IMG/VR virus record: IMGVR_UViG_3300025141_000089
Location: 1-61,539 of that record
Source of the DNA: a virus
Taxonomy: Duplodnaviria > Caudoviricetes
Direction: 5' to 3' (one strand)
DNA length: 61,539 bases
How positions within the stretch are numbered: the first letter of the stretch is position 1; every line of letters starts with the position of its first letter. The notes beneath the pieces were generated by a model. The model was not told the origin of the DNA. It did not search any database and saw only the letters and a list, made by a program, of their open reading frames with translations. Positions 1 to 61,539 of this stretch are shown in pieces. The position numbers and the translations under genes were made by a program.

Positions 1-561
1 TGTAAATACTTGTTCGTATCTTTCAAATAGTTTTGGATTCATACCACCATCGTATTTAACTCCACGCATTACATCATATCCCTGCAATTCAAGATGCCCT
101 ATGAGAATTGGTGCAGATGCAGTTTTAATAAAATCAATTGATTGATTATAATTTTCTGTATTCATCCAAGGCAACAATGCAATATCTAAACCATCAAAGT
201 TTACCACAGTAGGTTCTTCATATAAAATTAAATCATCGCCGAATAATTCTCGTATTGAATTAATTACATTTGTATTTCGGTAATATACATCATGGTTGCC
301 AAGAATACAATGCAACTCAATGCCTTCATCTCTCAACCTATCCATAAACTTTGTTCTAATTTGATTTAATATGTTAAAGTTTACATATTTGCGCCTGTCC
401 ATTAAATCGCCAGCATGTATAACTGTTTTGATGTCGTTCTCTTTTAGATATGGAAAAAACACACCATCAAAGAACTTCATAAAATAATCTAAAAATAATT
501 GGCTATCGCCCCTTGCACCGAAGTGCGTGTCATTTATCAGTGCTATCTTCACTTTGTTCAT
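1..561 (-). CDS. gp47: Recombination endonuclease subunit (Mre11/SbcD-like), 5' part; runs off the window edge
   Basis: Manual translation from ATG at 561: MNKVKIALINDTHFGARGDSQ...VIHAGDLMDRRK...ILGNHDVYYRN. These are metallophosphoesterase motifs (DxH, GDxxD, GNHD). Lies directly downstream of gp55, as in T4-like phages. Confidence 0.93.
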   Translation of the reverse strand, partial: MNKVKIALINDTHFGARGDSQLFLDYFMKFFDGVFFPYLKENDIKTVIHAGDLMDRRKYVNFNILNQIRTKFMDRLRDEGIELHCILGNHDVYYRNTNVINSIRELFGDDLILYEEPTVVNFDGLDIALLPWMNTENYNQSIDFIKTASAPILIGHLELQGYDVMRGVKYDGGMNPKLFERYEQVFT

Positions 562-1138
562 CCTGTAACATACATTCTAATGTATTATTTTCTTTTTTAT
601 TTTTGGCAGACTTCTGTTTTGAAGTTCTTTTCTTACGTTTCTTTGGTGTAAACTTTTCTATATCTGTGTCATTTAAATTAAAATGATCAGTCATTGCTTT
701 CTTAGTTGATTTTTCAAAATAATTCTCTTTAAACCAACTGCTTAATGAACCATCATCCATTTGTTCCATCAATCTATATTTCACATATGATTGTTTCTTT
801 TCTTTCTCAATTCGTCTAAGAAATGCATAATATATAATCTGTGTAAAATATGAAAATGGATTCTTTGATTTATTTGGATCAAAATTGTGTGCATACATCA
901 AACAATTCTCTATACCATCTCCAATCATTTCTTCTCTATAATCATAATTAATAAAATTTGGCCTATGTGAAAGATGTTCTGCAATCAATAAAAAACATTC
1001 TCCAATATAATCAGTAACTGGCGGTCTCTTTTCATCTGAATTTTCTGCTTCAATAACATCCTTCTTCCATTCAACCATTGCACTATAAAACACTTTGTTA
1101 TCGATATATTGGTGTTTTGTACGTTTCTTCTTACTCAT
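530..1138 (-). CDS. gp55: Late-transcription sigma factor
   Basis: YIDNK.F, YIGECFLLIAEHLSHRPNFINY.YREEMIGDGIENC..Y..NFDP.KS.NPFSYFTQIIYYAFLRRI.KEKKQ is the gp55 signature. Confidence 0.96.
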   Translation of the reverse strand: MSKKKRTKHQYIDNKVFYSAMVEWKKDVIEAENSDEKRPPVTDYIGECFLLIAEHLSHRPNFINYDYREEMIGDGIENCLMYAHNFDPNKSKNPFSYFTQIIYYAFLRRIEKEKKQSYVKYRLMEQMDDGSLSSWFKENYFEKSTKKAMTDHFNLNDTDIEKFTPKKRKKRTSKQKSAKNKKENNTLECMLQDEQSEDSTDK

Positions 1139-1145
1139 TATTTAT

Positions 1146-1173
1146 ATTATACTCATATTTTTAAAAAAATCAA
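1146..1173 (-). promoter_or_regulatory. Putative sigma70-type promoter for gp55 (TTGATT-16-TATAAT), probably leaderless
   Basis: -35 at 1173-1168 and -10 at 1151-1146. The ATG is at 1138 and there is no Shine-Dalgarno sequence. Confidence 0.5.
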
Positions 1174-1193
1174 AATAAATATTAGTTTTTTTC

Positions 1194-1222
1194 TTGACAA
1201 TTCTCGTTTTCCGCGTTACACT
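1194..1222 (+). promoter_or_regulatory. Putative sigma70-type promoter TTGACA-17-TACACT, antisense to the local genes
   Basis: TTGACA at 1194-1199, a 17-nt spacer, and TACACT at 1217-1222. Confidence 0.45.
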
Positions 1223-1248
1223 TATCAGTGCCCCGGGAAACAAGGGTA

Positions 1249-2097
1249 TTAAGGCCTATCATCCAAATAATCATCTGGATATGGGCTCCAATCTTTCCAG
1301 TGTAAACCATATTCATCAGAATCCCGACCATTGGGGTCTTCATCTTTAAATTTCTTATATCCAATTGGTGGAAATGCACCACCAAACAATTCTTTTGGAA
1401 AATTACCAAAAGGGAATTCATCTTCCGAAGATGTTTTCCCTTGAGAAAGAGAATCAATAATTGATTTAATTTGGTCTTCTTCTACCAAACCAGAGTCAAT
1501 TAAAGTTAAAAGTGCTTCTGGTGGCAAATAAAGGCTCATAGTGATATAATTTTCAAAATCATCATCCATTTCATTATTTCTTTCTGAATCTTTTCGTAAT
1601 TCATCCAATTCTTCATCACTTAGATTGTTAATCTCATTCATGACTCTATCCATCATTTCTTCATCTATAGGTGCTTTATGAAGCATATCCATCATTTTTT
1701 GAACTTCTTCTGCATCTTTAAAATTGTTTGGTCGGTTATTTTTGGGAATATATGGATTTCTTGAGTCTTTTTTAATGATTCTATTATTTTTCTGATTCTT
1801 CATGGAATCATCTTTTTTCTTTTCCAATTCATAGAGTTGAAGAACATCATTATCTGGTTTAAGAAAGGATGCAATAAAGTCTTTAGGAATGGTTGTTTTT
1901 TCATAAGATGAATATATCAACCAATTTTTAAGAATTGTAAATTCTTTGGTTCTACCATAACCATCAGTCATTAATGAAGAATGAAATTTCATTGGTCTTT
2001 CAATAATTAGATTGCCATTCTTTTCGCCAGCAATTCTAGTTATTAATTCTTCCCCACTTTTAAGTTTAAGAATTCTAAATGAATTTTTTTTCATCAT
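1249..2097 (-). CDS. Conserved hypothetical protein between uvsW and gp55 (Sm-like N-terminus)
   Basis: N-terminal RILKLKSGEELI...IERP motif; the same position is occupied in marine T4-like phages; acidic C-terminal half. Confidence 0.75.
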   Translation of the reverse strand: MMKKNSFRILKLKSGEELITRIAGEKNGNLIIERPMKFHSSLMTDGYGRTKEFTILKNWLIYSSYEKTTIPKDFIASFLKPDNDVLQLYELEKKKDDSMKNQKNNRIIKKDSRNPYIPKNNRPNNFKDAEEVQKMMDMLHKAPIDEEMMDRVMNEINNLSDEELDELRKDSERNNEMDDDFENYITMSLYLPPEALLTLIDSGLVEEDQIKSIIDSLSQGKTSSEDEFPFGNFPKELFGGAFPPIGYKKFKDEDPNGRDSDEYGLHWKDWSPYPDDYLDDRP

Positions 2098-2103
2098 TAC
2101 CTC

Positions 2104-3597
2104 TCATAACTGAATTTTTACCGATTTCCATTGAAAGTTCTCACTACTATATATGCGTATTCTTTCTTCTAAATGTTTCATAGTGTGATTTTTATATTTC
2201 TTATAGCATAAATCATCACTAATATCATATAATTTTACTTTATCTTTTGTTTCAGATTTTCGTAATCCGCGGCCAATAGATTGTAATACACGAATAACTG
2301 ATTTAGAAGGTGATGCAAATATGATATTATGTATGTTCCTGATGTTGATTCCTGTACTACAAGTACCATACGATGCAATTAGGATTGCGTTCTTCTCTTT
2401 ATCAATAATTTGCCTAATTTCTTCTCGTTGTTCCGTATCTGTTCCGCCATAAATAAAGAACACTTTTCTGGGGTCTTCACATTCTTTTTTTATCATTTCA
2501 TATAATGGTTTTCCATGAGTTTCAACGTAATTAAATAATAATAAAGAGTTGCCGTGTAGAGTACAACAAAGAGTTGAAATGAATTTATTTCTTTTATCAT
2601 TTCCAACAATCCATTTAATTTCTTCTTGATAAGATATTCTTTTTACTTCCTGAATTTCCTTTGGGGTATATTGTAGGGTGATACATTCAATTGATAACTC
2701 GGATAAGAGTTCTTTTTCCATCAAGTCTTTTGTACTTGTAACATTATACACTCTACCAAATAAACCCTCAATGACGAGTTTATGCGTATGACTTCCATCC
2801 AATGTACCAGTTGTACCTATTCTATATGGACAGTGAGTAAGTTTTGTCATAATCGCTGTCAATGATTTGCTTTTGAAAAGGTGGCACTCATCACCAAATA
2901 CCACACCAAATTCTTCAAAATATTTCTGCGGCATTTTGTATATACTCTGCCAGGTTGATATAACAACTTGTTTTTCTGTCACTTTATCTTTACCTGCATA
3001 TATGACATGGCAATTTTCATTTACATCCCATTTGGAATTGGATGAGTAATCCTTGAAGTCGTTGTACATTTGTGACACAAGACCAGTTGTGGGTACAATG
3101 ATTAGGATTTTCTTTTCTTTGGGTATAACTTTTTCATAATGGCGAATTAATGAATATATGATGAGTGATTTGCCACTCCCTGTTGGAGATAGTAACAAAC
3201 ATCTGTCATGTTCGATTGCATGTTGAATTGCATTTACCTGATGGTCATATGGAGTAATAGATTTGCCACTAATTGCGGGTTTTATCTTGTCTTTGAGGTA
3301 TGATTTAATTTGTTCTTTTGTTATGTTTTTAGAAGAACTAGCCATTTTGTCTTCATATGTGTACTGTCTTTCGTTGGCAAAAGACCTAACATAGTCTTTT
3401 AGGCCTGCATATATCATATGTGTATGAACATTAAATAAACGTATTTGGCCGTCCCACATTTTGTTTCTATACGCAGGGGTATATTGATAATTTGGCACAG
3501 TAAAGGTGAAGAATTGGCTGAGTTCTTTGGCAATACTTCGTTCACAATGAACTTTAATGTTCACGGTATCTTCTTGGTATATTTCTAAATCACTCAT
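2104..3597 (-). CDS. uvsW: SF2 DNA/RNA helicase UvsW
   Basis: Motifs SPTGSGKS, DECH, GTTGT and QSIGRGLR, plus the N-terminal WDG.IRLF motif; adjacent to uvsY. Confidence 0.96.
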   Translation of the reverse strand: MSDLEIYQEDTVNIKVHCERSIAKELSQFFTFTVPNYQYTPAYRNKMWDGQIRLFNVHTHMIYAGLKDYVRSFANERQYTYEDKMASSSKNITKEQIKSYLKDKIKPAISGKSITPYDHQVNAIQHAIEHDRCLLLSPTGSGKSLIIYSLIRHYEKVIPKEKKILIIVPTTGLVSQMYNDFKDYSSNSKWDVNENCHVIYAGKDKVTEKQVVISTWQSIYKMPQKYFEEFGVVFGDECHLFKSKSLTAIMTKLTHCPYRIGTTGTLDGSHTHKLVIEGLFGRVYNVTSTKDLMEKELLSELSIECITLQYTPKEIQEVKRISYQEEIKWIVGNDKRNKFISTLCCTLHGNSLLLFNYVETHGKPLYEMIKKECEDPRKVFFIYGGTDTEQREEIRQIIDKEKNAILIASYGTCSTGINIRNIHNIIFASPSKSVIRVLQSIGRGLRKSETKDKVKLYDISDDLCYKKYKNHTMKHLEERIRIYSSENFQWKSVKIQL

Positions 3598-4028
3598 GAT
3601 CCACTAGTAAACTTTAACCAATCAATAGCAGAACGAATGTTCCATTGTCTGTTGTTGATTAATTTAATTACATTTTCTAAGTAGTTTACCTTCTCCTGTT
3701 GTAACAGTATTCTATTTGCCAATGTAATTATATCATCATCGGCATCTAAAAATTTGTCAATATCTGATTTTAATATGTTTAAGTCAAATGTGTCCCATCC
3801 AAAATCATCTAGTTGTTCTTGACTTAATTTGCCAGTATAATATAGCCATTTGTTTTTTCTAAGAACACTGAAATCTGATTTTAATTTCCCTAATATAAGC
3901 TTTTCATCTGTGAAAATTATTAGGTATTTGTTATGCAATTGGGGAGTTTTCATAGATTCAATGTCTAATGCAGTTTCATCCATGACCATATCTTTATTCA
4001 CTAGTTGCCTAATATCATCTATATTCAT
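3594..4028 (-). CDS. uvsY: Recombination mediator UvsY
   Basis: LD.ES.K.PQLHNKYL...KW.YYTGK...YLE...K.INNR.W.IR.AIDW.KF; located between gp3 and uvsW. Confidence 0.93.
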   Translation of the reverse strand: MNIDDIRQLVNKDMVMDETALDIESMKTPQLHNKYLIIFTDEKLILGKLKSDFSVLRKNKWLYYTGKLSQEQLDDFGWDTFDLNILKSDIDKFLDADDDIITLANRILLQQEKVNYLENVIKLINNRQWNIRSAIDWLKFTSGS

Positions 4029-4034
4029 GTGTAT

Positions 4035-4062
4035 ACTATACCATAGATTTCAGAAAAATCAA
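4035..4062 (-). promoter_or_regulatory. Putative sigma70-type promoter for uvsY (TTGATT-16-TATAGT, TG extension), probably leaderless
   Basis: -35 at 4062-4057 and -10 at 4040-4035; ATG at 4028. Same architecture as the gp55 promoter. Confidence 0.5.
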
Positions 4063-4065
4063 GTA

Positions 4066-4677
4066 TTATGGTGAATTTGTTAGTCGGTTTATTGAATAAT
4101 AGGTATATGCAAAAGTTGCATTGGCTACAATTGGTTCATTATCAGAAGATGTACTATTAAATTGGATGCCACTTAATGCTATAGGAAACATATCGTGGAT
4201 ATCAACTTCCAATTTTGTTTTATAACTACTATTTGTAATGGATATTTTTGAATTAGAAAAGAAATCTCCAAATTGGCCAGGATGTTTGCGTGTTGACTGG
4301 GCACTGATATTACTTTTAAAATCTACCATCGTTCCAATTTCTTCCATCCATTCAAAAACTTCAATCCAGTTTTTCATATCCTCATCAACAAGGAAACTGA
4401 CATTTAATTCTTCCCATGTGTATCTGCCTCCAATCCATTTGGCAGATGTTCCAAAGACGGTAGGTTGTTCCACTGGAGATAAAGAAAGTGAAGGAAGATT
4501 AACTTGTTGACAATAGTATGTTACCAACGGAAGTCTGGTAATTTCAAATTTAAAATAATTAGTAGAGAGATAGTTATTAGTATCTGGTTGCCTGGGATCT
4601 GATACTCTTGTAACATCAGGCAATCCTGGCCCAGTATATCCTGCCTTTTCCCCAGTATATCCACCTTCATATGCCAT
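4066..4677 (-). CDS. gp3: Tail tube terminator / tail completion protein
   Basis: NYLS...FKF.I.RLP.V.Y.CQ.VNLP...L.VSFLVDEDMKNW.E...W...D.FP.ALSG..F...ATFAYT.Y; located downstream of gp23. Confidence 0.88.
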   Translation of the reverse strand: MAYEGGYTGEKAGYTGPGLPDVTRVSDPRQPDTNNYLSTNYFKFEITRLPLVTYYCQQVNLPSLSLSPVEQPTVFGTSAKWIGGRYTWEELNVSFLVDEDMKNWIEVFEWMEEIGTMVDFKSNISAQSTRKHPGQFGDFFSNSKISITNSSYKTKLEVDIHDMFPIALSGIQFNSTSSDNEPIVANATFAYTYYSINRLTNSP

Positions 4678-4693
4678 ACAAATCTCCTTACAT

Positions 4694-4701
4694 TATGTAT
4701 A
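4694..4701 (-). promoter_or_regulatory. Late promoter variant TATACATA (gp3)
   Basis: 8-mer 17 nt upstream of the gp3 ATG; the same 8-mer recurs before many late genes. Confidence 0.7.
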
Positions 4702-4730
4702 AGAAAAAAGGGTGTCCCGAAGGACACCCT
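4702..4730 (-). terminator. Intrinsic terminator after gp23 (cUUCGg tetraloop)
   Basis: Minus strand reads AGGGTGTCC-TTCG-GGACACCCT-TTTTTCT. Confidence 0.92.
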
Positions 4731-4756
4731 GATTTCACAGTGTTATTCTACACTAA

Positions 4757-6115
4757 TTATGTGTTACCATGAAGGTTAGTAATGGTGAAGAGTCTGTAGT
4801 AGACATTCTTACCCGAACCAACACTTACAGTAGTACCATCATCGTGTGCGAATGGGTTTGCAACCATACCGTACCGAGTTTTGAACCCGATTTTTGGTTG
4901 GAAGGTGTTTTCACCAACTGCACGAACCATTTGTAATGGAACATATGGGCAGTAGAAAATACCTGCATCGTATGGATTGCTACCACGATATCCAACACAA
5001 GCGAAGTTAATATCACTTGAACGGGCATCGTTTGTGGTAGCACTGTATGGGTCGATGTATACTTTCATCTTACCATTGAGTGTACCAACAAATGTATTAC
5101 CAGTGTCATCAACATCTAATGATGTATTTAGTGCGGGTGAGAGTTGTAACCAACCACCCATTGCGAGTGCGGATGCAACATCGGATGAACAAAGAACAAA
5201 GTTACCTTTGCCTCTTCGTGTTTGCTTTGCGATAATGTTTGCTTCTCGTTCTAATTGGAACATCAAACCACGGAATCGTTCAGCACTCCAACGACCATCA
5301 CTATCTGTGTTAAGGTCATATGTACCTGCTGATGACAAATCTGTGTGTTGTGCGCCGTTTCTTGCTGAAACATAAATGCTTCGAACAACTTCTCGGTTGA
5401 TTTCTGAAAGGATTTCACTTGAGAGGATGTTAGCAAGTTCAGTTTCTGCGTCAAGACCGTGAACTGCTTTCAAGTCTTGTGCGAGTTCTGTGGTGTATTC
5501 TGCTTTCAATGCACGGGTTTTTGCTTCAACAGCAACTCGTTCAATACTGAACGCCATGTCACGGAATGCAGTACCATCTGAAGAACCCATACCTTCAGCA
5601 GTTGATGTGAGCAATGCACGGAAGCCAGTAAGTGACGGTGAACCCGTTGGGTCGATACCACCAGTTGAACTGAATGCAGCACCTGTTGATGTGTTACCAG
5701 CACCAGAGAACTTAGCAAATGCTTCTTGATACAATGCTTCTGCACCAGATTGTGTGTCATATCGTGAACGCATTGCGAAAATGAGTCCAGTCGGTGCAGA
5801 CATTGGTTGCACACCTACTAAATCATAAGCAATTAGATTTGGCATTGAACGGCGAACAAGGCTGATTAGAATTGGATCATAACCAGCGAGGCCGCCAGCA
5901 GTACCGATTTGTGCGTTACTGAAGTTGCCACCCATTGCGTTTGTTGGTGTTGATTCTGTGAGGTGTTGCTCACGAAGTGCAGCCTCTTGGTTTTCCAAAA
6001 GTGCCGCTGTTACTTTTTTCTTGTATGAATCTTCAATTTCTGGAAGATCCGGATGATTTAATACAGGATTCCATTTTTCCTGTAATTGATCATATGGTGT
6101 TGTGTTACTATCCAT
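4757..6115 (-). CDS. gp23: Major capsid protein
   Basis: LQEKWNPVL, TAALLENQ, DPILISLVRR.MPNLIAYD..GVQPM..PTGLIFAMRSRY, RALKAEYT.ELAQDLKAVHGLDAE.EL and FQPKIGFKTRYG. Confidence 0.99.
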   Translation of the reverse strand: MDSNTTPYDQLQEKWNPVLNHPDLPEIEDSYKKKVTAALLENQEAALREQHLTESTPTNAMGGNFSNAQIGTAGGLAGYDPILISLVRRSMPNLIAYDLVGVQPMSAPTGLIFAMRSRYDTQSGAEALYQEAFAKFSGAGNTSTGAAFSSTGGIDPTGSPSLTGFRALLTSTAEGMGSSDGTAFRDMAFSIERVAVEAKTRALKAEYTTELAQDLKAVHGLDAETELANILSSEILSEINREVVRSIYVSARNGAQHTDLSSAGTYDLNTDSDGRWSAERFRGLMFQLEREANIIAKQTRRGKGNFVLCSSDVASALAMGGWLQLSPALNTSLDVDDTGNTFVGTLNGKMKVYIDPYSATTNDARSSDINFACVGYRGSNPYDAGIFYCPYVPLQMVRAVGENTFQPKIGFKTRYGMVANPFAHDDGTTVSVGSGKNVYYRLFTITNLHGNT

Positions 6116-6160
6116 TTCTATATTTCTCCTAAAGGGTTATTTTAATTTCGATTTACTTAT

Positions 6161-6168
6161 TATGTATA
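6161..6168 (-). promoter_or_regulatory. Late promoter variant TATACATA (gp23)
   Basis: 8-mer in the gp22-gp23 intergenic region. Confidence 0.7.
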
Positions 6169-6179
6169 AAATTTAAGTT

Positions 6180-7157
6180 TTATACCATTTTGTTTGAATC
6201 TGTGTGTCTACTAATTGCACTCATATATCCGTCCATCATGGGACTATTTGATTTTACATTTTCAGAAGATGAACCCTCTTCATTTAAGTATGACAGGGAA
6301 CTCGAAGATTCGGTATCACCGAAATAACCTTCCTTGAGTGTTTGAATTTTATCTCTATATTGTTCTTCGTCTTCAAATTCAATATTTTCAGATAATGATG
6401 CTAATCGTTCTATATCCGTATCAATTAGTCCATTTGCTTCTTCAAAAAAGATTTCCTGACAACGATGTGATACAACTTCTTGGTGAAGATATATATTGTT
6501 TTGAATTGCTTCATTCAATGATGCTTTTAATTGTTCATTTTCTTCAGCAATATCTTCAACGATATCGTATTTCTCGTCTGGAACATCAATAAAGTTAGTA
6601 TCAAAGAGTTCTTTGAGGCCACCGATGAAGTTTTCTGCGATATCTGAACGAATACCAGTTTCTACTGCGAGTTCGTTTTCTTCCATCCAGTTTTCTATAA
6701 CATAACCAAGATAGTCATCTAACTTTTCTGCTAGTTCTGTTGAAACTTCTTGGATATGTTCTGCGAGTTGTTCTTCATAATGTTCAAGAATGATTGATTC
6801 AATTTCACCAACTCGTTCGTTGATTGCTGCCTCAAAGATTGTTGCAGTTTTAACCATAAATTCTTCTGTGAGATTTTCACCATCAAAAAGTGCTTCAAGC
6901 GTTTGTTCCATTCTTTCTTGAGGAGTTCCAAGTGCGTGAGGAACTTCAACTTTACTAGAAGCGGCTGATGCTTTCGCAGCGATAGAAGACTTATTCTTCT
7001 TATCTTTACCTTCTGTTCCTTTATCGGTGCCCAACTTTGCGTGTTTTCCATCCGCAGACTGATACAGTTTTTCATCTTCTACAGACTTAGTATCTAAAGT
7101 TGGGGTTTCTTTGCCCGCTTCGTATAAGTCGTTGTAATTAGTTTCTTCGTTATTCAT
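6180..7157 (-). CDS. gp22: Prohead core scaffolding protein
   Basis: LTEEF..K.ATIFEAA, LDDYL.YV.E.WM.EN.LAVE.GIR..IAE.F..GLK.LF; acidic coiled coil; upstream of gp23. Confidence 0.93.
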   Translation of the reverse strand: MNNEETNYNDLYEAGKETPTLDTKSVEDEKLYQSADGKHAKLGTDKGTEGKDKKNKSSIAAKASAASSKVEVPHALGTPQERMEQTLEALFDGENLTEEFMVKTATIFEAAINERVGEIESIILEHYEEQLAEHIQEVSTELAEKLDDYLGYVIENWMEENELAVETGIRSDIAENFIGGLKELFDTNFIDVPDEKYDIVEDIAEENEQLKASLNEAIQNNIYLHQEVVSHRCQEIFFEEANGLIDTDIERLASLSENIEFEDEEQYRDKIQTLKEGYFGDTESSSSLSYLNEEGSSSENVKSNSPMMDGYMSAISRHTDSNKMV

Positions 7158-7189
7158 GGTAGATTTAATCTCCTAGTGTTTTTGTTCCA

Positions 7190-7384
7190 TCATTTATTTT
7201 TTCTATTTAATCCTTTAAATCCTTGGATTATTGCATTTTTAATGGCATTTGTTCCAGCATCTACTATTTTTCCTGGAGCATCCTCGATTTCTCTTTTTAG
7301 TTTATCTTTGAGGGCTTGTTTTGCCTTACCTGCAAGTTCTGATGCTTTCTTCTTAGCTTTATTTTCTAAAATATATTCTGTCAT
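7190..7384 (-). CDS. Small basic hypothetical protein (possible head-internal protein)
   Basis: 64-aa Lys-rich ORF between gp21 and gp22, preceded by TATACATA at 7407-7414. Confidence 0.6.
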   Translation of the reverse strand: MTEYILENKAKKKASELAGKAKQALKDKLKREIEDAPGKIVDAGTNAIKNAIIQGFKGLNRKNK

Positions 7385-7406
7385 TAATTGAACCTTTAAC
7401 TTCTAT

Positions 7407-7414
7407 TATGTATA
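7407..7414 (-). promoter_or_regulatory. Late promoter variant TATACATA
   Basis: 8-mer immediately after the gp21 stop codon. Confidence 0.65.
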
Positions 7415-7419
7415 AAAAA

Positions 7420-8070
7420 TTAAAGTTTTGACAAGAAATGAGCAAATGCTTTAATCGCATTTTCTTGCAATTCTCTTGCTGAACTCTTTTCTATTACCTC
7501 TTTATATTGTTCTATTACTTCTTCTCTAAAGATACCATTGTCCCAAATCCATTCTTTACCTTCCATAATACCGTCTACAAATGCGCCAGGTGCGGATGGG
7601 TCTGCAACAATATCTACTGCTGAAAGCATGAAGTCTTTTTGCACCTCATTAATTCCTTGTGAATTTGCTTTTAGTGAACCCATACCTCTAGATGAAACAC
7701 CGAGTCTTGCACCTTCACCGATTAGGTTTTGTGCAATTTTACCCATTGGGGTGTCCATTATTTTTGCTTTACCTTGAACATCATTTCCTGCCATATTCAA
7801 TTCTTTAATCATGTGTGATACACGGTCAAGATTTACTGTAGGACCTTGTGGGTGGTTGAGTTCTCCCATTGCACGGTTTTTTGCAACATATTCTTTACCA
7901 TAACGACCAACTTCATTCTCCATGATTCCAAGAGGATATACTCTACCATTCTTGTTCTTTTGCTCCGCTTGCATAAAGACACCTTTGATGTAATGGCTTT
8001 TCTTTCCTGTTTCTTCATTTGTTTCAACGAGAAACTGAACATTTTCTGTCATTTCCGTGATTAGTTTCAT
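7420..8070 (-). CDS. gp21: Prohead protease
   Basis: MKLITE, YIKGVFMQAE..N.NGRVYP, GELNHP.GPT.NLDRVSH, LGVSSRGMGSL and DIVADPSAP.AFV.GIME.KEW. Confidence 0.97.
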   Translation of the reverse strand: MKLITEMTENVQFLVETNEETGKKSHYIKGVFMQAEQKNKNGRVYPLGIMENEVGRYGKEYVAKNRAMGELNHPQGPTVNLDRVSHMIKELNMAGNDVQGKAKIMDTPMGKIAQNLIGEGARLGVSSRGMGSLKANSQGINEVQKDFMLSAVDIVADPSAPGAFVDGIMEGKEWIWDNGIFREEVIEQYKEVIEKSSARELQENAIKAFAHFLSKL

Positions 8071-8489
8071 TCGTCATCGTCCTCGTCTTTATTGTCGCGA
8101 ACCATTTTCTTTTTATTTGCTTCTTTTTCTGCGGCAACTGCATCTTCTTCTTCAGCAGTTGGGTCTTCTTTACCTGTTGCTTCTTCTGCATCAGATTCCC
8201 AGTTGTTGTCTAGGTAGTTGTAGAATTTTGATTTTTCTTCGGGAGTTTTTAATTCTTTTGGATCCTGAATGCCAAACTTCTTTAATGCCAAACGGTAAAA
8301 TTTCTTATATGCACCACTTTCTTTATCTGGTTTCTTGTCTTCACCTTCATTGTAAAGATTCATTGCGATATATTCTTTCATCTCAGAAAGCCGTTCGTTC
8401 ATTTTATCATACAGAACAAATTGAGTTTGAGAAACTGCTTCTTGCATTTCTCCGTTTAAGACATTTTCAATTATTTTTTCAGTAATCAT
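8067..8489 (-). CDS. Hypothetical prohead-core-region protein (gp67/gp68 position)
   Basis: Acidic 140-aa ORF overlapping the gp21 start; lies between portal and protease. Confidence 0.65.
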   Translation of the reverse strand: MITEKIIENVLNGEMQEAVSQTQFVLYDKMNERLSEMKEYIAMNLYNEGEDKKPDKESGAYKKFYRLALKKFGIQDPKELKTPEEKSKFYNYLDNNWESDAEEATGKEDPTAEEEDAVAAEKEANKKKMVRDNKDEDDDE

Positions 8490-8502
8490 TGATTATTTCC
8501 TA

Positions 8503-9147
8503 TTATGCTTTCTTATTGCAAAAGTCCAAGACTTTATAATAACTTTCTTCTGTTTCTGAGAGCATATCTCTCAAAATGGTTTGGTTGTCGCCGTTTAATT
8601 GATCATGAATTTGAATGATGCTACTTGCATCTTCTGGCAATATATGTATATTTTTCGAATCTTTGAGGGTGTATATTACCCCATCTTCTAGTGAATATGC
8701 TTCTTTGATTGCATCAATAACATTACCTTCATTTATAGATGCTTTCATGTCTTTTGCTAGATTCTTTATCATTACTAATGTGTCGTGATGTCTTCCTCCA
8801 ACCAAATTCACAGAGATAGTTTTTCCTTTTATGGATATATTATTATTTTTCAGCCCCATGTGCTTTAACGCAACCACAAATTCTTTGGCATCTTTTGTTG
8901 TTTTGAAGGTATAACCAGATGGGAAGAATTTTGCACCTCTAAGTTCTTCTAGGGGTTCGGCCTCTTCGGCGACTTCATCGCTGTCAATTTCTTTATCAGA
9001 ATCAGATAACAAATCTTGAGAAATGTTTAAGTTCTTATCTATGATAGACGTGGCTAATCTTTCTCTCATTTCATCCGCAAATGCAGAAGAAAATGCTTCT
9101 TTATCTTTACCTATGATTGATGCTAACATGTGGTCAATATTGCTCAT
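8503..9147 (-). CDS. Hypothetical prohead-core-region protein (gp67/gp68 position)
   Basis: 214-aa ORF overlapping the portal stop; assigned by synteny only. Confidence 0.65.
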   Translation of the reverse strand: MSNIDHMLASIIGKDKEAFSSAFADEMRERLATSIIDKNLNISQDLLSDSDKEIDSDEVAEEAEPLEELRGAKFFPSGYTFKTTKDAKEFVVALKHMGLKNNNISIKGKTISVNLVGGRHHDTLVMIKNLAKDMKASINEGNVIDAIKEAYSLEDGVIYTLKDSKNIHILPEDASSIIQIHDQLNGDNQTILRDMLSETEESYYKVLDFCNKKA

Positions 9148-10672
9148 CTTCTTGTCCTTCTTCTACTGGTGGTTGTTCTGCCAATTCTTTTTGAATTTCT
9201 ACATCCATTTTTGTTATTTCTTCTTCTGTTTGGTGTAAGATATTTCTTCGCACCCAATCAACAGAGTAATACTTACCTATATATTCATCCGCTTGGCTTA
9301 GCAATTCCATTCTATCTCTCATAATTTCCGATTCTTTGAGTTCTGAAAAATATGAATCTTTATTATATTCAAAATACACATCAGGCTCAATTGATTTCCA
9401 ATCTTCTTCAGACATAATACCCTTTAAAAGTAATTGTGTCCTTAATAGTTGAAGGAACATATCAGTGAATCTCATTCGTATTTTATCGATAAACTTTTGA
9501 AATTTTACTTCATCTCTTGTAATTTCCGCAGAACGGCCCATATTGAATCCGTTTTCTGCCTCCATTCGCGAAATTGGAACATTCAACGAACGATATACTT
9601 TCTTGAGTAAATAATCTACATCTTCCATTTCACCAAGATTTTGCCCACCATCAAGGGTGGTAATCTCTGTTCCTCGTCCACCTTCTTTTCGTGGTAGCCA
9701 GAAATCTTCTAGCATGTGTAAATGGTCACGGCCGTCTGTGATTGCGCCGGTCGTTGCATCATAAGTTACTTTATTTCTGTATCGGTTCATCAAACCTTTA
9801 AGGTATTGTTCTGCTTTTTGTTTTGGCAAGTTACCAACATCGATGTAGAATACTCTGCGTTCTGGTGCGCGAGAGATACGGTATATAACAACCGCATCTT
9901 CGATTTGCCTAAGCATATTTAATGGTCTGATTACTTTTTGCAGATAACCAACAATTCGTTTTGTGTTTGAATCTACAACACCAGAATGTGTATAACAAAT
10001 AGAATCTGGTGCAATTTTGATGCCAGATGTTGATGTTGGGTTTAATGAATTTTTAGATGTATCAGTGTAAACATAAAATTCTTCCACACTCTTAACAAAA
10101 GGAACTCTATTTGTCCCTATATGTTGCTGTTCTTTTTTAACTTTTTGAATTTTCTTAATATTTGTGGGATTAATTGGCCGAAGTTCTTTGATGCCCTTTT
10201 GTGGCAGTTCGTTATCAATGATGATATGATAATATAATTTACTATCCACATACCACCTTCGGAAAATATCATAAGAATTCTTATGGAATTTGAGTAATTT
10301 TAAAATATTATCATATTCGGAATACATTTTATTTTTGATATTATCAGACAAATCAACTCGTTCTAAGTCGAGTTTAATTGGTTTTCTATCTTGGTCTAAA
10401 ATGATTGCTTCATTCACAATGTCTTCGATTGCTTGGTCTACTTCTGGGAATAGAGCCATATTACGAAACTGCTGAATGAGTCCATTTTCATCCTTAACAG
10501 AACCAGCGAAGTCCATCATTGTGCCGAAGACTCCGCCGGATTCTATTGTGAATGTTCCATCATACTCGTCTGGAGCAACGAAGGATTTTTCGTTTGTTTT
10601 GTTTATTGACTGCCCAATTGCGTCAGTCGGTTTCTTCTTCCCTATCGAGAATCCAAAAATATCTATTGGCAT
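9134..10672 (-). CDS. gp20: Portal vertex protein
   Basis: PEVD.AIEDIVNEAI, FRRWYVD, IYRISRAPERRVFYIDVGNLPK.KAEQYL and MLEDFWLPR.EGGRGTEITTL.GGQNLGE. Confidence 0.99.
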   Translation of the reverse strand: MPIDIFGFSIGKKKPTDAIGQSINKTNEKSFVAPDEYDGTFTIESGGVFGTMMDFAGSVKDENGLIQQFRNMALFPEVDQAIEDIVNEAIILDQDRKPIKLDLERVDLSDNIKNKMYSEYDNILKLLKFHKNSYDIFRRWYVDSKLYYHIIIDNELPQKGIKELRPINPTNIKKIQKVKKEQQHIGTNRVPFVKSVEEFYVYTDTSKNSLNPTSTSGIKIAPDSICYTHSGVVDSNTKRIVGYLQKVIRPLNMLRQIEDAVVIYRISRAPERRVFYIDVGNLPKQKAEQYLKGLMNRYRNKVTYDATTGAITDGRDHLHMLEDFWLPRKEGGRGTEITTLDGGQNLGEMEDVDYLLKKVYRSLNVPISRMEAENGFNMGRSAEITRDEVKFQKFIDKIRMRFTDMFLQLLRTQLLLKGIMSEEDWKSIEPDVYFEYNKDSYFSELKESEIMRDRMELLSQADEYIGKYYSVDWVRRNILHQTEEEITKMDVEIQKELAEQPPVEEGQEDEQY

Positions 10673-10710
10673 AATATAATTTCCTTATGGTGAAAGTTCA
10701 CTGTACTTTA

Positions 10711-10718
10711 TATTTATA
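10711..10718 (-). promoter_or_regulatory. Canonical T4 late promoter TATAAATA (gp20)
   Basis: Exact T4 late consensus in the gp19-gp20 intergenic region. Confidence 0.7.
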
Positions 10719-10724
10719 TGATTT

Positions 10725-11312
10725 TTACGGCGCCAAGTCGACTCCGCCTTCCAACCAATCATATGCGAATGTTACAGTAAATTCTGCAATTGTGTCTGAA
10801 GAATCATAAGTTAATGCAATTTCACTTACAACGGTTGGCCATGCACTTTTCATTACAACATGGCGTTTAGTGTCTCCAAGCATATCAAGTTGGCCAACCG
10901 TCCAATCTCGGAACATCGTACTTGATGAATCTAAGTTGACCCCAGACCCGACAGCAAAGGCCGGCCCGGGAATATTCTTAGGATGATCATTAAATCCAGC
11001 ATTCCATTTCCAAAACTCATTATAAGCGCCCGCGCGGGTCCCAGTTGCAAAGGTATCGTAAAATGTACATGTCCATTCTTCGTATGTTCTATCTCCTGGA
11101 ATTTTTACAACTCTGCCTCTAAACGGAACACGCATAATACCAACAGTTACTGCCGGCATAGATGTTGCTCTACAAAGTAAACCAGTTGTTGAAGCATCAA
11201 TTTGCTTACCAGTTGGACCGAGTATTCCAGAAACCATATACCTATTCGGTCGTGATCCGCCATCAAAATTGGCTTTAAAATTATCAACATTCATCTTACT
11301 TGGCGCTGCCAT
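10725..11312 (-). CDS. gp19: Tail tube protein
   Basis: F...F.GG.RPNRY.V, LCRATSMPA..VG...VPFRGR..KIPGDRTYEEWT.TF and AWPT.VSEI.L.YD....I.EFTVTFAYDW. Confidence 0.96.
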   Translation of the reverse strand: MAAPSKMNVDNFKANFDGGSRPNRYMVSGILGPTGKQIDASTTGLLCRATSMPAVTVGIMRVPFRGRVVKIPGDRTYEEWTCTFYDTFATGTRAGAYNEFWKWNAGFNDHPKNIPGPAFAVGSGVNLDSSSTMFRDWTVGQLDMLGDTKRHVVMKSAWPTVVSEIALTYDSSDTIAEFTVTFAYDWLEGGVDLAP

Positions 11313-11351
11313 ATTTATTTCCTCTCTTTATTAAAATTCCTATACTTTATG

Positions 11352-11359
11352 TATGTATA
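11352..11359 (-). promoter_or_regulatory. Late promoter variant TATACATA (gp19)
   Basis: 8-mer in the gp18-gp19 intergenic region. Confidence 0.65.
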
Positions 11360-11369
11360 TTATTGTATT

Positions 11370-12641
11370 TTATTCCAAATCATCCGCAGTATTTTTATTT
11401 ACAAACCGAATTCTAATAAAGTTAATAGATTTAGTCGGTTTGATGAAAATATCTGCAACAAAGTTGTTTGAGTCAATAATGCTTGATGTGTTATTGGACT
11501 CATCACACACTACTTTATAATCATAAACACCTCGTCTTGATTGTATAGATCGCAAGAACGGTTCAACTGCATTTACAAAAGAACGTCTAGTATCTTCATC
11601 GTTCAGTTCAAAGAGTTTATCTCTTGCAGCTGCACCTATAGTTTTCTTTAGGTGAATAAACAATCGAGAAACATTAATTCTACTTAATGTGCTGCTGGAT
11701 GATGCTTGTGTTTTATCTCCAAACAATACTGTTCCTTCGCCTGGGAAGGTAACAACTGGGTTAATCTTTGCATCATACATTGTATCCATTTCAGCATCTG
11801 TTGGATTGTCCCAAAGTCGCACAGTACCTAAAATTTGTCCTCGTTTAAATCCAGCGGGTGACCACCAAGGGTCTGCAACTGCATCTGTTCTTGCCATACA
11901 CCCTGCAACATCCGCTGCGAGTGGTGTTTTAATTAAATCATCTAATGCATCTTCTCGAATTCCTCTATTTATTCCAAGATGTTTTTTATATCCGTGTACT
12001 GTAACATTGAATTCGTCTGCTGTTTGATTAGATGATTTCGCCGCGGTATCAGCAAGTGTTGTCGGACAAACTGCAATACAGTCTTGTCTGAATGATGCAA
12101 TATTCGATGTGTAAGAAACATGGTCACCAGTCGCTGCAAATACCAAATCAAGTGGAATTTGCTTATCGTGGAACGGAGTTGACGATGTGGTGAAACTTGT
12201 ATTTTCAATACTTCCTGTGCCACCAACAATCAAAACACCACCATATTGTAGATAGTTATGTGCTGCCCACCATTCGTTTTTCCATGCACCAGTTGGTCCT
12301 GAGGGCCATCGTGCAAAAGTACCACCCGCATACATTGTACCTGCGGTTGCCGCAGTACCAGCTGTGTGAAAGAATGGCATTCCATCATGTGAACCGCCAT
12401 TAGTAACGCCTGATGCACTCCATCCACCGTGGGCTAAGGTTTCTGTGCTGTTTAATCTTGCAATCCATTCATTTACCGATGATATCGTCATTACACCAGT
12501 TTTATATTCTGCTGTAGTTCCCAATGCATACGGCAGTCCACCAAGACTAACCATCCCTGCTCTTGTTATTGAACCTGATTCTGAAAAGGGAACAACAAAA
12601 CTTTGATCTTCTACTAATACTGTTATATTTGGTCTTGCCAT
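11370..12641 (-). CDS. gp18: Contractile tail sheath protein (compact, 423 aa)
   Basis: PL.ADVAG.MARTD....PWWSPAG..RGQI, INPVVTFPGEG.VLFGDKT, RINV.RLFI.L, FE.ND..TR..F and FVADIFIKP.KSINFI. Confidence 0.95.
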   Translation of the reverse strand: MARPNITVLVEDQSFVVPFSESGSITRAGMVSLGGLPYALGTTAEYKTGVMTISSVNEWIARLNSTETLAHGGWSASGVTNGGSHDGMPFFHTAGTAATAGTMYAGGTFARWPSGPTGAWKNEWWAAHNYLQYGGVLIVGGTGSIENTSFTTSSTPFHDKQIPLDLVFAATGDHVSYTSNIASFRQDCIAVCPTTLADTAAKSSNQTADEFNVTVHGYKKHLGINRGIREDALDDLIKTPLAADVAGCMARTDAVADPWWSPAGFKRGQILGTVRLWDNPTDAEMDTMYDAKINPVVTFPGEGTVLFGDKTQASSSSTLSRINVSRLFIHLKKTIGAAARDKLFELNDEDTRRSFVNAVEPFLRSIQSRRGVYDYKVVCDESNNTSSIIDSNNFVADIFIKPTKSINFIRIRFVNKNTADDLE

Positions 12642-12731
12642 TTGAAATATTTCCTCTTATTAAGTCATTTTATGTTATGCAATCATTAAAAAATGCAAAA
12701 TTTTACATTTCTTTTATTTTATTTTTCACAT

Positions 12732-12739
12732 TATGTATA
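12732..12739 (-). promoter_or_regulatory. Late promoter variant TATACATA (gp18)
   Basis: 8-mer in the gp17-gp18 intergenic region. Confidence 0.65.
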
Positions 12740-12752
12740 AAATTGTAATATT

Positions 12753-14405
12753 TCAGATAGGAAACCACCTATCGTCCCCATCCCACTCACCTTCTTCTGC
12801 TTCATCTACAACAAATCCAAATGGCATCAAATCATCCTCAATTTCTCTAATTTGGTCTTCATATATTTGAGTTCTGACATCAGAATTTGTCAATGATTTA
12901 AAATAATCCTGTCTTGTCATCCACGCAAACAATACCAATGCCATCACCAAGTCATCTGTGTGTCCATCATCTGCTTCAAATGAGTTCTTCTTGGCAACAA
13001 AGGTAATCAGTTCGTTAATGATGTCCATATCTTCTATGATAAATTTGTCTTCCTCAATAAGACTTTTCAATAAAGAACATCCAAGTTTCTTCACCGGCAC
13101 AGTAGTACGGACACCCAATTGTGATTGTGACCTATTACTACCAAATCCACCATTCATCACCTGACCTGCACGACCCCTATATGTGGTCATCAATACATTT
13201 TCATATTCTAAATCCTGATGCAAAATGTCTGCAACTTGTCCCCCGATGTCGTTAATTTCAATCAAAACCCCCGCAGTATTGTATTTTGTCGCAATTGCAC
13301 GAATAACAGTAGGATAAACCATAGGGGATACTGTGTTATTCCTATATCGTGCCACTAGTCTATATGGCATCTCAGTCGTATCCACAACAATAAATGCACT
13401 ATAATCTTTTCCTTGCCCCCTTGCAGTATCTACTGTGATGAAATAGTCATTGTCTTCTTTTGGTTCTTCATATATCCATAGTCCATCTGCATCTTTACTT
13501 TCGGGTGTTTCCCAATTCATTGTGCGAAGTTTTGCAGAAGAAATCAGAGTGTTTTGACTACCCAAGAAGTCGCAAATGAATTCTTGTTGGAATTGCTCTG
13601 CACTTGTATTGGCAATAGTTTCTTCTTTCCATTTTTCATCTCGTAATGGACCACCAGGATATTGTGGTACTTCATCCCACTGAACTTCAATTGGAATGTA
13701 ATCGTTCTTGCCTGATTCTCCTGGTTTCTTCGTTGCACCCTTCCAATAATAATAGAACATATTCAAACCGTTTGGTGTTGAAATCATAATCACTTTGGTT
13801 TCTTGTCCCGCGGAAATTGTCGGATATACTGAATTGAAGAATTCTTCGGCAATATTGGTAGGGACATGTGCGAATTCATCAAGTAAAATTGCGTTGTATG
13901 AACCACCACGAATAGCACTGGATGATGTAGATGATGCAATAATCCTTGAACCATTTTCAAGTTTCACTGATGCTTTGTTCCACTCTACAATCCCCTGTTG
14001 CAACCAAAGTGGCAAATATTCGTATGTGAGTTGTAATCTGCCGAGAATATCTTTCGCAACCGCCTGCTTGTTTGCAAGAATAGCAACATTCATATTCTGA
14101 TTAAACATAATATAGTGTAGCATGTACGCAACCATCGTAGTGGACTTACCTGACTGCCTAGGGAGTTTTGCAATAGTGAATCTATTTTCATGAACAGTTC
14201 GTACCATGTCATCTTGAAAGTCATATAAATGAAACGGAACAAGTCCTTCGTCCAATGAAACAACCTTGATATACTTCTCAATAAAGTAAACAGGGTCTTT
14301 GGCACATTTCATATATTCAATCACCTGTTCTTCAGTGAATTGAATATCAATACCAGCCTCTTTTAGTTGTTTGTTTCCTAAATAACCTTGTTGTTTATTG
14401 CTCAT
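12753..14405 (-). CDS. gp17: Terminase large subunit
   Basis: YLGN..LK, PRQSGKST (Walker A), LLDEFAH (Walker B), STPNG.N.FY, VDTARG.GKDYSAF and DDLVMALV.F.W. Confidence 0.99.
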   Translation of the reverse strand: MSNKQQGYLGNKQLKEAGIDIQFTEEQVIEYMKCAKDPVYFIEKYIKVVSLDEGLVPFHLYDFQDDMVRTVHENRFTIAKLPRQSGKSTTMVAYMLHYIMFNQNMNVAILANKQAVAKDILGRLQLTYEYLPLWLQQGIVEWNKASVKLENGSRIIASSTSSSAIRGGSYNAILLDEFAHVPTNIAEEFFNSVYPTISAGQETKVIMISTPNGLNMFYYYWKGATKKPGESGKNDYIPIEVQWDEVPQYPGGPLRDEKWKEETIANTSAEQFQQEFICDFLGSQNTLISSAKLRTMNWETPESKDADGLWIYEEPKEDNDYFITVDTARGQGKDYSAFIVVDTTEMPYRLVARYRNNTVSPMVYPTVIRAIATKYNTAGVLIEINDIGGQVADILHQDLEYENVLMTTYRGRAGQVMNGGFGSNRSQSQLGVRTTVPVKKLGCSLLKSLIEEDKFIIEDMDIINELITFVAKKNSFEADDGHTDDLVMALVLFAWMTRQDYFKSLTNSDVRTQIYEDQIREIEDDLMPFGFVVDEAEEGEWDGDDRWFPI

Positions 14406-14871
14406 CTACAATCTCTGTATCAATAATATCACTCGTCATTGCTTTTGTTCGACTTCTTTCTTGATTGATTAAGTCTTGCAAGTCACTGGTTGAACCAACA
14501 TAAATTGATTGGTTGGTTGTGTTATTGATATTAATTTCTTCTTTGTTAATCTCTTTGACTTTCTTATGCAAGTCTATCAAGTCTTTGTTCACTTCTGAAA
14601 CTGTTTTAATCATCTGTGCGGCCACTTCATACGCTCTTGGTGCATCACCTTGCGTTGCAACATTTAGAATCCCATCAATGGCATCTTCACCTTGTTTAAT
14701 GAGTTCTTTCATGTTCTTGCGAACCAACCAATAATCTTTTTCGCTGTCAACCGCATCCACTTCCACTTCTCGTATGTGGGATGGTTTCTCGATTTGCTTT
14801 GGTTCTTCTGTTTTAAATTCTATATCTAATGCTTCTGATAGTTTTTCGTCTATCGACTTTTTATCACTCAT
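14395..14871 (-). CDS. gp16: Terminase small subunit
   Basis: DY..VR.N...LI..G..AI...L.VA.....PRAYEVA...IK...E....L.DL.KK and N.SIYVGSTSDLQ. Start taken at MSDKK, which overlaps the gp15 stop. Confidence 0.9.
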   Translation of the reverse strand: MSDKKSIDEKLSEALDIEFKTEEPKQIEKPSHIREVEVDAVDSEKDYWLVRKNMKELIKQGEDAIDGILNVATQGDAPRAYEVAAQMIKTVSEVNKDLIDLHKKVKEINKEEININNTTNQSIYVGSTSDLQDLINQERSRTKAMTSDIIDTEIVDEQ

Positions 14872-15631
14872 AATAATATTCACCATAAATTTGATTACCG
14901 GCCGTGTAACCTTCTCCAGTATAACCGCCAGTAATTCCTATTCTCAAGTCATGCGTTCCAGTAACAGGATAGTTGAATTTCTCTGCACTTCCGAAAATAT
15001 CAATTTCAGATTGAAGAATAATCTTTCCTGTCTTGACTGGACCATACATATATGTCTTTGCACTAAATTCAAACGAAGATGTAAGATTTCGTCTTGTATC
15101 AAACGCACCTTCATAATCTTCTTCAGTGGTCACGCCATTCAACACAAATGGCACATCAACTTTCTTATTAATATCATTTATATTAAATGACACAACAAAT
15201 TCTGGACTAAAATAAGGCAAAATCTGTTCGATAATTTGTAAATTGTCGTCTTGATTTCTAGTAAACGCATAGAGTCCGAAGGATACGATGTATGGGACTT
15301 CGTTGTAGTTATATGAATAACTTAGCCCATCAGCACTAATTGCTTTTCTTTTTCTAAGTTTATTTGTTTTTCTTGCAGGATCATATGCAAAACCAGTAAT
15401 TTCAAACCCGATTCGCGGCAAAGTAATTTGTACTTTTGAAGTATCTGATATACTGCTACTTTCTTGAATCCTTCTCAAGAACTTTTCTTTTGGCCCATAT
15501 GAGAGAGGAACACGAATAGTTTCTTTAGTTGTTCCGTCTGGATTCTTTCTGATAATTTTAATATCATTAAACAAAGAACCAAATCCAATTACTAATTTTC
15601 TAATTGCTTCATTGTAGAATTGTGTAAACAT
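14864..15631 (-). CDS. gp15: Tail sheath stabiliser / tail terminator
   Basis: FY.E.IRK.VI.FG.LFNDI, VPL.YGPKEKFL.R, TLPR..FEI....YD..RK, LQIIEQILPYF.P and DYEG.F..RR. Confidence 0.94.
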   Translation of the reverse strand: MFTQFYNEAIRKLVIGFGSLFNDIKIIRKNPDGTTKETIRVPLSYGPKEKFLRRIQESSSISDTSKVQITLPRIGFEITGFAYDPARKTNKLRKRKAISADGLSYSYNYNEVPYIVSFGLYAFTRNQDDNLQIIEQILPYFSPEFVVSFNINDINKKVDVPFVLNGVTTEEDYEGAFDTRRNLTSSFEFSAKTYMYGPVKTGKIILQSEIDIFGSAEKFNYPVTGTHDLRIGITGGYTGEGYTAGNQIYGEYYYE

Positions 15632-15768
15632 TAGTAACCTGCCTTATATCCTTGTTCAACAAGAGTATTCCATTTTTCTGTATTTGGAACTGCCATCTTT
15701 CTCGTACCATTCATATTTAGGTATTTGATGCCTTTCTTTGCTTCCCTAATTTTATTTAAGTGTTTCAA
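15631..15768 (-). pseudogene. 45-aa ORF resembling the C-terminal DNA-binding tail of a GIY-YIG/HNH homing endonuclease (remnant)
   Basis: Not in the ORF track. The TTG start overlaps the gp14 TGA and the stop overlaps the gp15 ATG. Translation: LKHLNKIREAKKGIKYLNMNGTRKMAVPNTEKWNTLVEQGYKAGY. Confidence 0.45.
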
Positions 15769-16688
15769 TAATTTCCTTCACTGAAAGGATCCGTTTCTGT
15801 AAAGTCAAAGATGTCGTCTTGGTCTCGGAGCAATTCAAAATCTTCATTATCTCCAGCCGGTGCATCGTCTTGGGGTTCATGTGGAATAATCACAGTAGTT
15901 GTTGTGGAACTGTTGAGTTCATATTCTGCACTAGATACTGCACCCTTAACTGTTTCACTTGTAGCAGTAGAAAGTGTTCCAACAACATTTGTAACTGTAA
16001 GTTTAGTTGTACTTGCATCCCAATCTGTAACTACCGCTGTTGCAGTTGCATCTGCCAGTGCCGCACCAGTTGAACCAAGAACTTGGAAGATTGATTCACC
16101 TTCAAAATAATTGATGTAGGTATCAGAACTTATTCTTGTCCCCACATCCAATTCAATAGCAAAGTATTTTCGTTCGTCTTCAACCTTATCAATTTCACTG
16201 TAGCCGGTGTCGATGACTTCTTGACTATATGTGAATACTTCACATGAGAGTTTATATGTAAAGAGTTTGCCTAATTGATAAAATGGATTTTCGTGTTCTA
16301 CAAAATTAATTTCAAATACTGTATTGCTAAGTGGGAAGAAAATTAAATCCCCTTCTTTTGGCCGTGTAGTGTTTTCATAAGAGCCAACTGCTTCTTCAAA
16401 TCGTTTACGAGAAACAACCAATTCCATTCTATCTTTTATTTGTATGCCAAATTTTGCAAGTACATCACCTTCACCTTCAAAACCATCCACAGATTGAATA
16501 TACATTTCAATTTCATAACCATCATCAAATTTTGAAGTTGTATCTTCTCCAAATAATTTATCTTCGTCTACAAGTGTTCTGGGAATATATACCATATCCC
16601 TTCCCATCGTTTGAATCATTTCGATGGTTAGGTCTTCTACCATATCCTGTTCACCAGCGTAGTCTTTGAAATAGGGATTGCGAGCCAT
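15765..16688 (-). CDS. gp14: Neck protein
   Basis: NPYF....EQD.VEDL..E.I...G.D..YIPR, IEMY...VDGFEG.GD...KFG, RPKEGDLI.FP, FVEHE.PFYQLGK...Y.L.CE.F.YS and DF.E.DPFSE. Confidence 0.95.
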   Translation of the reverse strand: MARNPYFKDYAGEQDMVEDLTIEMIQTMGRDMVYIPRTLVDEDKLFGEDTTSKFDDGYEIEMYIQSVDGFEGEGDVLAKFGIQIKDRMELVVSRKRFEEAVGSYENTTRPKEGDLIFFPLSNTVFEINFVEHENPFYQLGKLFTYKLSCEVFTYSQEVIDTGYSEIDKVEDERKYFAIELDVGTRISSDTYINYFEGESIFQVLGSTGAALADATATAVVTDWDASTTKLTVTNVVGTLSTATSETVKGAVSSAEYELNSSTTTTVIIPHEPQDDAPAGDNEDFELLRDQDDIFDFTETDPFSEGNY

Positions 16689-16691
16689 GTA

Positions 16692-17498
16692 TTATCCTGT
16701 CATAAAGTCGATTGGGTATTCGTAGGTTAGTCGTAGTTCTTCTTCAAGTTTTTCAATCTCCTGTATTGCTTCTTGCGATATTTCGCCACCTCGTAGTTGA
16801 ACTCCACCCGGCAATTGAACCCCTTCAAACTTTGACATATTTGCACCCCATTGTTTTTTAATGAGTGAGGTTAAGTATTTCTTTAACCAAATATCATTGA
16901 ACACTTCAGAGAATTGTGAAGATTCTATTCTCACATATGCTTCTATTAGGAAATATTTCCCTTCAACAATATCGTTAGTCCAATCTCCGTCAATGTTTAA
17001 TTTATTTGTTATTTTATTGAATCGAATTATTTTTTCTGGTTGAAAGAAATCTTGAATCATGTTGATATATCGTTTAGTAGAATCATATCGCGCCAAACCC
17101 ATACTAGAATTAAATCCAAGTCCACGATTAATACCAAAATAATCCATTAAAGCCATTTGATAACGAACATCAAACATATTAATATTTGCAAATTGTCCAA
17201 ATTGGTGAATTTTAACAACATTTAAAATATCTTTACCAGTAATTTTGCTACCTGTTGCACCAACTGGTTGTCCGATAGATTCAACATCAACATATTTTCT
17301 TGCTTTATCCGTTGCAGTGATTTTATACGCAAATAGTTCCTTTTCTGCACCATCTGAATGGTATTCAGCAAAAAGTTCTAATGCTTCGTCTAATCGGTCT
17401 TCACATTGTTGCCTATCCACATTGATATCAACAACTGGTGAACCCAATTTCCGCAAAGAATAATCAATTATATCATCTCTAGATGCTGGTTTTGCCAT
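16692..17498 (-). CDS. gp13: Neck protein (head-tail adaptor)
   Basis: MAKPASR.....Y.LRKLG.PV..INVD..Q.EDR.DEAL..F..YH.DG and WLKKY.T.LIK.QWG.N..KF.GVQLPGGV. Confidence 0.95.
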   Translation of the reverse strand: MAKPASRDDIIDYSLRKLGSPVVDINVDRQQCEDRLDEALELFAEYHSDGAEKELFAYKITATDKARKYVDVESIGQPVGATGSKITGKDILNVVKIHQFGQFANINMFDVRYQMALMDYFGINRGLGFNSSMGLARYDSTKRYINMIQDFFQPEKIIRFNKITNKLNIDGDWTNDIVEGKYFLIEAYVRIESSQFSEVFNDIWLKKYLTSLIKKQWGANMSKFEGVQLPGGVQLRGGEISQEAIQEIEKLEEELRLTYEYPIDFMTG

Positions 17499-17503
17499 TA
17501 AAA

Positions 17504-17542
17504 ACTCCTATATCTCTAATATATGTATAAAGATATAGGAGT
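17504..17542 (-). promoter_or_regulatory. 12-bp hairpin that sequesters the gp13 RBS, with a late promoter TATACATA (17522-17529) in its loop; may also terminate
   Basis: ACTCCTATATCT (17504-15) and AGATATAGGAGT (17531-42) form a perfect inverted repeat. The AGGAG RBS lies in the 3' arm and is followed by TTTT and ATG. Confidence 0.75.
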
Positions 17543-17560
17543 GGGGGAAAGCAACAAATA

Positions 17561-18079
17561 CTATTCTTTGTTTTCTTCCTCTGGGTTTTCTGGCGGTTGT
17601 TCTTGTTTTCCTACGGCAACATCTAAATCGTGCATTACATCATAATCTATATTTTCGATGTAGTATTTTCGTGTTACTGGTTCTTCTGCTTCATCTGAAG
17701 TGCTTATTGTATAATTAGTAAATCCAGGCATTTGCAGAGGGCATGCGAGTTTAGGATAATCTAATTTTCCATATTCGTCTGCATTTGCAACCAAAAAGGT
17801 TTGTTTCCTATCACCACACCCACACCCACCACAAATATGTTTAGTAGGATCGGTAGTACTTTGATCTAAATATTCACAAGCCGGCAATTCCCCGCCAACA
17901 TTTTCATTGCCAAAACAACTTAATACCCTTAATTGTTTGATTGGTTTATTAATCTTATTGTTATTGATATTTCTTGATGCTAATGCAACAGCAAAACTTT
18001 GCACCATACTAAATGCTTTTTTAATTCCTCGTTGGTTTGGATCCAGCGGTGTTTTTCTAAATTTTGGTTTGTCTGTCAT
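17561..18079 (-). CDS. Small Cys-motif (probable metal-binding) hypothetical protein
   Basis: SCFG...ACEYL...HICGGCGCGD...KLACP (CxxCGC...K..CP pattern); GGAG RBS; has its own sigma70 promoter. Confidence 0.75.
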   Translation of the reverse strand: MTDKPKFRKTPLDPNQRGIKKAFSMVQSFAVALASRNINNNKINKPIKQLRVLSCFGNENVGGELPACEYLDQSTTDPTKHICGGCGCGDRKQTFLVANADEYGKLDYPKLACPLQMPGFTNYTISTSDEAEEPVTRKYYIENIDYDVMHDLDVAVGKQEQPPENPEEENKE

Positions 18080-18105
18080 AATATCTCCATAATAAAGTTT
18101 ATTAA

Positions 18106-18134
18106 ATTATACACTATAATATGTATGATGTCAA
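18106..18134 (-). promoter_or_regulatory. Perfect consensus sigma70 promoter TTGACA-17-TATAAT
   Basis: TTGACA at 18134-18129, a 17-nt spacer that itself contains the late-like CATACATA, and TATAAT at 18111-18106. Confidence 0.8.
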
Positions 18135-18141
18135 ATAAAAA

Positions 18142-19884
18142 TCATACAACTTTTAATAAAAGAGCCAGTCGTACATTATGTTCTTTGTCAAGTTCAGAAG
18201 CAGATACAACATCTGATGTCCACATGCTTGTGTTTAGTGATCCTATTTTGGTATTTTTTCTATTGTGTATATATGCAAGCGGTTTGGTGGGGGTTGTTCC
18301 CTCGACAAGTGTAGATGACCAATATGTTCCTTGCATTTCGTGAAATACGCCAGATGAACCCCTAGTAATATCAAGATTCTTAACATCAATCGAATCATAA
18401 GCATTCACATTAAATTCTTCACTCCATATCTCCCCATTATTTCTTTTTTGGGTTTTTGTCATCATAAATGCCAATAAGTTCTTACTTGGCACTACCAAGT
18501 TAAATCCTTTACCTATTCCGTTGATAGAAAAACCATTTCTAATTTGTTCAAACAAATTTAATGGTAATTTCATATTCCATGCACTATCCGCTTTTGATTT
18601 TTTTCTTTTATTAATTTTTAACTTGGCCATACTACCTTCGTGTAGGGAACTCAAACCATAATCAGATTCTAGAACAATAACCGCATATTGATTTTTAGCA
18701 AACGATCTAAAATCATTATGTTCTTCGTCTACAATTATAGATGATTGGACAATACCAGTTTTTGAATGTCCTAAAACTTCAACATCAGGATGAACTCCAC
18801 TTCCATTAAATATCCCAGCATATCTACCTGCAATTCTATATTCTCCTTCTTGCCAAGACTCTACAGTACTTCTAGAAATTGTTCCGTCCTTTAAAAAGGT
18901 TTTTATCATATCAATTTCTGATGTGTGGCCACAATTATATGGTGATCCATCTTGTCGCAATCCCATAAAATATCCATGACAAAATTCTATAGAAGATAAT
19001 TTACAACGGTATTCATTTCGATTAATATTTTCAACACATGCAGACACAATCCCCAACCCAGCCTGTTTCATTGTTTGATTATATCTTTTAATAAAATCTT
19101 CTTCAGGATTAGTTGCATTGTTTTGTATCAACAGATTATCAAACTTACTTTCTACGCCACTTCCACCCTGTGCTTCTGCGGTTTGATTGTTTGCATCGTT
19201 GCAATCCAGAATCTCTTCTGGATTAACAATATCATTACATGCCAATCCTCCTCCTTGATAATTGGCATAGATATTAGAATTGTCATTGCAATCATCACAC
19301 GATTCCGATGCCGAATCACAAACACATTCATCTAAATCTGCACATTGTTGTTCGCTGCACACATTTCTACAGTCATATATACCATTGCCCTGATACACAC
19401 AACAACTATTAGGATATCTAACATCCCACTTAGTGAGTACATCTTTTGCCGAAATTACTGTTTCTGGAACACCCGCGGCACCATTCGTACAAAAATTATA
19501 AACTTGTTCGAGCTCTGCAAATGCCGAACAATCTTCTGGTGACCATATCCCACCTATATCATTACATTGACATTGTGTTAGTTCTTTTAATCCTTCAAGA
19601 CTTGAAGGAATCCAAGTTTGTCTATCAATAGAGTTTAAATAAGCATCATGATTATCAAGATTACTACACGCACAACAACATCCCAGATCAGACAATGGTG
19701 GGCATTCAACATCTCCAACATTTTCTGCATATTGCCAATATCCATCATCTGCAATACAATCATAAAACGATACTAATTCATCCGACTGTGTTCCATCGGG
19801 TAAACAGCAGACACCGAATCCAGTAAATAAATCTTCTTTAATATCAACGGCAGTTCTTATTCTAGATCTAAATTGAATACTCAT
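18142..19884 (-). CDS. Cys-rich repeat protein with a degenerate C-terminal DUF1566/CLec-like domain; putative fibre/receptor-binding protein
   Basis: GVCC/GCCC/SCC repeats in the N-terminal half. The C-terminus has VPSKNLL...YWSST...AY...HNVRL, a degenerate version of LPSxxEL...YWSST...VRxxR. Confidence 0.65.
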   Translation of the reverse strand: MSIQFRSRIRTAVDIKEDLFTGFGVCCLPDGTQSDELVSFYDCIADDGYWQYAENVGDVECPPLSDLGCCCACSNLDNHDAYLNSIDRQTWIPSSLEGLKELTQCQCNDIGGIWSPEDCSAFAELEQVYNFCTNGAAGVPETVISAKDVLTKWDVRYPNSCCVYQGNGIYDCRNVCSEQQCADLDECVCDSASESCDDCNDNSNIYANYQGGGLACNDIVNPEEILDCNDANNQTAEAQGGSGVESKFDNLLIQNNATNPEEDFIKRYNQTMKQAGLGIVSACVENINRNEYRCKLSSIEFCHGYFMGLRQDGSPYNCGHTSEIDMIKTFLKDGTISRSTVESWQEGEYRIAGRYAGIFNGSGVHPDVEVLGHSKTGIVQSSIIVDEEHNDFRSFAKNQYAVIVLESDYGLSSLHEGSMAKLKINKRKKSKADSAWNMKLPLNLFEQIRNGFSINGIGKGFNLVVPSKNLLAFMMTKTQKRNNGEIWSEEFNVNAYDSIDVKNLDITRGSSGVFHEMQGTYWSSTLVEGTTPTKPLAYIHNRKNTKIGSLNTSMWTSDVVSASELDKEHNVRLALLLKVV

Positions 19885-19908
19885 GTTATATTATATATCC
19901 TTTTTTAT

Positions 19909-21564
19909 TTAAAACATACATTTTGGATAGGGGCAATTTGGAAATTTACAATCCATCCAAACACATTCGCCATCAGGTAATTGAACATTTGTGTATTCAT
20001 CTATTAAAATTTTTCTTGCCTCATCCTGCAAAATTTGTTGGACTTGTTGCCTATCCGGTTCTTCAAGGACACCCTCCGGCCGATCACATTCTTGGCACTC
20101 AGGACCGCACTGGCCGCAATTGCACGGGTAGCCAAGATCACAATCGGTCCCCGTACATTCAGGACAAGGGCCTACATCCATACCTTCATGACACTCAATT
20201 GGGCAAACATGCTGTTCCTTGATGCACGTTAAATAGTGATACTCATGCTGCGTGGCATCACACCAACCCACGTTCGACTCGCAACACGTGTTTGAAAGGG
20301 CCCAGGTAAGACACCAATGTAAACCACTGCGACACGCATGGCAGAGGATCGAGCTCCCAATGCACCCCATCACGTTTACCTGGCCTTCTATTGGCGGACA
20401 ATCGGGGCCGGGCAAGCAAGGTAAGCAATCTTCGGGATTCGAGAATATCTCCCAGCACGGAATTCCATCGCTATCGCGAGGATAAGCTCTACATTGATCC
20501 AAGCGGCCGCAATCAAAACGATCATACCCATCTTTAAATCCACTTGGACAGCAATCACCCCTACAAGTGCCGCGTATCCAATCCCCATCGCAATCACCTT
20601 CACCACAGCATTCCCTCCCATCTTTACAAGGACAGCAGGTTACAAAACGGGGGTTTACATCGCGAGGCACCCAGAACCAATCAGCGCAATCATAATCACC
20701 ACAAGACACACACATATCATCAGAACCTTCACAAACTCCTGGATAACATGTTTTTCGATAATGGAACGTACCTCCACGCTGATGACATGCATGCATATCT
20801 ACGACTTCGCAAGGCTCGTAATCAGGATGTTGCTGGCAACAAGCGCCTGGCGGGAATCTGCACGTCTCGCAATCTAAATTATTTATACCTACTGCAAAAC
20901 ATTCTGGAATCTCATTACCATCCTCATCAAAACAATTACATGTGTACACACCATCGCCTCGATCGTCCCAGTCATCACAAGTCGAATCTTCCCACGGGTA
21001 GTCCGTTACTCTACAACACTTATCATTATCACACCCCTCACCACCATCTTCAACACCACAATCACTAGAACCTAAATGAATTATCCCACCCAGGAGGCCA
21101 CAATTATCCCAAGGATCCCACTCATCAATATCACTAATCCACACACATTCTCCTGCTAAACAGCAAGATACATCAAATGTCGGTGTTGTGCATGTCTCAT
21201 CCCCGCAGGCTGTGGCACCCAAATAGCTCCCACCATCATCATTGCAGTGAGCCTCAGTCTTATAGCCACAGGTCATGTCTTGGTACGGACCTTCACAACA
21301 CGCACCATGTTGCATCGATGCATCGAAACAACCCAACGCACCATCTACATCAAACTCACATGCTGGGCAACATGCTGGGCAAGTTCCAATCTGATCGGCG
21401 CAAGTATATGAATTCCAGTATTCCTCGGTGCAATATCCGTCACCCTCTCCCGGCGTACAGGGCCATGGTGTACCACCAGCAACCGCACATTGACCATTGT
21501 CTAGGTTATCTAGACATGTGCCGTTAGGCAAACAGCAAGGGCCCTTTAAGCTTATATCACCCAT
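19909..21564 (-). CDS. Extremely Cys-rich GACC-repeat protein (paralogue of 21704-25336)
   Basis: 15 Cys in the first 100 aa; GPCC/GACC/VSCC units. Shares GTPWP, CDNDKCC...YTCNC.D..G..IP.C and the C-terminal TNVQLP.GECVWM.C...CPYP.C with the 1210-aa protein. Confidence 0.8.
   Translation of the reverse strand: MGDISLKGPCCLPNGTCLDNLDNGQCAVAGGTPWPCTPGEGDGYCTEEYWNSYTCADQIGTCPACCPACEFDVDGALGCFDASMQHGACCEGPYQDMTCGYKTEAHCNDDGGSYLGATACGDETCTTPTFDVSCCLAGECVWISDIDEWDPWDNCGLLGGIIHLGSSDCGVEDGGEGCDNDKCCRVTDYPWEDSTCDDWDDRGDGVYTCNCFDEDGNEIPECFAVGINNLDCETCRFPPGACCQQHPDYEPCEVVDMHACHQRGGTFHYRKTCYPGVCEGSDDMCVSCGDYDCADWFWVPRDVNPRFVTCCPCKDGRECCGEGDCDGDWIRGTCRGDCCPSGFKDGYDRFDCGRLDQCRAYPRDSDGIPCWEIFSNPEDCLPCLPGPDCPPIEGQVNVMGCIGSSILCHACRSGLHWCLTWALSNTCCESNVGWCDATQHEYHYLTCIKEQHVCPIECHEGMDVGPCPECTGTDCDLGYPCNCGQCGPECQECDRPEGVLEEPDRQQVQQILQDEARKILIDEYTNVQLPDGECVWMDCKFPNCPYPKCMF
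19952..19994. repeat. 43-bp direct repeat, copy 1 (copy 2 at 21753-21795)
   Basis: TCCATCCAAACACATTCGCCA(T/C)CAGGTAATTGAACATTTGTGT, 42/43 identical; encodes the shared C-terminal motif of the two paralogues. Confidence 0.9.
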
Positions 21565-21622
21565 TATATAATACTCCCATTAATCATTTGGTGAACAACA
21601 TGCAGTATATGGACCTTGCCAC
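21558..21622. repeat. 65-bp direct repeat, copy 1 (copy 2 at 25330-25394)
   Basis: 61/65 identical by manual alignment. Covers a gene end (WQGPYT.CCSP..stop), the GGGAG RBS and the ATG GGT of the next gene. Confidence 0.9.
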
Positions 21623-21704
21623 CCAAACAGCAAGCGCCCACATTTGAGCCTCTACTTGACGATCTTTCTGTCTTATCGTCCTTAATTGTATATTTATCCT
21701 TCAT
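21564..21704 (-). pseudogene. 46-aa collapsed Cys-rich gene remnant (deletion scar)
   Basis: MKDKYTIKDDKTERSSSRGSNVGACCLGGKVHILHVVHQMINGSII, TAATG-coupled at both ends. After GACCLG, an alternative frame reads WQGPYTACCSPND-stop, a copy of the C-terminus of the 691-aa gene. Confidence 0.6.
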
Positions 21705-24700
21705 TATAAGTCCTCTCTACAAACAGGATATGGGCAATCTGCTCCAACACATTCCATCCAAACACATTCGCCACCAGGTAATTGAACATTTGTGTGGGTA
21801 TCACCAAGATTTGGTGGGGAGATTTCTCTATATGATGTTGTATTGCATTCAGGACCGTTCGAACAATCACAGCTGTGAGAAGGGTCCATCCACCCATAAC
21901 ATTCTGGAGGATCCGCATCACACGCGTCTCCACCTCCTTCAGGGGGACAACAACAACAACAATCACAAGGTTGGTCATTACCATCACCACAATCATTGCA
22001 AACAGACCCTGCGATGCTAAAAGTGCATTCTTTACAGCAGCAATCACAATCCTCTGTTGGACACGACCCACCACATTGCAGAGTACTCGAAGCACAAGGT
22101 TCGCAACTACAATCACCGCATTCTCCGTCAGCAGGACAATTTCCATCGTGACTATATCCAGTAACGGTGCGCCAGCACCCTCCAGCCTCACTCTCACAAT
22201 CGCCACCGGGATATACACATCCACCACCAATTAAACATGTACAACATATTATCGGACAACAAACATCATGGCACATCCCGCAATCGGCCACTATCGCTCC
22301 GCCACCTGCAATACATTCTTCTGGAGTTTTTACTACACATTCATGGGTGTCGGTTGTATTATCAGTTTCACATGGAGCATTGCCTATACCACCATTTGGT
22401 GCTGTGCAACAAAGAATCAGTTCAGGTGTGTTATCGCACGGATATGCACAATAAAAATCGTCTGCTGCTGGAGGTTCAGTAATCCCAGGACAACAATCCA
22501 ATGGCGGGGGACAAGGTGGGCCCAGACCACATCCTGGTGGTTGATTGGAACACGGGAAATTACAACTACCGTCTGGACAACATTCTCTCCCCGCTTGTGG
22601 ACAATAGCAACTATCACACGACTCCATGCAGATATTTTCTGGTTGGCAACAAGACAAGCCATCAGGGCATCCAGCACCACCCATACATCCAGGCATTCCT
22701 GAACAAACTACACAATCATCACCAGAAACAAATTGACAAATTTCCCCAGAACATTCTTCATGATAATAAAAATCACCCTCCAAACTTTCACAATTAAAAG
22801 AAGATTCTTCGCTACAAATTGGTATGTTTTCAAAGTACCGACAACAAGCGCCCCAGTTGTTCTCCGTACAACTATTATTTTCTTGACACGTTTCCTCTTC
22901 TGTCCAATCACCATTGATACCATCACACACAGATTGAGTAACTTCTAAGCACCCTGGCGAATATTCTATACAACAAGCACCAATCACATCATCTTGTTCG
23001 TAACATTCGACACAATCACCATTTAAATGAAAGGTCCCATCCTTAATACCACAATCATAATCTACAGTCATTAAGCAAATATCTTCATCTGTATTTTCAT
23101 CATAATAACAACAAGCACCAAGTACGCATGGATTATCTGAACAATATTTATTAGGTATTAATAAATCATCACCATCACAAAATAAAGCATCCATACAGTT
23201 TCCTGTGAACAATCCATCCACTCTTGAACAACATGCAAAAGCAATATCATCTCCACAATCATCACAGTTTATCATCCCTTGAGCAATACAATCTGGAATT
23301 ATATCTCCACCATCATCCAAACAATTACATGTATAATCAACCCAATCAGTACAAGTTACAACCCCACTAATCGATTTGCAACACTTATCATTATCACATA
23401 CAATCCCATCACAATCATCGACACCAGTATAATATACCCCACCGTTGTTACTACAGTTTGATTGAATATAAGGTGAATAGCATGTACCTCCCAAACAACA
23501 AGAACCATCTGTTGGGTTATCACATTCTATATCTAAACAATCTTGGCCACTATAGAAAAAGTCTAAAGCCTCCTGACAATCCCATTCATTGATGCCATCC
23601 ACACATGTGCCAGATCCCTGTAATAAATGACAACACGCTCCCGAAGCAGGACAAGGATTATCATCACAATTAGTTCCAAAATTTCCAAAGGTATATACAC
23701 CACCACTAATATCTGCACAATCTGGTAAAGTAGTCGTCTCACATATAGGAGTAGAATTGTTAGTATAACAACAAGATCCCATACAAATTTCACAACCGTC
23801 CGCGCCGCATCCACTGCAATCGCCATCCGTGGCACACGATGGGCATCCAACTTCCGGCCCTATTGGTGTTCCTCCAAACTTATGGCAATTCTCGAATGAT
23901 TGGCTCATACAATATTGCGGGTCTCCTTCAAAACAGCAAGCACCATCTTCACATGTAAATATATCCAAATCTTCTCCAGGTGTTCCACTGTATACATCAA
24001 CACACGTTTCTTCTGTGTCAACCATGAAGCAAGCGAAACAGTTATGCATTGTTCCGTTGGGGAGTTCTCCCGGATAACAACAAACAATTTCGCTGCCATC
24101 GTTACAATTGACAGCGCACGAAGAGTCCACTCCCTGCCAATTTCCACCAGCCGCGACACAATCGATGTCAATCATGTTTGGATAACACCAAGGATCCTGA
24201 TTCAAACAACACGCACCAGTTGGTTGCTGAAAACAGTCAGAGTCTTCCGATAATTCCGAACACATTACCAAGTCATGAAAAATTCCACTGTAGCCCTCTT
24301 CACACTCATCCATAATATAAGAATCTGTACCATCTAGACCATCTGCACAGTTCGGCCCGCTGCGAAGATAACTGCAACATGCACCTATATTGCATTGTTG
24401 GTCACACGGATCGCCTTCATAAAAACCATAACCAGTATCAGTATAATAATTACATTGAAATCTAAATATGTTGTCTGAACAGGTTGAATTAGAACCACAA
24501 CATGCACCTATATTGCATTGTGAGTCACAAACCGTATCATTACCCACATAAGTTCCACCATTGCTTCCGCAGTTATCCTCAGTCCTATAGTCACAATCAC
24601 CATTCGTATAACAACAAGCGCCACGTTCAACCGAGTCGCAATCGTTACAATTTGTGTCAATCCATGTACAGGCATTTGACGGCGCGCAATTATCTTCACA

Positions 24701-25336
24701 CTCATTTACGGTAACATTTTCAACACAACTATCATCGTTTCCCTCAGGGTCAATATAACAACAGTAACCCACATTTGAGCCAGGGCATTCATTGCATTCC
24801 GATTGACAAAAGCCAGTAGTATCGCAATCAAAATCAGGACAACACAACGATGTACCAGAAGGAGTACTACAACAATCCTCACCATGATGCCATACAGTTT
24901 CGTTGAACGTGTCATCACCCCTTGACCAACAATCTGCATAATTCATATCGTTTTCACAAAGGTCTACCCCATCTTGCCCACAAGGATTGCATGAATATCC
25001 TGAACACCACTGACAACAACAGGCACCAAGATATGCATCGTCAGTGCCGGTACACCTATCAACATCGCAAGTCGTATCGTTACCCCAATATAAACCTCCC
25101 GCGTTATTGCAATTGTCAGGTGTCATCTGCTCACAATCATGATCTTCTATGCAACACGCACCACCACTCCAACATGTAAAATCACATGCTTCGCAACCGT
25201 TGATAGTACTATCGCAATCATATGAATCATAGTCGTCCGCGTTGGGCCATGGTGTACCACTCCAACCATCCACACATTGGCCAATGGTGGATATATTAAC
25301 ACATGAACCCAAGCCTTGCCAACAACAAGCACCCAT
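21704..25336 (-). CDS. Giant acidic Cys-rich GACC-repeat protein; putative virion fibre/appendage
   Basis: About a dozen exact GACC units and several variants (GSCC, GYCC, FACC). Each ~35-45-aa unit reads GACC-x3-8-C-x5-7-C-xx(x)-GG-x-[YFW]-x-G-x2-3-C-x3-4-C. Asp/Glu-rich, with no evident signal peptide. Confidence 0.82.
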   Translation of the reverse strand: MGACCWQGLGSCVNISTIGQCVDGWSGTPWPNADDYDSYDCDSTINGCEACDFTCWSGGACCIEDHDCEQMTPDNCNNAGGLYWGNDTTCDVDRCTGTDDAYLGACCCQWCSGYSCNPCGQDGVDLCENDMNYADCWSRGDDTFNETVWHHGEDCCSTPSGTSLCCPDFDCDTTGFCQSECNECPGSNVGYCCYIDPEGNDDSCVENVTVNECEDNCAPSNACTWIDTNCNDCDSVERGACCYTNGDCDYRTEDNCGSNGGTYVGNDTVCDSQCNIGACCGSNSTCSDNIFRFQCNYYTDTGYGFYEGDPCDQQCNIGACCSYLRSGPNCADGLDGTDSYIMDECEEGYSGIFHDLVMCSELSEDSDCFQQPTGACCLNQDPWCYPNMIDIDCVAAGGNWQGVDSSCAVNCNDGSEIVCCYPGELPNGTMHNCFACFMVDTEETCVDVYSGTPGEDLDIFTCEDGACCFEGDPQYCMSQSFENCHKFGGTPIGPEVGCPSCATDGDCSGCGADGCEICMGSCCYTNNSTPICETTTLPDCADISGGVYTFGNFGTNCDDNPCPASGACCHLLQGSGTCVDGINEWDCQEALDFFYSGQDCLDIECDNPTDGSCCLGGTCYSPYIQSNCSNNGGVYYTGVDDCDGIVCDNDKCCKSISGVVTCTDWVDYTCNCLDDGGDIIPDCIAQGMINCDDCGDDIAFACCSRVDGLFTGNCMDALFCDGDDLLIPNKYCSDNPCVLGACCYYDENTDEDICLMTVDYDCGIKDGTFHLNGDCVECYEQDDVIGACCIEYSPGCLEVTQSVCDGINGDWTEEETCQENNSCTENNWGACCRYFENIPICSEESSFNCESLEGDFYYHEECSGEICQFVSGDDCVVCSGMPGCMGGAGCPDGLSCCQPENICMESCDSCYCPQAGRECCPDGSCNFPCSNQPPGCGLGPPCPPPLDCCPGITEPPAADDFYCAYPCDNTPELILCCTAPNGGIGNAPCETDNTTDTHECVVKTPEECIAGGGAIVADCGMCHDVCCPIICCTCLIGGGCVYPGGDCESEAGGCWRTVTGYSHDGNCPADGECGDCSCEPCASSTLQCGGSCPTEDCDCCCKECTFSIAGSVCNDCGDGNDQPCDCCCCCPPEGGGDACDADPPECYGWMDPSHSCDCSNGPECNTTSYREISPPNLGDTHTNVQLPGGECVWMECVGADCPYPVCREDL
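21753..21795. repeat. 43-bp direct repeat, copy 2
   Basis: See 19952-19994. Confidence 0.9.
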
Positions 25337-25394
25337 TATATAATACTCCCATTAAACATCTGGTGAACAACACTCAGTATATGGACCTTGCCAC
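25330..25394. repeat. 65-bp direct repeat, copy 2
   Basis: See 21558-21622. Confidence 0.9.
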
Positions 25395-27427
25395 GTGCCT
25401 GCCATCGAAAGGCACTCTGAAAATGTTTGGCCGTCTATACACCCACTCTCACCCATACAACAAGCACCCTGCACTTGATCACAAACACCATCATCACTAC
25501 ACACTTTCCCAACCCACCACACACTTGGATAAAGACAATCATTCTCATCCACACCATCATAGCATTCGGTCGTAATTGGATTGCAGCATGCACCAGTATT
25601 GGTGGCACAACAATCAACTGCGTACAATCCAGTACATTCCGTACCAGGACCCATGAATATACCCTTGCAATCTGGGCAAGTATCTTCATCCCTGAAATGA
25701 TCTTCACAGGCTGTTCTGGTTATATCATCTACACATACCTCCTGAGTGTCATCAGTAGCGCTACCTCCTAAACAACATGCACCAACATATACCGTTTTAT
25801 CACAACAATCTAGAGTTGTATCCACACAAGATGAGTTACTAACAGGGATACCACCATAAACATGTTGACACGCAGCTGCTGTTAGTGGCGGAAGATTTAC
25901 ATCATAGTCCCCAGCAGGAACTGTTCCAACAGAATCACCGATACAATTTCCGTCTTTACAACATGCAATCCCAACACCACAAGGATTTATACAAGGCCAT
26001 CCTGTCTCACCCGGCACATAATTATAACCATAATAGCTTAAATCCATATTACAAGTAATAGCCTTAGGACCATCTTCAATTAATTTCACCAATCCTGTTA
26101 TGTCATCAAGACGATAGTAAATATGAGTCCAATATGTTGCTCCAAAACTATTACATTCATCTGCTCCAGCATTTTCAATACAAACTGCGTGGTTTTGATA
26201 TTCTCCCCAATCACCACCTTCACTACAGCAAACTCCCGGTGCAAGTCCATCAGAACCACAACCATCACCACATGCCATAAATTGATTCCACGATCCTCCT
26301 AAAGTTGGTTCTCCATCTAAATCATATGGACTATAAAGTTGGCCACAATCATTTTCTGTCATATAATCAATACAGTTTATTTTACCACCCGGCCAATTAA
26401 GGTCATCCCGCGGTTCATCTATATCCAAATAACAACAAGAGCCTAAACCAACAGAACCAAAACATTCATCCACACCATATGCACGATTGGCAATATTTGC
26501 CTTCCATGTTTTTCCAGCATCGTTGGTTAATAAACTAATAATATCCCACCCACAAGAAAAATATAGTTCGTTTTCATCAAAATAAATATTTTCTGGCCAG
26601 TCCCATATGTCGTAACCACCTAGATGTATAGTAAAATTAAATACCTCATTGGAGGTAAAATCTCCAGTAAATCCTTGAATTCCTATTGGTGTTTCAATTC
26701 GGAATATACTTCCACGTTTTACATCCATCATCATTCCTGTGCCGCCACCACATGTTGGGCCGGTATACCATTCACTTGGCTCTCCACCAGTTATTCCATA
26801 AATTTTTGGCGTGACTCTATCCGATTCAAAAAGTGGCATTGAAGGAACTCGTATAACAATTTCTTCTGGATCATATGAGTAACCAGTAGCGCCACCAGTT
26901 TCAGAAAAATAAACTGTGCCAAGAGAATCAAAAGTTAATCCAGTAGAATCTGCTGATGCTCCGGCCGAAATATAAGAAAATCTATTTCTTATCATCCCAT
27001 CTGTTGTTGCGCCTTCTTTGTATATGATATCACCACTGATACCTACAACATCATCTGTTTGATATGATTTTAATGTTCCTTCTGCCGTTATTCCGCGGAA
27101 ATAAAATGTAATACCATCTGTTATATTTCTAAATATACTAACTGGGTTTGTTCCACCATCTCCAGTAATAGCACCAGCGGTCGCGACCTCTCCTGTTGGT
27201 CCTTTTAACCCTTCGATTGTAATTTCTTTTCCATCGGAAAGAACTAATATTAAATTATCATCTTCAGTTCTACCAGAAAATACAAAAGTACCAGTTGCAC
27301 CTGTAGGTCCAGTCGGACCTGTACCACCCGTACCTGCCGGTCCAGTAGGGCCAGTTAAACCACGAAGACCTTTTGGTCCCATCACGGATCCTGGTGGTAC
27401 TACTGAACTACTTCCAATTACTGGCAT
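25352..27427 (-). CDS. Collagen-like N-terminus plus GACC-repeat C-terminus; putative tail fibre
   Basis: MPVIGSSS...GPKGLRGLTGPTGPAGTGGTGPTGPTGATG (Gly-X-Y), a fibre-type ..WP..I......FS.G.DIIS..T.DAG.TW segment, then GSCC/GVCC/GACC units. Confidence 0.75.
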   Translation of the reverse strand: MPVIGSSSVVPPGSVMGPKGLRGLTGPTGPAGTGGTGPTGPTGATGTFVFSGRTEDDNLILVLSDGKEITIEGLKGPTGEVATAGAITGDGGTNPVSIFRNITDGITFYFRGITAEGTLKSYQTDDVVGISGDIIYKEGATTDGMIRNRFSYISAGASADSTGLTFDSLGTVYFSETGGATGYSYDPEEIVIRVPSMPLFESDRVTPKIYGITGGEPSEWYTGPTCGGGTGMMMDVKRGSIFRIETPIGIQGFTGDFTSNEVFNFTIHLGGYDIWDWPENIYFDENELYFSCGWDIISLLTNDAGKTWKANIANRAYGVDECFGSVGLGSCCYLDIDEPRDDLNWPGGKINCIDYMTENDCGQLYSPYDLDGEPTLGGSWNQFMACGDGCGSDGLAPGVCCSEGGDWGEYQNHAVCIENAGADECNSFGATYWTHIYYRLDDITGLVKLIEDGPKAITCNMDLSYYGYNYVPGETGWPCINPCGVGIACCKDGNCIGDSVGTVPAGDYDVNLPPLTAAACQHVYGGIPVSNSSCVDTTLDCCDKTVYVGACCLGGSATDDTQEVCVDDITRTACEDHFRDEDTCPDCKGIFMGPGTECTGLYAVDCCATNTGACCNPITTECYDGVDENDCLYPSVWWVGKVCSDDGVCDQVQGACCMGESGCIDGQTFSECLSMAGTWQGPYTECCSPDV

Positions 27428-27441
27428 CTATTGTTCCTTTA

Positions 27442-30288
27442 TTATGCAAAGCACTTATCACAACCATTCACACAAACACAATTTCCACGGCTCTCACATT
27501 CAGAACACGGTACAGGCTCATCAAATTCTATACAACCAGAATCACAACAACAAGAGCAAACCATCCAAACTTGATTCGTAGAATTCTTATCATCTATGTA
27601 TGGTTGACAACCATGACTATTTGCTTTCCATGTTTCTTTAGTGCATATCGATTTATTTTTTGTTGGCAATGATTCAATTTTATGGGATACTGCCGAAGAT
27701 CCAACACACATCTCAGAATCAAAGTTATTAAAACACCTTTCATCTATATTTTTACAATCATTGACTATTCCACCATCCCCCAATGCACCTTCCCAACAAA
27801 CTCCAGGACAACAACAATTACAATCACCACTTCCAACTTCAATGGTCCATTGTTCGATATCATCTACTGGAGAAACTACATTACGGGGTTCTATACATTC
27901 GGATAAACTAAATTTACCAGAATATTGTTTTGCATCTGGAGCATCAACTTCTTTTCTGTATTCAGGAACAGAATATGTTTTTCTATCTTTTCCACTATTT
28001 CCTATAATTTTGTCTGGTTCTAAACTTGAAGACCTACTTGCCATGGTTTGAAAATATAAGTCGGCTACTTCTTGACTTCTTGATTGTCTTCCTGCTCCTG
28101 CTCCGCCAGCAAAATTCCACAAATCCCCCATTATATTATATTGTGAACAAACATCATTATTACAATCTCCATTTGCTACCCATATACCACCATTTCCAAA
28201 ACATTCCCCAAGATCCACACCAGGTTCACATCCCCAATCATAACAACAAGCGCCCCAGTTGCAGTTAATGTTTTCACATTGTTCACCTTGTGTCCAGAGG
28301 CCAAACATCCCAACACAATCTTCCCAAGTTTCCATTACACACTCATATGAATTCCCACCATCACCGACAGGCTTACAACATGCTGATTTTTGTTCATAAA
28401 CAGTTCCTGGATCACCCTTACAACATTCATGACAACTTCCATCCTGCAATATAACCGTACCACAACTGTTAGAATCTAAACAAGTATAATTATTTTGATT
28501 GGAGCCGGGGGCACAATAACAGTTCACATCCACACCACCCTCAGTACACAAACAATAACCCGAACCAGCATCGCATCCACCGCAATCTTCACTATCACAC
28601 GTTGGCATTTCTTGCGTCCAACCCGGACATCCAGTACATGGTGGTTCTGATGCACCAGAATGGCATTGATTATCAGAAAAAAGGCCTTTTGTTTCAAAAT
28701 CATGGGTTTCATCATTCCAAACCAAACAATTATAGGGTGCATAAGTTTGATCCACTACGGTTTCAGTTCCAGTAGTATTGTCCATTGGCACGGGGATTGC
28801 GTAATTTGCTCCAGCACATTTTGAACCAGCGCCCCAAAACATACCTTTAGAACCGCCCGCACCACCACTTGACCTTAATGTGTCACACACTTGAGCATTA
28901 CAATTAAAACACACTTCATCAACACAACAAGCACCCATCTCTTGTATACAACAATTAACATCTTCACATCCAGTATATGGAGGAATTTCGCCCCCCATCC
29001 ACTTACTATTCATTGACAGCGAACACTCAACAACACCCAATAGTACACATTCTCCATTCAAACAACAAGCGCCGCGATCCCCACACGCTGCGGGACAACC
29101 GCCCCACACTGACAAATCATCACAAGTAGTTAAACTAGCACCTGAATTGATAGGAATAAAAAATCCACCATAAACATTACACTTATGCTGTGTAGTTTCT
29201 ATGCAATTTCCGTTCACACAACACATTCCCTCATAATGACAATCCGTTCCTTCTGAACGATTTATACACGCAGTACTACCAGAGAACCACCCATCAATTT
29301 TATCACAATATTTTTTACTTACATAATCTAAACAACCCCTATAACCTGGACCTGTTATTCCATCTTGTTCACCAGTTCCTTTCCTACAATAACAACAAGA
29401 ACCCACAATAATTGGTTCTGGAATTAATGGACTATTAAATGTTATTCCTGGAAATTTATAAACACCCGCATTATGAGAACCACCATCATCATCAACATAT
29501 ATGCCACTATACATGGCAGTTAAACCCGCAGTAGAGTTATCTCCGAAATTTTCTTTATCTGTTATGCTACTAAAGGAAACAGATGTTCCATCAGGAGTAT
29601 TGATTCCAATCGTTCCTACGTGGCCTGGTGTTACACCCCATGATGTAAAGTTATTACTTGTTGATCCTTCACTGCCAGTTATCACAAATCTTTCTCTGTG
29701 TGTTAATATTCTAGCGGTTAATTGATCACCACTCCAAAATGTATTTGTTGCCGCATTAGCAGATAAGCCAGATATACTATTATTAATAAAAATTAATTCT
29801 CCAGTATTTCCAAGTATTCCATAATCGTGTGTAAGGCCTCTAATAAGAATAGTATCACTTTCTGGAGTTATTATACTAATATCATTTCCACTAACTGTTA
29901 AATTTCGGAAAGTTGCTGTACGGCCCTCTATAGATTTAAATACTTCTCCATAATAACCGGCATTTATAATAGAATATGATGTAGTAGGAAGATCTCCTGT
30001 CGAACCCCGAATACCTGTAACACCTAGAGTTGTTCCTTGATTAAGAAGAAATCCAGTCGTATCTCCTTCATATCCTCTAAGGCAAAATATAAGTTCATAT
30101 GTGATTCCTTCACCACTACTTCCAGATATACCTGCAATACCATATCCTGTAAATCCTATCGGACCTACTTGACCAGTCGTTCCTGTCAATCCCCCTGGCC
30201 CAGTGTTACCAGTAGCACCAGCAGGGCCAGTTATATAACCGACTCCTGATGGATTTGCTATTCTACTACTTCCTTGTATTGATGCCAT
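27442..30288 (-). CDS. Collagen-like N-terminus plus GACC-repeat C-terminus; putative tail fibre
   Basis: MASIQGSSR...GPAGATGNTGPGGLTGTTGQVGPIGFTG, then GSCC/GMCC/GACC/SACC units and a Cys-rich tail. Confidence 0.75.
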   Translation of the reverse strand: MASIQGSSRIANPSGVGYITGPAGATGNTGPGGLTGTTGQVGPIGFTGYGIAGISGSSGEGITYELIFCLRGYEGDTTGFLLNQGTTLGVTGIRGSTGDLPTTSYSIINAGYYGEVFKSIEGRTATFRNLTVSGNDISIITPESDTILIRGLTHDYGILGNTGELIFINNSISGLSANAATNTFWSGDQLTARILTHRERFVITGSEGSTSNNFTSWGVTPGHVGTIGINTPDGTSVSFSSITDKENFGDNSTAGLTAMYSGIYVDDDGGSHNAGVYKFPGITFNSPLIPEPIIVGSCCYCRKGTGEQDGITGPGYRGCLDYVSKKYCDKIDGWFSGSTACINRSEGTDCHYEGMCCVNGNCIETTQHKCNVYGGFFIPINSGASLTTCDDLSVWGGCPAACGDRGACCLNGECVLLGVVECSLSMNSKWMGGEIPPYTGCEDVNCCIQEMGACCVDEVCFNCNAQVCDTLRSSGGAGGSKGMFWGAGSKCAGANYAIPVPMDNTTGTETVVDQTYAPYNCLVWNDETHDFETKGLFSDNQCHSGASEPPCTGCPGWTQEMPTCDSEDCGGCDAGSGYCLCTEGGVDVNCYCAPGSNQNNYTCLDSNSCGTVILQDGSCHECCKGDPGTVYEQKSACCKPVGDGGNSYECVMETWEDCVGMFGLWTQGEQCENINCNWGACCYDWGCEPGVDLGECFGNGGIWVANGDCNNDVCSQYNIMGDLWNFAGGAGAGRQSRSQEVADLYFQTMASRSSSLEPDKIIGNSGKDRKTYSVPEYRKEVDAPDAKQYSGKFSLSECIEPRNVVSPVDDIEQWTIEVGSGDCNCCCPGVCWEGALGDGGIVNDCKNIDERCFNNFDSEMCVGSSAVSHKIESLPTKNKSICTKETWKANSHGCQPYIDDKNSTNQVWMVCSCCCDSGCIEFDEPVPCSECESRGNCVCVNGCDKCFA

Positions 30289-33200
30289 TAGTACCTCTGG
30301 TTAATTCCTTTATCTTCATCTCGAATAATATTTGGAAGTTTCCATAACTTATAATTACTATCGTCACTGCTTGGATATCTACCATCACATCTCACTAAAC
30401 GTATAGGTCTTACTTTATATGTATTTACTGTTCTGTTCTTTTTGCCTACTAGGAAATTATCAGAATTTCCACTTTGATTTATTTTTATTGCCCATGCTAA
30501 ACTTCCAGGATCTGCGGTTACTCCAAGAGGACCAGTCGCGCCGACAGGATTAATAATTCCTTCTCCTATTCCAGCAGTTAATCCTTTTGTTTCATCATAT
30601 GCACCAGTAGAAGTCCAATGCCAACCATTTAATGGCGTTCCACCCGCTTCAAGAAGGTTAGAATTTAAATTAAATTCATTATCAACAGTTCTAATGCAAC
30701 TATTTGCAATATATGAAAACTCATCATGACTTGGTAAATACCAACCAGAGATATTAGGTGAATTAGAACCTGTTATTCCCAAAGATATTAAATTATCATC
30801 ATATAATCTTACTGCACGAACCGCAGAAACATATCCGCTTGTTAATCCAGGACCAAAATCCGAACCTGTATATGTTCCATCATCATCATAATAGCCTTTA
30901 AGTAGTGCATTATCCGCACTAATAATTCTGATTGTATTATATAATCCCCAGTTTCTGTGCCACATACCATGTGCAGTTTGTGTCGGTTTAGTTTTTAATT
31001 TACTTATTGCATCACTTCCGTATATCCTAGATGCATTACATGAGCTGAATGTTCTTTCTGGAAGGATGGTTAATGAAACTTTACCCCTATTTTGGTCATA
31101 CCAATACCCTTCGGATTTAGGAAATACTTCATATTTATATTCATTGCTTACATCTTCATATATTCCAAGATTTTGGTTATATAAAGGTCCCCACGAACTA
31201 CCACGATTTCCCCAATAAAATTCATTTGTAATGCCATCCACATTATTATATTCTACAACTCTATCACCAGTTATTCCTATAGGATTTAATGAAATAATTA
31301 CATAATATGCATCATTTTTGTTGGTGTGTTTATTACAAGACGATTTAGAGTCAAATCCATAACTGTGCCAATCATATTTGGATTTATATTTAGATGGCAC
31401 ATTACCAATATTATCATAAGTAGATCCAAATCCGCCCCTCATCAAAGACTCCCATGAAGAAAGTTTAGAACCACCAAATCCCCTTGCTCCTATTCCAACC
31501 TCACCATCAGGATGATATAATCCAACAACCATACCACCCGCATATAAATCGCCAGGTTGTAAATCTAATCCTGTAACTTCTGGAATGCATCCAGAAGTGG
31601 TTGAATTTTCTCTGCAATCAATATCCCTACAATGTGAACCATGCCCTGCATAAAGATATCCATCTTCTATACAAGAAGAACCAAGTGTGTTATTATCACA
31701 AATGGCGCCACCTTTGCAACATGCACCAGTACCACCCGAACAAATTTGAACATCATCTTTATTAACACACGGAATACCAATTCCCATAAAGAATTTCTTT
31801 TGTCTTAAACAATTGGTTTTAGATATTTGTTCACAATGTCCTATACCATCACAGCATGCCCCTATTTCATTTTTTAAATTTTCGCACTGCATTTCTTCAC
31901 ACGAATTTGCCGTTCCGCCAAAGAGAGTGTGATAGTTTAATACATCGGCCAAATCTACACATTCATTAGCAGACATATTTTCATAACACACAACTTCTTT
32001 CGATTTTATATTTCTTACACAACATGGTCCGAGTTCATAGCAAGAACTTCCCGTTCCACCTGCACCACATAATGTGCCTGTACCATTATAATAACCAGGG
32101 CAATTAGCTTCTGTTGTATGAACACATATTCCTTTCCCCATACAACATGCACCAGTGCCTCCATCACCAAAATAGTAATTTCTGCCATCTTTATATCCCT
32201 CAAAAGGAAATGTACCATCATCGTCATAGCAATAATATGCATTATCAATATTACCTGTTCCGCCAGTTATACCATACCATTGGACCATATTTCCGTGCCA
32301 TGCATACTCGTTCGGACACCATGTTTCATCATATTCGCAAGGCAACCAAAAAAAGTTTATAATATCAGTTCCACCACTCCAACATGGAGGTTTGTTTAAG
32401 GGCCATATAATATTTTTTTCTGTTTGACTGTTGGTGTACCATGGCGGGAATTCTCCACTAGTGGTAGCACCATGAACAACCAAACTAAATGCTTTTGCTA
32501 ATTCTGCATCACTAACACCATTACCAACAGGGCCATTTCCTGTATATCCAAAACTTGCACCCTTAAAATTTAATGAAACTTCTCCTGTATATCCAGTAAC
32601 ACCAGAAATACCATCTATTTGCCTCATATTAAGTACGAAAACTTTAGCATTGTTTGGGTCGATAGGCACAGATGGTGCATATAATGGCACATCCACACCA
32701 GTTTCTCTAATATCATAATCAGCACCAATTTTGAGATATTTTGCCTTTTCTGTAAAGTTTGTAACTCTAACATCAATAGCATTTGCTCCACTTGGAAGCC
32801 CCGAACTTGTCGCCATGTCGTATTTTGCACCACTAATTCCTGCAAGGTTCGACCCAGAAAGGCCCACCAATTGCCCCGCGGCACTATCGGTATCAGTTCC
32901 ATCAATATTTAAGTATCCAAAATTTCCTGGATCATATATGATGTTAATTGTATCTAAACTTTCGTTTTGTTGTAAAGATAATGCGGGGCCAGTAACCTCA
33001 ATCACTTTTAATACAAGTGAACTTATATTATTATCAGAATCTCTTCCTTGTACAAGTGTGACGCCCATACGAGAAGAGTCATTAATATTTTGTCCATCAA
33101 TTAGTGGATACCCACCACCTGTTGGCCCTTTAATTCTTGTTGTTGTGGTGTAACTACTAGTCCAACGGGTCTCGTTTTCATCTACCAATTCAAATATTGT

Positions 33201-33410
33201 ATGAAGTTTATCGCCCGCAATGGTAGCATTACCATCGGCATCAACAAGATACATGTTGGTGATATTACCACCACTAAATCCCGTTGCACCTGTGTATCCA
33301 TATCCTATTGGACCTGTAGCACCTGTGCCGCCAGAAGCACCGGTCGGGCCAGTAACATGTGTTGCTCCGATTGGTGTAAAGTGACTGCTTCCGTGTACTA
33401 TTGCTACCAT
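30288..33410 (-). CDS. Collagen-like N-terminus, GACC repeats and C-terminal DUF1566 (CLec-fold) domain; putative receptor-binding fibre
   Basis: MVAIVHGSSH...GPTGASGGTGATGPIG; four GACC/GPCC units; GWYLPSHDEF...WHWTST...AWAI...K.R...KVRPIR. Confidence 0.78.
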   Translation of the reverse strand: MVAIVHGSSHFTPIGATHVTGPTGASGGTGATGPIGYGYTGATGFSGGNITNMYLVDADGNATIAGDKLHTIFELVDENETRWTSSYTTTTRIKGPTGGGYPLIDGQNINDSSRMGVTLVQGRDSDNNISSLVLKVIEVTGPALSLQQNESLDTINIIYDPGNFGYLNIDGTDTDSAAGQLVGLSGSNLAGISGAKYDMATSSGLPSGANAIDVRVTNFTEKAKYLKIGADYDIRETGVDVPLYAPSVPIDPNNAKVFVLNMRQIDGISGVTGYTGEVSLNFKGASFGYTGNGPVGNGVSDAELAKAFSLVVHGATTSGEFPPWYTNSQTEKNIIWPLNKPPCWSGGTDIINFFWLPCEYDETWCPNEYAWHGNMVQWYGITGGTGNIDNAYYCYDDDGTFPFEGYKDGRNYYFGDGGTGACCMGKGICVHTTEANCPGYYNGTGTLCGAGGTGSSCYELGPCCVRNIKSKEVVCYENMSANECVDLADVLNYHTLFGGTANSCEEMQCENLKNEIGACCDGIGHCEQISKTNCLRQKKFFMGIGIPCVNKDDVQICSGGTGACCKGGAICDNNTLGSSCIEDGYLYAGHGSHCRDIDCRENSTTSGCIPEVTGLDLQPGDLYAGGMVVGLYHPDGEVGIGARGFGGSKLSSWESLMRGGFGSTYDNIGNVPSKYKSKYDWHSYGFDSKSSCNKHTNKNDAYYVIISLNPIGITGDRVVEYNNVDGITNEFYWGNRGSSWGPLYNQNLGIYEDVSNEYKYEVFPKSEGYWYDQNRGKVSLTILPERTFSSCNASRIYGSDAISKLKTKPTQTAHGMWHRNWGLYNTIRIISADNALLKGYYDDDGTYTGSDFGPGLTSGYVSAVRAVRLYDDNLISLGITGSNSPNISGWYLPSHDEFSYIANSCIRTVDNEFNLNSNLLEAGGTPLNGWHWTSTGAYDETKGLTAGIGEGIINPVGATGPLGVTADPGSLAWAIKINQSGNSDNFLVGKKNRTVNTYKVRPIRLVRCDGRYPSSDDSNYKLWKLPNIIRDEDKGINQRY

Positions 33411-33423
33411 AATAATATACTAC

Positions 33424-34764
33424 TTATTTTCGTGTATCTGCTGTATTGGTACTTATATCTTCGCCTGCTCCGAGAAGTATAGGTGCATACACCTTAGATG
33501 CATCTTGAAGATTCTTTAAAGAATCTCCTACATTTATTTTCGCAGTAGCATCTTCCACTGTAAGTGTTTCAAAAGTTCCTTCTTTAAACTTTAAGTTAGT
33601 AGGTATAGAAAAAACATGGTTCATTGGCCCTGATGTGGAATCTCCTGGTGTATTATCTTGTGGCAACATCATCCACCATTTTTTTGGTATTAATTGTTCT
33701 TTATTATTATCAACTCGTATTCTAAGCGATGTTGATGATGATGCAACAGGAAGTTTAAAACTTGTCTTTTTAATACTACCAATTTTAAGTGTTGGACCAT
33801 TGGTTACTTCAACATACACACCTGCACCAAGATATTTGTCTAAGTTTTTTTCTGAATCCTTACTCTTCCACTCAACAGTAACAGTTTTATTAGCAACACT
33901 TGAATCTATTATCGTTGCATTTTGAAGAACTTTTCTTCCATTAACACGAACAGAACACTGTTTACCAACATCACTCGTTGATGGAGTATTTTCACAAGTA
34001 ATTATTGTTGTAGTCTGACACCATTCTTTAATTATATTGTAACTGTATAAATATGTTGCTCCTGTGGTCGCATCAAGGTTGAAAGATCGACCATCTATAG
34101 GAGTCCATCCACGGCCGGTGTTTTTGGGAGGGCCGCCAAATTCCGGGATTTCAATAATAGAAGCTACTGGAGCTGAATCTGTATCTTCGCCCGTAATTGA
34201 ACCACCAGCTTGATATCCAATATAATTTACAACTTGACCGGTCCATGGAGAATCTGGAGCAACTTGATAAATTGGTTTTATGACTTGAGTTGGTTCTGTT
34301 GGTGCAAGATTTTGAAGCACACCAGCAGTTGCCGCACTCAAGAAATATACATCTTGACCACCGGCAGCACCAGTCAGGCCTGCCTCAGCATCAATATGTG
34401 TTGCATTTACTAATTTTGTTGATGGATAATTTATTTGCCCCTGTATTATGACTGTGACCACTCCCGTTGTTGGGTCACTTGGATTCACAGGAGTTACACT
34501 TTCAACAATTCCTATAACTTCACAATTTGCAGGGGTATTTGCTTGTGCTTTAATATATTTTTGATAACTTGTACTGTTTATATCATTATCATATCTGATT
34601 GCATCCCCCGCTGTAACGCCGTCATCGCCGGGGAGGCCAGAAATAATACCACCAGAAAATCCAGATAATGGATGAGTCATAAGTAATCTAGCACCACTGC
34701 TTGTGATACTATTGATATTAAGATTTCCTAAAAGATTAGAACTATTTGTATTACAACTTGCCAT
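33424..34764 (-). CDS. Virion structural protein
   Basis: GDAIRYD...Y.KAQAN....EVIGIVESV...V...G.I...G..YFLS...G.L....P.....V.KP domain, also present in the 789-aa neighbour. Confidence 0.7.
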   Translation of the reverse strand: MASCNTNSSNLLGNLNINSITSSGARLLMTHPLSGFSGGIISGLPGDDGVTAGDAIRYDNDINSTSYQKYIKAQANTPANCEVIGIVESVTPVNPSDPTTGVVTVIIQGQINYPSTKLVNATHIDAEAGLTGAAGGQDVYFLSAATAGVLQNLAPTEPTQVIKPIYQVAPDSPWTGQVVNYIGYQAGGSITGEDTDSAPVASIIEIPEFGGPPKNTGRGWTPIDGRSFNLDATTGATYLYSYNIIKEWCQTTTIITCENTPSTSDVGKQCSVRVNGRKVLQNATIIDSSVANKTVTVEWKSKDSEKNLDKYLGAGVYVEVTNGPTLKIGSIKKTSFKLPVASSSTSLRIRVDNNKEQLIPKKWWMMLPQDNTPGDSTSGPMNHVFSIPTNLKFKEGTFETLTVEDATAKINVGDSLKNLQDASKVYAPILLGAGEDISTNTADTRK

Positions 34765-34776
34765 TAATCATCTCCG

Positions 34777-37146
34777 TTATAGAACCGTACCATCTGTGTC
34801 TAATTCTGCATCTGCAACATAGTGTGCTGAAATTTGATCCCAAAGAACTGTGCCGTTAGGAACAACAATATACATTCCGTCAGTTGTGTAATGTTCTGCA
34901 ATAATAGTTGTATCTCCAGCAGGTGCAACGCGTGTTCCGTGTGGCGAGCTCGTTCCAGACACATATCTTATATCTTTTTCTGCTGTTCTGTTATATGCAT
35001 CTCCGGTCGATCCTGTTTTTGGCGAATAGAAAGTAATAGCCGGGTTTGCTCTCATTCGTACAGGATATTTAAAATACAAATCTTTCATTGGAGTGGTTGT
35101 AAAATCAATAACACTAATTGTCGGATTATTGTTATCCAGCATCGTTACACTATGTGTGTTTTCATCGATATTATAACTTCTTTGATAGAATCTGCCACAT
35201 TCTTTCAATTCTTCATCTACGTCTGCTTCTGCATTAGTTGTTGCAACCAATCCCCGTTCAAGTTTAACTTTTGCTAAATCGAAAGTTGTATTTAATTTTG
35301 TAACATCAAATCCAACTGATAAGTAGTGCTTACTCCCTGTTGGAACTGCCGTTTGCTCTGGAACATTAAATGCAATCTCATATTTGCCCCACCTAGTACC
35401 AAGAGATGCATTTGCAACTGTTGTTGTATTTCTATTTGTTCCATCCATTTGTGTTAAAACAACACCCATAGTAGCACCAGTTATACCACTCTTGGCATTA
35501 AAAGATAATGTTACATCTTGTCCTCTTGCAATTCTAGAATCTTCTATTCGATTTTCAATATGGATGAAATCTCCATGATGGCCACCAGTACCTGCCATGA
35601 CATGATTAGATGCAAGATAATATTTTGGATTTCCAAATACTTGAGTCTGGTTCGCAACAAATTCTTGTCTTTGCAATGATGCACTAGAAATTGTTCCAGC
35701 ACCGCCCGAAACACCATGTATTCTTACCCACCTATCTGCAAAATATGTTGTATCTTTTGCAGTCCAAGCCGAATCCTTTCCGATTGATCTTTGCCAAATA
35801 TCGAATCCACCATTGATTAACATATTATTATTGATTGCACTACCATAAGTAGTACCACCCAACGAACTTGAATTATATGCCCAATTTCCATTTGGGTTTC
35901 CACCTCCACCAGACCTAGTACTCTCAGCAGTACTAGAACCACCACCCCCACCAGCATTTTGATTTATAATTACGCCTCGTCTAACGCCACTCCCTGCACT
36001 ATCAGGCCATGCAACTGCAAATGGTTTGGCAGGGGTTGGTACAGCGCCTGATGTTAATTTACCATTTTCATCAACATATAAAAGTCCATCATAATCAGAA
36101 GGTATATTACTCATATGACCACTAGATACAATTTCTACATAGTCAATACTATCTAATGTAAATCTATTAACGACCAATCCAACTGCATTTGAAATTGGCC
36201 TCCCATCAGCACCATCCGCTACAACCCAATCACCACCATTCGTGTATCCTGCGACAACACCTCTTACAAGGCCTGCATTTGTCGTTGAAACAATGAATCT
36301 GTTGTCATTGATACCACCTGTACCACCTGTACCGCTTCCTTTTAGGAACTGCCCACGATAATTTAAAACAATACCCTCATCTGCGGTAATTCCCAAAATC
36401 ATAGGTTTGGACACTTGCCCTGCGATGCCTGGTTCTTCAGGAGTGATACCACCACTGAACCCAGGACTCAAGAAGTAAACAACCCCTGCACTAAGTCCAC
36501 CACTTGGTCTATCTGTATATGAGTATGGTGCAAGTGTATCACTAAAGTCACCTTTAATTTTACCCGCAATAGTTACTTCAATATATGTGTTTGAATTGCT
36601 ATATGCTGTTCCATCTGATGGCCAAGTAACTCCAGATACCACACCCATAACTTCTGCATTATTGGCACTATCTGCTTTTCCAAGATAATATGTTGCATCT
36701 CCTGTACAACCTTCTATACCCTGATGATTCGCCCTTGCAACACGAATTGGTTGTCCAAAAGTAAAGCCTTTTGTTCCTGTATATCCTTGTTCTGAATTTA
36801 CTCTTATATTGAGACTAGGATTTTCTAAACTAGTTAAATCATAATTTAATACACCACCGATAGAAACATCACCCTGAAAGGTAACACCTCTTGCAATAGT
36901 TTCTGCGATATCACACCTAAATGTCCCCGATGGTAAATCTGGACCAGATGTAATACCTCCAACGGGATCATTAGGTGCAGTAGTTCCAAGAGTAAATACA
37001 ATACCATCACCAGAAGCACCGTTGAATATCTCAAGCAAATTAAGTTTGTTGACAGCGCTCGTATTATAATGACTAACCCAATCTGCAAAGGTGGTATCGC
37101 CAGTAATGTATGGTATGTTGTATTTGTTATCGTCTACTAAAGCCAT
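34777..37146 (-). CDS. Virion structural / tail-fibre protein with a carbohydrate-binding-like C-terminal domain
   Basis: Two copies of the domain seen in 33424-34764, then N.LINGGFDIWQR...YFADRW and EEL..C.RFYQRSY motifs common in phage fibre proteins. Confidence 0.72.
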   Translation of the reverse strand: MALVDDNKYNIPYITGDTTFADWVSHYNTSAVNKLNLLEIFNGASGDGIVFTLGTTAPNDPVGGITSGPDLPSGTFRCDIAETIARGVTFQGDVSIGGVLNYDLTSLENPSLNIRVNSEQGYTGTKGFTFGQPIRVARANHQGIEGCTGDATYYLGKADSANNAEVMGVVSGVTWPSDGTAYSNSNTYIEVTIAGKIKGDFSDTLAPYSYTDRPSGGLSAGVVYFLSPGFSGGITPEEPGIAGQVSKPMILGITADEGIVLNYRGQFLKGSGTGGTGGINDNRFIVSTTNAGLVRGVVAGYTNGGDWVVADGADGRPISNAVGLVVNRFTLDSIDYVEIVSSGHMSNIPSDYDGLLYVDENGKLTSGAVPTPAKPFAVAWPDSAGSGVRRGVIINQNAGGGGGSSTAESTRSGGGGNPNGNWAYNSSSLGGTTYGSAINNNMLINGGFDIWQRSIGKDSAWTAKDTTYFADRWVRIHGVSGGAGTISSASLQRQEFVANQTQVFGNPKYYLASNHVMAGTGGHHGDFIHIENRIEDSRIARGQDVTLSFNAKSGITGATMGVVLTQMDGTNRNTTTVANASLGTRWGKYEIAFNVPEQTAVPTGSKHYLSVGFDVTKLNTTFDLAKVKLERGLVATTNAEADVDEELKECGRFYQRSYNIDENTHSVTMLDNNNPTISVIDFTTTPMKDLYFKYPVRMRANPAITFYSPKTGSTGDAYNRTAEKDIRYVSGTSSPHGTRVAPAGDTTIIAEHYTTDGMYIVVPNGTVLWDQISAHYVADAELDTDGTVL

Positions 37147-37184
37147 ATTTGTTATCTCTATATGTTATTTATGTTAATTATTTG

Positions 37185-38177
37185 TCAGGACCCTTTGTAG
37201 AGAATTATATTATTCATATATCTCACAGTTTTGCTGTACGGATTAACCTTACAAACCAAAGAAAGTCGATTAAACTCTCCAATTTTATTCGGATCAGCCG
37301 CGGCTGCACCCTCGATATTCACACTATATCTACTTGCTCCACAAGCAACACTATTAGAATAGCCTGCGGCATTATCTCCGAGACTTTCATCACAAACATT
37401 ATCATTTGTACAGTGACAATCAACATATCCAGTCGAAATATTAAGTCCAATAGGAATCCAAATATCGGCACCAGCACCTAAATCTATCGAAACCGAATAG
37501 TGTGGATCAGGTCTGTCATCTGGAAAATTGGTATCTAAATATACCCAATGTTTTAATCCACTTATAAACGATGCATCACTTGTATCGGGGTTGATTTGAG
37601 GCAAATCAACCAAATACCATCCAGAATAAAATTGAATGGTTAGTGTATTCAAAGTCATACTAGCCTCTACAAGTTTCCCCCCATAGCCAGAAAGATCAGT
37701 CGGAACATAAGGACACTCAAAAGGCCATAATGGTGTTGAACCTCTCCATCCAGGTCCAGAAATTGCATACTGCTTATTATGATCTACAACATCACCAACA
37801 CTACCACCACCCATACCCAATCCTGTGTTTGGAATTGATTCATCAACGGCATTGAATGCGACACCATCGCCGGGTATGTCTTTATCATACCCGTGCCACA
37901 TTGGACCTGCACCAGAGGTAATCCAACTATTCATCATATTTAAACTTAAAGTCATTTGCATTTGAAAATGCTCTTGAATTTCATTTAATTCCGATGCTTG
38001 CAGCGGAAATCCTGGTCTGTATGCAACAAATTGATAATTTTTGGGCGAATTTTCTCCACCTCCGCCTGCAAACGAAAGTTCACTTTCTACCCTACTATTA
38101 AACGGGCTTGATGTTAAAGGAAACGATGGGTTATTTCCATCTCCTCCAACTTTTAATGGTTCTATATTTCTTGCCAT
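37185..38177 (-). CDS. Short DUF4815/VrlC-like baseplate-associated protein
   Basis: KNYQFVAYRPGFPLQASELNEIQ matches the N-terminal F.PG..vQA.EL..lQ motif; follows the gp8-like gene. Confidence 0.6.
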   Translation of the reverse strand: MARNIEPLKVGGDGNNPSFPLTSSPFNSRVESELSFAGGGGENSPKNYQFVAYRPGFPLQASELNEIQEHFQMQMTLSLNMMNSWITSGAGPMWHGYDKDIPGDGVAFNAVDESIPNTGLGMGGGSVGDVVDHNKQYAISGPGWRGSTPLWPFECPYVPTDLSGYGGKLVEASMTLNTLTIQFYSGWYLVDLPQINPDTSDASFISGLKHWVYLDTNFPDDRPDPHYSVSIDLGAGADIWIPIGLNISTGYVDCHCTNDNVCDESLGDNAAGYSNSVACGASRYSVNIEGAAAADPNKIGEFNRLSLVCKVNPYSKTVRYMNNIILYKGS

Positions 38178-38183
38178 TTATAT

Positions 38184-40154
38184 TTATCCTTCTGATTGTC
38201 CTAATACAATTTCAACCGTCATGCTTGCTGATGTCATAACTTGATTATTTACTACTTTTGAAACATTGGGAACATTTATAGCTTTATTATTTGTTACTAT
38301 AACCTTTGTCTTGTCGGCCGACAAGACTGCTCCTGTAATTTTGCTGGTTGGCGCTTCGCTTGATGTTGTTATCCATTCATTCCCACTATTATCTGTTATT
38401 TGGAATGATGCCTTTGGTGAGTTGTTTCCAGCATATATTTCTACGCTCCTTATGGATGCATCATTCATAGTTTTTACATTTGCTATTTTTACTGCATTAT
38501 AATCAGAACCAGTCGATGAAGATTTTGATGCAGTTGAAGCATTCCAAGTTTGTGTATTATCTTTTCCCACTTGGGTTTGCAAAGAGAGATCTATCTTTGC
38601 GCCACTATCACTCGCTTCACTTGTAGTAGACATTATATTTCTATATGTTAATCTTGCAGTTTGCTTTGTAGCAGTGGTGCTTGCAAGAAAAGGCCTGTTA
38701 TCAACATCATATAAAGATGCAATACCATAACTATCAAATTTTGAAATGTCGGTTTCTTCATAAATGTCTTTAAACATTATGCTTTTCTTTATTATGGGCA
38801 ACAAATCCCCAGTGATAAGTTCTATGTTTTTATGTGCATTTCCAATTCTCGTAACTCTAAAATATTCTGGTTTTACATTTGGCCAAATCTCCTGTATATA
38901 ATTAATAGGAATTCCTGGAACATCCTGATATTGTCCTACTTGTTTTATATTAAGGCCAATAATTTCTTCTCTACCTTTGTTTCCTTGTGTTACAAGTTCA
39001 ACAATTGTTGGTTTGGATTCTGGATCTAATAAAATTCCAGTCAATTCAAACGATTTAGATGCACCCCAAAATGCTTCTGATATCGATTTTTCAGGTGAAG
39101 GCAGAGATTCAAAAATACCACGCAATGAACAGAAAGAAGAACCCTTTAAATTTTGATCCCATTCTTTAGCAATCAAAGCATTTCGTACTGCAATCCCCCG
39201 TTTGGGAAGCTTCGTATCTGCTAATATTCTATCATATTTTTCTTTTACTTCAATTTTGCAAGAACATGGACCACATTTGGATGCGCTCATATCTTCTTCA
39301 CTACATGATAAACATTCGTCACCAGTGAGTCCATTCGGACCACCTTTCCAAGTATTAAACACATAATCCATATCTAATGCTTTTGCAATTTCAAGACAAT
39401 GATAACATTTTCCATGACTACATTTATATAAATCACCAGCGTCGCGCAGAACACCTGCAACAGAATCGTAGTGATTTTCTTTATAATATAAGCAACAAGT
39501 CCCACACCAATTTTCTTTCCCTGCACCGCATTTTCTTACTGCTTGATTTTTTTGATTTTCATATTTTAATGTATAGTGAGAATCATATGCGTCATCCACA
39601 GTAGACACATGCATGTAATTATTAGATAAATCATCAAGGCCTTCGTGTACCACTGCTACAGGTGCCATAACGTGTCCACCGGGTGCTGTTTGCCACCCCA
39701 GTTTCGTTGAATCGGGGAGGCCATCTTTAAAGTTAATAGCAGTATTTAAATGTTCTCGACCCATACCAACTTTACCCCAATTTCCCATCACAACCCATAG
39801 CGTTCCATAATAATCCAAAAAACATGAACGATTAACTTCATTTAATGCAGGTCTACCATCAGCAACATAAAATCCAGGATATGTACTTGTTTTTAAAAAC
39901 TTTTCACCCGTTACTTTAGCCACTGTTCGGATATCAGATGCATTAATTGATTCTGCCCACGCTAAACTGTTTATGAAATTGGAATATGCATGATCTGAAT
40001 TTGTATATGGTGCTATTACTTCTTCGGGTGCATCGTTATTAGACAATACGAATGCCAATCCTTCATTTGATGCCATTCTTTTTAATTCATTTATGGTTGC
40101 ACGCGTAGATGTTCTAAACATCGGTGGTTTATTTGATTTACTTATATCTACCAT
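38184..40154 (-). CDS. Baseplate wedge protein, gp8 position, with a Cys-rich insertion
   Basis: Synteny (gp25-gp6-gp7-gp8-VrlC). Highly diverged, with a central CGAG...CGTCC...CSHGKCYHC...CLSC...CGPCSC block. Confidence 0.5.
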   Translation of the reverse strand: MVDISKSNKPPMFRTSTRATINELKRMASNEGLAFVLSNNDAPEEVIAPYTNSDHAYSNFINSLAWAESINASDIRTVAKVTGEKFLKTSTYPGFYVADGRPALNEVNRSCFLDYYGTLWVVMGNWGKVGMGREHLNTAINFKDGLPDSTKLGWQTAPGGHVMAPVAVVHEGLDDLSNNYMHVSTVDDAYDSHYTLKYENQKNQAVRKCGAGKENWCGTCCLYYKENHYDSVAGVLRDAGDLYKCSHGKCYHCLEIAKALDMDYVFNTWKGGPNGLTGDECLSCSEEDMSASKCGPCSCKIEVKEKYDRILADTKLPKRGIAVRNALIAKEWDQNLKGSSFCSLRGIFESLPSPEKSISEAFWGASKSFELTGILLDPESKPTIVELVTQGNKGREEIIGLNIKQVGQYQDVPGIPINYIQEIWPNVKPEYFRVTRIGNAHKNIELITGDLLPIIKKSIMFKDIYEETDISKFDSYGIASLYDVDNRPFLASTTATKQTARLTYRNIMSTTSEASDSGAKIDLSLQTQVGKDNTQTWNASTASKSSSTGSDYNAVKIANVKTMNDASIRSVEIYAGNNSPKASFQITDNSGNEWITTSSEAPTSKITGAVLSADKTKVIVTNNKAINVPNVSKVVNNQVMTSASMTVEIVLGQSEG

Positions 40155-40167
40155 ATAATTCCTTTTA

Positions 40168-41478
40168 TTAACATGTTGAAGCAGTACATCCAGTTAAACC
40201 TAAATTCGGACTATTTGTAATGGGGCATTGTCTGATGAACTCTCCTATATATATGCTTCCGATTGATGCACTTATAGGAATTCCAAACGCATCAACTTCT
40301 CCCGTAATTCCGTCTGACCAATCTGGATAGAAATGTGTAGGCGCGCCAAAAGTTTCTCCCAATCCTTGACCAGAAAGAGTATTTCCACCCCATGCATCAC
40401 CCACATGATTCTGTGTCCCCGATATACAAATTCCTCCTGTACCGACCCCGCTCCATGCACTTCCATATGTCCATCCTATTTCTCCACCGAAACTAGATAT
40501 GTCTTTACCCATGCCAGTCGGCCCATCATATGTGTGGCCACTTCCAGAACAACCCGCACAATATCTAATCGAACCTGTTGCATTAATCCTATATGGGAAA
40601 TAATTGTCCAATCTGGGAGATTCACAAAAATAAAATCCACCATCAAAATCACCGGGAGGCACATAATCCAATTCTGTCTTTTCCCAGAACCCCTTCATTC
40701 CAGCAGGGTGCAAAACCTCTTTTAACATTTCTGCATATATGGGCAATCCATTTTCATCTGTTTCTTCTATATTTGCTTTAACAAGATATGAATATTCTTG
40801 ATACCAATAACTATCTTGAATTATAAAATCGCCATTAAGATAACTTCCACCAAGATGTAATATAGGGGCACTATCTTCCCCCGCACCCCCATAATGCCCT
40901 GTTTGCCCAGCATCTGATATTACTTGCCAGTCGCCAAATTTACCACCATTTAACCGTAAAATCTTTTCTTTTGGATATACAAATTGAATCTGAGTCTTAT
41001 CGGCACCAAACAACTCCGAAAAGAAATAAATATAAGATTCTTCTGTTCCTTTTTTCTGGTATAAAGATTGACGAATATTTTGAATAAATTTTCTTGTATC
41101 CGCCACCTCGATGTACGCATCAGGAAATCCTGACGCATAGGTATATGTAAAATGTTTTAAAAAGGTATCGGGTGTTGTTCCTATGTCAACCAATTCTCGT
41201 AATCCCGCATCATGTTCTTTATCAACTGATAATTTATATCCACTTAAATTATACAACCAATCATAATATGCTTGTGTAAATCTTACTATATGAGTATCTG
41301 GAAAGTCCGATCTGGTTTTTTGTAAAATCCACCGAGGAAACATATGCCGAATATCAATATGTTGTTCTACTACTTCATTTTTTAATTTATCATCACCATC
41401 TATTTTAATACCCAACAACATCAATTGATAATTGATGTTGCGAGTCGTTGACAGATTGAAAAAAGGAAGAAAAGTCAT
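40168..41478 (-). CDS. Baseplate wedge initiator, gp7-like (short)
   Basis: F..AYYDWL, LVDI..T...FL..F, I..IR..LY..KGTEESY..FF..LFG and IQDSYWYQEYSYLVK...LHPAGMK.F, as in marine T4-like gp7. Confidence 0.75.
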   Translation of the reverse strand: MTFLPFFNLSTTRNINYQLMLLGIKIDGDDKLKNEVVEQHIDIRHMFPRWILQKTRSDFPDTHIVRFTQAYYDWLYNLSGYKLSVDKEHDAGLRELVDIGTTPDTFLKHFTYTYASGFPDAYIEVADTRKFIQNIRQSLYQKKGTEESYIYFFSELFGADKTQIQFVYPKEKILRLNGGKFGDWQVISDAGQTGHYGGAGEDSAPILHLGGSYLNGDFIIQDSYWYQEYSYLVKANIEETDENGLPIYAEMLKEVLHPAGMKGFWEKTELDYVPPGDFDGGFYFCESPRLDNYFPYRINATGSIRYCAGCSGSGHTYDGPTGMGKDISSFGGEIGWTYGSAWSGVGTGGICISGTQNHVGDAWGGNTLSGQGLGETFGAPTHFYPDWSDGITGEVDAFGIPISASIGSIYIGEFIRQCPITNSPNLGLTGCTASTC

Positions 41479-41480
41479 AA

Positions 41481-43265
41481 TTATACACTAATCAAATTTA
41501 GTCCACTCGGATCAATCTCAGAAACTATATGTCTATTTGCATCGAAAGCAGGAGCCACAGGAGAAACCCTACAAGTAAATGGTTCACTAGAAACTCCTTG
41601 ATGTATCTTTATTTCTCCTTTATCTGGTCCAAATGTACCAGCACCTTTAATTATACCTAGCAATCCACTATCATTTATATACCATCCTTCTAAACTTAAA
41701 GTTTTATTATCTATCCATTGGTCTATTCTTAATTTTATTTTTAAATTGGATGGAATAGAAGGATCACTATTATATCTACTACCAACTGTAAATTCAGAAG
41801 TGGTAAATGAACTATGAGATAATTCACTATTAAGAAGTATGGGGCCTATACTTTCATCAGATCCCATTATAGTTCTTACATCAATATTTAAATTTAAATT
41901 ATAAGAAGAAGATGAAAGAGAGCCATCAATTTGATTTATATCTTCTGATATTTCATGTTTATTAAATGTTTTATTAAAACCTTTAGGATATTTTTTCATT
42001 AATGTAGAAATAATTCTGTTCATAATTGAAGCACTAGATTCGTTAGTTTTCATACTATTAAATGGAATTTCTCCTTCAACCACTCCAACAATATATGTTG
42101 GGTTTTTAAATTCTGGTAAAATAGTAACACAAGTTTTTTCTTTTAGTATATTAATTGCATTAGTGGCTGCACCAATTAAATCATCTGATTGTTCTTCATT
42201 CACTGATACAAAAACTCTACCATACATGGGTGGAATTTCGTCTTCACCACCCCACACATTAAATCTTTCATATGGATTACTCACATCTCCTGCGAATCCA
42301 TTTGCAGCCAATAATGCTTTACAATCTTCTACTGTAACTGCTCTATCTTGCGCTGCAAACCATTTAGGGGCAAAAAATTTAATCATATCTAAATTTGGTT
42401 CATCTGTACCACCAGAAGATAATCCAGTTCCATCTGCAAGAGTTTCTACTTCTGCATCTGGAAATCCGTGTATGGCCCAACTTCCAACACCATTTCCGGC
42501 TTTTCCGCTACTTCTAAGATAAGAAATTCGCACAGAATCAATATCAGTAATTTGTTTTCCTATTTGTGTTACATCATTGCTTCCAACATTACCACCAAAA
42601 ACAACAAAGAAACCAAGTTCACTTCGTTCCAACCAATATACTTTACTATGTTCATCCAATCCAGCCTGAATATTATCTACTTTCGTCCAAGTATCCCAGT
42701 CACCAGTTTCTAAATTTAAAACTTCTACTGTTATGGTTGATATATCAATATCAAGTCCATATAAAAATGATTTTTGAGTACTAACATCTACCAAGAGTGG
42801 ACTACTCAAAACCAAAGAAGCGGCCTCATAAATGTTAATTATTACTTCATTATCGAGATTATCAACCGCTGCATCATTAACACTATAAAAAGTATAAGGA
42901 ATTCCTGATTCTTTATATCCAGAAAATTTTGTATATTTTGGTATAACAATATTACTTCCGTGTCGTACTTTTATTCTAGAAGTGGAAGAAGTTCTTCCCG
43001 GAACAACATAACCTAAAGGTTTCACCAACGATATAATGGATTCTACTCTTTGTGCAGAATCTAAAAACATCTCGTTTGCAGTTGCATTAGAATATCTACC
43101 ATAATACATGGTGTTGTATGCTAAAACATCAAGCAAAACTTGAATTGCAGAACCAGCATAATTATAATCTTTTAATGTGTCTTGAGTTTTTAAATAATCA
43201 ATAAGACTTTCTTTAATGGCTATAAAGTCTAATGATCCTAGTTGTATATTTGTATTATCTGCCAT
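41481..43265 (-). CDS. gp6: Baseplate wedge subunit
   Basis: LDF..IK..L..YLK.Q....DYNY.GS....LLDVLAYNT.Y, NEMFLDSA, IKF.AP..FAAQDRAVT..D and VWGGEDE.PP.YGRVF.S. Confidence 0.95.
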   Translation of the reverse strand: MADNTNIQLGSLDFIAIKESLIDYLKTQDTLKDYNYAGSAIQVLLDVLAYNTMYYGRYSNATANEMFLDSAQRVESIISLVKPLGYVVPGRTSSTSRIKVRHGSNIVIPKYTKFSGYKESGIPYTFYSVNDAAVDNLDNEVIINIYEAASLVLSSPLLVDVSTQKSFLYGLDIDISTITVEVLNLETGDWDTWTKVDNIQAGLDEHSKVYWLERSELGFFVVFGGNVGSNDVTQIGKQITDIDSVRISYLRSSGKAGNGVGSWAIHGFPDAEVETLADGTGLSSGGTDEPNLDMIKFFAPKWFAAQDRAVTVEDCKALLAANGFAGDVSNPYERFNVWGGEDEIPPMYGRVFVSVNEEQSDDLIGAATNAINILKEKTCVTILPEFKNPTYIVGVVEGEIPFNSMKTNESSASIMNRIISTLMKKYPKGFNKTFNKHEISEDINQIDGSLSSSSYNLNLNIDVRTIMGSDESIGPILLNSELSHSSFTTSEFTVGSRYNSDPSIPSNLKIKLRIDQWIDNKTLSLEGWYINDSGLLGIIKGAGTFGPDKGEIKIHQGVSSEPFTCRVSPVAPAFDANRHIVSEIDPSGLNLISV

Positions 43266-43269
43266 TTAA

Positions 43270-43737
43270 TTACCTTGTTTTTGTTAATCCTATGCTGATT
43301 GAATCTCGTAAAGACGAACCATCAACTGATTGTTTCATTAAAAAATAAGAAATGTATAAAAATAGTTGATTATTATCACTTACAATTGCCCTAGAAGATG
43401 ATTCGGTGTGTCCAGAAACTATAGGAGTTTCTTCATTTATTGGTTCATCATTTATTATGATATTTTCAATTTGAACTCTGGGTTCATATCGATTGATAGT
43501 AAATTTTATTTGTTGCATGATGGGAATACTATCAACATAATTAAAATTATCAAACAAAGAATCATTTATTATTGTACCAAAATTTCTTTTAAATGGCTTT
43601 TCACCTGGAATCGTCATGATGATATTGATTAAAGATTGCCTTATCGAATATACATCTTTCACCAAAGAAATATCACTAGTAAACTGATTTTTACTAAAAT
43701 GAATGTTTAAATCGGTATGTATACTTTCGATAGCCAT
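43270..43737 (-). CDS. gp25: Baseplate wedge subunit / sheath initiator
   Basis: DL...F..N..T.D....D..SI.QSL.NI..T..GEKPF...FG and I..YEPRV. Confidence 0.9.
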   Translation of the reverse strand: MAIESIHTDLNIHFSKNQFTSDISLVKDVYSIRQSLINIIMTIPGEKPFKRNFGTIINDSLFDNFNYVDSIPIMQQIKFTINRYEPRVQIENIIINDEPINEETPIVSGHTESSSRAIVSDNNQLFLYISYFLMKQSVDGSSLRDSISIGLTKTR

Positions 43738-43776
43738 ATTCCATAATCCTTAGTTGTGTTTCGATTTCTCTTATTG

Positions 43777-43784
43777 TATGTATA
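43777..43784 (-). promoter_or_regulatory. Late promoter variant TATACATA (gp25)
   Basis: 8-mer 40 nt upstream of gp25. Confidence 0.65.
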
Positions 43785-43802
43785 AAAAGAGCAGACATTA
43801 TC

Positions 43803-44687
43803 CTATGAGCCTATAAGTTTTTTAATATAATCCACCATACCACTCCATGTGGAAGATCCACTTAAATCAACTGGTGACGTATCTCTTATCAAAGTTAAAT
43901 GCATTTCGTGTGCAACAGGAAATGCACCTATATTATGAGTAATTGATTCTATTAACCACCTTCCACCAATTTTAGATAATTCGGTGCCATCACCACTAAA
44001 ATCTCTAACAAAAACCATAGTTCCAGGTCTTATTGTCAAATCACCATGAACCATTATACCCAGTATATTAGAAGTTATTAAATTCATTTGAGCATTTCGC
44101 CATAGTGGTTGTTGTGGAGGAGTATCCCAATATGTTGATTGCATTCTTGTATATTGAAGATATTTTTCAAATTTTGGGCCGATGCACGGACAATTACAAC
44201 TACTTGGATGATCATCGTCATGCCATATACACCCCAACCAATCTTCACCGTCCTCAAATGCTTCTTTAATGTAATCACATTCTTTTATACTTTGTTTTAC
44301 TTCTTCAAGTTCTTCATTTGTTGGTTCAGCCAACTTTTCTTTGGTTATTCCCCCATCACCATCCTCACCAAACAATCCACCAAAAACCCCACCAAAAAAC
44401 CCACCAAGGCCTTCCCCGAAAAGATTATTCCAGAAACTACCATCATTTTTTTCTATAGAACTATTGATTCTTTCAATCTGTTCTTCAGAATCTGGCATCA
44501 ATTCTTGGCAAGGACAATTACATAACGGTTCATCTTTCTCACAATCAGAATTGTCTACAGGCCCTTCTGGATTTGCACATGGATATTTGTCCCATATACC
44601 ATCATGGCCATGAGATATTTGCTTTCTGACCGACCATGTCTTATTTGCATAATCGGACAATCTTGATATTAATATTTTTTTATCCAT
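43803..44687 (-). CDS. Protein ending in a gp27/VgrG-like hub C-terminal barrel (C-terminal half of a split hub)
   Basis: IMVHGDLTIRPGTMVFV...GGRWLIESITHNI...MHLTLIRD. The N-terminal part has two CNCPC motifs and a GLGGFFGGVFGGLFG repeat. Confidence 0.65.
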   Translation of the reverse strand: MDKKILISRLSDYANKTWSVRKQISHGHDGIWDKYPCANPEGPVDNSDCEKDEPLCNCPCQELMPDSEEQIERINSSIEKNDGSFWNNLFGEGLGGFFGGVFGGLFGEDGDGGITKEKLAEPTNEELEEVKQSIKECDYIKEAFEDGEDWLGCIWHDDDHPSSCNCPCIGPKFEKYLQYTRMQSTYWDTPPQQPLWRNAQMNLITSNILGIMVHGDLTIRPGTMVFVRDFSGDGTELSKIGGRWLIESITHNIGAFPVAHEMHLTLIRDTSPVDLSGSSTWSGMVDYIKKLIGS

Positions 44688-44699
44688 GTGTCTTTATAT

Positions 44700-45173
44700 C
44701 TATAATGAATCGTTGTATATTATGTTAAATTTAACTTGATATCTCTTACGGGATTTTTGTGTGATAATTTTATCATAAGAATGTCCTGTCTTATTTTTAA
44801 ATCTATTTGCTATTATTGTGAATATCTGTTCTTTGGCAAATTTGTTTTGATTCTTTTTTTCATTCTTTTTATATTTAGTGGAATCTAAAACAAAAGACAT
44901 GTTAGACGGACTATATGTTTCAATGTATTCTAATACATCTTCAAATATGCCTTTCATCATCGTCATAGCCGTTCCAACAGACTCGTTTCCTGTTCTGTTT
45001 TGACGATAATTATTATAGAAATCTATAACAACATCATCTGTTTTTTTACATTTAACTATTAAGAGTGTAGTATATAACCCATATGTTTTTGGATGATTTC
45101 TATTATATATTACTAAAAAATTATTTTCCGTATCTGAAACCATAACTTTTCTTTCGGGTATTATGGTGTGCAT
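44700..45173 (-). CDS. Hypothetical protein (basic, AT-rich)
   Basis: 157-aa ORF overlapping the end of the giant gene; composition unlike its neighbours. Confidence 0.6.
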   Translation of the reverse strand: MHTIIPERKVMVSDTENNFLVIYNRNHPKTYGLYTTLLIVKCKKTDDVVIDFYNNYRQNRTGNESVGTAMTMMKGIFEDVLEYIETYSPSNMSFVLDSTKYKKNEKKNQNKFAKEQIFTIIANRFKNKTGHSYDKIITQKSRKRYQVKFNIIYNDSL

Positions 45174-48100
45174 GCGCTACAATCTTCATCTTCTTTCCAA
45201 CACATATCACCAGAGACATCATCTGATTGCATACAACATTCATATTCATACATTTTTCCTAAACAATCACATCCATCTTCTACATCTGTACAGTCCATGC
45301 ACTTCATTAGTCCAGTTGCATTATCGGGACTACAACACAATCCAGAGGGACAGTCCCAATTTTCAATACACTCTATATCACATTCTTCGCAAACTTTCTC
45401 TTCTCCAACATAACCATTGCAACATAATCCATGTTCCCAACAATCTTCATCTGTTTCGCATAATATTCCTTCAACACATTGTTCGCCTATACAAACCATA
45501 CCATCTTCGCAATCCTCATGAGTTTCACAAAGAGAATCACACTCAACACATTCTTCGTATAAACAGCACATCTCTGGACAAGATTCTTCGCCCTCGCAAT
45601 CATTATCACAATCATCATCTACTTCACAATACAAATCCTTAATTTTACATACACCAACATCAGTGCAAATCATACCTTCTGGACACTCACTATCTGATTC
45701 ACATTCACAGGGTCCACATCCCCCACAAAAATCAGGACAAGGTCCACATTCACCATCAGGTTGAAGACACATACCAGCCGCCCAATGTCCGAAATCACCA
45801 TATCCATGGTCGTCTAGGTATGGATAATTGCCGTAAAACCCTGCTGTTGGTCCATTAGAATAACAAGGATCATATTTTTTAAGGATATCACAATCATCAC
45901 AAGGCATTATAGGAACAGGATTGATTTCCTTACATATACTACCATTCAAATCTGGTAAATTGTTATCTAGCCATGCATACGGTCCAGTAGTCCCATCGAG
46001 GTTATTCATTTCATAATGATCACAAGAACCATCTACCTCGCAATCGGGAGAAAATATCCAAGTTTCTGAGGGAAAACCTGGGCAAGTTTCACCGGCCGGA
46101 ATACATTTTCCATCCCTATAGCAACATTTTTCATCATCGAATATCCCTTCATCACCTGTCGCGCATATATTTCCAAACATATTGGCACACCAAGCAACAG
46201 GCGCTTCTTCTGCAATTTCACCGACATCAAACCGTTCATATGTTAAATATGATGCGGGAAGACATTCTTCATTTACTGCACACCCACCGCCATCGCATTG
46301 TGATCTTTCATCCACATCTCCATACCATTTTGGATAACAAGTATGATCAAAACATGTTCCCGTATCTTGACATAAATCTACACCAAGATGTTCTGCCTTA
46401 GCATACTGACATTCACAACTAAGGCAAGCATCATGGCTTGGATTATAACTGTGGTGATCTGTATCTATACACAATTCGTCACAGGTTGGCACATGCCATT
46501 CATCGCAAACCCATCTTGTACACCAATTTGGGCAACAAGTTTGGTCATCTCCATCCGCTGGATTCTGACAACAACTAGGGAAGCATTCCGGCTCACCATA
46601 TGGAACTCCACTATCATTGCACGGACATTCGTACGGCGGATCCGGCGACGTGTTGACTACCCATGAATCACATGTGACAATATTATCATATTCTTGTAGA
46701 TACCAAAGATTGAGAAACGGTTTTTCGCCTTCACATTTCCAACAGCAATCATATATATTATCTTTATCCGTACAACCCCCGCGGCAGTCTGTCACTCCAA
46801 CGCAATCATCTCCACCACAATTAAATGTATCACAATCCAAATAAAGGTAGTTATTGCATGAGTAATGATATTTGGGATCATTAAAAGGTGGGCACGGATA
46901 ACCATTGTCAGCAGGCTTCCATATTCCATTATCACATATACCATTTTCTAACCGATCTGTGAATACAGCCGTAGGAAAGCAATTACATCTACAATCATGA
47001 CTCAAGCCAGCTGGACAATCATCCACACAATGCGACACATCATATGGAATTTCCCGCCAATCACAATCAGGGTTCACATCCTTCACAAACAAATATTCTT
47101 CATCATACATTGTAGTGTTTGGTTTAATCACTGAACCAGTATGCATTCCAGATGCATAACATTCACCTAGACAATCGGTACACACATTAGGAAATATTTT
47201 AATTGCCGCCATATGTTCGTTGTCTCCACATCCATCTCCCCCATCCGTCCTATCCCCTGTACAACACTCACCCGCTAGTCGTTCTTCTCTGGTGCAGTTG
47301 CCAGGGTTTCTTTCCCATATGATATTCCCACAACATTTATCATATTGCTCACAGTCATCACACCCCCCACATTTACCATTTTCACCGCAACATTCCAAAC
47401 CATCTATATAACAATCTGGTTGGCATTCACAATCTTGCCCTATCGGAACACACTCCCAATTATCTTTGCAACATTTTTCTCCTTCTACGCATACATTGCC
47501 ATTACTCGCGCACCAATCAAGGTCAGTCGCCTCAGGCTGATTACAACCCACGGCACGTTGACATTTACGAATACCAAATTCATTTTCTCGACACGATGGA
47601 GCATCCGTTTCAAAAAGTTCGTTCAACTTTTTCCTCACACAATCACCATCGTGATTGCATTCATGACATTTTCTATTTTCAGCATAATCCATGCAAGGAG
47701 AACCTTCTGGAATTTCATCGCACCATAATCCTTCATAGAAATATGTTATTTGCTTATCGTGTGTGCCCCCTTTTCGTGTATCTGGCATCCTTGGCCAATT
47801 ATTCTCTTCGTTGAAATAATACTCCCACGACACTATAGACAATTCTTCACAGTCTGCTTGTGACATTATCCTACATGTTCTCATGCTATTACAATAATTA
47901 ATTGACGAATTATGATCACCATCCTCACATTCGAGTATTTCATCACCATGGCCAGGATATTGATTTTTGACATGGCAACATGCACCAAGAGGAGTACTAC
48001 ATGCACCTCCGCAGGTGAACGAATAATTTTCCCATTCATTTTCGCATGGACCTGAACCCCAACCATCACACGGATTTGGATTTGCAACGTTTTCAAGGCA

Positions 48101-51100
48101 ATTGAGTTGATTGCACAAACAATCCATTGTGTCTTCTATAAGTGTGACAGTCTCACCCTGCCACCTCCTCACCACCGCATTGCCGCATTCACAACTCCAA
48201 TCTGCAATATCACTGAGGTGTAATGGTGAAACATAATCCCCACAATATAATATTCCATCATCACCATATTCCTCAATCTTCCAACCATCAGCACAGAAAC
48301 AATCCGGCAAGTCGTACGGCCAATCGAGGTCGTCGCAGAGATCCGGGGCCCAGTGCGCGCAATTTTCCTCATACTTGCCCTCTAGTCCACAACAAAAATA
48401 TCCACATTCTCCTATTACTGCGATGCCATCAAGCCAGTAGGTCGATGGATAATCCATGCCGCCTCTGTGTGTAAACCGCCATGGATAACCATCAGGTCCA
48501 TAATCATAATGCCAGTCACTACGCATATCACAAGTAAATACACCACCGTTCCAAAGGGGTCCATGGCCACCTGAACCCCACCCAAATTCCGGCGCGGGTG
48601 GATGATTGTGTTCAGGTGTATCGCAATCACAACAATATCCTTCTGGACACAATTTACCTTCTTCTGGAGTAACATCATTACATTTTTTGTTCTTCCCATA
48701 CCATGCAATATCAGCTTCTCCATATTCTTCTTCTATTATGCCTTTTGCAAGGCATGCATCATAGGTTAAATCTTCACACGCGCCGACATGGGGATGATTA
48801 TATCCACGAATACAACAAGCACCAGTAGTTCCATCAACCATTACATAACCAGAAGTCGAACAACCAAGTTGACAAGCACCAGTAGTTCCATCATACTCAT
48901 CAAAATCATATTCACCGTTACATTGTACACAATCATAATTGCCTGGAATAACTTCTGTGTTGCAAGAGGAACAAGCGAGGTCGGCCGTCATTCCTTCAGC
49001 AGTAGACCCCCAACAAAAATCATCATATGGCCGGCAAACTCTGGGGTCTGATGTTAAACCAGAAGCAGGATAATTCCCTGTAGGACCAAACATAGAACAA
49101 TAGAATCCATATGGACAATTTGATTGACAGGGTAAACAATCCCCCTCCCAATTAAGTCGTCCTGGTTTATACCAAATTTCCGAAAAGTCATCACTTTCCA
49201 TTCCGCATGTGTATCCGATGGGTTCTCCACCAATGTCAATAATTAATTCATCTTCACATCTGTCAATTTGACTAGTCCACTTATAATCATAATCACTATC
49301 GGATGGACCGTATGCGGAAACACCATCATTCCAATGTAATACTTCCATATTACGACACTCTAACCATCTCAATCCTTCTCCATCTTTGTCGTAACATTCC
49401 CACGTTGGCTCAATTGATGTAGGACCTGTTAATCCTCTTACACAACAAGGACCTGTAAATCCACATGGTTCGCAAGGTTGTGTATATGGAGTAATCCCAT
49501 CACAATCCCAACATCTACCATGTACCTCTCCAGGAACAATATTAGAACGACAACACAAATCACCAGCACATTGTTCATTCTCTTGGCACGATTCATTCCA
49601 TCCTCTACCCGGAAGGCATCCACCCGAAACACCCGGCGCACAAGAAATGCAACCACCACACGTTCCATTATTACAACAGTGATGATCAAAACAATCTTCA
49701 TTTCTATCACATTCTTGACGAACCGAACAAGTGCCTTCAAACTCATCTATTCCATCACATGGAGATGGATACACGGAACAAAGTGGTGCTAATAAACAAC
49801 AATCATCATCACTCCAACACTTTACTTCTTCTGGGTATATACAATATCCAAACTTACAACATTTATCTTCTGGACAATGAGAATCTAATAAACACTCAAC
49901 ACATTTATAATCAGAATATCTTGTTCTTCCACAGTATGGTCTTCCTTCTCCGGTCGGGCCTTCACAATTACAGTGTGGTTCATAATTTTCTCCAGCTGGG
50001 TCAGATGCTTGACACATGCAATGACAATCACAATCTGGATCATAATTATTAGCGCCAGTCATTCCAACGCCATCTGGGTCTGTGCTTTGACACTGACAGC
50101 AATCCATGTGGCCTCCTAAACACGCACAACCATATGGATTATGTTCTTTAAAAGAGAACCGATTCGGATTGCTGCTGTTGTGATTGTCATCACATCTCTT
50201 CTTATCAGGGACCATAGAGTTATCACACGGCATGCACATTCTAGGATGTATAATCTTCTGATGATTAGGATTCAATGGATGATAGCTATTTTCCACCCCT
50301 GTGCAACATTCACCTTCTGGACAATCTTTATTTAATTCACAGTGATGACAGATACTGCCTGTCGCGCCTACTTCACCGCGGTCCCCTCGCACAATATTAT
50401 CAACCTTTTCATAAGGCAACCAACTCATACCATCATCACATCGTGGAGAACCTTCAGTAATACCATGCCATTCATTCACAATCCATGCATCCCATGTTGT
50501 GAGCTCAGGATAATCGCACGAACCCGGGTTGTCGCGACAACCATCAAATTGACAGCAAGATTTCCTTTGATATAAATGTACTTCTTCCCCATCATCGTTG
50601 AGTGATGCAGTCCATTTAGTGCCATGTTCGTATGTTATTCCATTTTTAACCTTTACTATCCAGTTCGATTCCGGCATATAAGTATCACAATCAAACTGTC
50701 TTCGTATTCCGCAACCGTCTTTATACACATGTCCATCTGCGGTACTTCCTATTCCGATTTCATATTCTGGCGATTCACCACCCACATGGGGATCATATGC
50801 CTTCCAATATCCAGTACAACACATACCATATGGAGTACAACAACCATCACATCCCCAATTGGCATAATCAAATGGATATCCACAAGGCGGTTGGAATATA
50901 TATTCATTATCAACGAAATCAACCCCATTACAGGAGATTGTTTCACCGTTTACATATTTTACCGTTGGTGCATGGCCATGTGTCACTGTATTCCAATCGG
51001 GGTGTTCTTCGGGCGGTTTACATGTTGTATTCCATGATGACCAATACCCACAAGTATAAATAGGCGCGCGCGTACGGGAATCTTGTTCCACCAATCCTTT

Positions 51101-53398
51101 TTTTATTTCTCTCCATGAGATGTTTTCATAATCTCCAGTCCATCCCGGCCAGGGATATTCATGACTAAATCCACCATTATCATAATCACACGGCTCCATT
51201 TCCAAGACGCCATATTTTTGTTTACCTACAGCATCATCTCCCCCCTCCCAAGTTACTCCTATAAGTATGTTATCATCATTATATAACAACTCTCCACCAT
51301 CTTCACATAATATTTTCATCCACCCAATGTGTTCTTGAAACTGTGGATTTATTCCATCTGGTATATCCATCGGCACATATGTGTGCTGTGGACCATACTC
51401 TGGATTATCTTCAGGAACAGTATAATTCCAATACCAACCTCTACAAATAAATTCACAACAATCATCGTTATCACAAAGAGGCCAACCCCATACGTTGTTA
51501 TTGGTTGGTTCACAGGGTTCATATAACGAACACTCCTGTTTAGGCCAACAAATTGCATCATCGTAATAGAACTCTTCGCATGACACACTAAGTGGAACAC
51601 ACTGTCCACTATAACAACATTTCGATTCGCCCTCTACACATATATTTCCAAATAACTGTTCACAATATTCAAATGGTTGTTCATCATCATCGTCAGAAGG
51701 TTCTGGACAACTTCCGTCTTCACAATGACAACATGCACCCATCTTCATTTCTTCACACCCACCAATATCTGCACATGTATTGCAAGAGCTCCCTCCCCCT
51801 TCACCATCACAACCAGTACAACTATCGGGCAAACAACCACTCTTTGCTTGCCAACCATGATAAGTTGACAGCGGATCTTTTTCACACTCCCACACATTCA
51901 AATCAGCGCATGTACCGTCTGATTTACAACATGCCGCTTTTGGTAAACATTCATTACCTTCATATTCGGGACCTTTATTGTCCCAGAACATAGGTTCTGC
52001 ACAACTAGAAGGCGAATATCCTTCTTCTATCAAAAAATCTTGACACAAAAATGTCCAGAAATCGTTGTTGCATGCCATTAATTTATTGTCTTCTTCATTA
52101 AGTCCATTATCAAAATCATCTCGCGGTGGGGACACACTCGAATTCATCTGATAGGTGCCCCACACCGTATAATCATAAATAACAATAACTGCACCTTTAC
52201 CGTGTTGTTTATATGCAACCGTGCATGCGTTAGGCCATGGGTTGGAATGCTGGCCCGATTTACCGCATGATCCCACCACTCCAACACCTTCATTGACAGG
52301 ATAAAGTGGTGCAGCTGCATTAGTTCTAAAAGAAAGTGGAAGATTACCAGTCGAATTGCCCCCACTATCTTCACCGGCTTTAACAAACGGCTTAATTGTT
52401 TGTTGACAACAAGGAATATTAAAGTTAATATGTTCATCATCGGGAGTTAAATCTTCAGGAAGGTTCATGTAATCTTCCATATAATTTACAGATGAATGAT
52501 AAAATTCAGTTTCAGGAACAATATTAAAGGGACCATCTCCTATGGGTATGTTGATACACCCATGCTCATCGTGTGCCTCACATCCTGCTTGCCATTCTTC
52601 CTCTGATGTTGCACAGAAATGAGCAAACCTCCGAAAATCTTCTTCGACAACATCAGTAACTTCGTTTTCTGAAGAAGGCCAACCGCAATCATCACATAAA
52701 CAATCATCGGAGTATTCTACACAATCTAACCAACATCCCAAATCCTTTCCACTGTCTTGATTAAGACACCACGGATTGTGCCAACTTCCATAAGTTGGAT
52801 CAATCATTATCACTAATTTTCCACCATCAATGACCCAATTTCTTATCCATTTCCAATTTTCGCAATTATCATAAACATTTTCAGTACTACTAGGATAAGG
52901 CGGTATGGTTAAATAAGGATTATTATTGGCATCAATCCCATCTTGATAACCCAATGCACCAACAAACGCTAAAGTATGACATCCAATATTTTCTTCTGTA
53001 CAGTGCATTGTACAGTCGCCCTTTGGAACTAATGGACCGTGATAGTTCTTTATCCAATCTTCAAATGCTTGGGGAGTCCAAGGAAGAGGTCCCATAGGAG
53101 AAAGAAGTTGATAATAATGTGGGGGGAACATATCATCAACGCATTCATGATAATCCTCACACACATCAGACGACCAACAGGGTTCTCCTATAAAAAGATC
53201 ATCTCCTTCCCACGGGTCGGAATCAGGCATTTTATGTTTTGGTTCTATGCCCGGCCATTCCCCACTACTCATTCCAACTGCACTACTCATTCCAACTGCA
53301 CAAACAGGGCAATCTATACTGGTATCATCATAGAAATATTCAGTTCCTTTACAGAATTTATCCCCACAGTCACAACAACATGATTTACCACTATACAT
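45161..53398 (-). CDS. 2745-aa acidic Cys-rich mosaic protein; putative tail-tip/baseplate appendage
   Basis: N-terminal CCCDC. A GATase/DUF4350-like segment (IRNWVIDGGKLVIMID...HGKGAVIVIYD...N..F). GACC units, many C..D.DC..G..C....C..C units, and three GN[IV]C..G...KCC.....C[VI]P....C units. Confidence 0.8.
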   Translation of the reverse strand: MYSGKSCCCDCGDKFCKGTEYFYDDTSIDCPVCAVGMSSAVGMSSGEWPGIEPKHKMPDSDPWEGDDLFIGEPCWSSDVCEDYHECVDDMFPPHYYQLLSPMGPLPWTPQAFEDWIKNYHGPLVPKGDCTMHCTEENIGCHTLAFVGALGYQDGIDANNNPYLTIPPYPSSTENVYDNCENWKWIRNWVIDGGKLVIMIDPTYGSWHNPWCLNQDSGKDLGCWLDCVEYSDDCLCDDCGWPSSENEVTDVVEEDFRRFAHFCATSEEEWQAGCEAHDEHGCINIPIGDGPFNIVPETEFYHSSVNYMEDYMNLPEDLTPDDEHINFNIPCCQQTIKPFVKAGEDSGGNSTGNLPLSFRTNAAAPLYPVNEGVGVVGSCGKSGQHSNPWPNACTVAYKQHGKGAVIVIYDYTVWGTYQMNSSVSPPRDDFDNGLNEEDNKLMACNNDFWTFLCQDFLIEEGYSPSSCAEPMFWDNKGPEYEGNECLPKAACCKSDGTCADLNVWECEKDPLSTYHGWQAKSGCLPDSCTGCDGEGGGSSCNTCADIGGCEEMKMGACCHCEDGSCPEPSDDDDEQPFEYCEQLFGNICVEGESKCCYSGQCVPLSVSCEEFYYDDAICWPKQECSLYEPCEPTNNNVWGWPLCDNDDCCEFICRGWYWNYTVPEDNPEYGPQHTYVPMDIPDGINPQFQEHIGWMKILCEDGGELLYNDDNILIGVTWEGGDDAVGKQKYGVLEMEPCDYDNGGFSHEYPWPGWTGDYENISWREIKKGLVEQDSRTRAPIYTCGYWSSWNTTCKPPEEHPDWNTVTHGHAPTVKYVNGETISCNGVDFVDNEYIFQPPCGYPFDYANWGCDGCCTPYGMCCTGYWKAYDPHVGGESPEYEIGIGSTADGHVYKDGCGIRRQFDCDTYMPESNWIVKVKNGITYEHGTKWTASLNDDGEEVHLYQRKSCCQFDGCRDNPGSCDYPELTTWDAWIVNEWHGITEGSPRCDDGMSWLPYEKVDNIVRGDRGEVGATGSICHHCELNKDCPEGECCTGVENSYHPLNPNHQKIIHPRMCMPCDNSMVPDKKRCDDNHNSSNPNRFSFKEHNPYGCACLGGHMDCCQCQSTDPDGVGMTGANNYDPDCDCHCMCQASDPAGENYEPHCNCEGPTGEGRPYCGRTRYSDYKCVECLLDSHCPEDKCCKFGYCIYPEEVKCWSDDDCCLLAPLCSVYPSPCDGIDEFEGTCSVRQECDRNEDCFDHHCCNNGTCGGCISCAPGVSGGCLPGRGWNESCQENEQCAGDLCCRSNIVPGEVHGRCWDCDGITPYTQPCEPCGFTGPCCVRGLTGPTSIEPTWECYDKDGEGLRWLECRNMEVLHWNDGVSAYGPSDSDYDYKWTSQIDRCEDELIIDIGGEPIGYTCGMESDDFSEIWYKPGRLNWEGDCLPCQSNCPYGFYCSMFGPTGNYPASGLTSDPRVCRPYDDFCWGSTAEGMTADLACSSCNTEVIPGNYDCVQCNGEYDFDEYDGTTGACQLGCSTSGYVMVDGTTGACCIRGYNHPHVGACEDLTYDACLAKGIIEEEYGEADIAWYGKNKKCNDVTPEEGKLCPEGYCCDCDTPEHNHPPAPEFGWGSGGHGPLWNGGVFTCDMRSDWHYDYGPDGYPWRFTHRGGMDYPSTYWLDGIAVIGECGYFCCGLEGKYEENCAHWAPDLCDDLDWPYDLPDCFCADGWKIEEYGDDGILYCGDYVSPLHLSDIADWSCECGNAVVRRWQGETVTLIEDTMDCLCNQLNCLENVANPNPCDGWGSGPCENEWENYSFTCGGACSTPLGACCHVKNQYPGHGDEILECEDGDHNSSINYCNSMRTCRIMSQADCEELSIVSWEYYFNEENNWPRMPDTRKGGTHDKQITYFYEGLWCDEIPEGSPCMDYAENRKCHECNHDGDCVRKKLNELFETDAPSCRENEFGIRKCQRAVGCNQPEATDLDWCASNGNVCVEGEKCCKDNWECVPIGQDCECQPDCYIDGLECCGENGKCGGCDDCEQYDKCCGNIIWERNPGNCTREERLAGECCTGDRTDGGDGCGDNEHMAAIKIFPNVCTDCLGECYASGMHTGSVIKPNTTMYDEEYLFVKDVNPDCDWREIPYDVSHCVDDCPAGLSHDCRCNCFPTAVFTDRLENGICDNGIWKPADNGYPCPPFNDPKYHYSCNNYLYLDCDTFNCGGDDCVGVTDCRGGCTDKDNIYDCCWKCEGEKPFLNLWYLQEYDNIVTCDSWVVNTSPDPPYECPCNDSGVPYGEPECFPSCCQNPADGDDQTCCPNWCTRWVCDEWHVPTCDELCIDTDHHSYNPSHDACLSCECQYAKAEHLGVDLCQDTGTCFDHTCYPKWYGDVDERSQCDGGGCAVNEECLPASYLTYERFDVGEIAEEAPVAWCANMFGNICATGDEGIFDDEKCCYRDGKCIPAGETCPGFPSETWIFSPDCEVDGSCDHYEMNNLDGTTGPYAWLDNNLPDLNGSICKEINPVPIMPCDDCDILKKYDPCYSNGPTAGFYGNYPYLDDHGYGDFGHWAAGMCLQPDGECGPCPDFCGGCGPCECESDSECPEGMICTDVGVCKIKDLYCEVDDDCDNDCEGEESCPEMCCLYEECVECDSLCETHEDCEDGMVCIGEQCVEGILCETDEDCWEHGLCCNGYVGEEKVCEECDIECIENWDCPSGLCCSPDNATGLMKCMDCTDVEDGCDCLGKMYEYECCMQSDDVSGDMCWKEDEDCSACTP
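53263..53298. repeat. Perfect 18-bp tandem duplication (AVGMSS x2)
   Basis: CACTACTCATTCCAACTG occurs twice in tandem. Confidence 0.9.
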
Positions 53399-53413
53399 TA
53401 TATAATATTTATG

Positions 53414-55558
53414 TTAGTTTGGACAACTACATAATCCATCGTGTGCATTTTGAACATCAAAGAAATATATTCTATCTGGAATTTCATTTTCCGTATCTTC
53501 TTCGGGATCAGGTTCAATAGGAGAAATTGTTTCTAGCATATCTGCCGGTATAACATTCATCTCTACAATATGTTTCCAAAATTCCCCATACATCTCACCT
53601 TCTCCACGCATTTCACAGGGATCATTTTCAATTTTCCAATACCCTCCTACTGGCATCATTTGATGGCCTTCTGGATAATCATTTCCATCTGGAAATGATT
53701 CTTCAATCTCGGCCGCATTGATACCAGGACCAGTATATACATCATCCCCTACTTGATGATTTAACAATTCATTAATATTATATGCACCATCTTTACCTGT
53801 TATATTATTTTCTTCATCACTCATAACGCCTTTTAATCCACCTCTAGACTCTGGAACAACAGCAATGGTTATGGGTGCATCTGGATGAGATACAATTTCT
53901 GCTTGAACTTCTCCTTCTTCTCCTTCTTCTCCTTCTTCTCCTTCTTCTCCCTCATTAATATATTCTTTAGGCCATATTTCCACTTCTCTCCATGAATATT
54001 CATATATGCCACCCTTACCGTTTTCTTGTATTAATTTTGCATCATCAATAATTGCTAAGAATTGTCGTTTGTCATCAATCTTATCACAGCATATTGTATG
54101 TCGATATACGTTCCACTTTTCTTTAAGATTATTTTTAAAAATATATTCCAAATAATTTTCTCTTGTTGGTTCAACAATGCTTCGTTGAATTGTTTTGATA
54201 GTTTCCAATTTTAAATTTGTTTGATCAGACATTGTTTGCCACATAATATTATTTCGCCTACCAAGAGACCCATCCCCCATTCTACTAGAAAGAAAATCAT
54301 ATTTATTGTGTGGGTTATTGCTATTATATGCAGTATCAAAATATCCATATATTTCTGGTATGTTTCTAAATTTTAAATTTTTATTTGGTTTCTCTGTATC
54401 AATTTCCGTCTCAATATCTTCAGGTAAAAATTTATATTTTTCTACCGTAAAAGTATTCCATGACTTTTCATCCCATTCTCTATGATATTGATAATCTACA
54501 AATTTATTTTTATGCACAGCAGCAGTATCCATATAATAATTATATGGATCTGAATAATCTGGCTCCACATGATAATAATATGAAGCATATGCCCCACTTT
54601 TCCACAATTTTAAATGATTTGGTGAAGCAATCATACTCTTGCTCGTCATTATTTTTGGATCACCTGTATTGGTTTCTTCTAAAGAACTTATTCCATCTTT
54701 TATAGCATATACTGCTCTAGAAGTGGTTTGAATATCTCCTGCTTCTCCCCCCCGCGGAACATCGTTTTTATTTTCCTCAACCATCTTCTTTATCGATTTA
54801 AAATGCCATTTATCAAAATCATGATAAAAAACATAATTACACCAAGTTTCATCTTCATCTATTGCATTTTCTGCCATATTTTTCATAAGTTGCATAAGAG
54901 TCATAGAATTTGTTTCTTTGCCCCACGGATATAATTGAGGATTTGTTTTTAACCATATTCCATTATGGACCTTGGGTTCTATATCCATACCTTCATTTTG
55001 TTTACCACACACCCATCCATTTTCCCCTTCAAAATATTTTGGTGCAATCATATTTACCATTTCATCAATTTTTAAAAACAAATCTTGATTAAAAATTTCA
55101 CCTTCCCCACCTTTCCAATCAGAAATATCAAGATACATTGGTTCACATGACATAAAATGAAGTTGCATTTTGTTATCTTTAATGCTTCCGCCCAGTTTGC
55201 CTGTAGCGTCTGCACCACCTACACCAAATTCATTTATTGATACTATACAAAATTCTAATATTTGCTCAGAATCTTCAAGGTGTGGTGTTTTCATTTCGAT
55301 GTGAATTATTTCATCTTGGCCAGAAATTTTAAAATTATCAATGGCCTTTCCTGGATTTTTTATTACTACATTTCCTGTAATTGCCGAATTTAATATACTT
55401 TCATCTATACGCAAGGATAAAAGTAAAGATCCCATATTGCCGGTTTCCTCACCATCATCTACAATATAGAATTTTTCACCCGAACTCATTTTTCTTATGT
55501 ATATACTCGATACATCGATACTATATCCACGATTGTGTGTGAGTGCTGCCGGACTCAT
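53414..55558 (-). CDS. gp27-like baseplate hub N-terminal part with an extra C-terminal domain
   Basis: LRIDESIL...ITG.VVI....IDNF.ISGQDE.I.I...T, L.F.S.E and YVFY.D...WHFKSI..M; follows gp53. Ends YEYSWREVE...AYNINELLN...GPG...YFFDVQNAHDGLCSCPN. Confidence 0.65.
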   Translation of the reverse strand: MSPAALTHNRGYSIDVSSIYIRKMSSGEKFYIVDDGEETGNMGSLLLSLRIDESILNSAITGNVVIKNPGKAIDNFKISGQDEIIHIEMKTPHLEDSEQILEFCIVSINEFGVGGADATGKLGGSIKDNKMQLHFMSCEPMYLDISDWKGGEGEIFNQDLFLKIDEMVNMIAPKYFEGENGWVCGKQNEGMDIEPKVHNGIWLKTNPQLYPWGKETNSMTLMQLMKNMAENAIDEDETWCNYVFYHDFDKWHFKSIKKMVEENKNDVPRGGEAGDIQTTSRAVYAIKDGISSLEETNTGDPKIMTSKSMIASPNHLKLWKSGAYASYYYHVEPDYSDPYNYYMDTAAVHKNKFVDYQYHREWDEKSWNTFTVEKYKFLPEDIETEIDTEKPNKNLKFRNIPEIYGYFDTAYNSNNPHNKYDFLSSRMGDGSLGRRNNIMWQTMSDQTNLKLETIKTIQRSIVEPTRENYLEYIFKNNLKEKWNVYRHTICCDKIDDKRQFLAIIDDAKLIQENGKGGIYEYSWREVEIWPKEYINEGEEGEEGEEGEEGEVQAEIVSHPDAPITIAVVPESRGGLKGVMSDEENNITGKDGAYNINELLNHQVGDDVYTGPGINAAEIEESFPDGNDYPEGHQMMPVGGYWKIENDPCEMRGEGEMYGEFWKHIVEMNVIPADMLETISPIEPDPEEDTENEIPDRIYFFDVQNAHDGLCSCPN
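53909..53953. repeat. 9-bp microsatellite x5 (EGE repeats)
   Basis: (TTCTCCTTC)x4 followed by TTCTCCCTC. Confidence 0.9.
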
Positions 55559-55580
55559 ATTATATTCATTCCTTTATACA

Positions 55581-56639
55581 TCAGAAATCATATTCAATAT
55601 ATTTTGTAGTGCCGGGAGGAACACTAGAGTTCATAATTGCCTTTACTTCTCCTACAATTTTTTGCACAATATTTGGAGTAAGAACTTTAATTGTTCGTCT
55701 ATCATCATTTTTTCTAATAATATCTGCACCTTCTCCTATTACTTTAATTGATGGATAAAGTCTTTGAATATCATCATTGATATAATGATATAAAACCGTA
55801 TTTGTTAAACCACATATGTTTTGCCCAGCACCACTATAATAACTTCCTGTTGCTCCGCCTATAGAATTTGGAACAGCATATGGATCGATGGGAACACCAC
55901 CAATTTCAAAATGTTTTACTGCACTTTTAAATGTTGATTTTTTCCTAATAATTCCAAAAGTACTCCCAGCAGTTGCACACCAAATTCCATATGCATTAGT
56001 ACCGTTACCGGTCGTTGGCCCAATAATTTGTGAACACCCCGCGGTAGATCCTAATGTTTGCTTCGCGCACGCGGTAAGTCCCATTCCATCAACGGGATAC
56101 CATTGCTGTGGAATTGCTGAATATTCATCCCGGCGAAAAAGATAAAATTCATCATTCTCTTCAAATGTTCCTTCAGACCTATCAGTTTTTATTTTAATTT
56201 TATGAAGATGTTTATCATATTCATCAATAATACCAAAAGTATTTATATCAACTGAACCCGTATCATCAACGTCTCGTTTAATCATAATATCATCTTTTTG
56301 TATAGCCGGATTTTCTACTATAAAATAAACACTACCGTCTAAGAACTCATCAAATATTCTATTTATTTCTTGAGTATTTTTAGGCCATTCTTGGTCTTTA
56401 TCAATTATTCCGTTTATCATCAACACTACCCACCACAAAAAAGAATCATTATATAATTCAAACGCAATTTGTTCGGGAGTGTCACCATCGCCTACTAGAT
56501 GGTATTTAAAATTTGAAGAATTGTTTAATGTTTCTTTTTTAATAGAAACATTTCTAAAAATATCAACAATTTCTAAATTAGTAATCTTTCCGTCTTCATT
56601 TATAAACTTATAATCAATTTTTGGATAATGTTCAAACAT
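55581..56639 (-). CDS. gp53: Baseplate wedge protein with a central insertion
   Basis: F..YP.I.Y, DIFR.V, Y.V.DGDTPEQIA.ELY.D....WVVL..N.I.D...EWP (LysM-like), and C-terminal ND.RR.IKVL.P. Confidence 0.88.
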   Translation of the reverse strand: MFEHYPKIDYKFINEDGKITNLEIVDIFRNVSIKKETLNNSSNFKYHLVGDGDTPEQIAFELYNDSFLWWVVLMINGIIDKDQEWPKNTQEINRIFDEFLDGSVYFIVENPAIQKDDIMIKRDVDDTGSVDINTFGIIDEYDKHLHKIKIKTDRSEGTFEENDEFYLFRRDEYSAIPQQWYPVDGMGLTACAKQTLGSTAGCSQIIGPTTGNGTNAYGIWCATAGSTFGIIRKKSTFKSAVKHFEIGGVPIDPYAVPNSIGGATGSYYSGAGQNICGLTNTVLYHYINDDIQRLYPSIKVIGEGADIIRKNDDRRTIKVLTPNIVQKIVGEVKAIMNSSVPPGTTKYIEYDF

Positions 56640-56643
56640 ATAT

Positions 56644-56651
56644 TATTTATA
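56644..56651 (-). promoter_or_regulatory. Canonical late promoter TATAAATA (gp53)
   Basis: Exact consensus 5 nt before the ATG. Confidence 0.55.
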
Positions 56652-56656
56652 ACCGA

Positions 56657-57604
56657 TTACAGGTCTGAATAGTCGCCACCACCGCCCGCGAATTGTACCG
56701 ATTGTTCGTTCGAGGCCCAACTATATGGAATTATACTACTGTGGTCTTGTTTTGCAACGCATTGATCAACTTCTAAAAATGAACACTTTAATGTAGTTAC
56801 TAATGGCCATCCACTTTGCGTCATTGTCATAACACCTTCTGTGCCTTCAGTAGGAGATATATTAACATTTAAAAGAACAGAAGTGAAAGGATCCATAGAC
56901 CATCTCCATGCTCCCGGAGTTGCAACGGGGTGGTCTCCGCGGAGACCCTTATCCGTCATGTCATACTTCCCCGCAGCAGCCCTGTCTCTCATCGCTCCTG
57001 ATACTGGATTGCTACCAATATTATCGCCGGCATCTCCAGGCGGAAAATATGTTGTGGTCCACATTGGTGGTGGCCGGACAATATTGTCGCCTGTTCGGTA
57101 TGGATCCATCGTAGGATACACAGATGCTTGGAATTTTCTACAAATACTTGCAATTACCATTCCTTCCCTTTCTGAACCAGTTCTATTTACCAAATTCCAA
57201 CTATAATGTCTTTGTCTTAAAACTGGACCTTTAAATCCAGCACTACTTAATTCCATGTTTACATTATTGTATGTCGCGGCGCGACCGAACAACTCCCAAA
57301 AATCTCTCCACCAATCTTTACCCTTGTCCCACAGGCCAGTACTTGCATCTGAGTACCCCGTCTGATTTTTTCCACTATCCCATGTTGCAGTTTCTGTTGT
57401 GGAAACATTGGTATATGGTAAGGTGATATTGTGTATCATTCCACCAGCACCTGCCCATCCTCCCCCTTCCCCTGTAGATTCTGACCTATCATCAGAACTT
57501 AGATGAAATGATTGTGCGAAAAAATTAAGATATCCCCCCGCAGATCCCCACATCGGCTCCTGATCACCTACTATTGGATAAGTAGTTCCTATTGATGCAA
57601 CCAT
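56657..57604 (-). CDS. gp48: Baseplate tail-tube cap, gp48-like
   Basis: I.LP...., N.N.E...F.GP.LR...YSW.L......E...I..I...F....YP, ..PP.W, VL.NV.I and P..T.L...F.E; upstream of gp53. Confidence 0.7.
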   Translation of the reverse strand: MVASIGTTYPIVGDQEPMWGSAGGYLNFFAQSFHLSSDDRSESTGEGGGWAGAGGMIHNITLPYTNVSTTETATWDSGKNQTGYSDASTGLWDKGKDWWRDFWELFGRAATYNNVNMELSSAGFKGPVLRQRHYSWNLVNRTGSEREGMVIASICRKFQASVYPTMDPYRTGDNIVRPPPMWTTTYFPPGDAGDNIGSNPVSGAMRDRAAAGKYDMTDKGLRGDHPVATPGAWRWSMDPFTSVLLNVNISPTEGTEGVMTMTQSGWPLVTTLKCSFLEVDQCVAKQDHSSIIPYSWASNEQSVQFAGGGGDYSDL

Positions 57605-57660
57605 TGATTAATTCCTTATATTATATTGCATTCGGTTACTATATTATTTATACTTCAAAA

Positions 57661-57668
57661 TATACATA
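57661..57668 (+). promoter_or_regulatory. Late promoter variant TATACATA (gp4)
   Basis: 8-mer 20 nt upstream of the ATG at 57689. Confidence 0.65.
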
Positions 57669-57688
57669 TATTGAGTTTTTTAAGAAAT

Positions 57689-58108
57689 ATGGCATATAAA
57701 ACAAAATACAAAATAAAAAATGAAAATAAGTACATAGGTGATTCATCGAATATTATATGCAGATCTTTATGGGAAAGAAGGGTTTGCAAATACCTTGACG
57801 AAAACATAAATATTTCCAAATGGGGTAGTGAAGAAATTGCTATTCCATATTATTCCACAACAGATAAAAAAATGCACAAATATTATCCAGATTTTATCAT
57901 AAAAAGCAATGAAAAAGTATCTATTATAGAAGTAAAACCCAAAAAACAAACTAAACCCCCAAAGAAACCAAAAAGAAAATCAAAAAATTACATAAATGAA
58001 TGTGTCCGATATACTATAAATCAAGAAAAATGGGATTCTGCAAAGAAATTTTGCGAAAATAAGGGTTGGAAGTTTATTATTTTAACAGAAGACGATATTC
58101 TCTCATAA
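57689..58108 (+). CDS. gp4: Head completion nuclease (TnsA-like PD-(D/E)xK)
   Basis: MAYK.KY...N..KY.GD...I.CRSLWER....Y.D.N..I..W.SEE..IPY, YYPDF, IEVKP.KQT..P and N..KW..A...C...GW.F.ILTE. Confidence 0.93.
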   Translation: MAYKTKYKIKNENKYIGDSSNIICRSLWERRVCKYLDENINISKWGSEEIAIPYYSTTDKKMHKYYPDFIIKSNEKVSIIEVKPKKQTKPPKKPKRKSKNYINECVRYTINQEKWDSAKKFCENKGWKFIILTEDDILS

Positions 58109-58142
58109 ATATAATAAGGAAAACACACAAAGGTAAATCCAT

Positions 58143-58655
58143 ATGGACAACAGTATTGACAGCTTCAAATCATATTATTCAGCGGGATTTTCTACCCCCA
58201 CCAAATATAAAGTGCTTACAAAACCACCGGGAGAAGGTTGGAGCGAGGCCGAGTGGTTTCCCGAATCTATAACTCTACCATCACGGGGTTTTCAAGTATA
58301 TACTGATACAATATATGGAACACATAAACAATTTCCATACAAACAACAATACAATGATGAAGTTGTTATGACTCTTAACCTTAGTTCGCAAAACTTTGAA
58401 AGAGAATACTTTGAAAGATGGATGGATAATGTTGTTTATTTCAACAATACAGCAAATTTAAACATGATAAATATTCGTGAATGGAGTGTAGGAATAATAA
58501 CAGAAGGACCGAGTGGCGGTGGCAACGGATCATTTGGATTATTTGGCGCATACCCATCATCAATCATTCCATCCAACTATGGATATGGAATGCAAAACGA
58601 AGTTGCTAAATTACAAGTAACTTTTAATTATTACAAATACTATTATTGGGCATAA
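58143..58655 (+). CDS. Baseplate tail-tube initiator (gp54/gp19-like)
   Basis: G...P.KY.V, ESITLP.R, R.YFE.W...V and AYP.SI....Y.......KLQVTF.Y..Y (tube fold); precedes gp26. Confidence 0.7.
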   Translation: MDNSIDSFKSYYSAGFSTPTKYKVLTKPPGEGWSEAEWFPESITLPSRGFQVYTDTIYGTHKQFPYKQQYNDEVVMTLNLSSQNFEREYFERWMDNVVYFNNTANLNMINIREWSVGIITEGPSGGGNGSFGLFGAYPSSIIPSNYGYGMQNEVAKLQVTFNYYKYYYWA

Positions 58656-58701
58656 ACCATATAATAATATAAAACACTACAAACAAAAAGGAATTTAAAT
58701 A

Positions 58702-59421
58702 ATGAGTAGTATAGTAGACATTTTAAAAGCATCGACTCCAAAATATGAATTGACATTACCTTCTAATGGTGAAATTTTAAAATTCAGGCCATTTTTAGTA
58801 AAAGAAGAAAAAATTCTGCTGATGGCAAAAGAATCATCAGAAGAAATTGAAGTCATCCATGCAGTTCAGGAATTAATTGAATCGTGCGTAGAAGAAATGG
58901 AAGATATCATTAATTTACCCATGTTCGATATCGAATACATGTATTTACAACTTCGTGCTAAATCTATTGGAGAAACAGTAACTCCAAAATTTACTTGTCC
59001 AAAAACAAACGAAATCATACAAACAAAAATTAATATCAACGATATCGAAGTTACAAAAACAAAAAACCACACAAACAAAGTTAAAATATCAGACGATTTG
59101 ATATTACACATGAAATATCCTAACATTGCTGTTATGGAAAATTTAAATAGACAAAATAAAAAAGAGAATCAAGTTCCACTTTACAATTTAATCGTCAATA
59201 CAATCGATACAATAGAAACAAAAGAAGAAACCATTGACGGTGATATAATTTCGACTGAGGAAATGGGAGAATTTGTAGGTAATCTTACAAAAGAACAATA
59301 TGAAAAAATAATAAATTTCTACACAACTTCTCCAAAACTAGAATATGAAGTAAAATATAAAACGAAAGATGGAGAAAACCGAACATTTAAATTACAAGGA
59401 CTACTCTCTTTTTTCAGGTAG
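58702..59421 (+). CDS. gp26: Baseplate hub assembly chaperone
   Basis: P.YEL.LPS.G...KFRPFLVKEEKILL.A.E, L..FDIEY.YLQLRAKSIGE, MKYP and the C-terminal GL.SFF. Confidence 0.92.
   Translation: MSSIVDILKASTPKYELTLPSNGEILKFRPFLVKEEKILLMAKESSEEIEVIHAVQELIESCVEEMEDIINLPMFDIEYMYLQLRAKSIGETVTPKFTCPKTNEIIQTKININDIEVTKTKNHTNKVKISDDLILHMKYPNIAVMENLNRQNKKENQVPLYNLIVNTIDTIETKEETIDGDIISTEEMGEFVGNLTKEQYEKIINFYTTSPKLEYEVKYKTKDGENRTFKLQGLLSFFR
59409..59415 (+). other. Candidate -1 programmed frameshift heptamer T TTT TTC
   Basis: Phased X XXY YYZ two codons before the gp26 stop. The -1 frame is open (F Q V G L S H) into the gp51-like ATG. Confidence 0.6.
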
Positions 59422-59432
59422 GGCTCAGTCAC

Positions 59433-59609
59433 ATGAGCCTGTTTAGTTACTATACACTCAACTTTCAGTTAATGCAACACCACAAATACAGTTTAACAGA
59501 AATAGAAATGATGATACCTTGGGAAAAAGAAATTTATGTGACTCAACTCCTAGAATTCATTAAAGCAGAGAATGAGAAAATCAAAGAAAGAAATGCAAAA
59601 AGAAAATAG
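59433..59609 (+). CDS. gp51: Baseplate hub assembly catalyst (gp51-like), 58 aa
   Basis: Not in the ORF track. MSLFSYYTLNFQLMQHHKYSLTEIEMMIPWEKEIYV..L...I..EN is the typical marine T4-like gp51 signature. Confidence 0.88.
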   Translation: MSLFSYYTLNFQLMQHHKYSLTEIEMMIPWEKEIYVTQLLEFIKAENEKIKERNAKRK

Positions 59610-59623
59610 AGAAATAAAATAAA

Positions 59624-61420
59624 ATGCCACTACCACTTGCATTGCTGGCAGCAACAATGATTCCAGGTCTTATACCGGGTTTGGGTGCGGGAATTGCAGG
59701 CATAGGTAAAGGTATTGGTAGTGCTGCCAGCGGTTATGGGAAAGGAGTGGGAAGTGCATTTAGTGGTCTTGGTAAAGGTGCAGGTTCTATTGCATCTGGT
59801 GTGGGCGGTGGAATTGGGTCGGCCGCAGGAGGTTTAGGAAAGGGCGTTGGTGGACTAGCAGAAAAAGGCCTTGGTGCAGTAGGAGATTTTCTGTTTGGTG
59901 ATGACGAAGACGAGAAAAATTACGATACAATGACAATCGACAATTTAGAGATTGACACTCTAGAAGTTGACACTGCCAAAATTGATAAATTGGTAATTGA
60001 TTCAAAAGACCTTGGAAAAACTGACGACAATAAAACCGATAATGAAAAATTAGACGCTAAAGAACAAAAAGAACAACAAAAAGAACAACAAGAAACGCAA
60101 GATAATCTATTTTCTGGATTATCTGAAGATTCTGACACTGTACCCGAAAGTTTATCAGCTGAAGGAACAGCAGCATTACCCGAAAGTTTATCAGCTGAAG
60201 GAACAGCAGCATTACCCGAAAGTTTATCAGCTGAAGGAACATCATTACCCGAAAGTTTATCAGCTGAAGGAACAGCAGACTCAACTACCAATATCTTTAA
60301 TAATGAAGAAACTATCGAACCACCAAAAGCAAATAACAATAAAGAGGATAAGTTTCTCCCTAATGTAGAAACACTGACAGAATCATCTGAGGGGATGACT
60401 AATATTTTGGGTGGTGGTGAATCAAGTGGTGGTTCGTTTGCAGACCTTACTATGGATGCAAGTGAAATGACTAGTGAATTGGGTAGTATCAGTGAAACTC
60501 TTGCAACACCCGAAGAAGGTCCAGGATTTAATTGGGAAGATATTAAAGATGCAATTGGTGGTGGCGGTGGTGGTGGAGGTTTCATGTCTGATACCATGAA
60601 CGCCATGTTAATGCCACTGGAACTTATAGGAGAAGGGATTGGTGCTTTATGGGAAGGTGGTAAGGATGTAGTTAGTGGTATAGGAGAAGGGATTGGTGCT
60701 TTATGGGAAGGTGGTAAGGATGTAGTTAGTGGTATAAGAGAAGGGATTGGTGCTTTATGGGAAGGTGGTAAGGATGTAGTTAGTGGTATAGGAGAAGGGA
60801 TTGGTGCTTTATGGGAAGGTGGTAAGGATGTAGTTAGTGGTATAGGAGAAGGGATTAGTGGAATATGGGAAGGTGGTAAAGATGTTGTAGGTGGACTTTG
60901 GGAAGGTGGTAAAGATGTTGCAGGTGGTATATGGGAAGGTGTAGGGGACCTTTTTGGATTTGATACAGCATCAGATGTAGAAGCAAAAGCAGAAGCAGAA
61001 GCAAAAGGTGCAGGAAACATATCTAATGAAACATTATCTTCTATAGACACCACAACTCAAAGTATATTAGCAAATATAGAGTCTGCTTATGGGATGACTG
61101 AGCCCATCGAAGAAAAAGCAACATGGAACGGTGATGATAAAAACAAAGACTCCCAATGGGAAATCCAAGGTGCAATTTCTTATTTGCAGCCGATTATAGA
61201 CATGTTTTCTGGTGAAGTTCCTGCACATGATACAAAGAAACCGCGGGTCCCTAAGAATAAAGGGCAAATCCACTCCACAGACGGTTCAACACCATCAAGA
61301 GGAATGACTCCAGCATACACAAAAGCACCACCGGCCAGGCCACCTTCAACCAGTTCAATCATAATTCAAGAAATTCGTTCATATAACCAATATCCGCCTT
61401 GGATGTGGAAAGTGGGTTAA
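59624..61420 (+). CDS. Tape-measure-like protein (gp29 position)
   Basis: Follows gp26/gp51; 598 aa; Gly/Ala-rich amphipathic repeats; Trp spaced at 18 and 11 residues. Confidence 0.7.
   Translation: MPLPLALLAATMIPGLIPGLGAGIAGIGKGIGSAASGYGKGVGSAFSGLGKGAGSIASGVGGGIGSAAGGLGKGVGGLAEKGLGAVGDFLFGDDEDEKNYDTMTIDNLEIDTLEVDTAKIDKLVIDSKDLGKTDDNKTDNEKLDAKEQKEQQKEQQETQDNLFSGLSEDSDTVPESLSAEGTAALPESLSAEGTAALPESLSAEGTSLPESLSAEGTADSTTNIFNNEETIEPPKANNNKEDKFLPNVETLTESSEGMTNILGGGESSGGSFADLTMDASEMTSELGSISETLATPEEGPGFNWEDIKDAIGGGGGGGGFMSDTMNAMLMPLELIGEGIGALWEGGKDVVSGIGEGIGALWEGGKDVVSGIREGIGALWEGGKDVVSGIGEGIGALWEGGKDVVSGIGEGISGIWEGGKDVVGGLWEGGKDVAGGIWEGVGDLFGFDTASDVEAKAEAEAKGAGNISNETLSSIDTTTQSILANIESAYGMTEPIEEKATWNGDDKNKDSQWEIQGAISYLQPIIDMFSGEVPAHDTKKPRVPKNKGQIHSTDGSTPSRGMTPAYTKAPPARPPSTSSIIIQEIRSYNQYPPWMWKVG
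60143..60277 (+). repeat. 36/33-bp coding tandem repeat x4 (PESLSAEGTAAL)
   Basis: CCCGAAAGTTTATCAGCTGAAGGAACA starts at 60143, 60179, 60215 and 60248. Confidence 0.95.
60625..60945 (+). repeat. 54-bp coding tandem repeat x4 plus degenerate 54/33-bp copies (IGEGIGALWEGGKDVVSG)
   Basis: Four near-identical copies at 60625-60840, then one diverged 18-aa unit and 11-aa units. Confidence 0.95.
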
Positions 61421-61451
61421 AAAGAAAAGGAGTCCCGAAGGACTCCTTTTT
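61421..61451. terminator. Bidirectional intrinsic terminator (cUUCGg on the minus strand)
   Basis: AAAAGGAGTCC-CGAA-GGACTCCTTTT between convergent genes. Confidence 0.92.
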
Positions 61452-61472
61452 CAATAGAAGATAAAAATCAGT

Positions 61473-61539
61473 TTACTCGTTCGCTAACTTTTCAAAATAT
61501 GAGAGTGCGTCTGTATCTTCTTCCGTACTACTATCACCA
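61473..61539 (-). CDS. gp32: ssDNA-binding protein, C-terminal end (partial)
   Basis: Manual translation GDSSTEEDTDALSYFEKLANE-stop, the acidic DxLSYFxKLA tail typical of gp32 in marine T4-like phages. Confidence 0.75.
   Translation of the reverse strand, partial: GDSSTEEDTDALSYFEKLANE

Follow-up and report, generated by a model that had tools for sequence, protein, structure and literature searches.

A cysteine-rich gene array in the structural module of a marine T4-like phage encodes putative tail appendages built on a six-cysteine repeat

Six consecutive genes of an uncultured marine phage encode cysteine-rich proteins that, judged from sequence, structural models and analogy, are probably trimeric virion fibres or adhesins whose beads, copies of a repeat termed here the GACC unit, are stapled by disulfides; we put the probability of this reading at roughly 0.6. 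Together with a seventh gene, encoding a protein of 2745 aa, they most likely specify the modular tail appendages of a marine lineage of uncultured T4-like myophages. The window, that is the whole stretch of DNA analysed, comprises 61,539 nucleotides (IMG/VR record IMGVR_UViG_3300025141_000089), and the six minus-strand ORFs are packed between positions 18142 and 33410 with gaps ranging from a 1-nt overlap up to 139 nt. The seventh gene lies beyond the array, within the baseplate module.

18142..19884, minus strand: p580, 580 aa, 4.7% Cys, no GACC tetrapeptide
19909..21564, minus strand: p551, 551 aa, 14.2% Cys, GACC tetrapeptide twice
21704..25336, minus strand: p1210, 1210 aa, 15.9% Cys, GACC tetrapeptide 12 times
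25352..27427, minus strand: p691, 691 aa, 6.4% Cys, GACC tetrapeptide three times
27442..30288, minus strand: p948, 948 aa, 8.2% Cys, GACC tetrapeptide three times
30288..33410, minus strand: p1040, 1040 aa, 3.2% Cys, GACC tetrapeptide three times
45161..53398, minus strand: seventh Cys-rich protein, 2745 aa, 296 Cys, two GACC units

An earlier note on this DNA had described six packed late-strand genes for acidic, Cys-rich proteins without signal peptides, and its coordinates proved exact. The six proteins have pI values of 4.05–4.93 and contain the GACC tetrapeptide 23 times in total, against none in the 36 other tabulated ORFs, where Cys makes up 0–3.5% of residues. No signal-peptide-like or transmembrane hydrophobic stretch was seen in any of the seven Cys-rich phage proteins by a crude hydropathy test. 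Together, the seven hold about 750 Cys. Neither Pfam nor PHROG has a family that matches the 2745-aa protein; about 560 aa at its N-terminus are kept in the clade, with matches in all five related records. Nor is the array an assembly artefact: all 30 bins of the region 17000–34800 are covered by contigs from each of four sequencing runs, two of which match with no differing letter in the pieces listed and may represent the source sample.

The GACC unit is 38–42 aa long with six conserved Cys in the pattern CC-x(3-10)-C-x(7)-C-x(11-14)-C-x(4-5)-C, in which G-A precedes the CC pair and GG-x-aromatic-x-G occupies the middle. Across 26 aligned units from the window, C5, C6, C12, C20 and C34 are invariant and C39 is present in at least 90%, while overall identity between units is 23–50%. 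The six proteins contain 29–30 copies, counted as the union of two HMMs at i-E <= 0.01: one in p580, three in p551, 13 in p1210 (12 with the window profile alone), four in p691, five in p948 and four in p1040, with head-to-tail arrays of at least three adjacent units in p1210, p948 and p1040. An HMM built from bacterial units picks out 26 units in the same six proteins. The claim that the unit is common to all six genes thus holds clearly for five of them (3–13 units), the single unit of p580 being marginal.

By its sequence, the unit belongs to a large, undescribed repeat family of predicted secreted bacterial proteins. The earlier note had proposed an HMM search with tabulated taxonomy, and had suggested that such repeats abound in secreted proteins of Planctomycetota (Phycisphaerae). 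The search recovered 6419, 2909 and 593 representative proteins (protein clusters) at E <= 1e-3, 1e-10 and 1e-30, respectively, all six Cys being kept in 2318 of the 2324 fully aligned units of the best matches, and the suggested link was supported, with all four organism-named matches coming from Planctomycetota or Phycisphaerae. We found no literature on the unit and no Pfam or NCBIfam model covering it, an undescribed domain of at least 6419 protein clusters. Bacterial members such as P0009, P0014 and P0020 have in common with the phage proteins the unit xGACCxxxGxCxxxTxxxCxxxGGxYxGxGTxCxxxxC, arranged head to tail in up to 38 copies per protein. They differ in carrying signal peptides and dockerin, T9SS or FlgD_ig ends, none of which is present in the phage proteins; by the same crude hydropathy test, a signal-peptide-like N-terminus is found in 110 of 145 M-started family matches and in 0 of 7 phage proteins. 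More divergent than the bacterial units, those of the phage are joined to collagen stems and lectin-like heads.

These relatives bear on the suggestion that the array is recently captured surface-protein DNA of a Planctomycetota (Phycisphaerae) host, which would identify that host and act as molecular mimicry. In its favour are the four named matches, the viral and Planctomycetota membership of the nearest ESM-Atlas clusters and a Phycisphaerae genome with at least 72 unit matches. We nevertheless regard this origin as very unlikely. Codon usage that is phage-like throughout lends no support to recent host capture: GC3 of the Cys-rich genes is 0.20–0.38 against 0.14–0.33 elsewhere in the phage, and TGT accounts for 77% of their Cys codons against 86% in the rest of the phage. 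The genes are, moreover, kept through the phage clade at identities down to 46%, and the best bacterial match is only 24–31% identical. The unit itself is patchy, occurring in 4 of 121 genomes sampled from the phylum and 14 of 101 sampled from the class, the sampling being confined to Planctomycetota. As a pointer to the host, capture or mimicry is not supported.

Structure prediction gives some indication of how the unit might be built. An AF2 model of three units (p1210 aa 738–871; pLDDT 81.5) has a hairpin-helix-strand arrangement. When PDB was searched with profiles of the GACC unit, iRhom1/2 was the sole match and all six Cys aligned; E was 1.4e-4 for the phage profile and 6.3e-5 for a bacterial profile built independently, with per-domain i-E of 0.02–0.4. 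A sequence-free structure search with the unit model placed iRhom2 568–608 at the top (Z 3.0, rmsd 2.2 A, 41 residues); Foldseek gave no significant match. The matching region is the IRHD of metazoan iRhom1/2 (PDB 8snl, 9xy4), which holds one full and one partial GACC-like unit and is, in the words of a passage of its structural description, ‘stapled by 8 disulfide bonds’ (PMC11248996). The IRHD is extracellular, and it forms a single compact domain in a polytopic rhomboid-like membrane protein rather than a tandem array. We considered and rejected the phage proteins as IRHD members: the IRHD lies between TM1 and TM2, none of the seven phage proteins has a transmembrane segment, and the match is unit-sized only. 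What the comparison suggests is a weak resemblance between modules (E about 1e-4, Z 3.0), not membership. The IRHD, ‘unprecedented’ to its solvers, may through this weak but reproducible similarity gain a wider family.

Phage receptor-binding appendages are usually poor in Cys and fold in a reducing cytoplasm. Because the array proteins have no signal peptide, they too must fold in the cytoplasm, and this raises the possibility that the units, and above all the poly-Cys stretches outside them, are metal-thiolate modules (Zn, Fe or Cu), the appendage being metal-stapled in the reducing cytoplasm. Only 178 of the 452 Cys of the six proteins fall within recognisable units; the remaining 274 include runs of CCC to CCCCC, which resemble metal-thiolate sequence more than a disulfide domain. 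Such runs, with dense C-x-C and C-x-x-C spacing, occur in the p1210, p948 and p551 tails and also in the 2745-aa protein. Searches for an oxidase gene agree with metal as far as they reach: Thioredoxin (PF00085) and DSBA (PF01323) were absent from five related records that are 14–34% complete, as were Evr1_Alr (PF04777) and Glutaredoxin (PF00462) from five records of the same completeness that include the window, a control search with Evr1_Alr having matched 0 of 14 control genomes. Against metal, the six Cys of a unit do not divide evenly into the usual four-ligand sites, the unit alignments show no conserved column of His or Asp ligands and most bacterial family members appear to be secreted. 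We favour disulfides over metal because disulfides staple the iRhom IRHD, the sole relative of the unit with a solved structure, and consider the metal alternative unlikely.

On the disulfide reading, each GACC unit would be locked by three disulfides, formed under the oxidising conditions of oxic seawater, at lysis or later, or by an oxidase encoded in the remaining two thirds of the genome. A conserved clade that puts 3–16% Cys into seven structural-module proteins presents a folding paradox. The broader proposal, that a marine T4-like lineage arms its tail with several hundred structural disulfides per protein set, in a mini-domain common to Planctomycetota surface proteins and the IRHD, we hold only tentatively and on balance doubt. 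If it is true, the lack of export signals means that the lineage would need an undescribed form of cytoplasmic oxidative folding in a bacterial host, or else a maturation step that leaves virions infectious only once oxidised in seawater, and the GACC unit would count as the first relative of the IRHD modules from prokaryotes and viruses. Small disulfide-rich beads of this kind may also serve as stable design scaffolds.

There is a partial parallel for disulfides in a virion. In the cyanomyophage Pam3, a passage of the published analysis describes fibres linked to the wedge by disulfides, using cryo-EM, mass spectrometry and DTT treatment (PMC9942802). Pam3 is thus a myophage with disulfides in the baseplate and fibres of its virion, as the reading given here would have it for the present lineage. 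Pam3 has a few inter-subunit bridges, however, whereas here whole proteins are 6–16% Cys with an intradomain six-Cys repeat, and we found no sequence relation between the two sets of proteins.

The genomic position of the array points to the tail. Upstream lie gp6, gp25 and Baseplate_wedge genes and downstream gp13, gp14, gp15, gp17, gp18 and gp20, in agreement with the T4-like context first noted for this DNA. The boundaries of the slot and the gene adjoining the array are as follows.

41481..43265, minus strand: gp6-like baseplate wedge, upstream boundary of the slot (phrog_219, E 5e-81)
16692..17498, minus strand: gp13-like head-tail adaptor, downstream boundary of the slot (phrog_211, E 2.4e-38)
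34777..37146, minus strand: conventional tail-fibre-like gene (p789), 789 aa, 0.4% Cys (phrog_4492, E 6.6e-41)

The same slot, baseplate wedge to gp13, is occupied by gp9–gp12/wac in T4 and by unnamed structural proteins in marine cyanomyoviruses. That the array stands in place of the T4 fibre genes holds insofar as neither the six proteins nor their 330-, 446- and 656-aa neighbours gave a PHROG or Pfam match to gp9, gp10, gp11, gp12 or fibritin. It is not special, however: according to a passage of one source, marine cyanomyoviruses generally lack wac and g10-12 and have orphan structural proteins instead (PMC2984593). A conventional tail-fibre-like gene, p789, also adjoins the array, and shows 26–28% identity to tail-fibre genes from phages of Stenotrophomonas and Ralstonia. 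Counting against the fibre reading, the word TATAAATA of T4 late promoters shows no enrichment (9 occurrences against 6.96 expected), and none falls within the array gaps. The array recurs with conserved synteny in eight IMG/VR loci, with orthologues 46–90% identical, and tblastn with p1210, p948 and p1040 found nothing in 50,697 deposited phage records.

Three of the proteins, p1040, p948 and p691, are paralogues built to one plan: an I-x-G-S-S peptide, a collagen-like run, a Cys-poor shaft and four or five GACC units.

p1040: collagen-like run aa 21–38 (6 G-x-y triplets), 4 GACC units aa 419–600, head aa 601–1040
p948: collagen-like run aa 21–50 (10 triplets), 5 GACC units aa 353–716, Cys-dense C-terminus with CCC runs
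p691: collagen-like run aa 17–37 (7 triplets), 4 GACC units aa 398–686, one unit at the very end

The G-x-y repeats are uninterrupted but short; Pfam Collagen gave no match to them, and NCBIfam collagen-like adhesin models scored far under cut-off. Both p691 and p948 do, however, have N-terminal matches to PHROG tail-fibre families (E 3.4e-5 to 7e-3, the former for p948), and the collagen anchors proposed in the earlier note are thereby strengthened. The collagen runs would form trimers and the I-x-G-S-S N-terminal peptide would dock the fibres on the baseplate or neck. The p691 orthologue exceeds 2400 aa in two of the related loci (L003 and L006).

The lectin tips that had been suggested for these fibres find support in p1040 and p580, both of which are predicted to end in an Lcl_C-type C-type-lectin-like domain.

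30291..31610, minus strand: p1040 head, aa 601–1040, C-type-lectin-like fold with large low-confidence insertions
p580: N-terminal third Cys-rich (27 Cys) with one weak unit at aa 24–61, C-terminal part homologous to the p1040 head

The AF2 model of the p1040 head is poor overall (mean pLDDT 55.2). Compared with 48,161 chains in a VIA search, these C-terminal 440 aa aligned best with 4eps (Z 12.2, 201 residues, 17% identity), followed in second place by the C-terminal domain of Lcl, 8q4e (Z 8.9, rmsd 3.0 A, 124 of 131 residues, 20% identity), and then by FGE, DGR-variable-protein, invasin and CTLD folds, all C-type-lectin-like; 4eps was also the top row in Foldseek (E 0.14). In the p1040 family 8 of 18 members matched Pfam Lcl_C (best E 1.3e-4), and in the p580 family 2 of 9 did so (best E 6.1e-4), although p1040 and p580 of the window themselves have no match to it at E <= 1. 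The p580 and p1040 heads are homologous by hhalign of their family alignments (probability 95.5%, E 1.3e-8), p580 having eight metagenomic homologues.

The best structural match, 4eps, is the fimbrial protein BACOVA_04982 of Bacteroides ovatus, a pilus subunit of a gut bacterium, of which only the C-terminal part aligns to the low-confidence p1040 model. Legionella pneumophila Lcl (PF07603, 8q4e) has its plan in common with p1040, a C-terminal head of Lcl_C type coming after a collagen-like region that in Lcl is trimerising; one report describes Lcl as a trimeric, collagen-like adhesin with glycosaminoglycans as ligands (PMC11162425). The phage proteins differ from Lcl in lacking a signal peptide and in being sited in a phage tail module, p1040 has a shaft and four GACC units between collagen and head, and its head is larger through insertions (440 aa against 131). 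In such an appendage the GACC units would serve as rigid spacer beads on which the putative carbohydrate-binding heads are displayed, and may themselves bind where a protein ends in a unit.

Two members of the array, p1210 and p551, depart from this plan: they are Cys-rich cassettes almost throughout and have neither the N-terminal peptide nor the collagen run.

p1210: 192 Cys, GACC unit from residue 2, 12–13 units in aa 2–868, Cys-dense non-unit tail with runs up to CCCCC
p551: 78 Cys, 3 units, Cys-rich cassette

The lack of an anchor in these two, together with the free secreted or cell-surface character of the bacterial relatives with their dockerin or T9SS sorting domains, might instead mean that the proteins are not virion parts but late products, intracellular or released at lysis, for example decoys, factors for aggregation or matrix binding, or agents that block structures on the host surface. 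We think this quite unlikely given that the genes are packed and co-oriented within a baseplate-to-neck module, that synteny is kept in all eight loci, that three collagen-like N-termini match phage tail-fibre families and that adhesin-type heads are typical of receptor-binding proteins.

If the proteins are fibres or adhesins, the distal p1210, p551 and p580 would form their fast-changing, host-facing part. Identity to the closest relative (L002) is 94% for p789, 90% for p1040, 81% for p948, 73% for p691 and 60% for p1210, and p551 and p580 have no orthologue there. The two cassette proteins are paralogous (37% identity over 150 aa, 67% over the last 30 aa, a C-terminal motif common to both), and junction repeats flank their otherwise divergent sequences.

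21558..21622, minus strand: duplicated junction 5' of p551, 65 nt, 94% identical to 25330-25394
19948..19994, minus strand: common 3' end of p551 and p1210, 47 nt, 96% identical to 21749-21795, encoding TNVQLP.GECVWM.C

The segment 25330-25394 spans the end of p691, a spacer and the start of p1210, and its copy at 21558..21622 keeps a remnant of the end of a GACC-unit gene. The distal genes may thus turn over as cassettes duplicate and recombine at conserved junctions, and the combination of collagen stem, bead spacers, lectin-like head and junction repeats may offer a model for host-recognition renewal in marine phages. A strain variant of p1210 is present in one of the sequencing runs, in which 87 nt replace 888 nt of the gene.

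The virus record, 61.5 kb long and 34% complete by the CheckV estimate, stems from a T4-like marine myophage, whose portal protein shares at most 50.2% identity with any of 2587 matching phage records, the best matches being those of cyanomyoviruses and pelagimyophages. The gene order and the individual features are as follows.

Minus strand, start of the order: gp53-like protein, 714-aa tail protein, 2745-aa ORF, gp25, gp6 and a Baseplate_wedge protein (436 aa)
Minus strand, middle: 656-, 330-, 789- (34777-37146) and 446-aa proteins, then the six array genes (18142-33410)
Minus strand, end: 172-aa ORF after the array, then gp13, gp14, gp15, gp17, gp18 and gp20
17561-18079, minus strand: the 172-aa ORF that separates the array from gp13; it has six Cys (3.5%) and matches no family of PHROG or Pfam
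57626-58108, plus strand: basic 160-aa ORF whose product matches the N-terminal domain of TnsA-like endonucleases (E 3.5e-18), on the opposite strand amid the baseplate genes and perhaps inserted there in the manner of a homing endonuclease gene
59624-61420, plus strand: 598-aa ORF, acidic, Cys-free and with no Pfam family; it contains tandem DNA repeats at 60118-60277 and 60571-60948 with periods of 36 and 54 nt

A tRNA scan of the record found no tRNA. The coordinates and lengths of the six array ORFs, here named by length in residues (p580, p551, p1210, p691, p948 and p1040), are exactly those of the earlier note. It had also described the six proteins as acidic and without a signal peptide, and both descriptions are borne out: the pI values run from 4.05 to 4.93, and no signal-peptide-like or membrane-spanning stretch is present in any of them. 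Cys makes up 4.7% of p580, 14.2% of p551, 15.9% of p1210, 6.4% of p691, 8.2% of p948 and 3.2% of p1040, against 0-3.5% in the 36 other tabulated ORFs. GC3 is 0.20-0.38 in the array genes and 0.14-0.33 elsewhere, with equal synonymous codon choice, so that the higher G+C of the region is due to amino-acid composition.

The GACC unit is a mini-domain of 38-42 residues; across the 26 units aligned from the window, five Cys are invariant and the sixth is present in at least 90%. Counting with two HMMs, one built from the window units and one from 2672 units of database matches, gives (at i-E <= 0.01) one unit in p580, three in p551, 12-13 in p1210, four in p691, five in p948 and four in p1040. Among the six proteins that the earlier note described as sharing the unit, p580 barely qualifies. 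Recognisable units hold just 178 of the 452 Cys of the six proteins, the remainder lying in dense, irregular stretches that include runs of CCC to CCCCC; a simple regular-expression screen of these non-unit parts gave no convincing second repeat family.

The array is genuine and recurs in related viruses. All 30 bins of 17000-34800 are spanned by contigs from four public runs that carry the label marine metagenome; two of these runs may be the source sample. Scanning IMG/VR with p1040 identified eight loci at 46-90% identity that all share one gene order, in which gp6 is followed by four to five Cys-poor genes and then by a p1040-like gene (~3% Cys) and a p948-like gene (6.5-8.5% Cys). A p691-like gene follows in all seven loci that reach that far, the eighth (L008) stopping before it. 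Its product can be as short as 681 aa or longer than 2460 aa, and complete copies have 6-11% Cys. In two loci (L003, 15838-23136; L006, 15915-23306) this orthologue exceeds 2430 aa and extends beyond the fetched locus, with 10.6-10.9% Cys and 11-14 G-x-CC motifs. Appendage length therefore appears highly variable within the clade. In the closest relative, L002, a counterpart of p1210 is present as well (1246 aa, 15.7% Cys). A tblastn search of 50,697 deposited phage records with p1210, p948 and p1040 returned no match.

Identity to L002 drops along the array, from 94% for the tail-fibre-like 789-aa neighbour protein to 90% for p1040, 81% for p948, 73% for p691 and 60% for p1210; p551 and p580 have no counterpart there. 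The p551 and p1210 proteins share 37% identity over 150 aa, yet at both ends their genes have nearly the same DNA. On one side a 65-nt junction (25330-25394), comprising the p691 end, spacer and start codon, recurs with 94% identity at 21558-21622; this copy sits in the 139-nt gap before p551 and still holds what is left of a GACC-unit gene end. On the other side, 47 nt that encode a C-terminal motif common to both proteins are 96% identical (19948-19994 versus 21749-21795). In addition, a strain variant in run X4 has 87 nt in place of 888 nt of p1210 (21807-22696) and several 12-nt insertions in p948, a case of natural variation in the length of the Cys-rich parts. Together, the shared junctions, the identity gradient and the strain variant suggest that cassettes have been duplicated and have recombined at conserved junctions. 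Cassette turnover of this kind is usual for host-recognition genes.

Beyond phage, the unit belongs to a large family. A profile of the 26 window units matched 6419 proteins among 1.84 billion representatives at E <= 1e-3, 2909 at <= 1e-10 and 593 at <= 1e-30, with up to 38 units in a single protein. Neither Pfam nor NCBIfam has a model that recognises the unit, whether in the phage proteins or in bacterial ones that hold as many as 23 units, and eight of ten multi-unit bacterial proteins are without any Pfam domain. The link to Planctomycetota and its class Phycisphaerae proposed in the earlier note is supported: the organism-named matches are all of that group (P0009 from a Planctomycetota MAG, P0014 and P0020 from Phycisphaerae MAGs), one of these genomes having 42-72 unit matches across many frames. 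Sampling of this one phylum and its class shows that the distribution within Planctomycetota is patchy: units occur in 4 of 121 genomes of the phylum sample (phage profile, E <= 1e-5) and in 14 of 101 of the class sample (bacterial profile, E <= 1e-6).

A signal-peptide-like N-terminus is present in 110 of 145 matches that start with M, and some bacterial members terminate in dockerin or T9SS sorting domains, whereas the phage version is made without an export signal. Set beside these bacterial proteins, the array could be read as a set of recently captured host modules, but phage-like codon usage and conservation across the clade both weaken that reading, the least probable of the alternatives considered here. 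In the literature searched we found no account of the GACC unit or of these phages. Next to known systems, the array would be a further form of phage fibre or adhesin, whose building block is a repeat family described in no database.

The fold of the unit bears on its chemistry. An AF2 model of three consecutive p1210 units, built on an alignment of 35 rows that combines triplets from phage and bacteria, has a mean pLDDT of 81.5 (per block, third unit 90-91, first 81-89, second 74-86); in it, every unit folds as a beta-hairpin, then a short helix and one more strand. Foldseek searches of PDB and BFVD with the unit model gave no row at E <= 0.001. Searching all PDB sequences with the phage profile picked out iRhom1 and iRhom2 only (E 1.4e-4), and an independent profile of 48 bacterial units found iRhom at 6.3e-5 and 0.015-0.017; in the full PDB match, all six Cys align to iRhom2 570-606. 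In a sequence-free structure search of 48,161 chains, iRhom2 568-608 came first (Z 3.0, rmsd 2.2 A, 41 residues), followed by iRhom1; taken by themselves these scores are low, as a length of 40 residues would lead one to expect. That two independent methods pick the same segment gives the resemblance weight. The segment sits inside the extracellular iRhom homology domain (IRHD), which appears, from comparison of chains 8snl_B and 9xy4_A with the phage and bacterial unit alignments, to include a complete and a partial GACC-like unit. The IRHD was called structurally unprecedented by its solvers and, according to PMC11248996, is held together by eight disulfides.

Six Cys per unit might staple it through metal or through disulfides. 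We consider metal-stapled modules unlikely: mainly because of the relation to the extracellular IRHD, three disulfides per GACC unit are preferred over metal sites. Disulfides have a precedent in a myophage tail, the fibres of Pam3 being covalently bridged to the wedge according to PMC9942802. Searches for four redox-enzyme families (Thioredoxin, DSBA, Evr1_Alr and Glutaredoxin) gave no match in the fragments examined, from records 14-34% complete. Two further approaches to pairing were uninformative: co-loss of Cys, since 2318 of 2324 fully aligned units of the best matches retain all six, and parity of Cys counts, which are even in 78 of 155 bacterial-type matches and in 14 of 21 complete Cys-rich frames of the clade (one of these, on the minus strand, is probably spurious).

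The remaining parts of the proteins resemble stems and heads. An I-x-G-S-S peptide opens p1040, p948 and p691, is kept in their orthologues and is followed by six, ten and seven G-x-y triplets, respectively. The last 440 residues of p1040, its head, are found in 25 shorter unannotated database proteins; of this family, 8 of 18 members match Pfam Lcl_C (best E 1.3e-4), p1040 of the window itself not among them. Overall, the AF2 head model is of low quality (pLDDT 55.2). Its confident core matches 4eps, a Bacteroides fimbrial protein (Z 12.2), and 8q4e, the C-terminal domain of Legionella Lcl (Z 8.9, 124 of 131 residues), with FGE, DGR variable proteins, invasin/intimin and many C-type lectin domains ranked lower. 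In Foldseek, the best row was again 4eps (E 0.14), and the head alignment, used as a profile against PDB, gave a single chance-level row (E 0.68). The p580 family comprises eight homologues, with Lcl_C matching two of nine members, and is homologous to the p1040 head by hhalign of profile against profile (probability 95.5%, E 1.3e-8); the head profile against the single p580 sequence gave no match. From the triplets, the fold matches, hhalign and the Lcl_C matches, the proposal of collagen anchors with lectin tips is therefore supported in both parts for p1040, and for the tip only in p580. Lcl is described in PMC11162425 as a trimeric collagen-like adhesin that binds glycosaminoglycans.

We favour, with a probability of about 60%, a reading in which the array encodes trimeric tail appendages on which GACC beads, most likely disulfide-stapled, would hold lectin-like heads apart and display them, the distal cassettes being renewed fast. 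The alternative that these are late proteins but not parts of the virion is, in our judgement, decidedly unlikely; PHROG tail-fibre families match the N-termini of p691 and p948, which are paralogues. The late promoter word TATAAATA has nine matches in the window against 6.96 expected, none of them in the array gaps.

A seventh Cys-rich protein lies outside the span of the earlier note. Encoded at 45161-53398 on the minus strand, it is the acidic 2745-aa protein, with 296 Cys (10.8%), two units and no Pfam or PHROG family, and its ORF adjoins a gp5-region tail protein on one side and gp25 on the other. Relatives are present in all five related viral records, in open frames of 500-2606 aa; outside the closest relative, conservation is restricted to the first ~560 residues.
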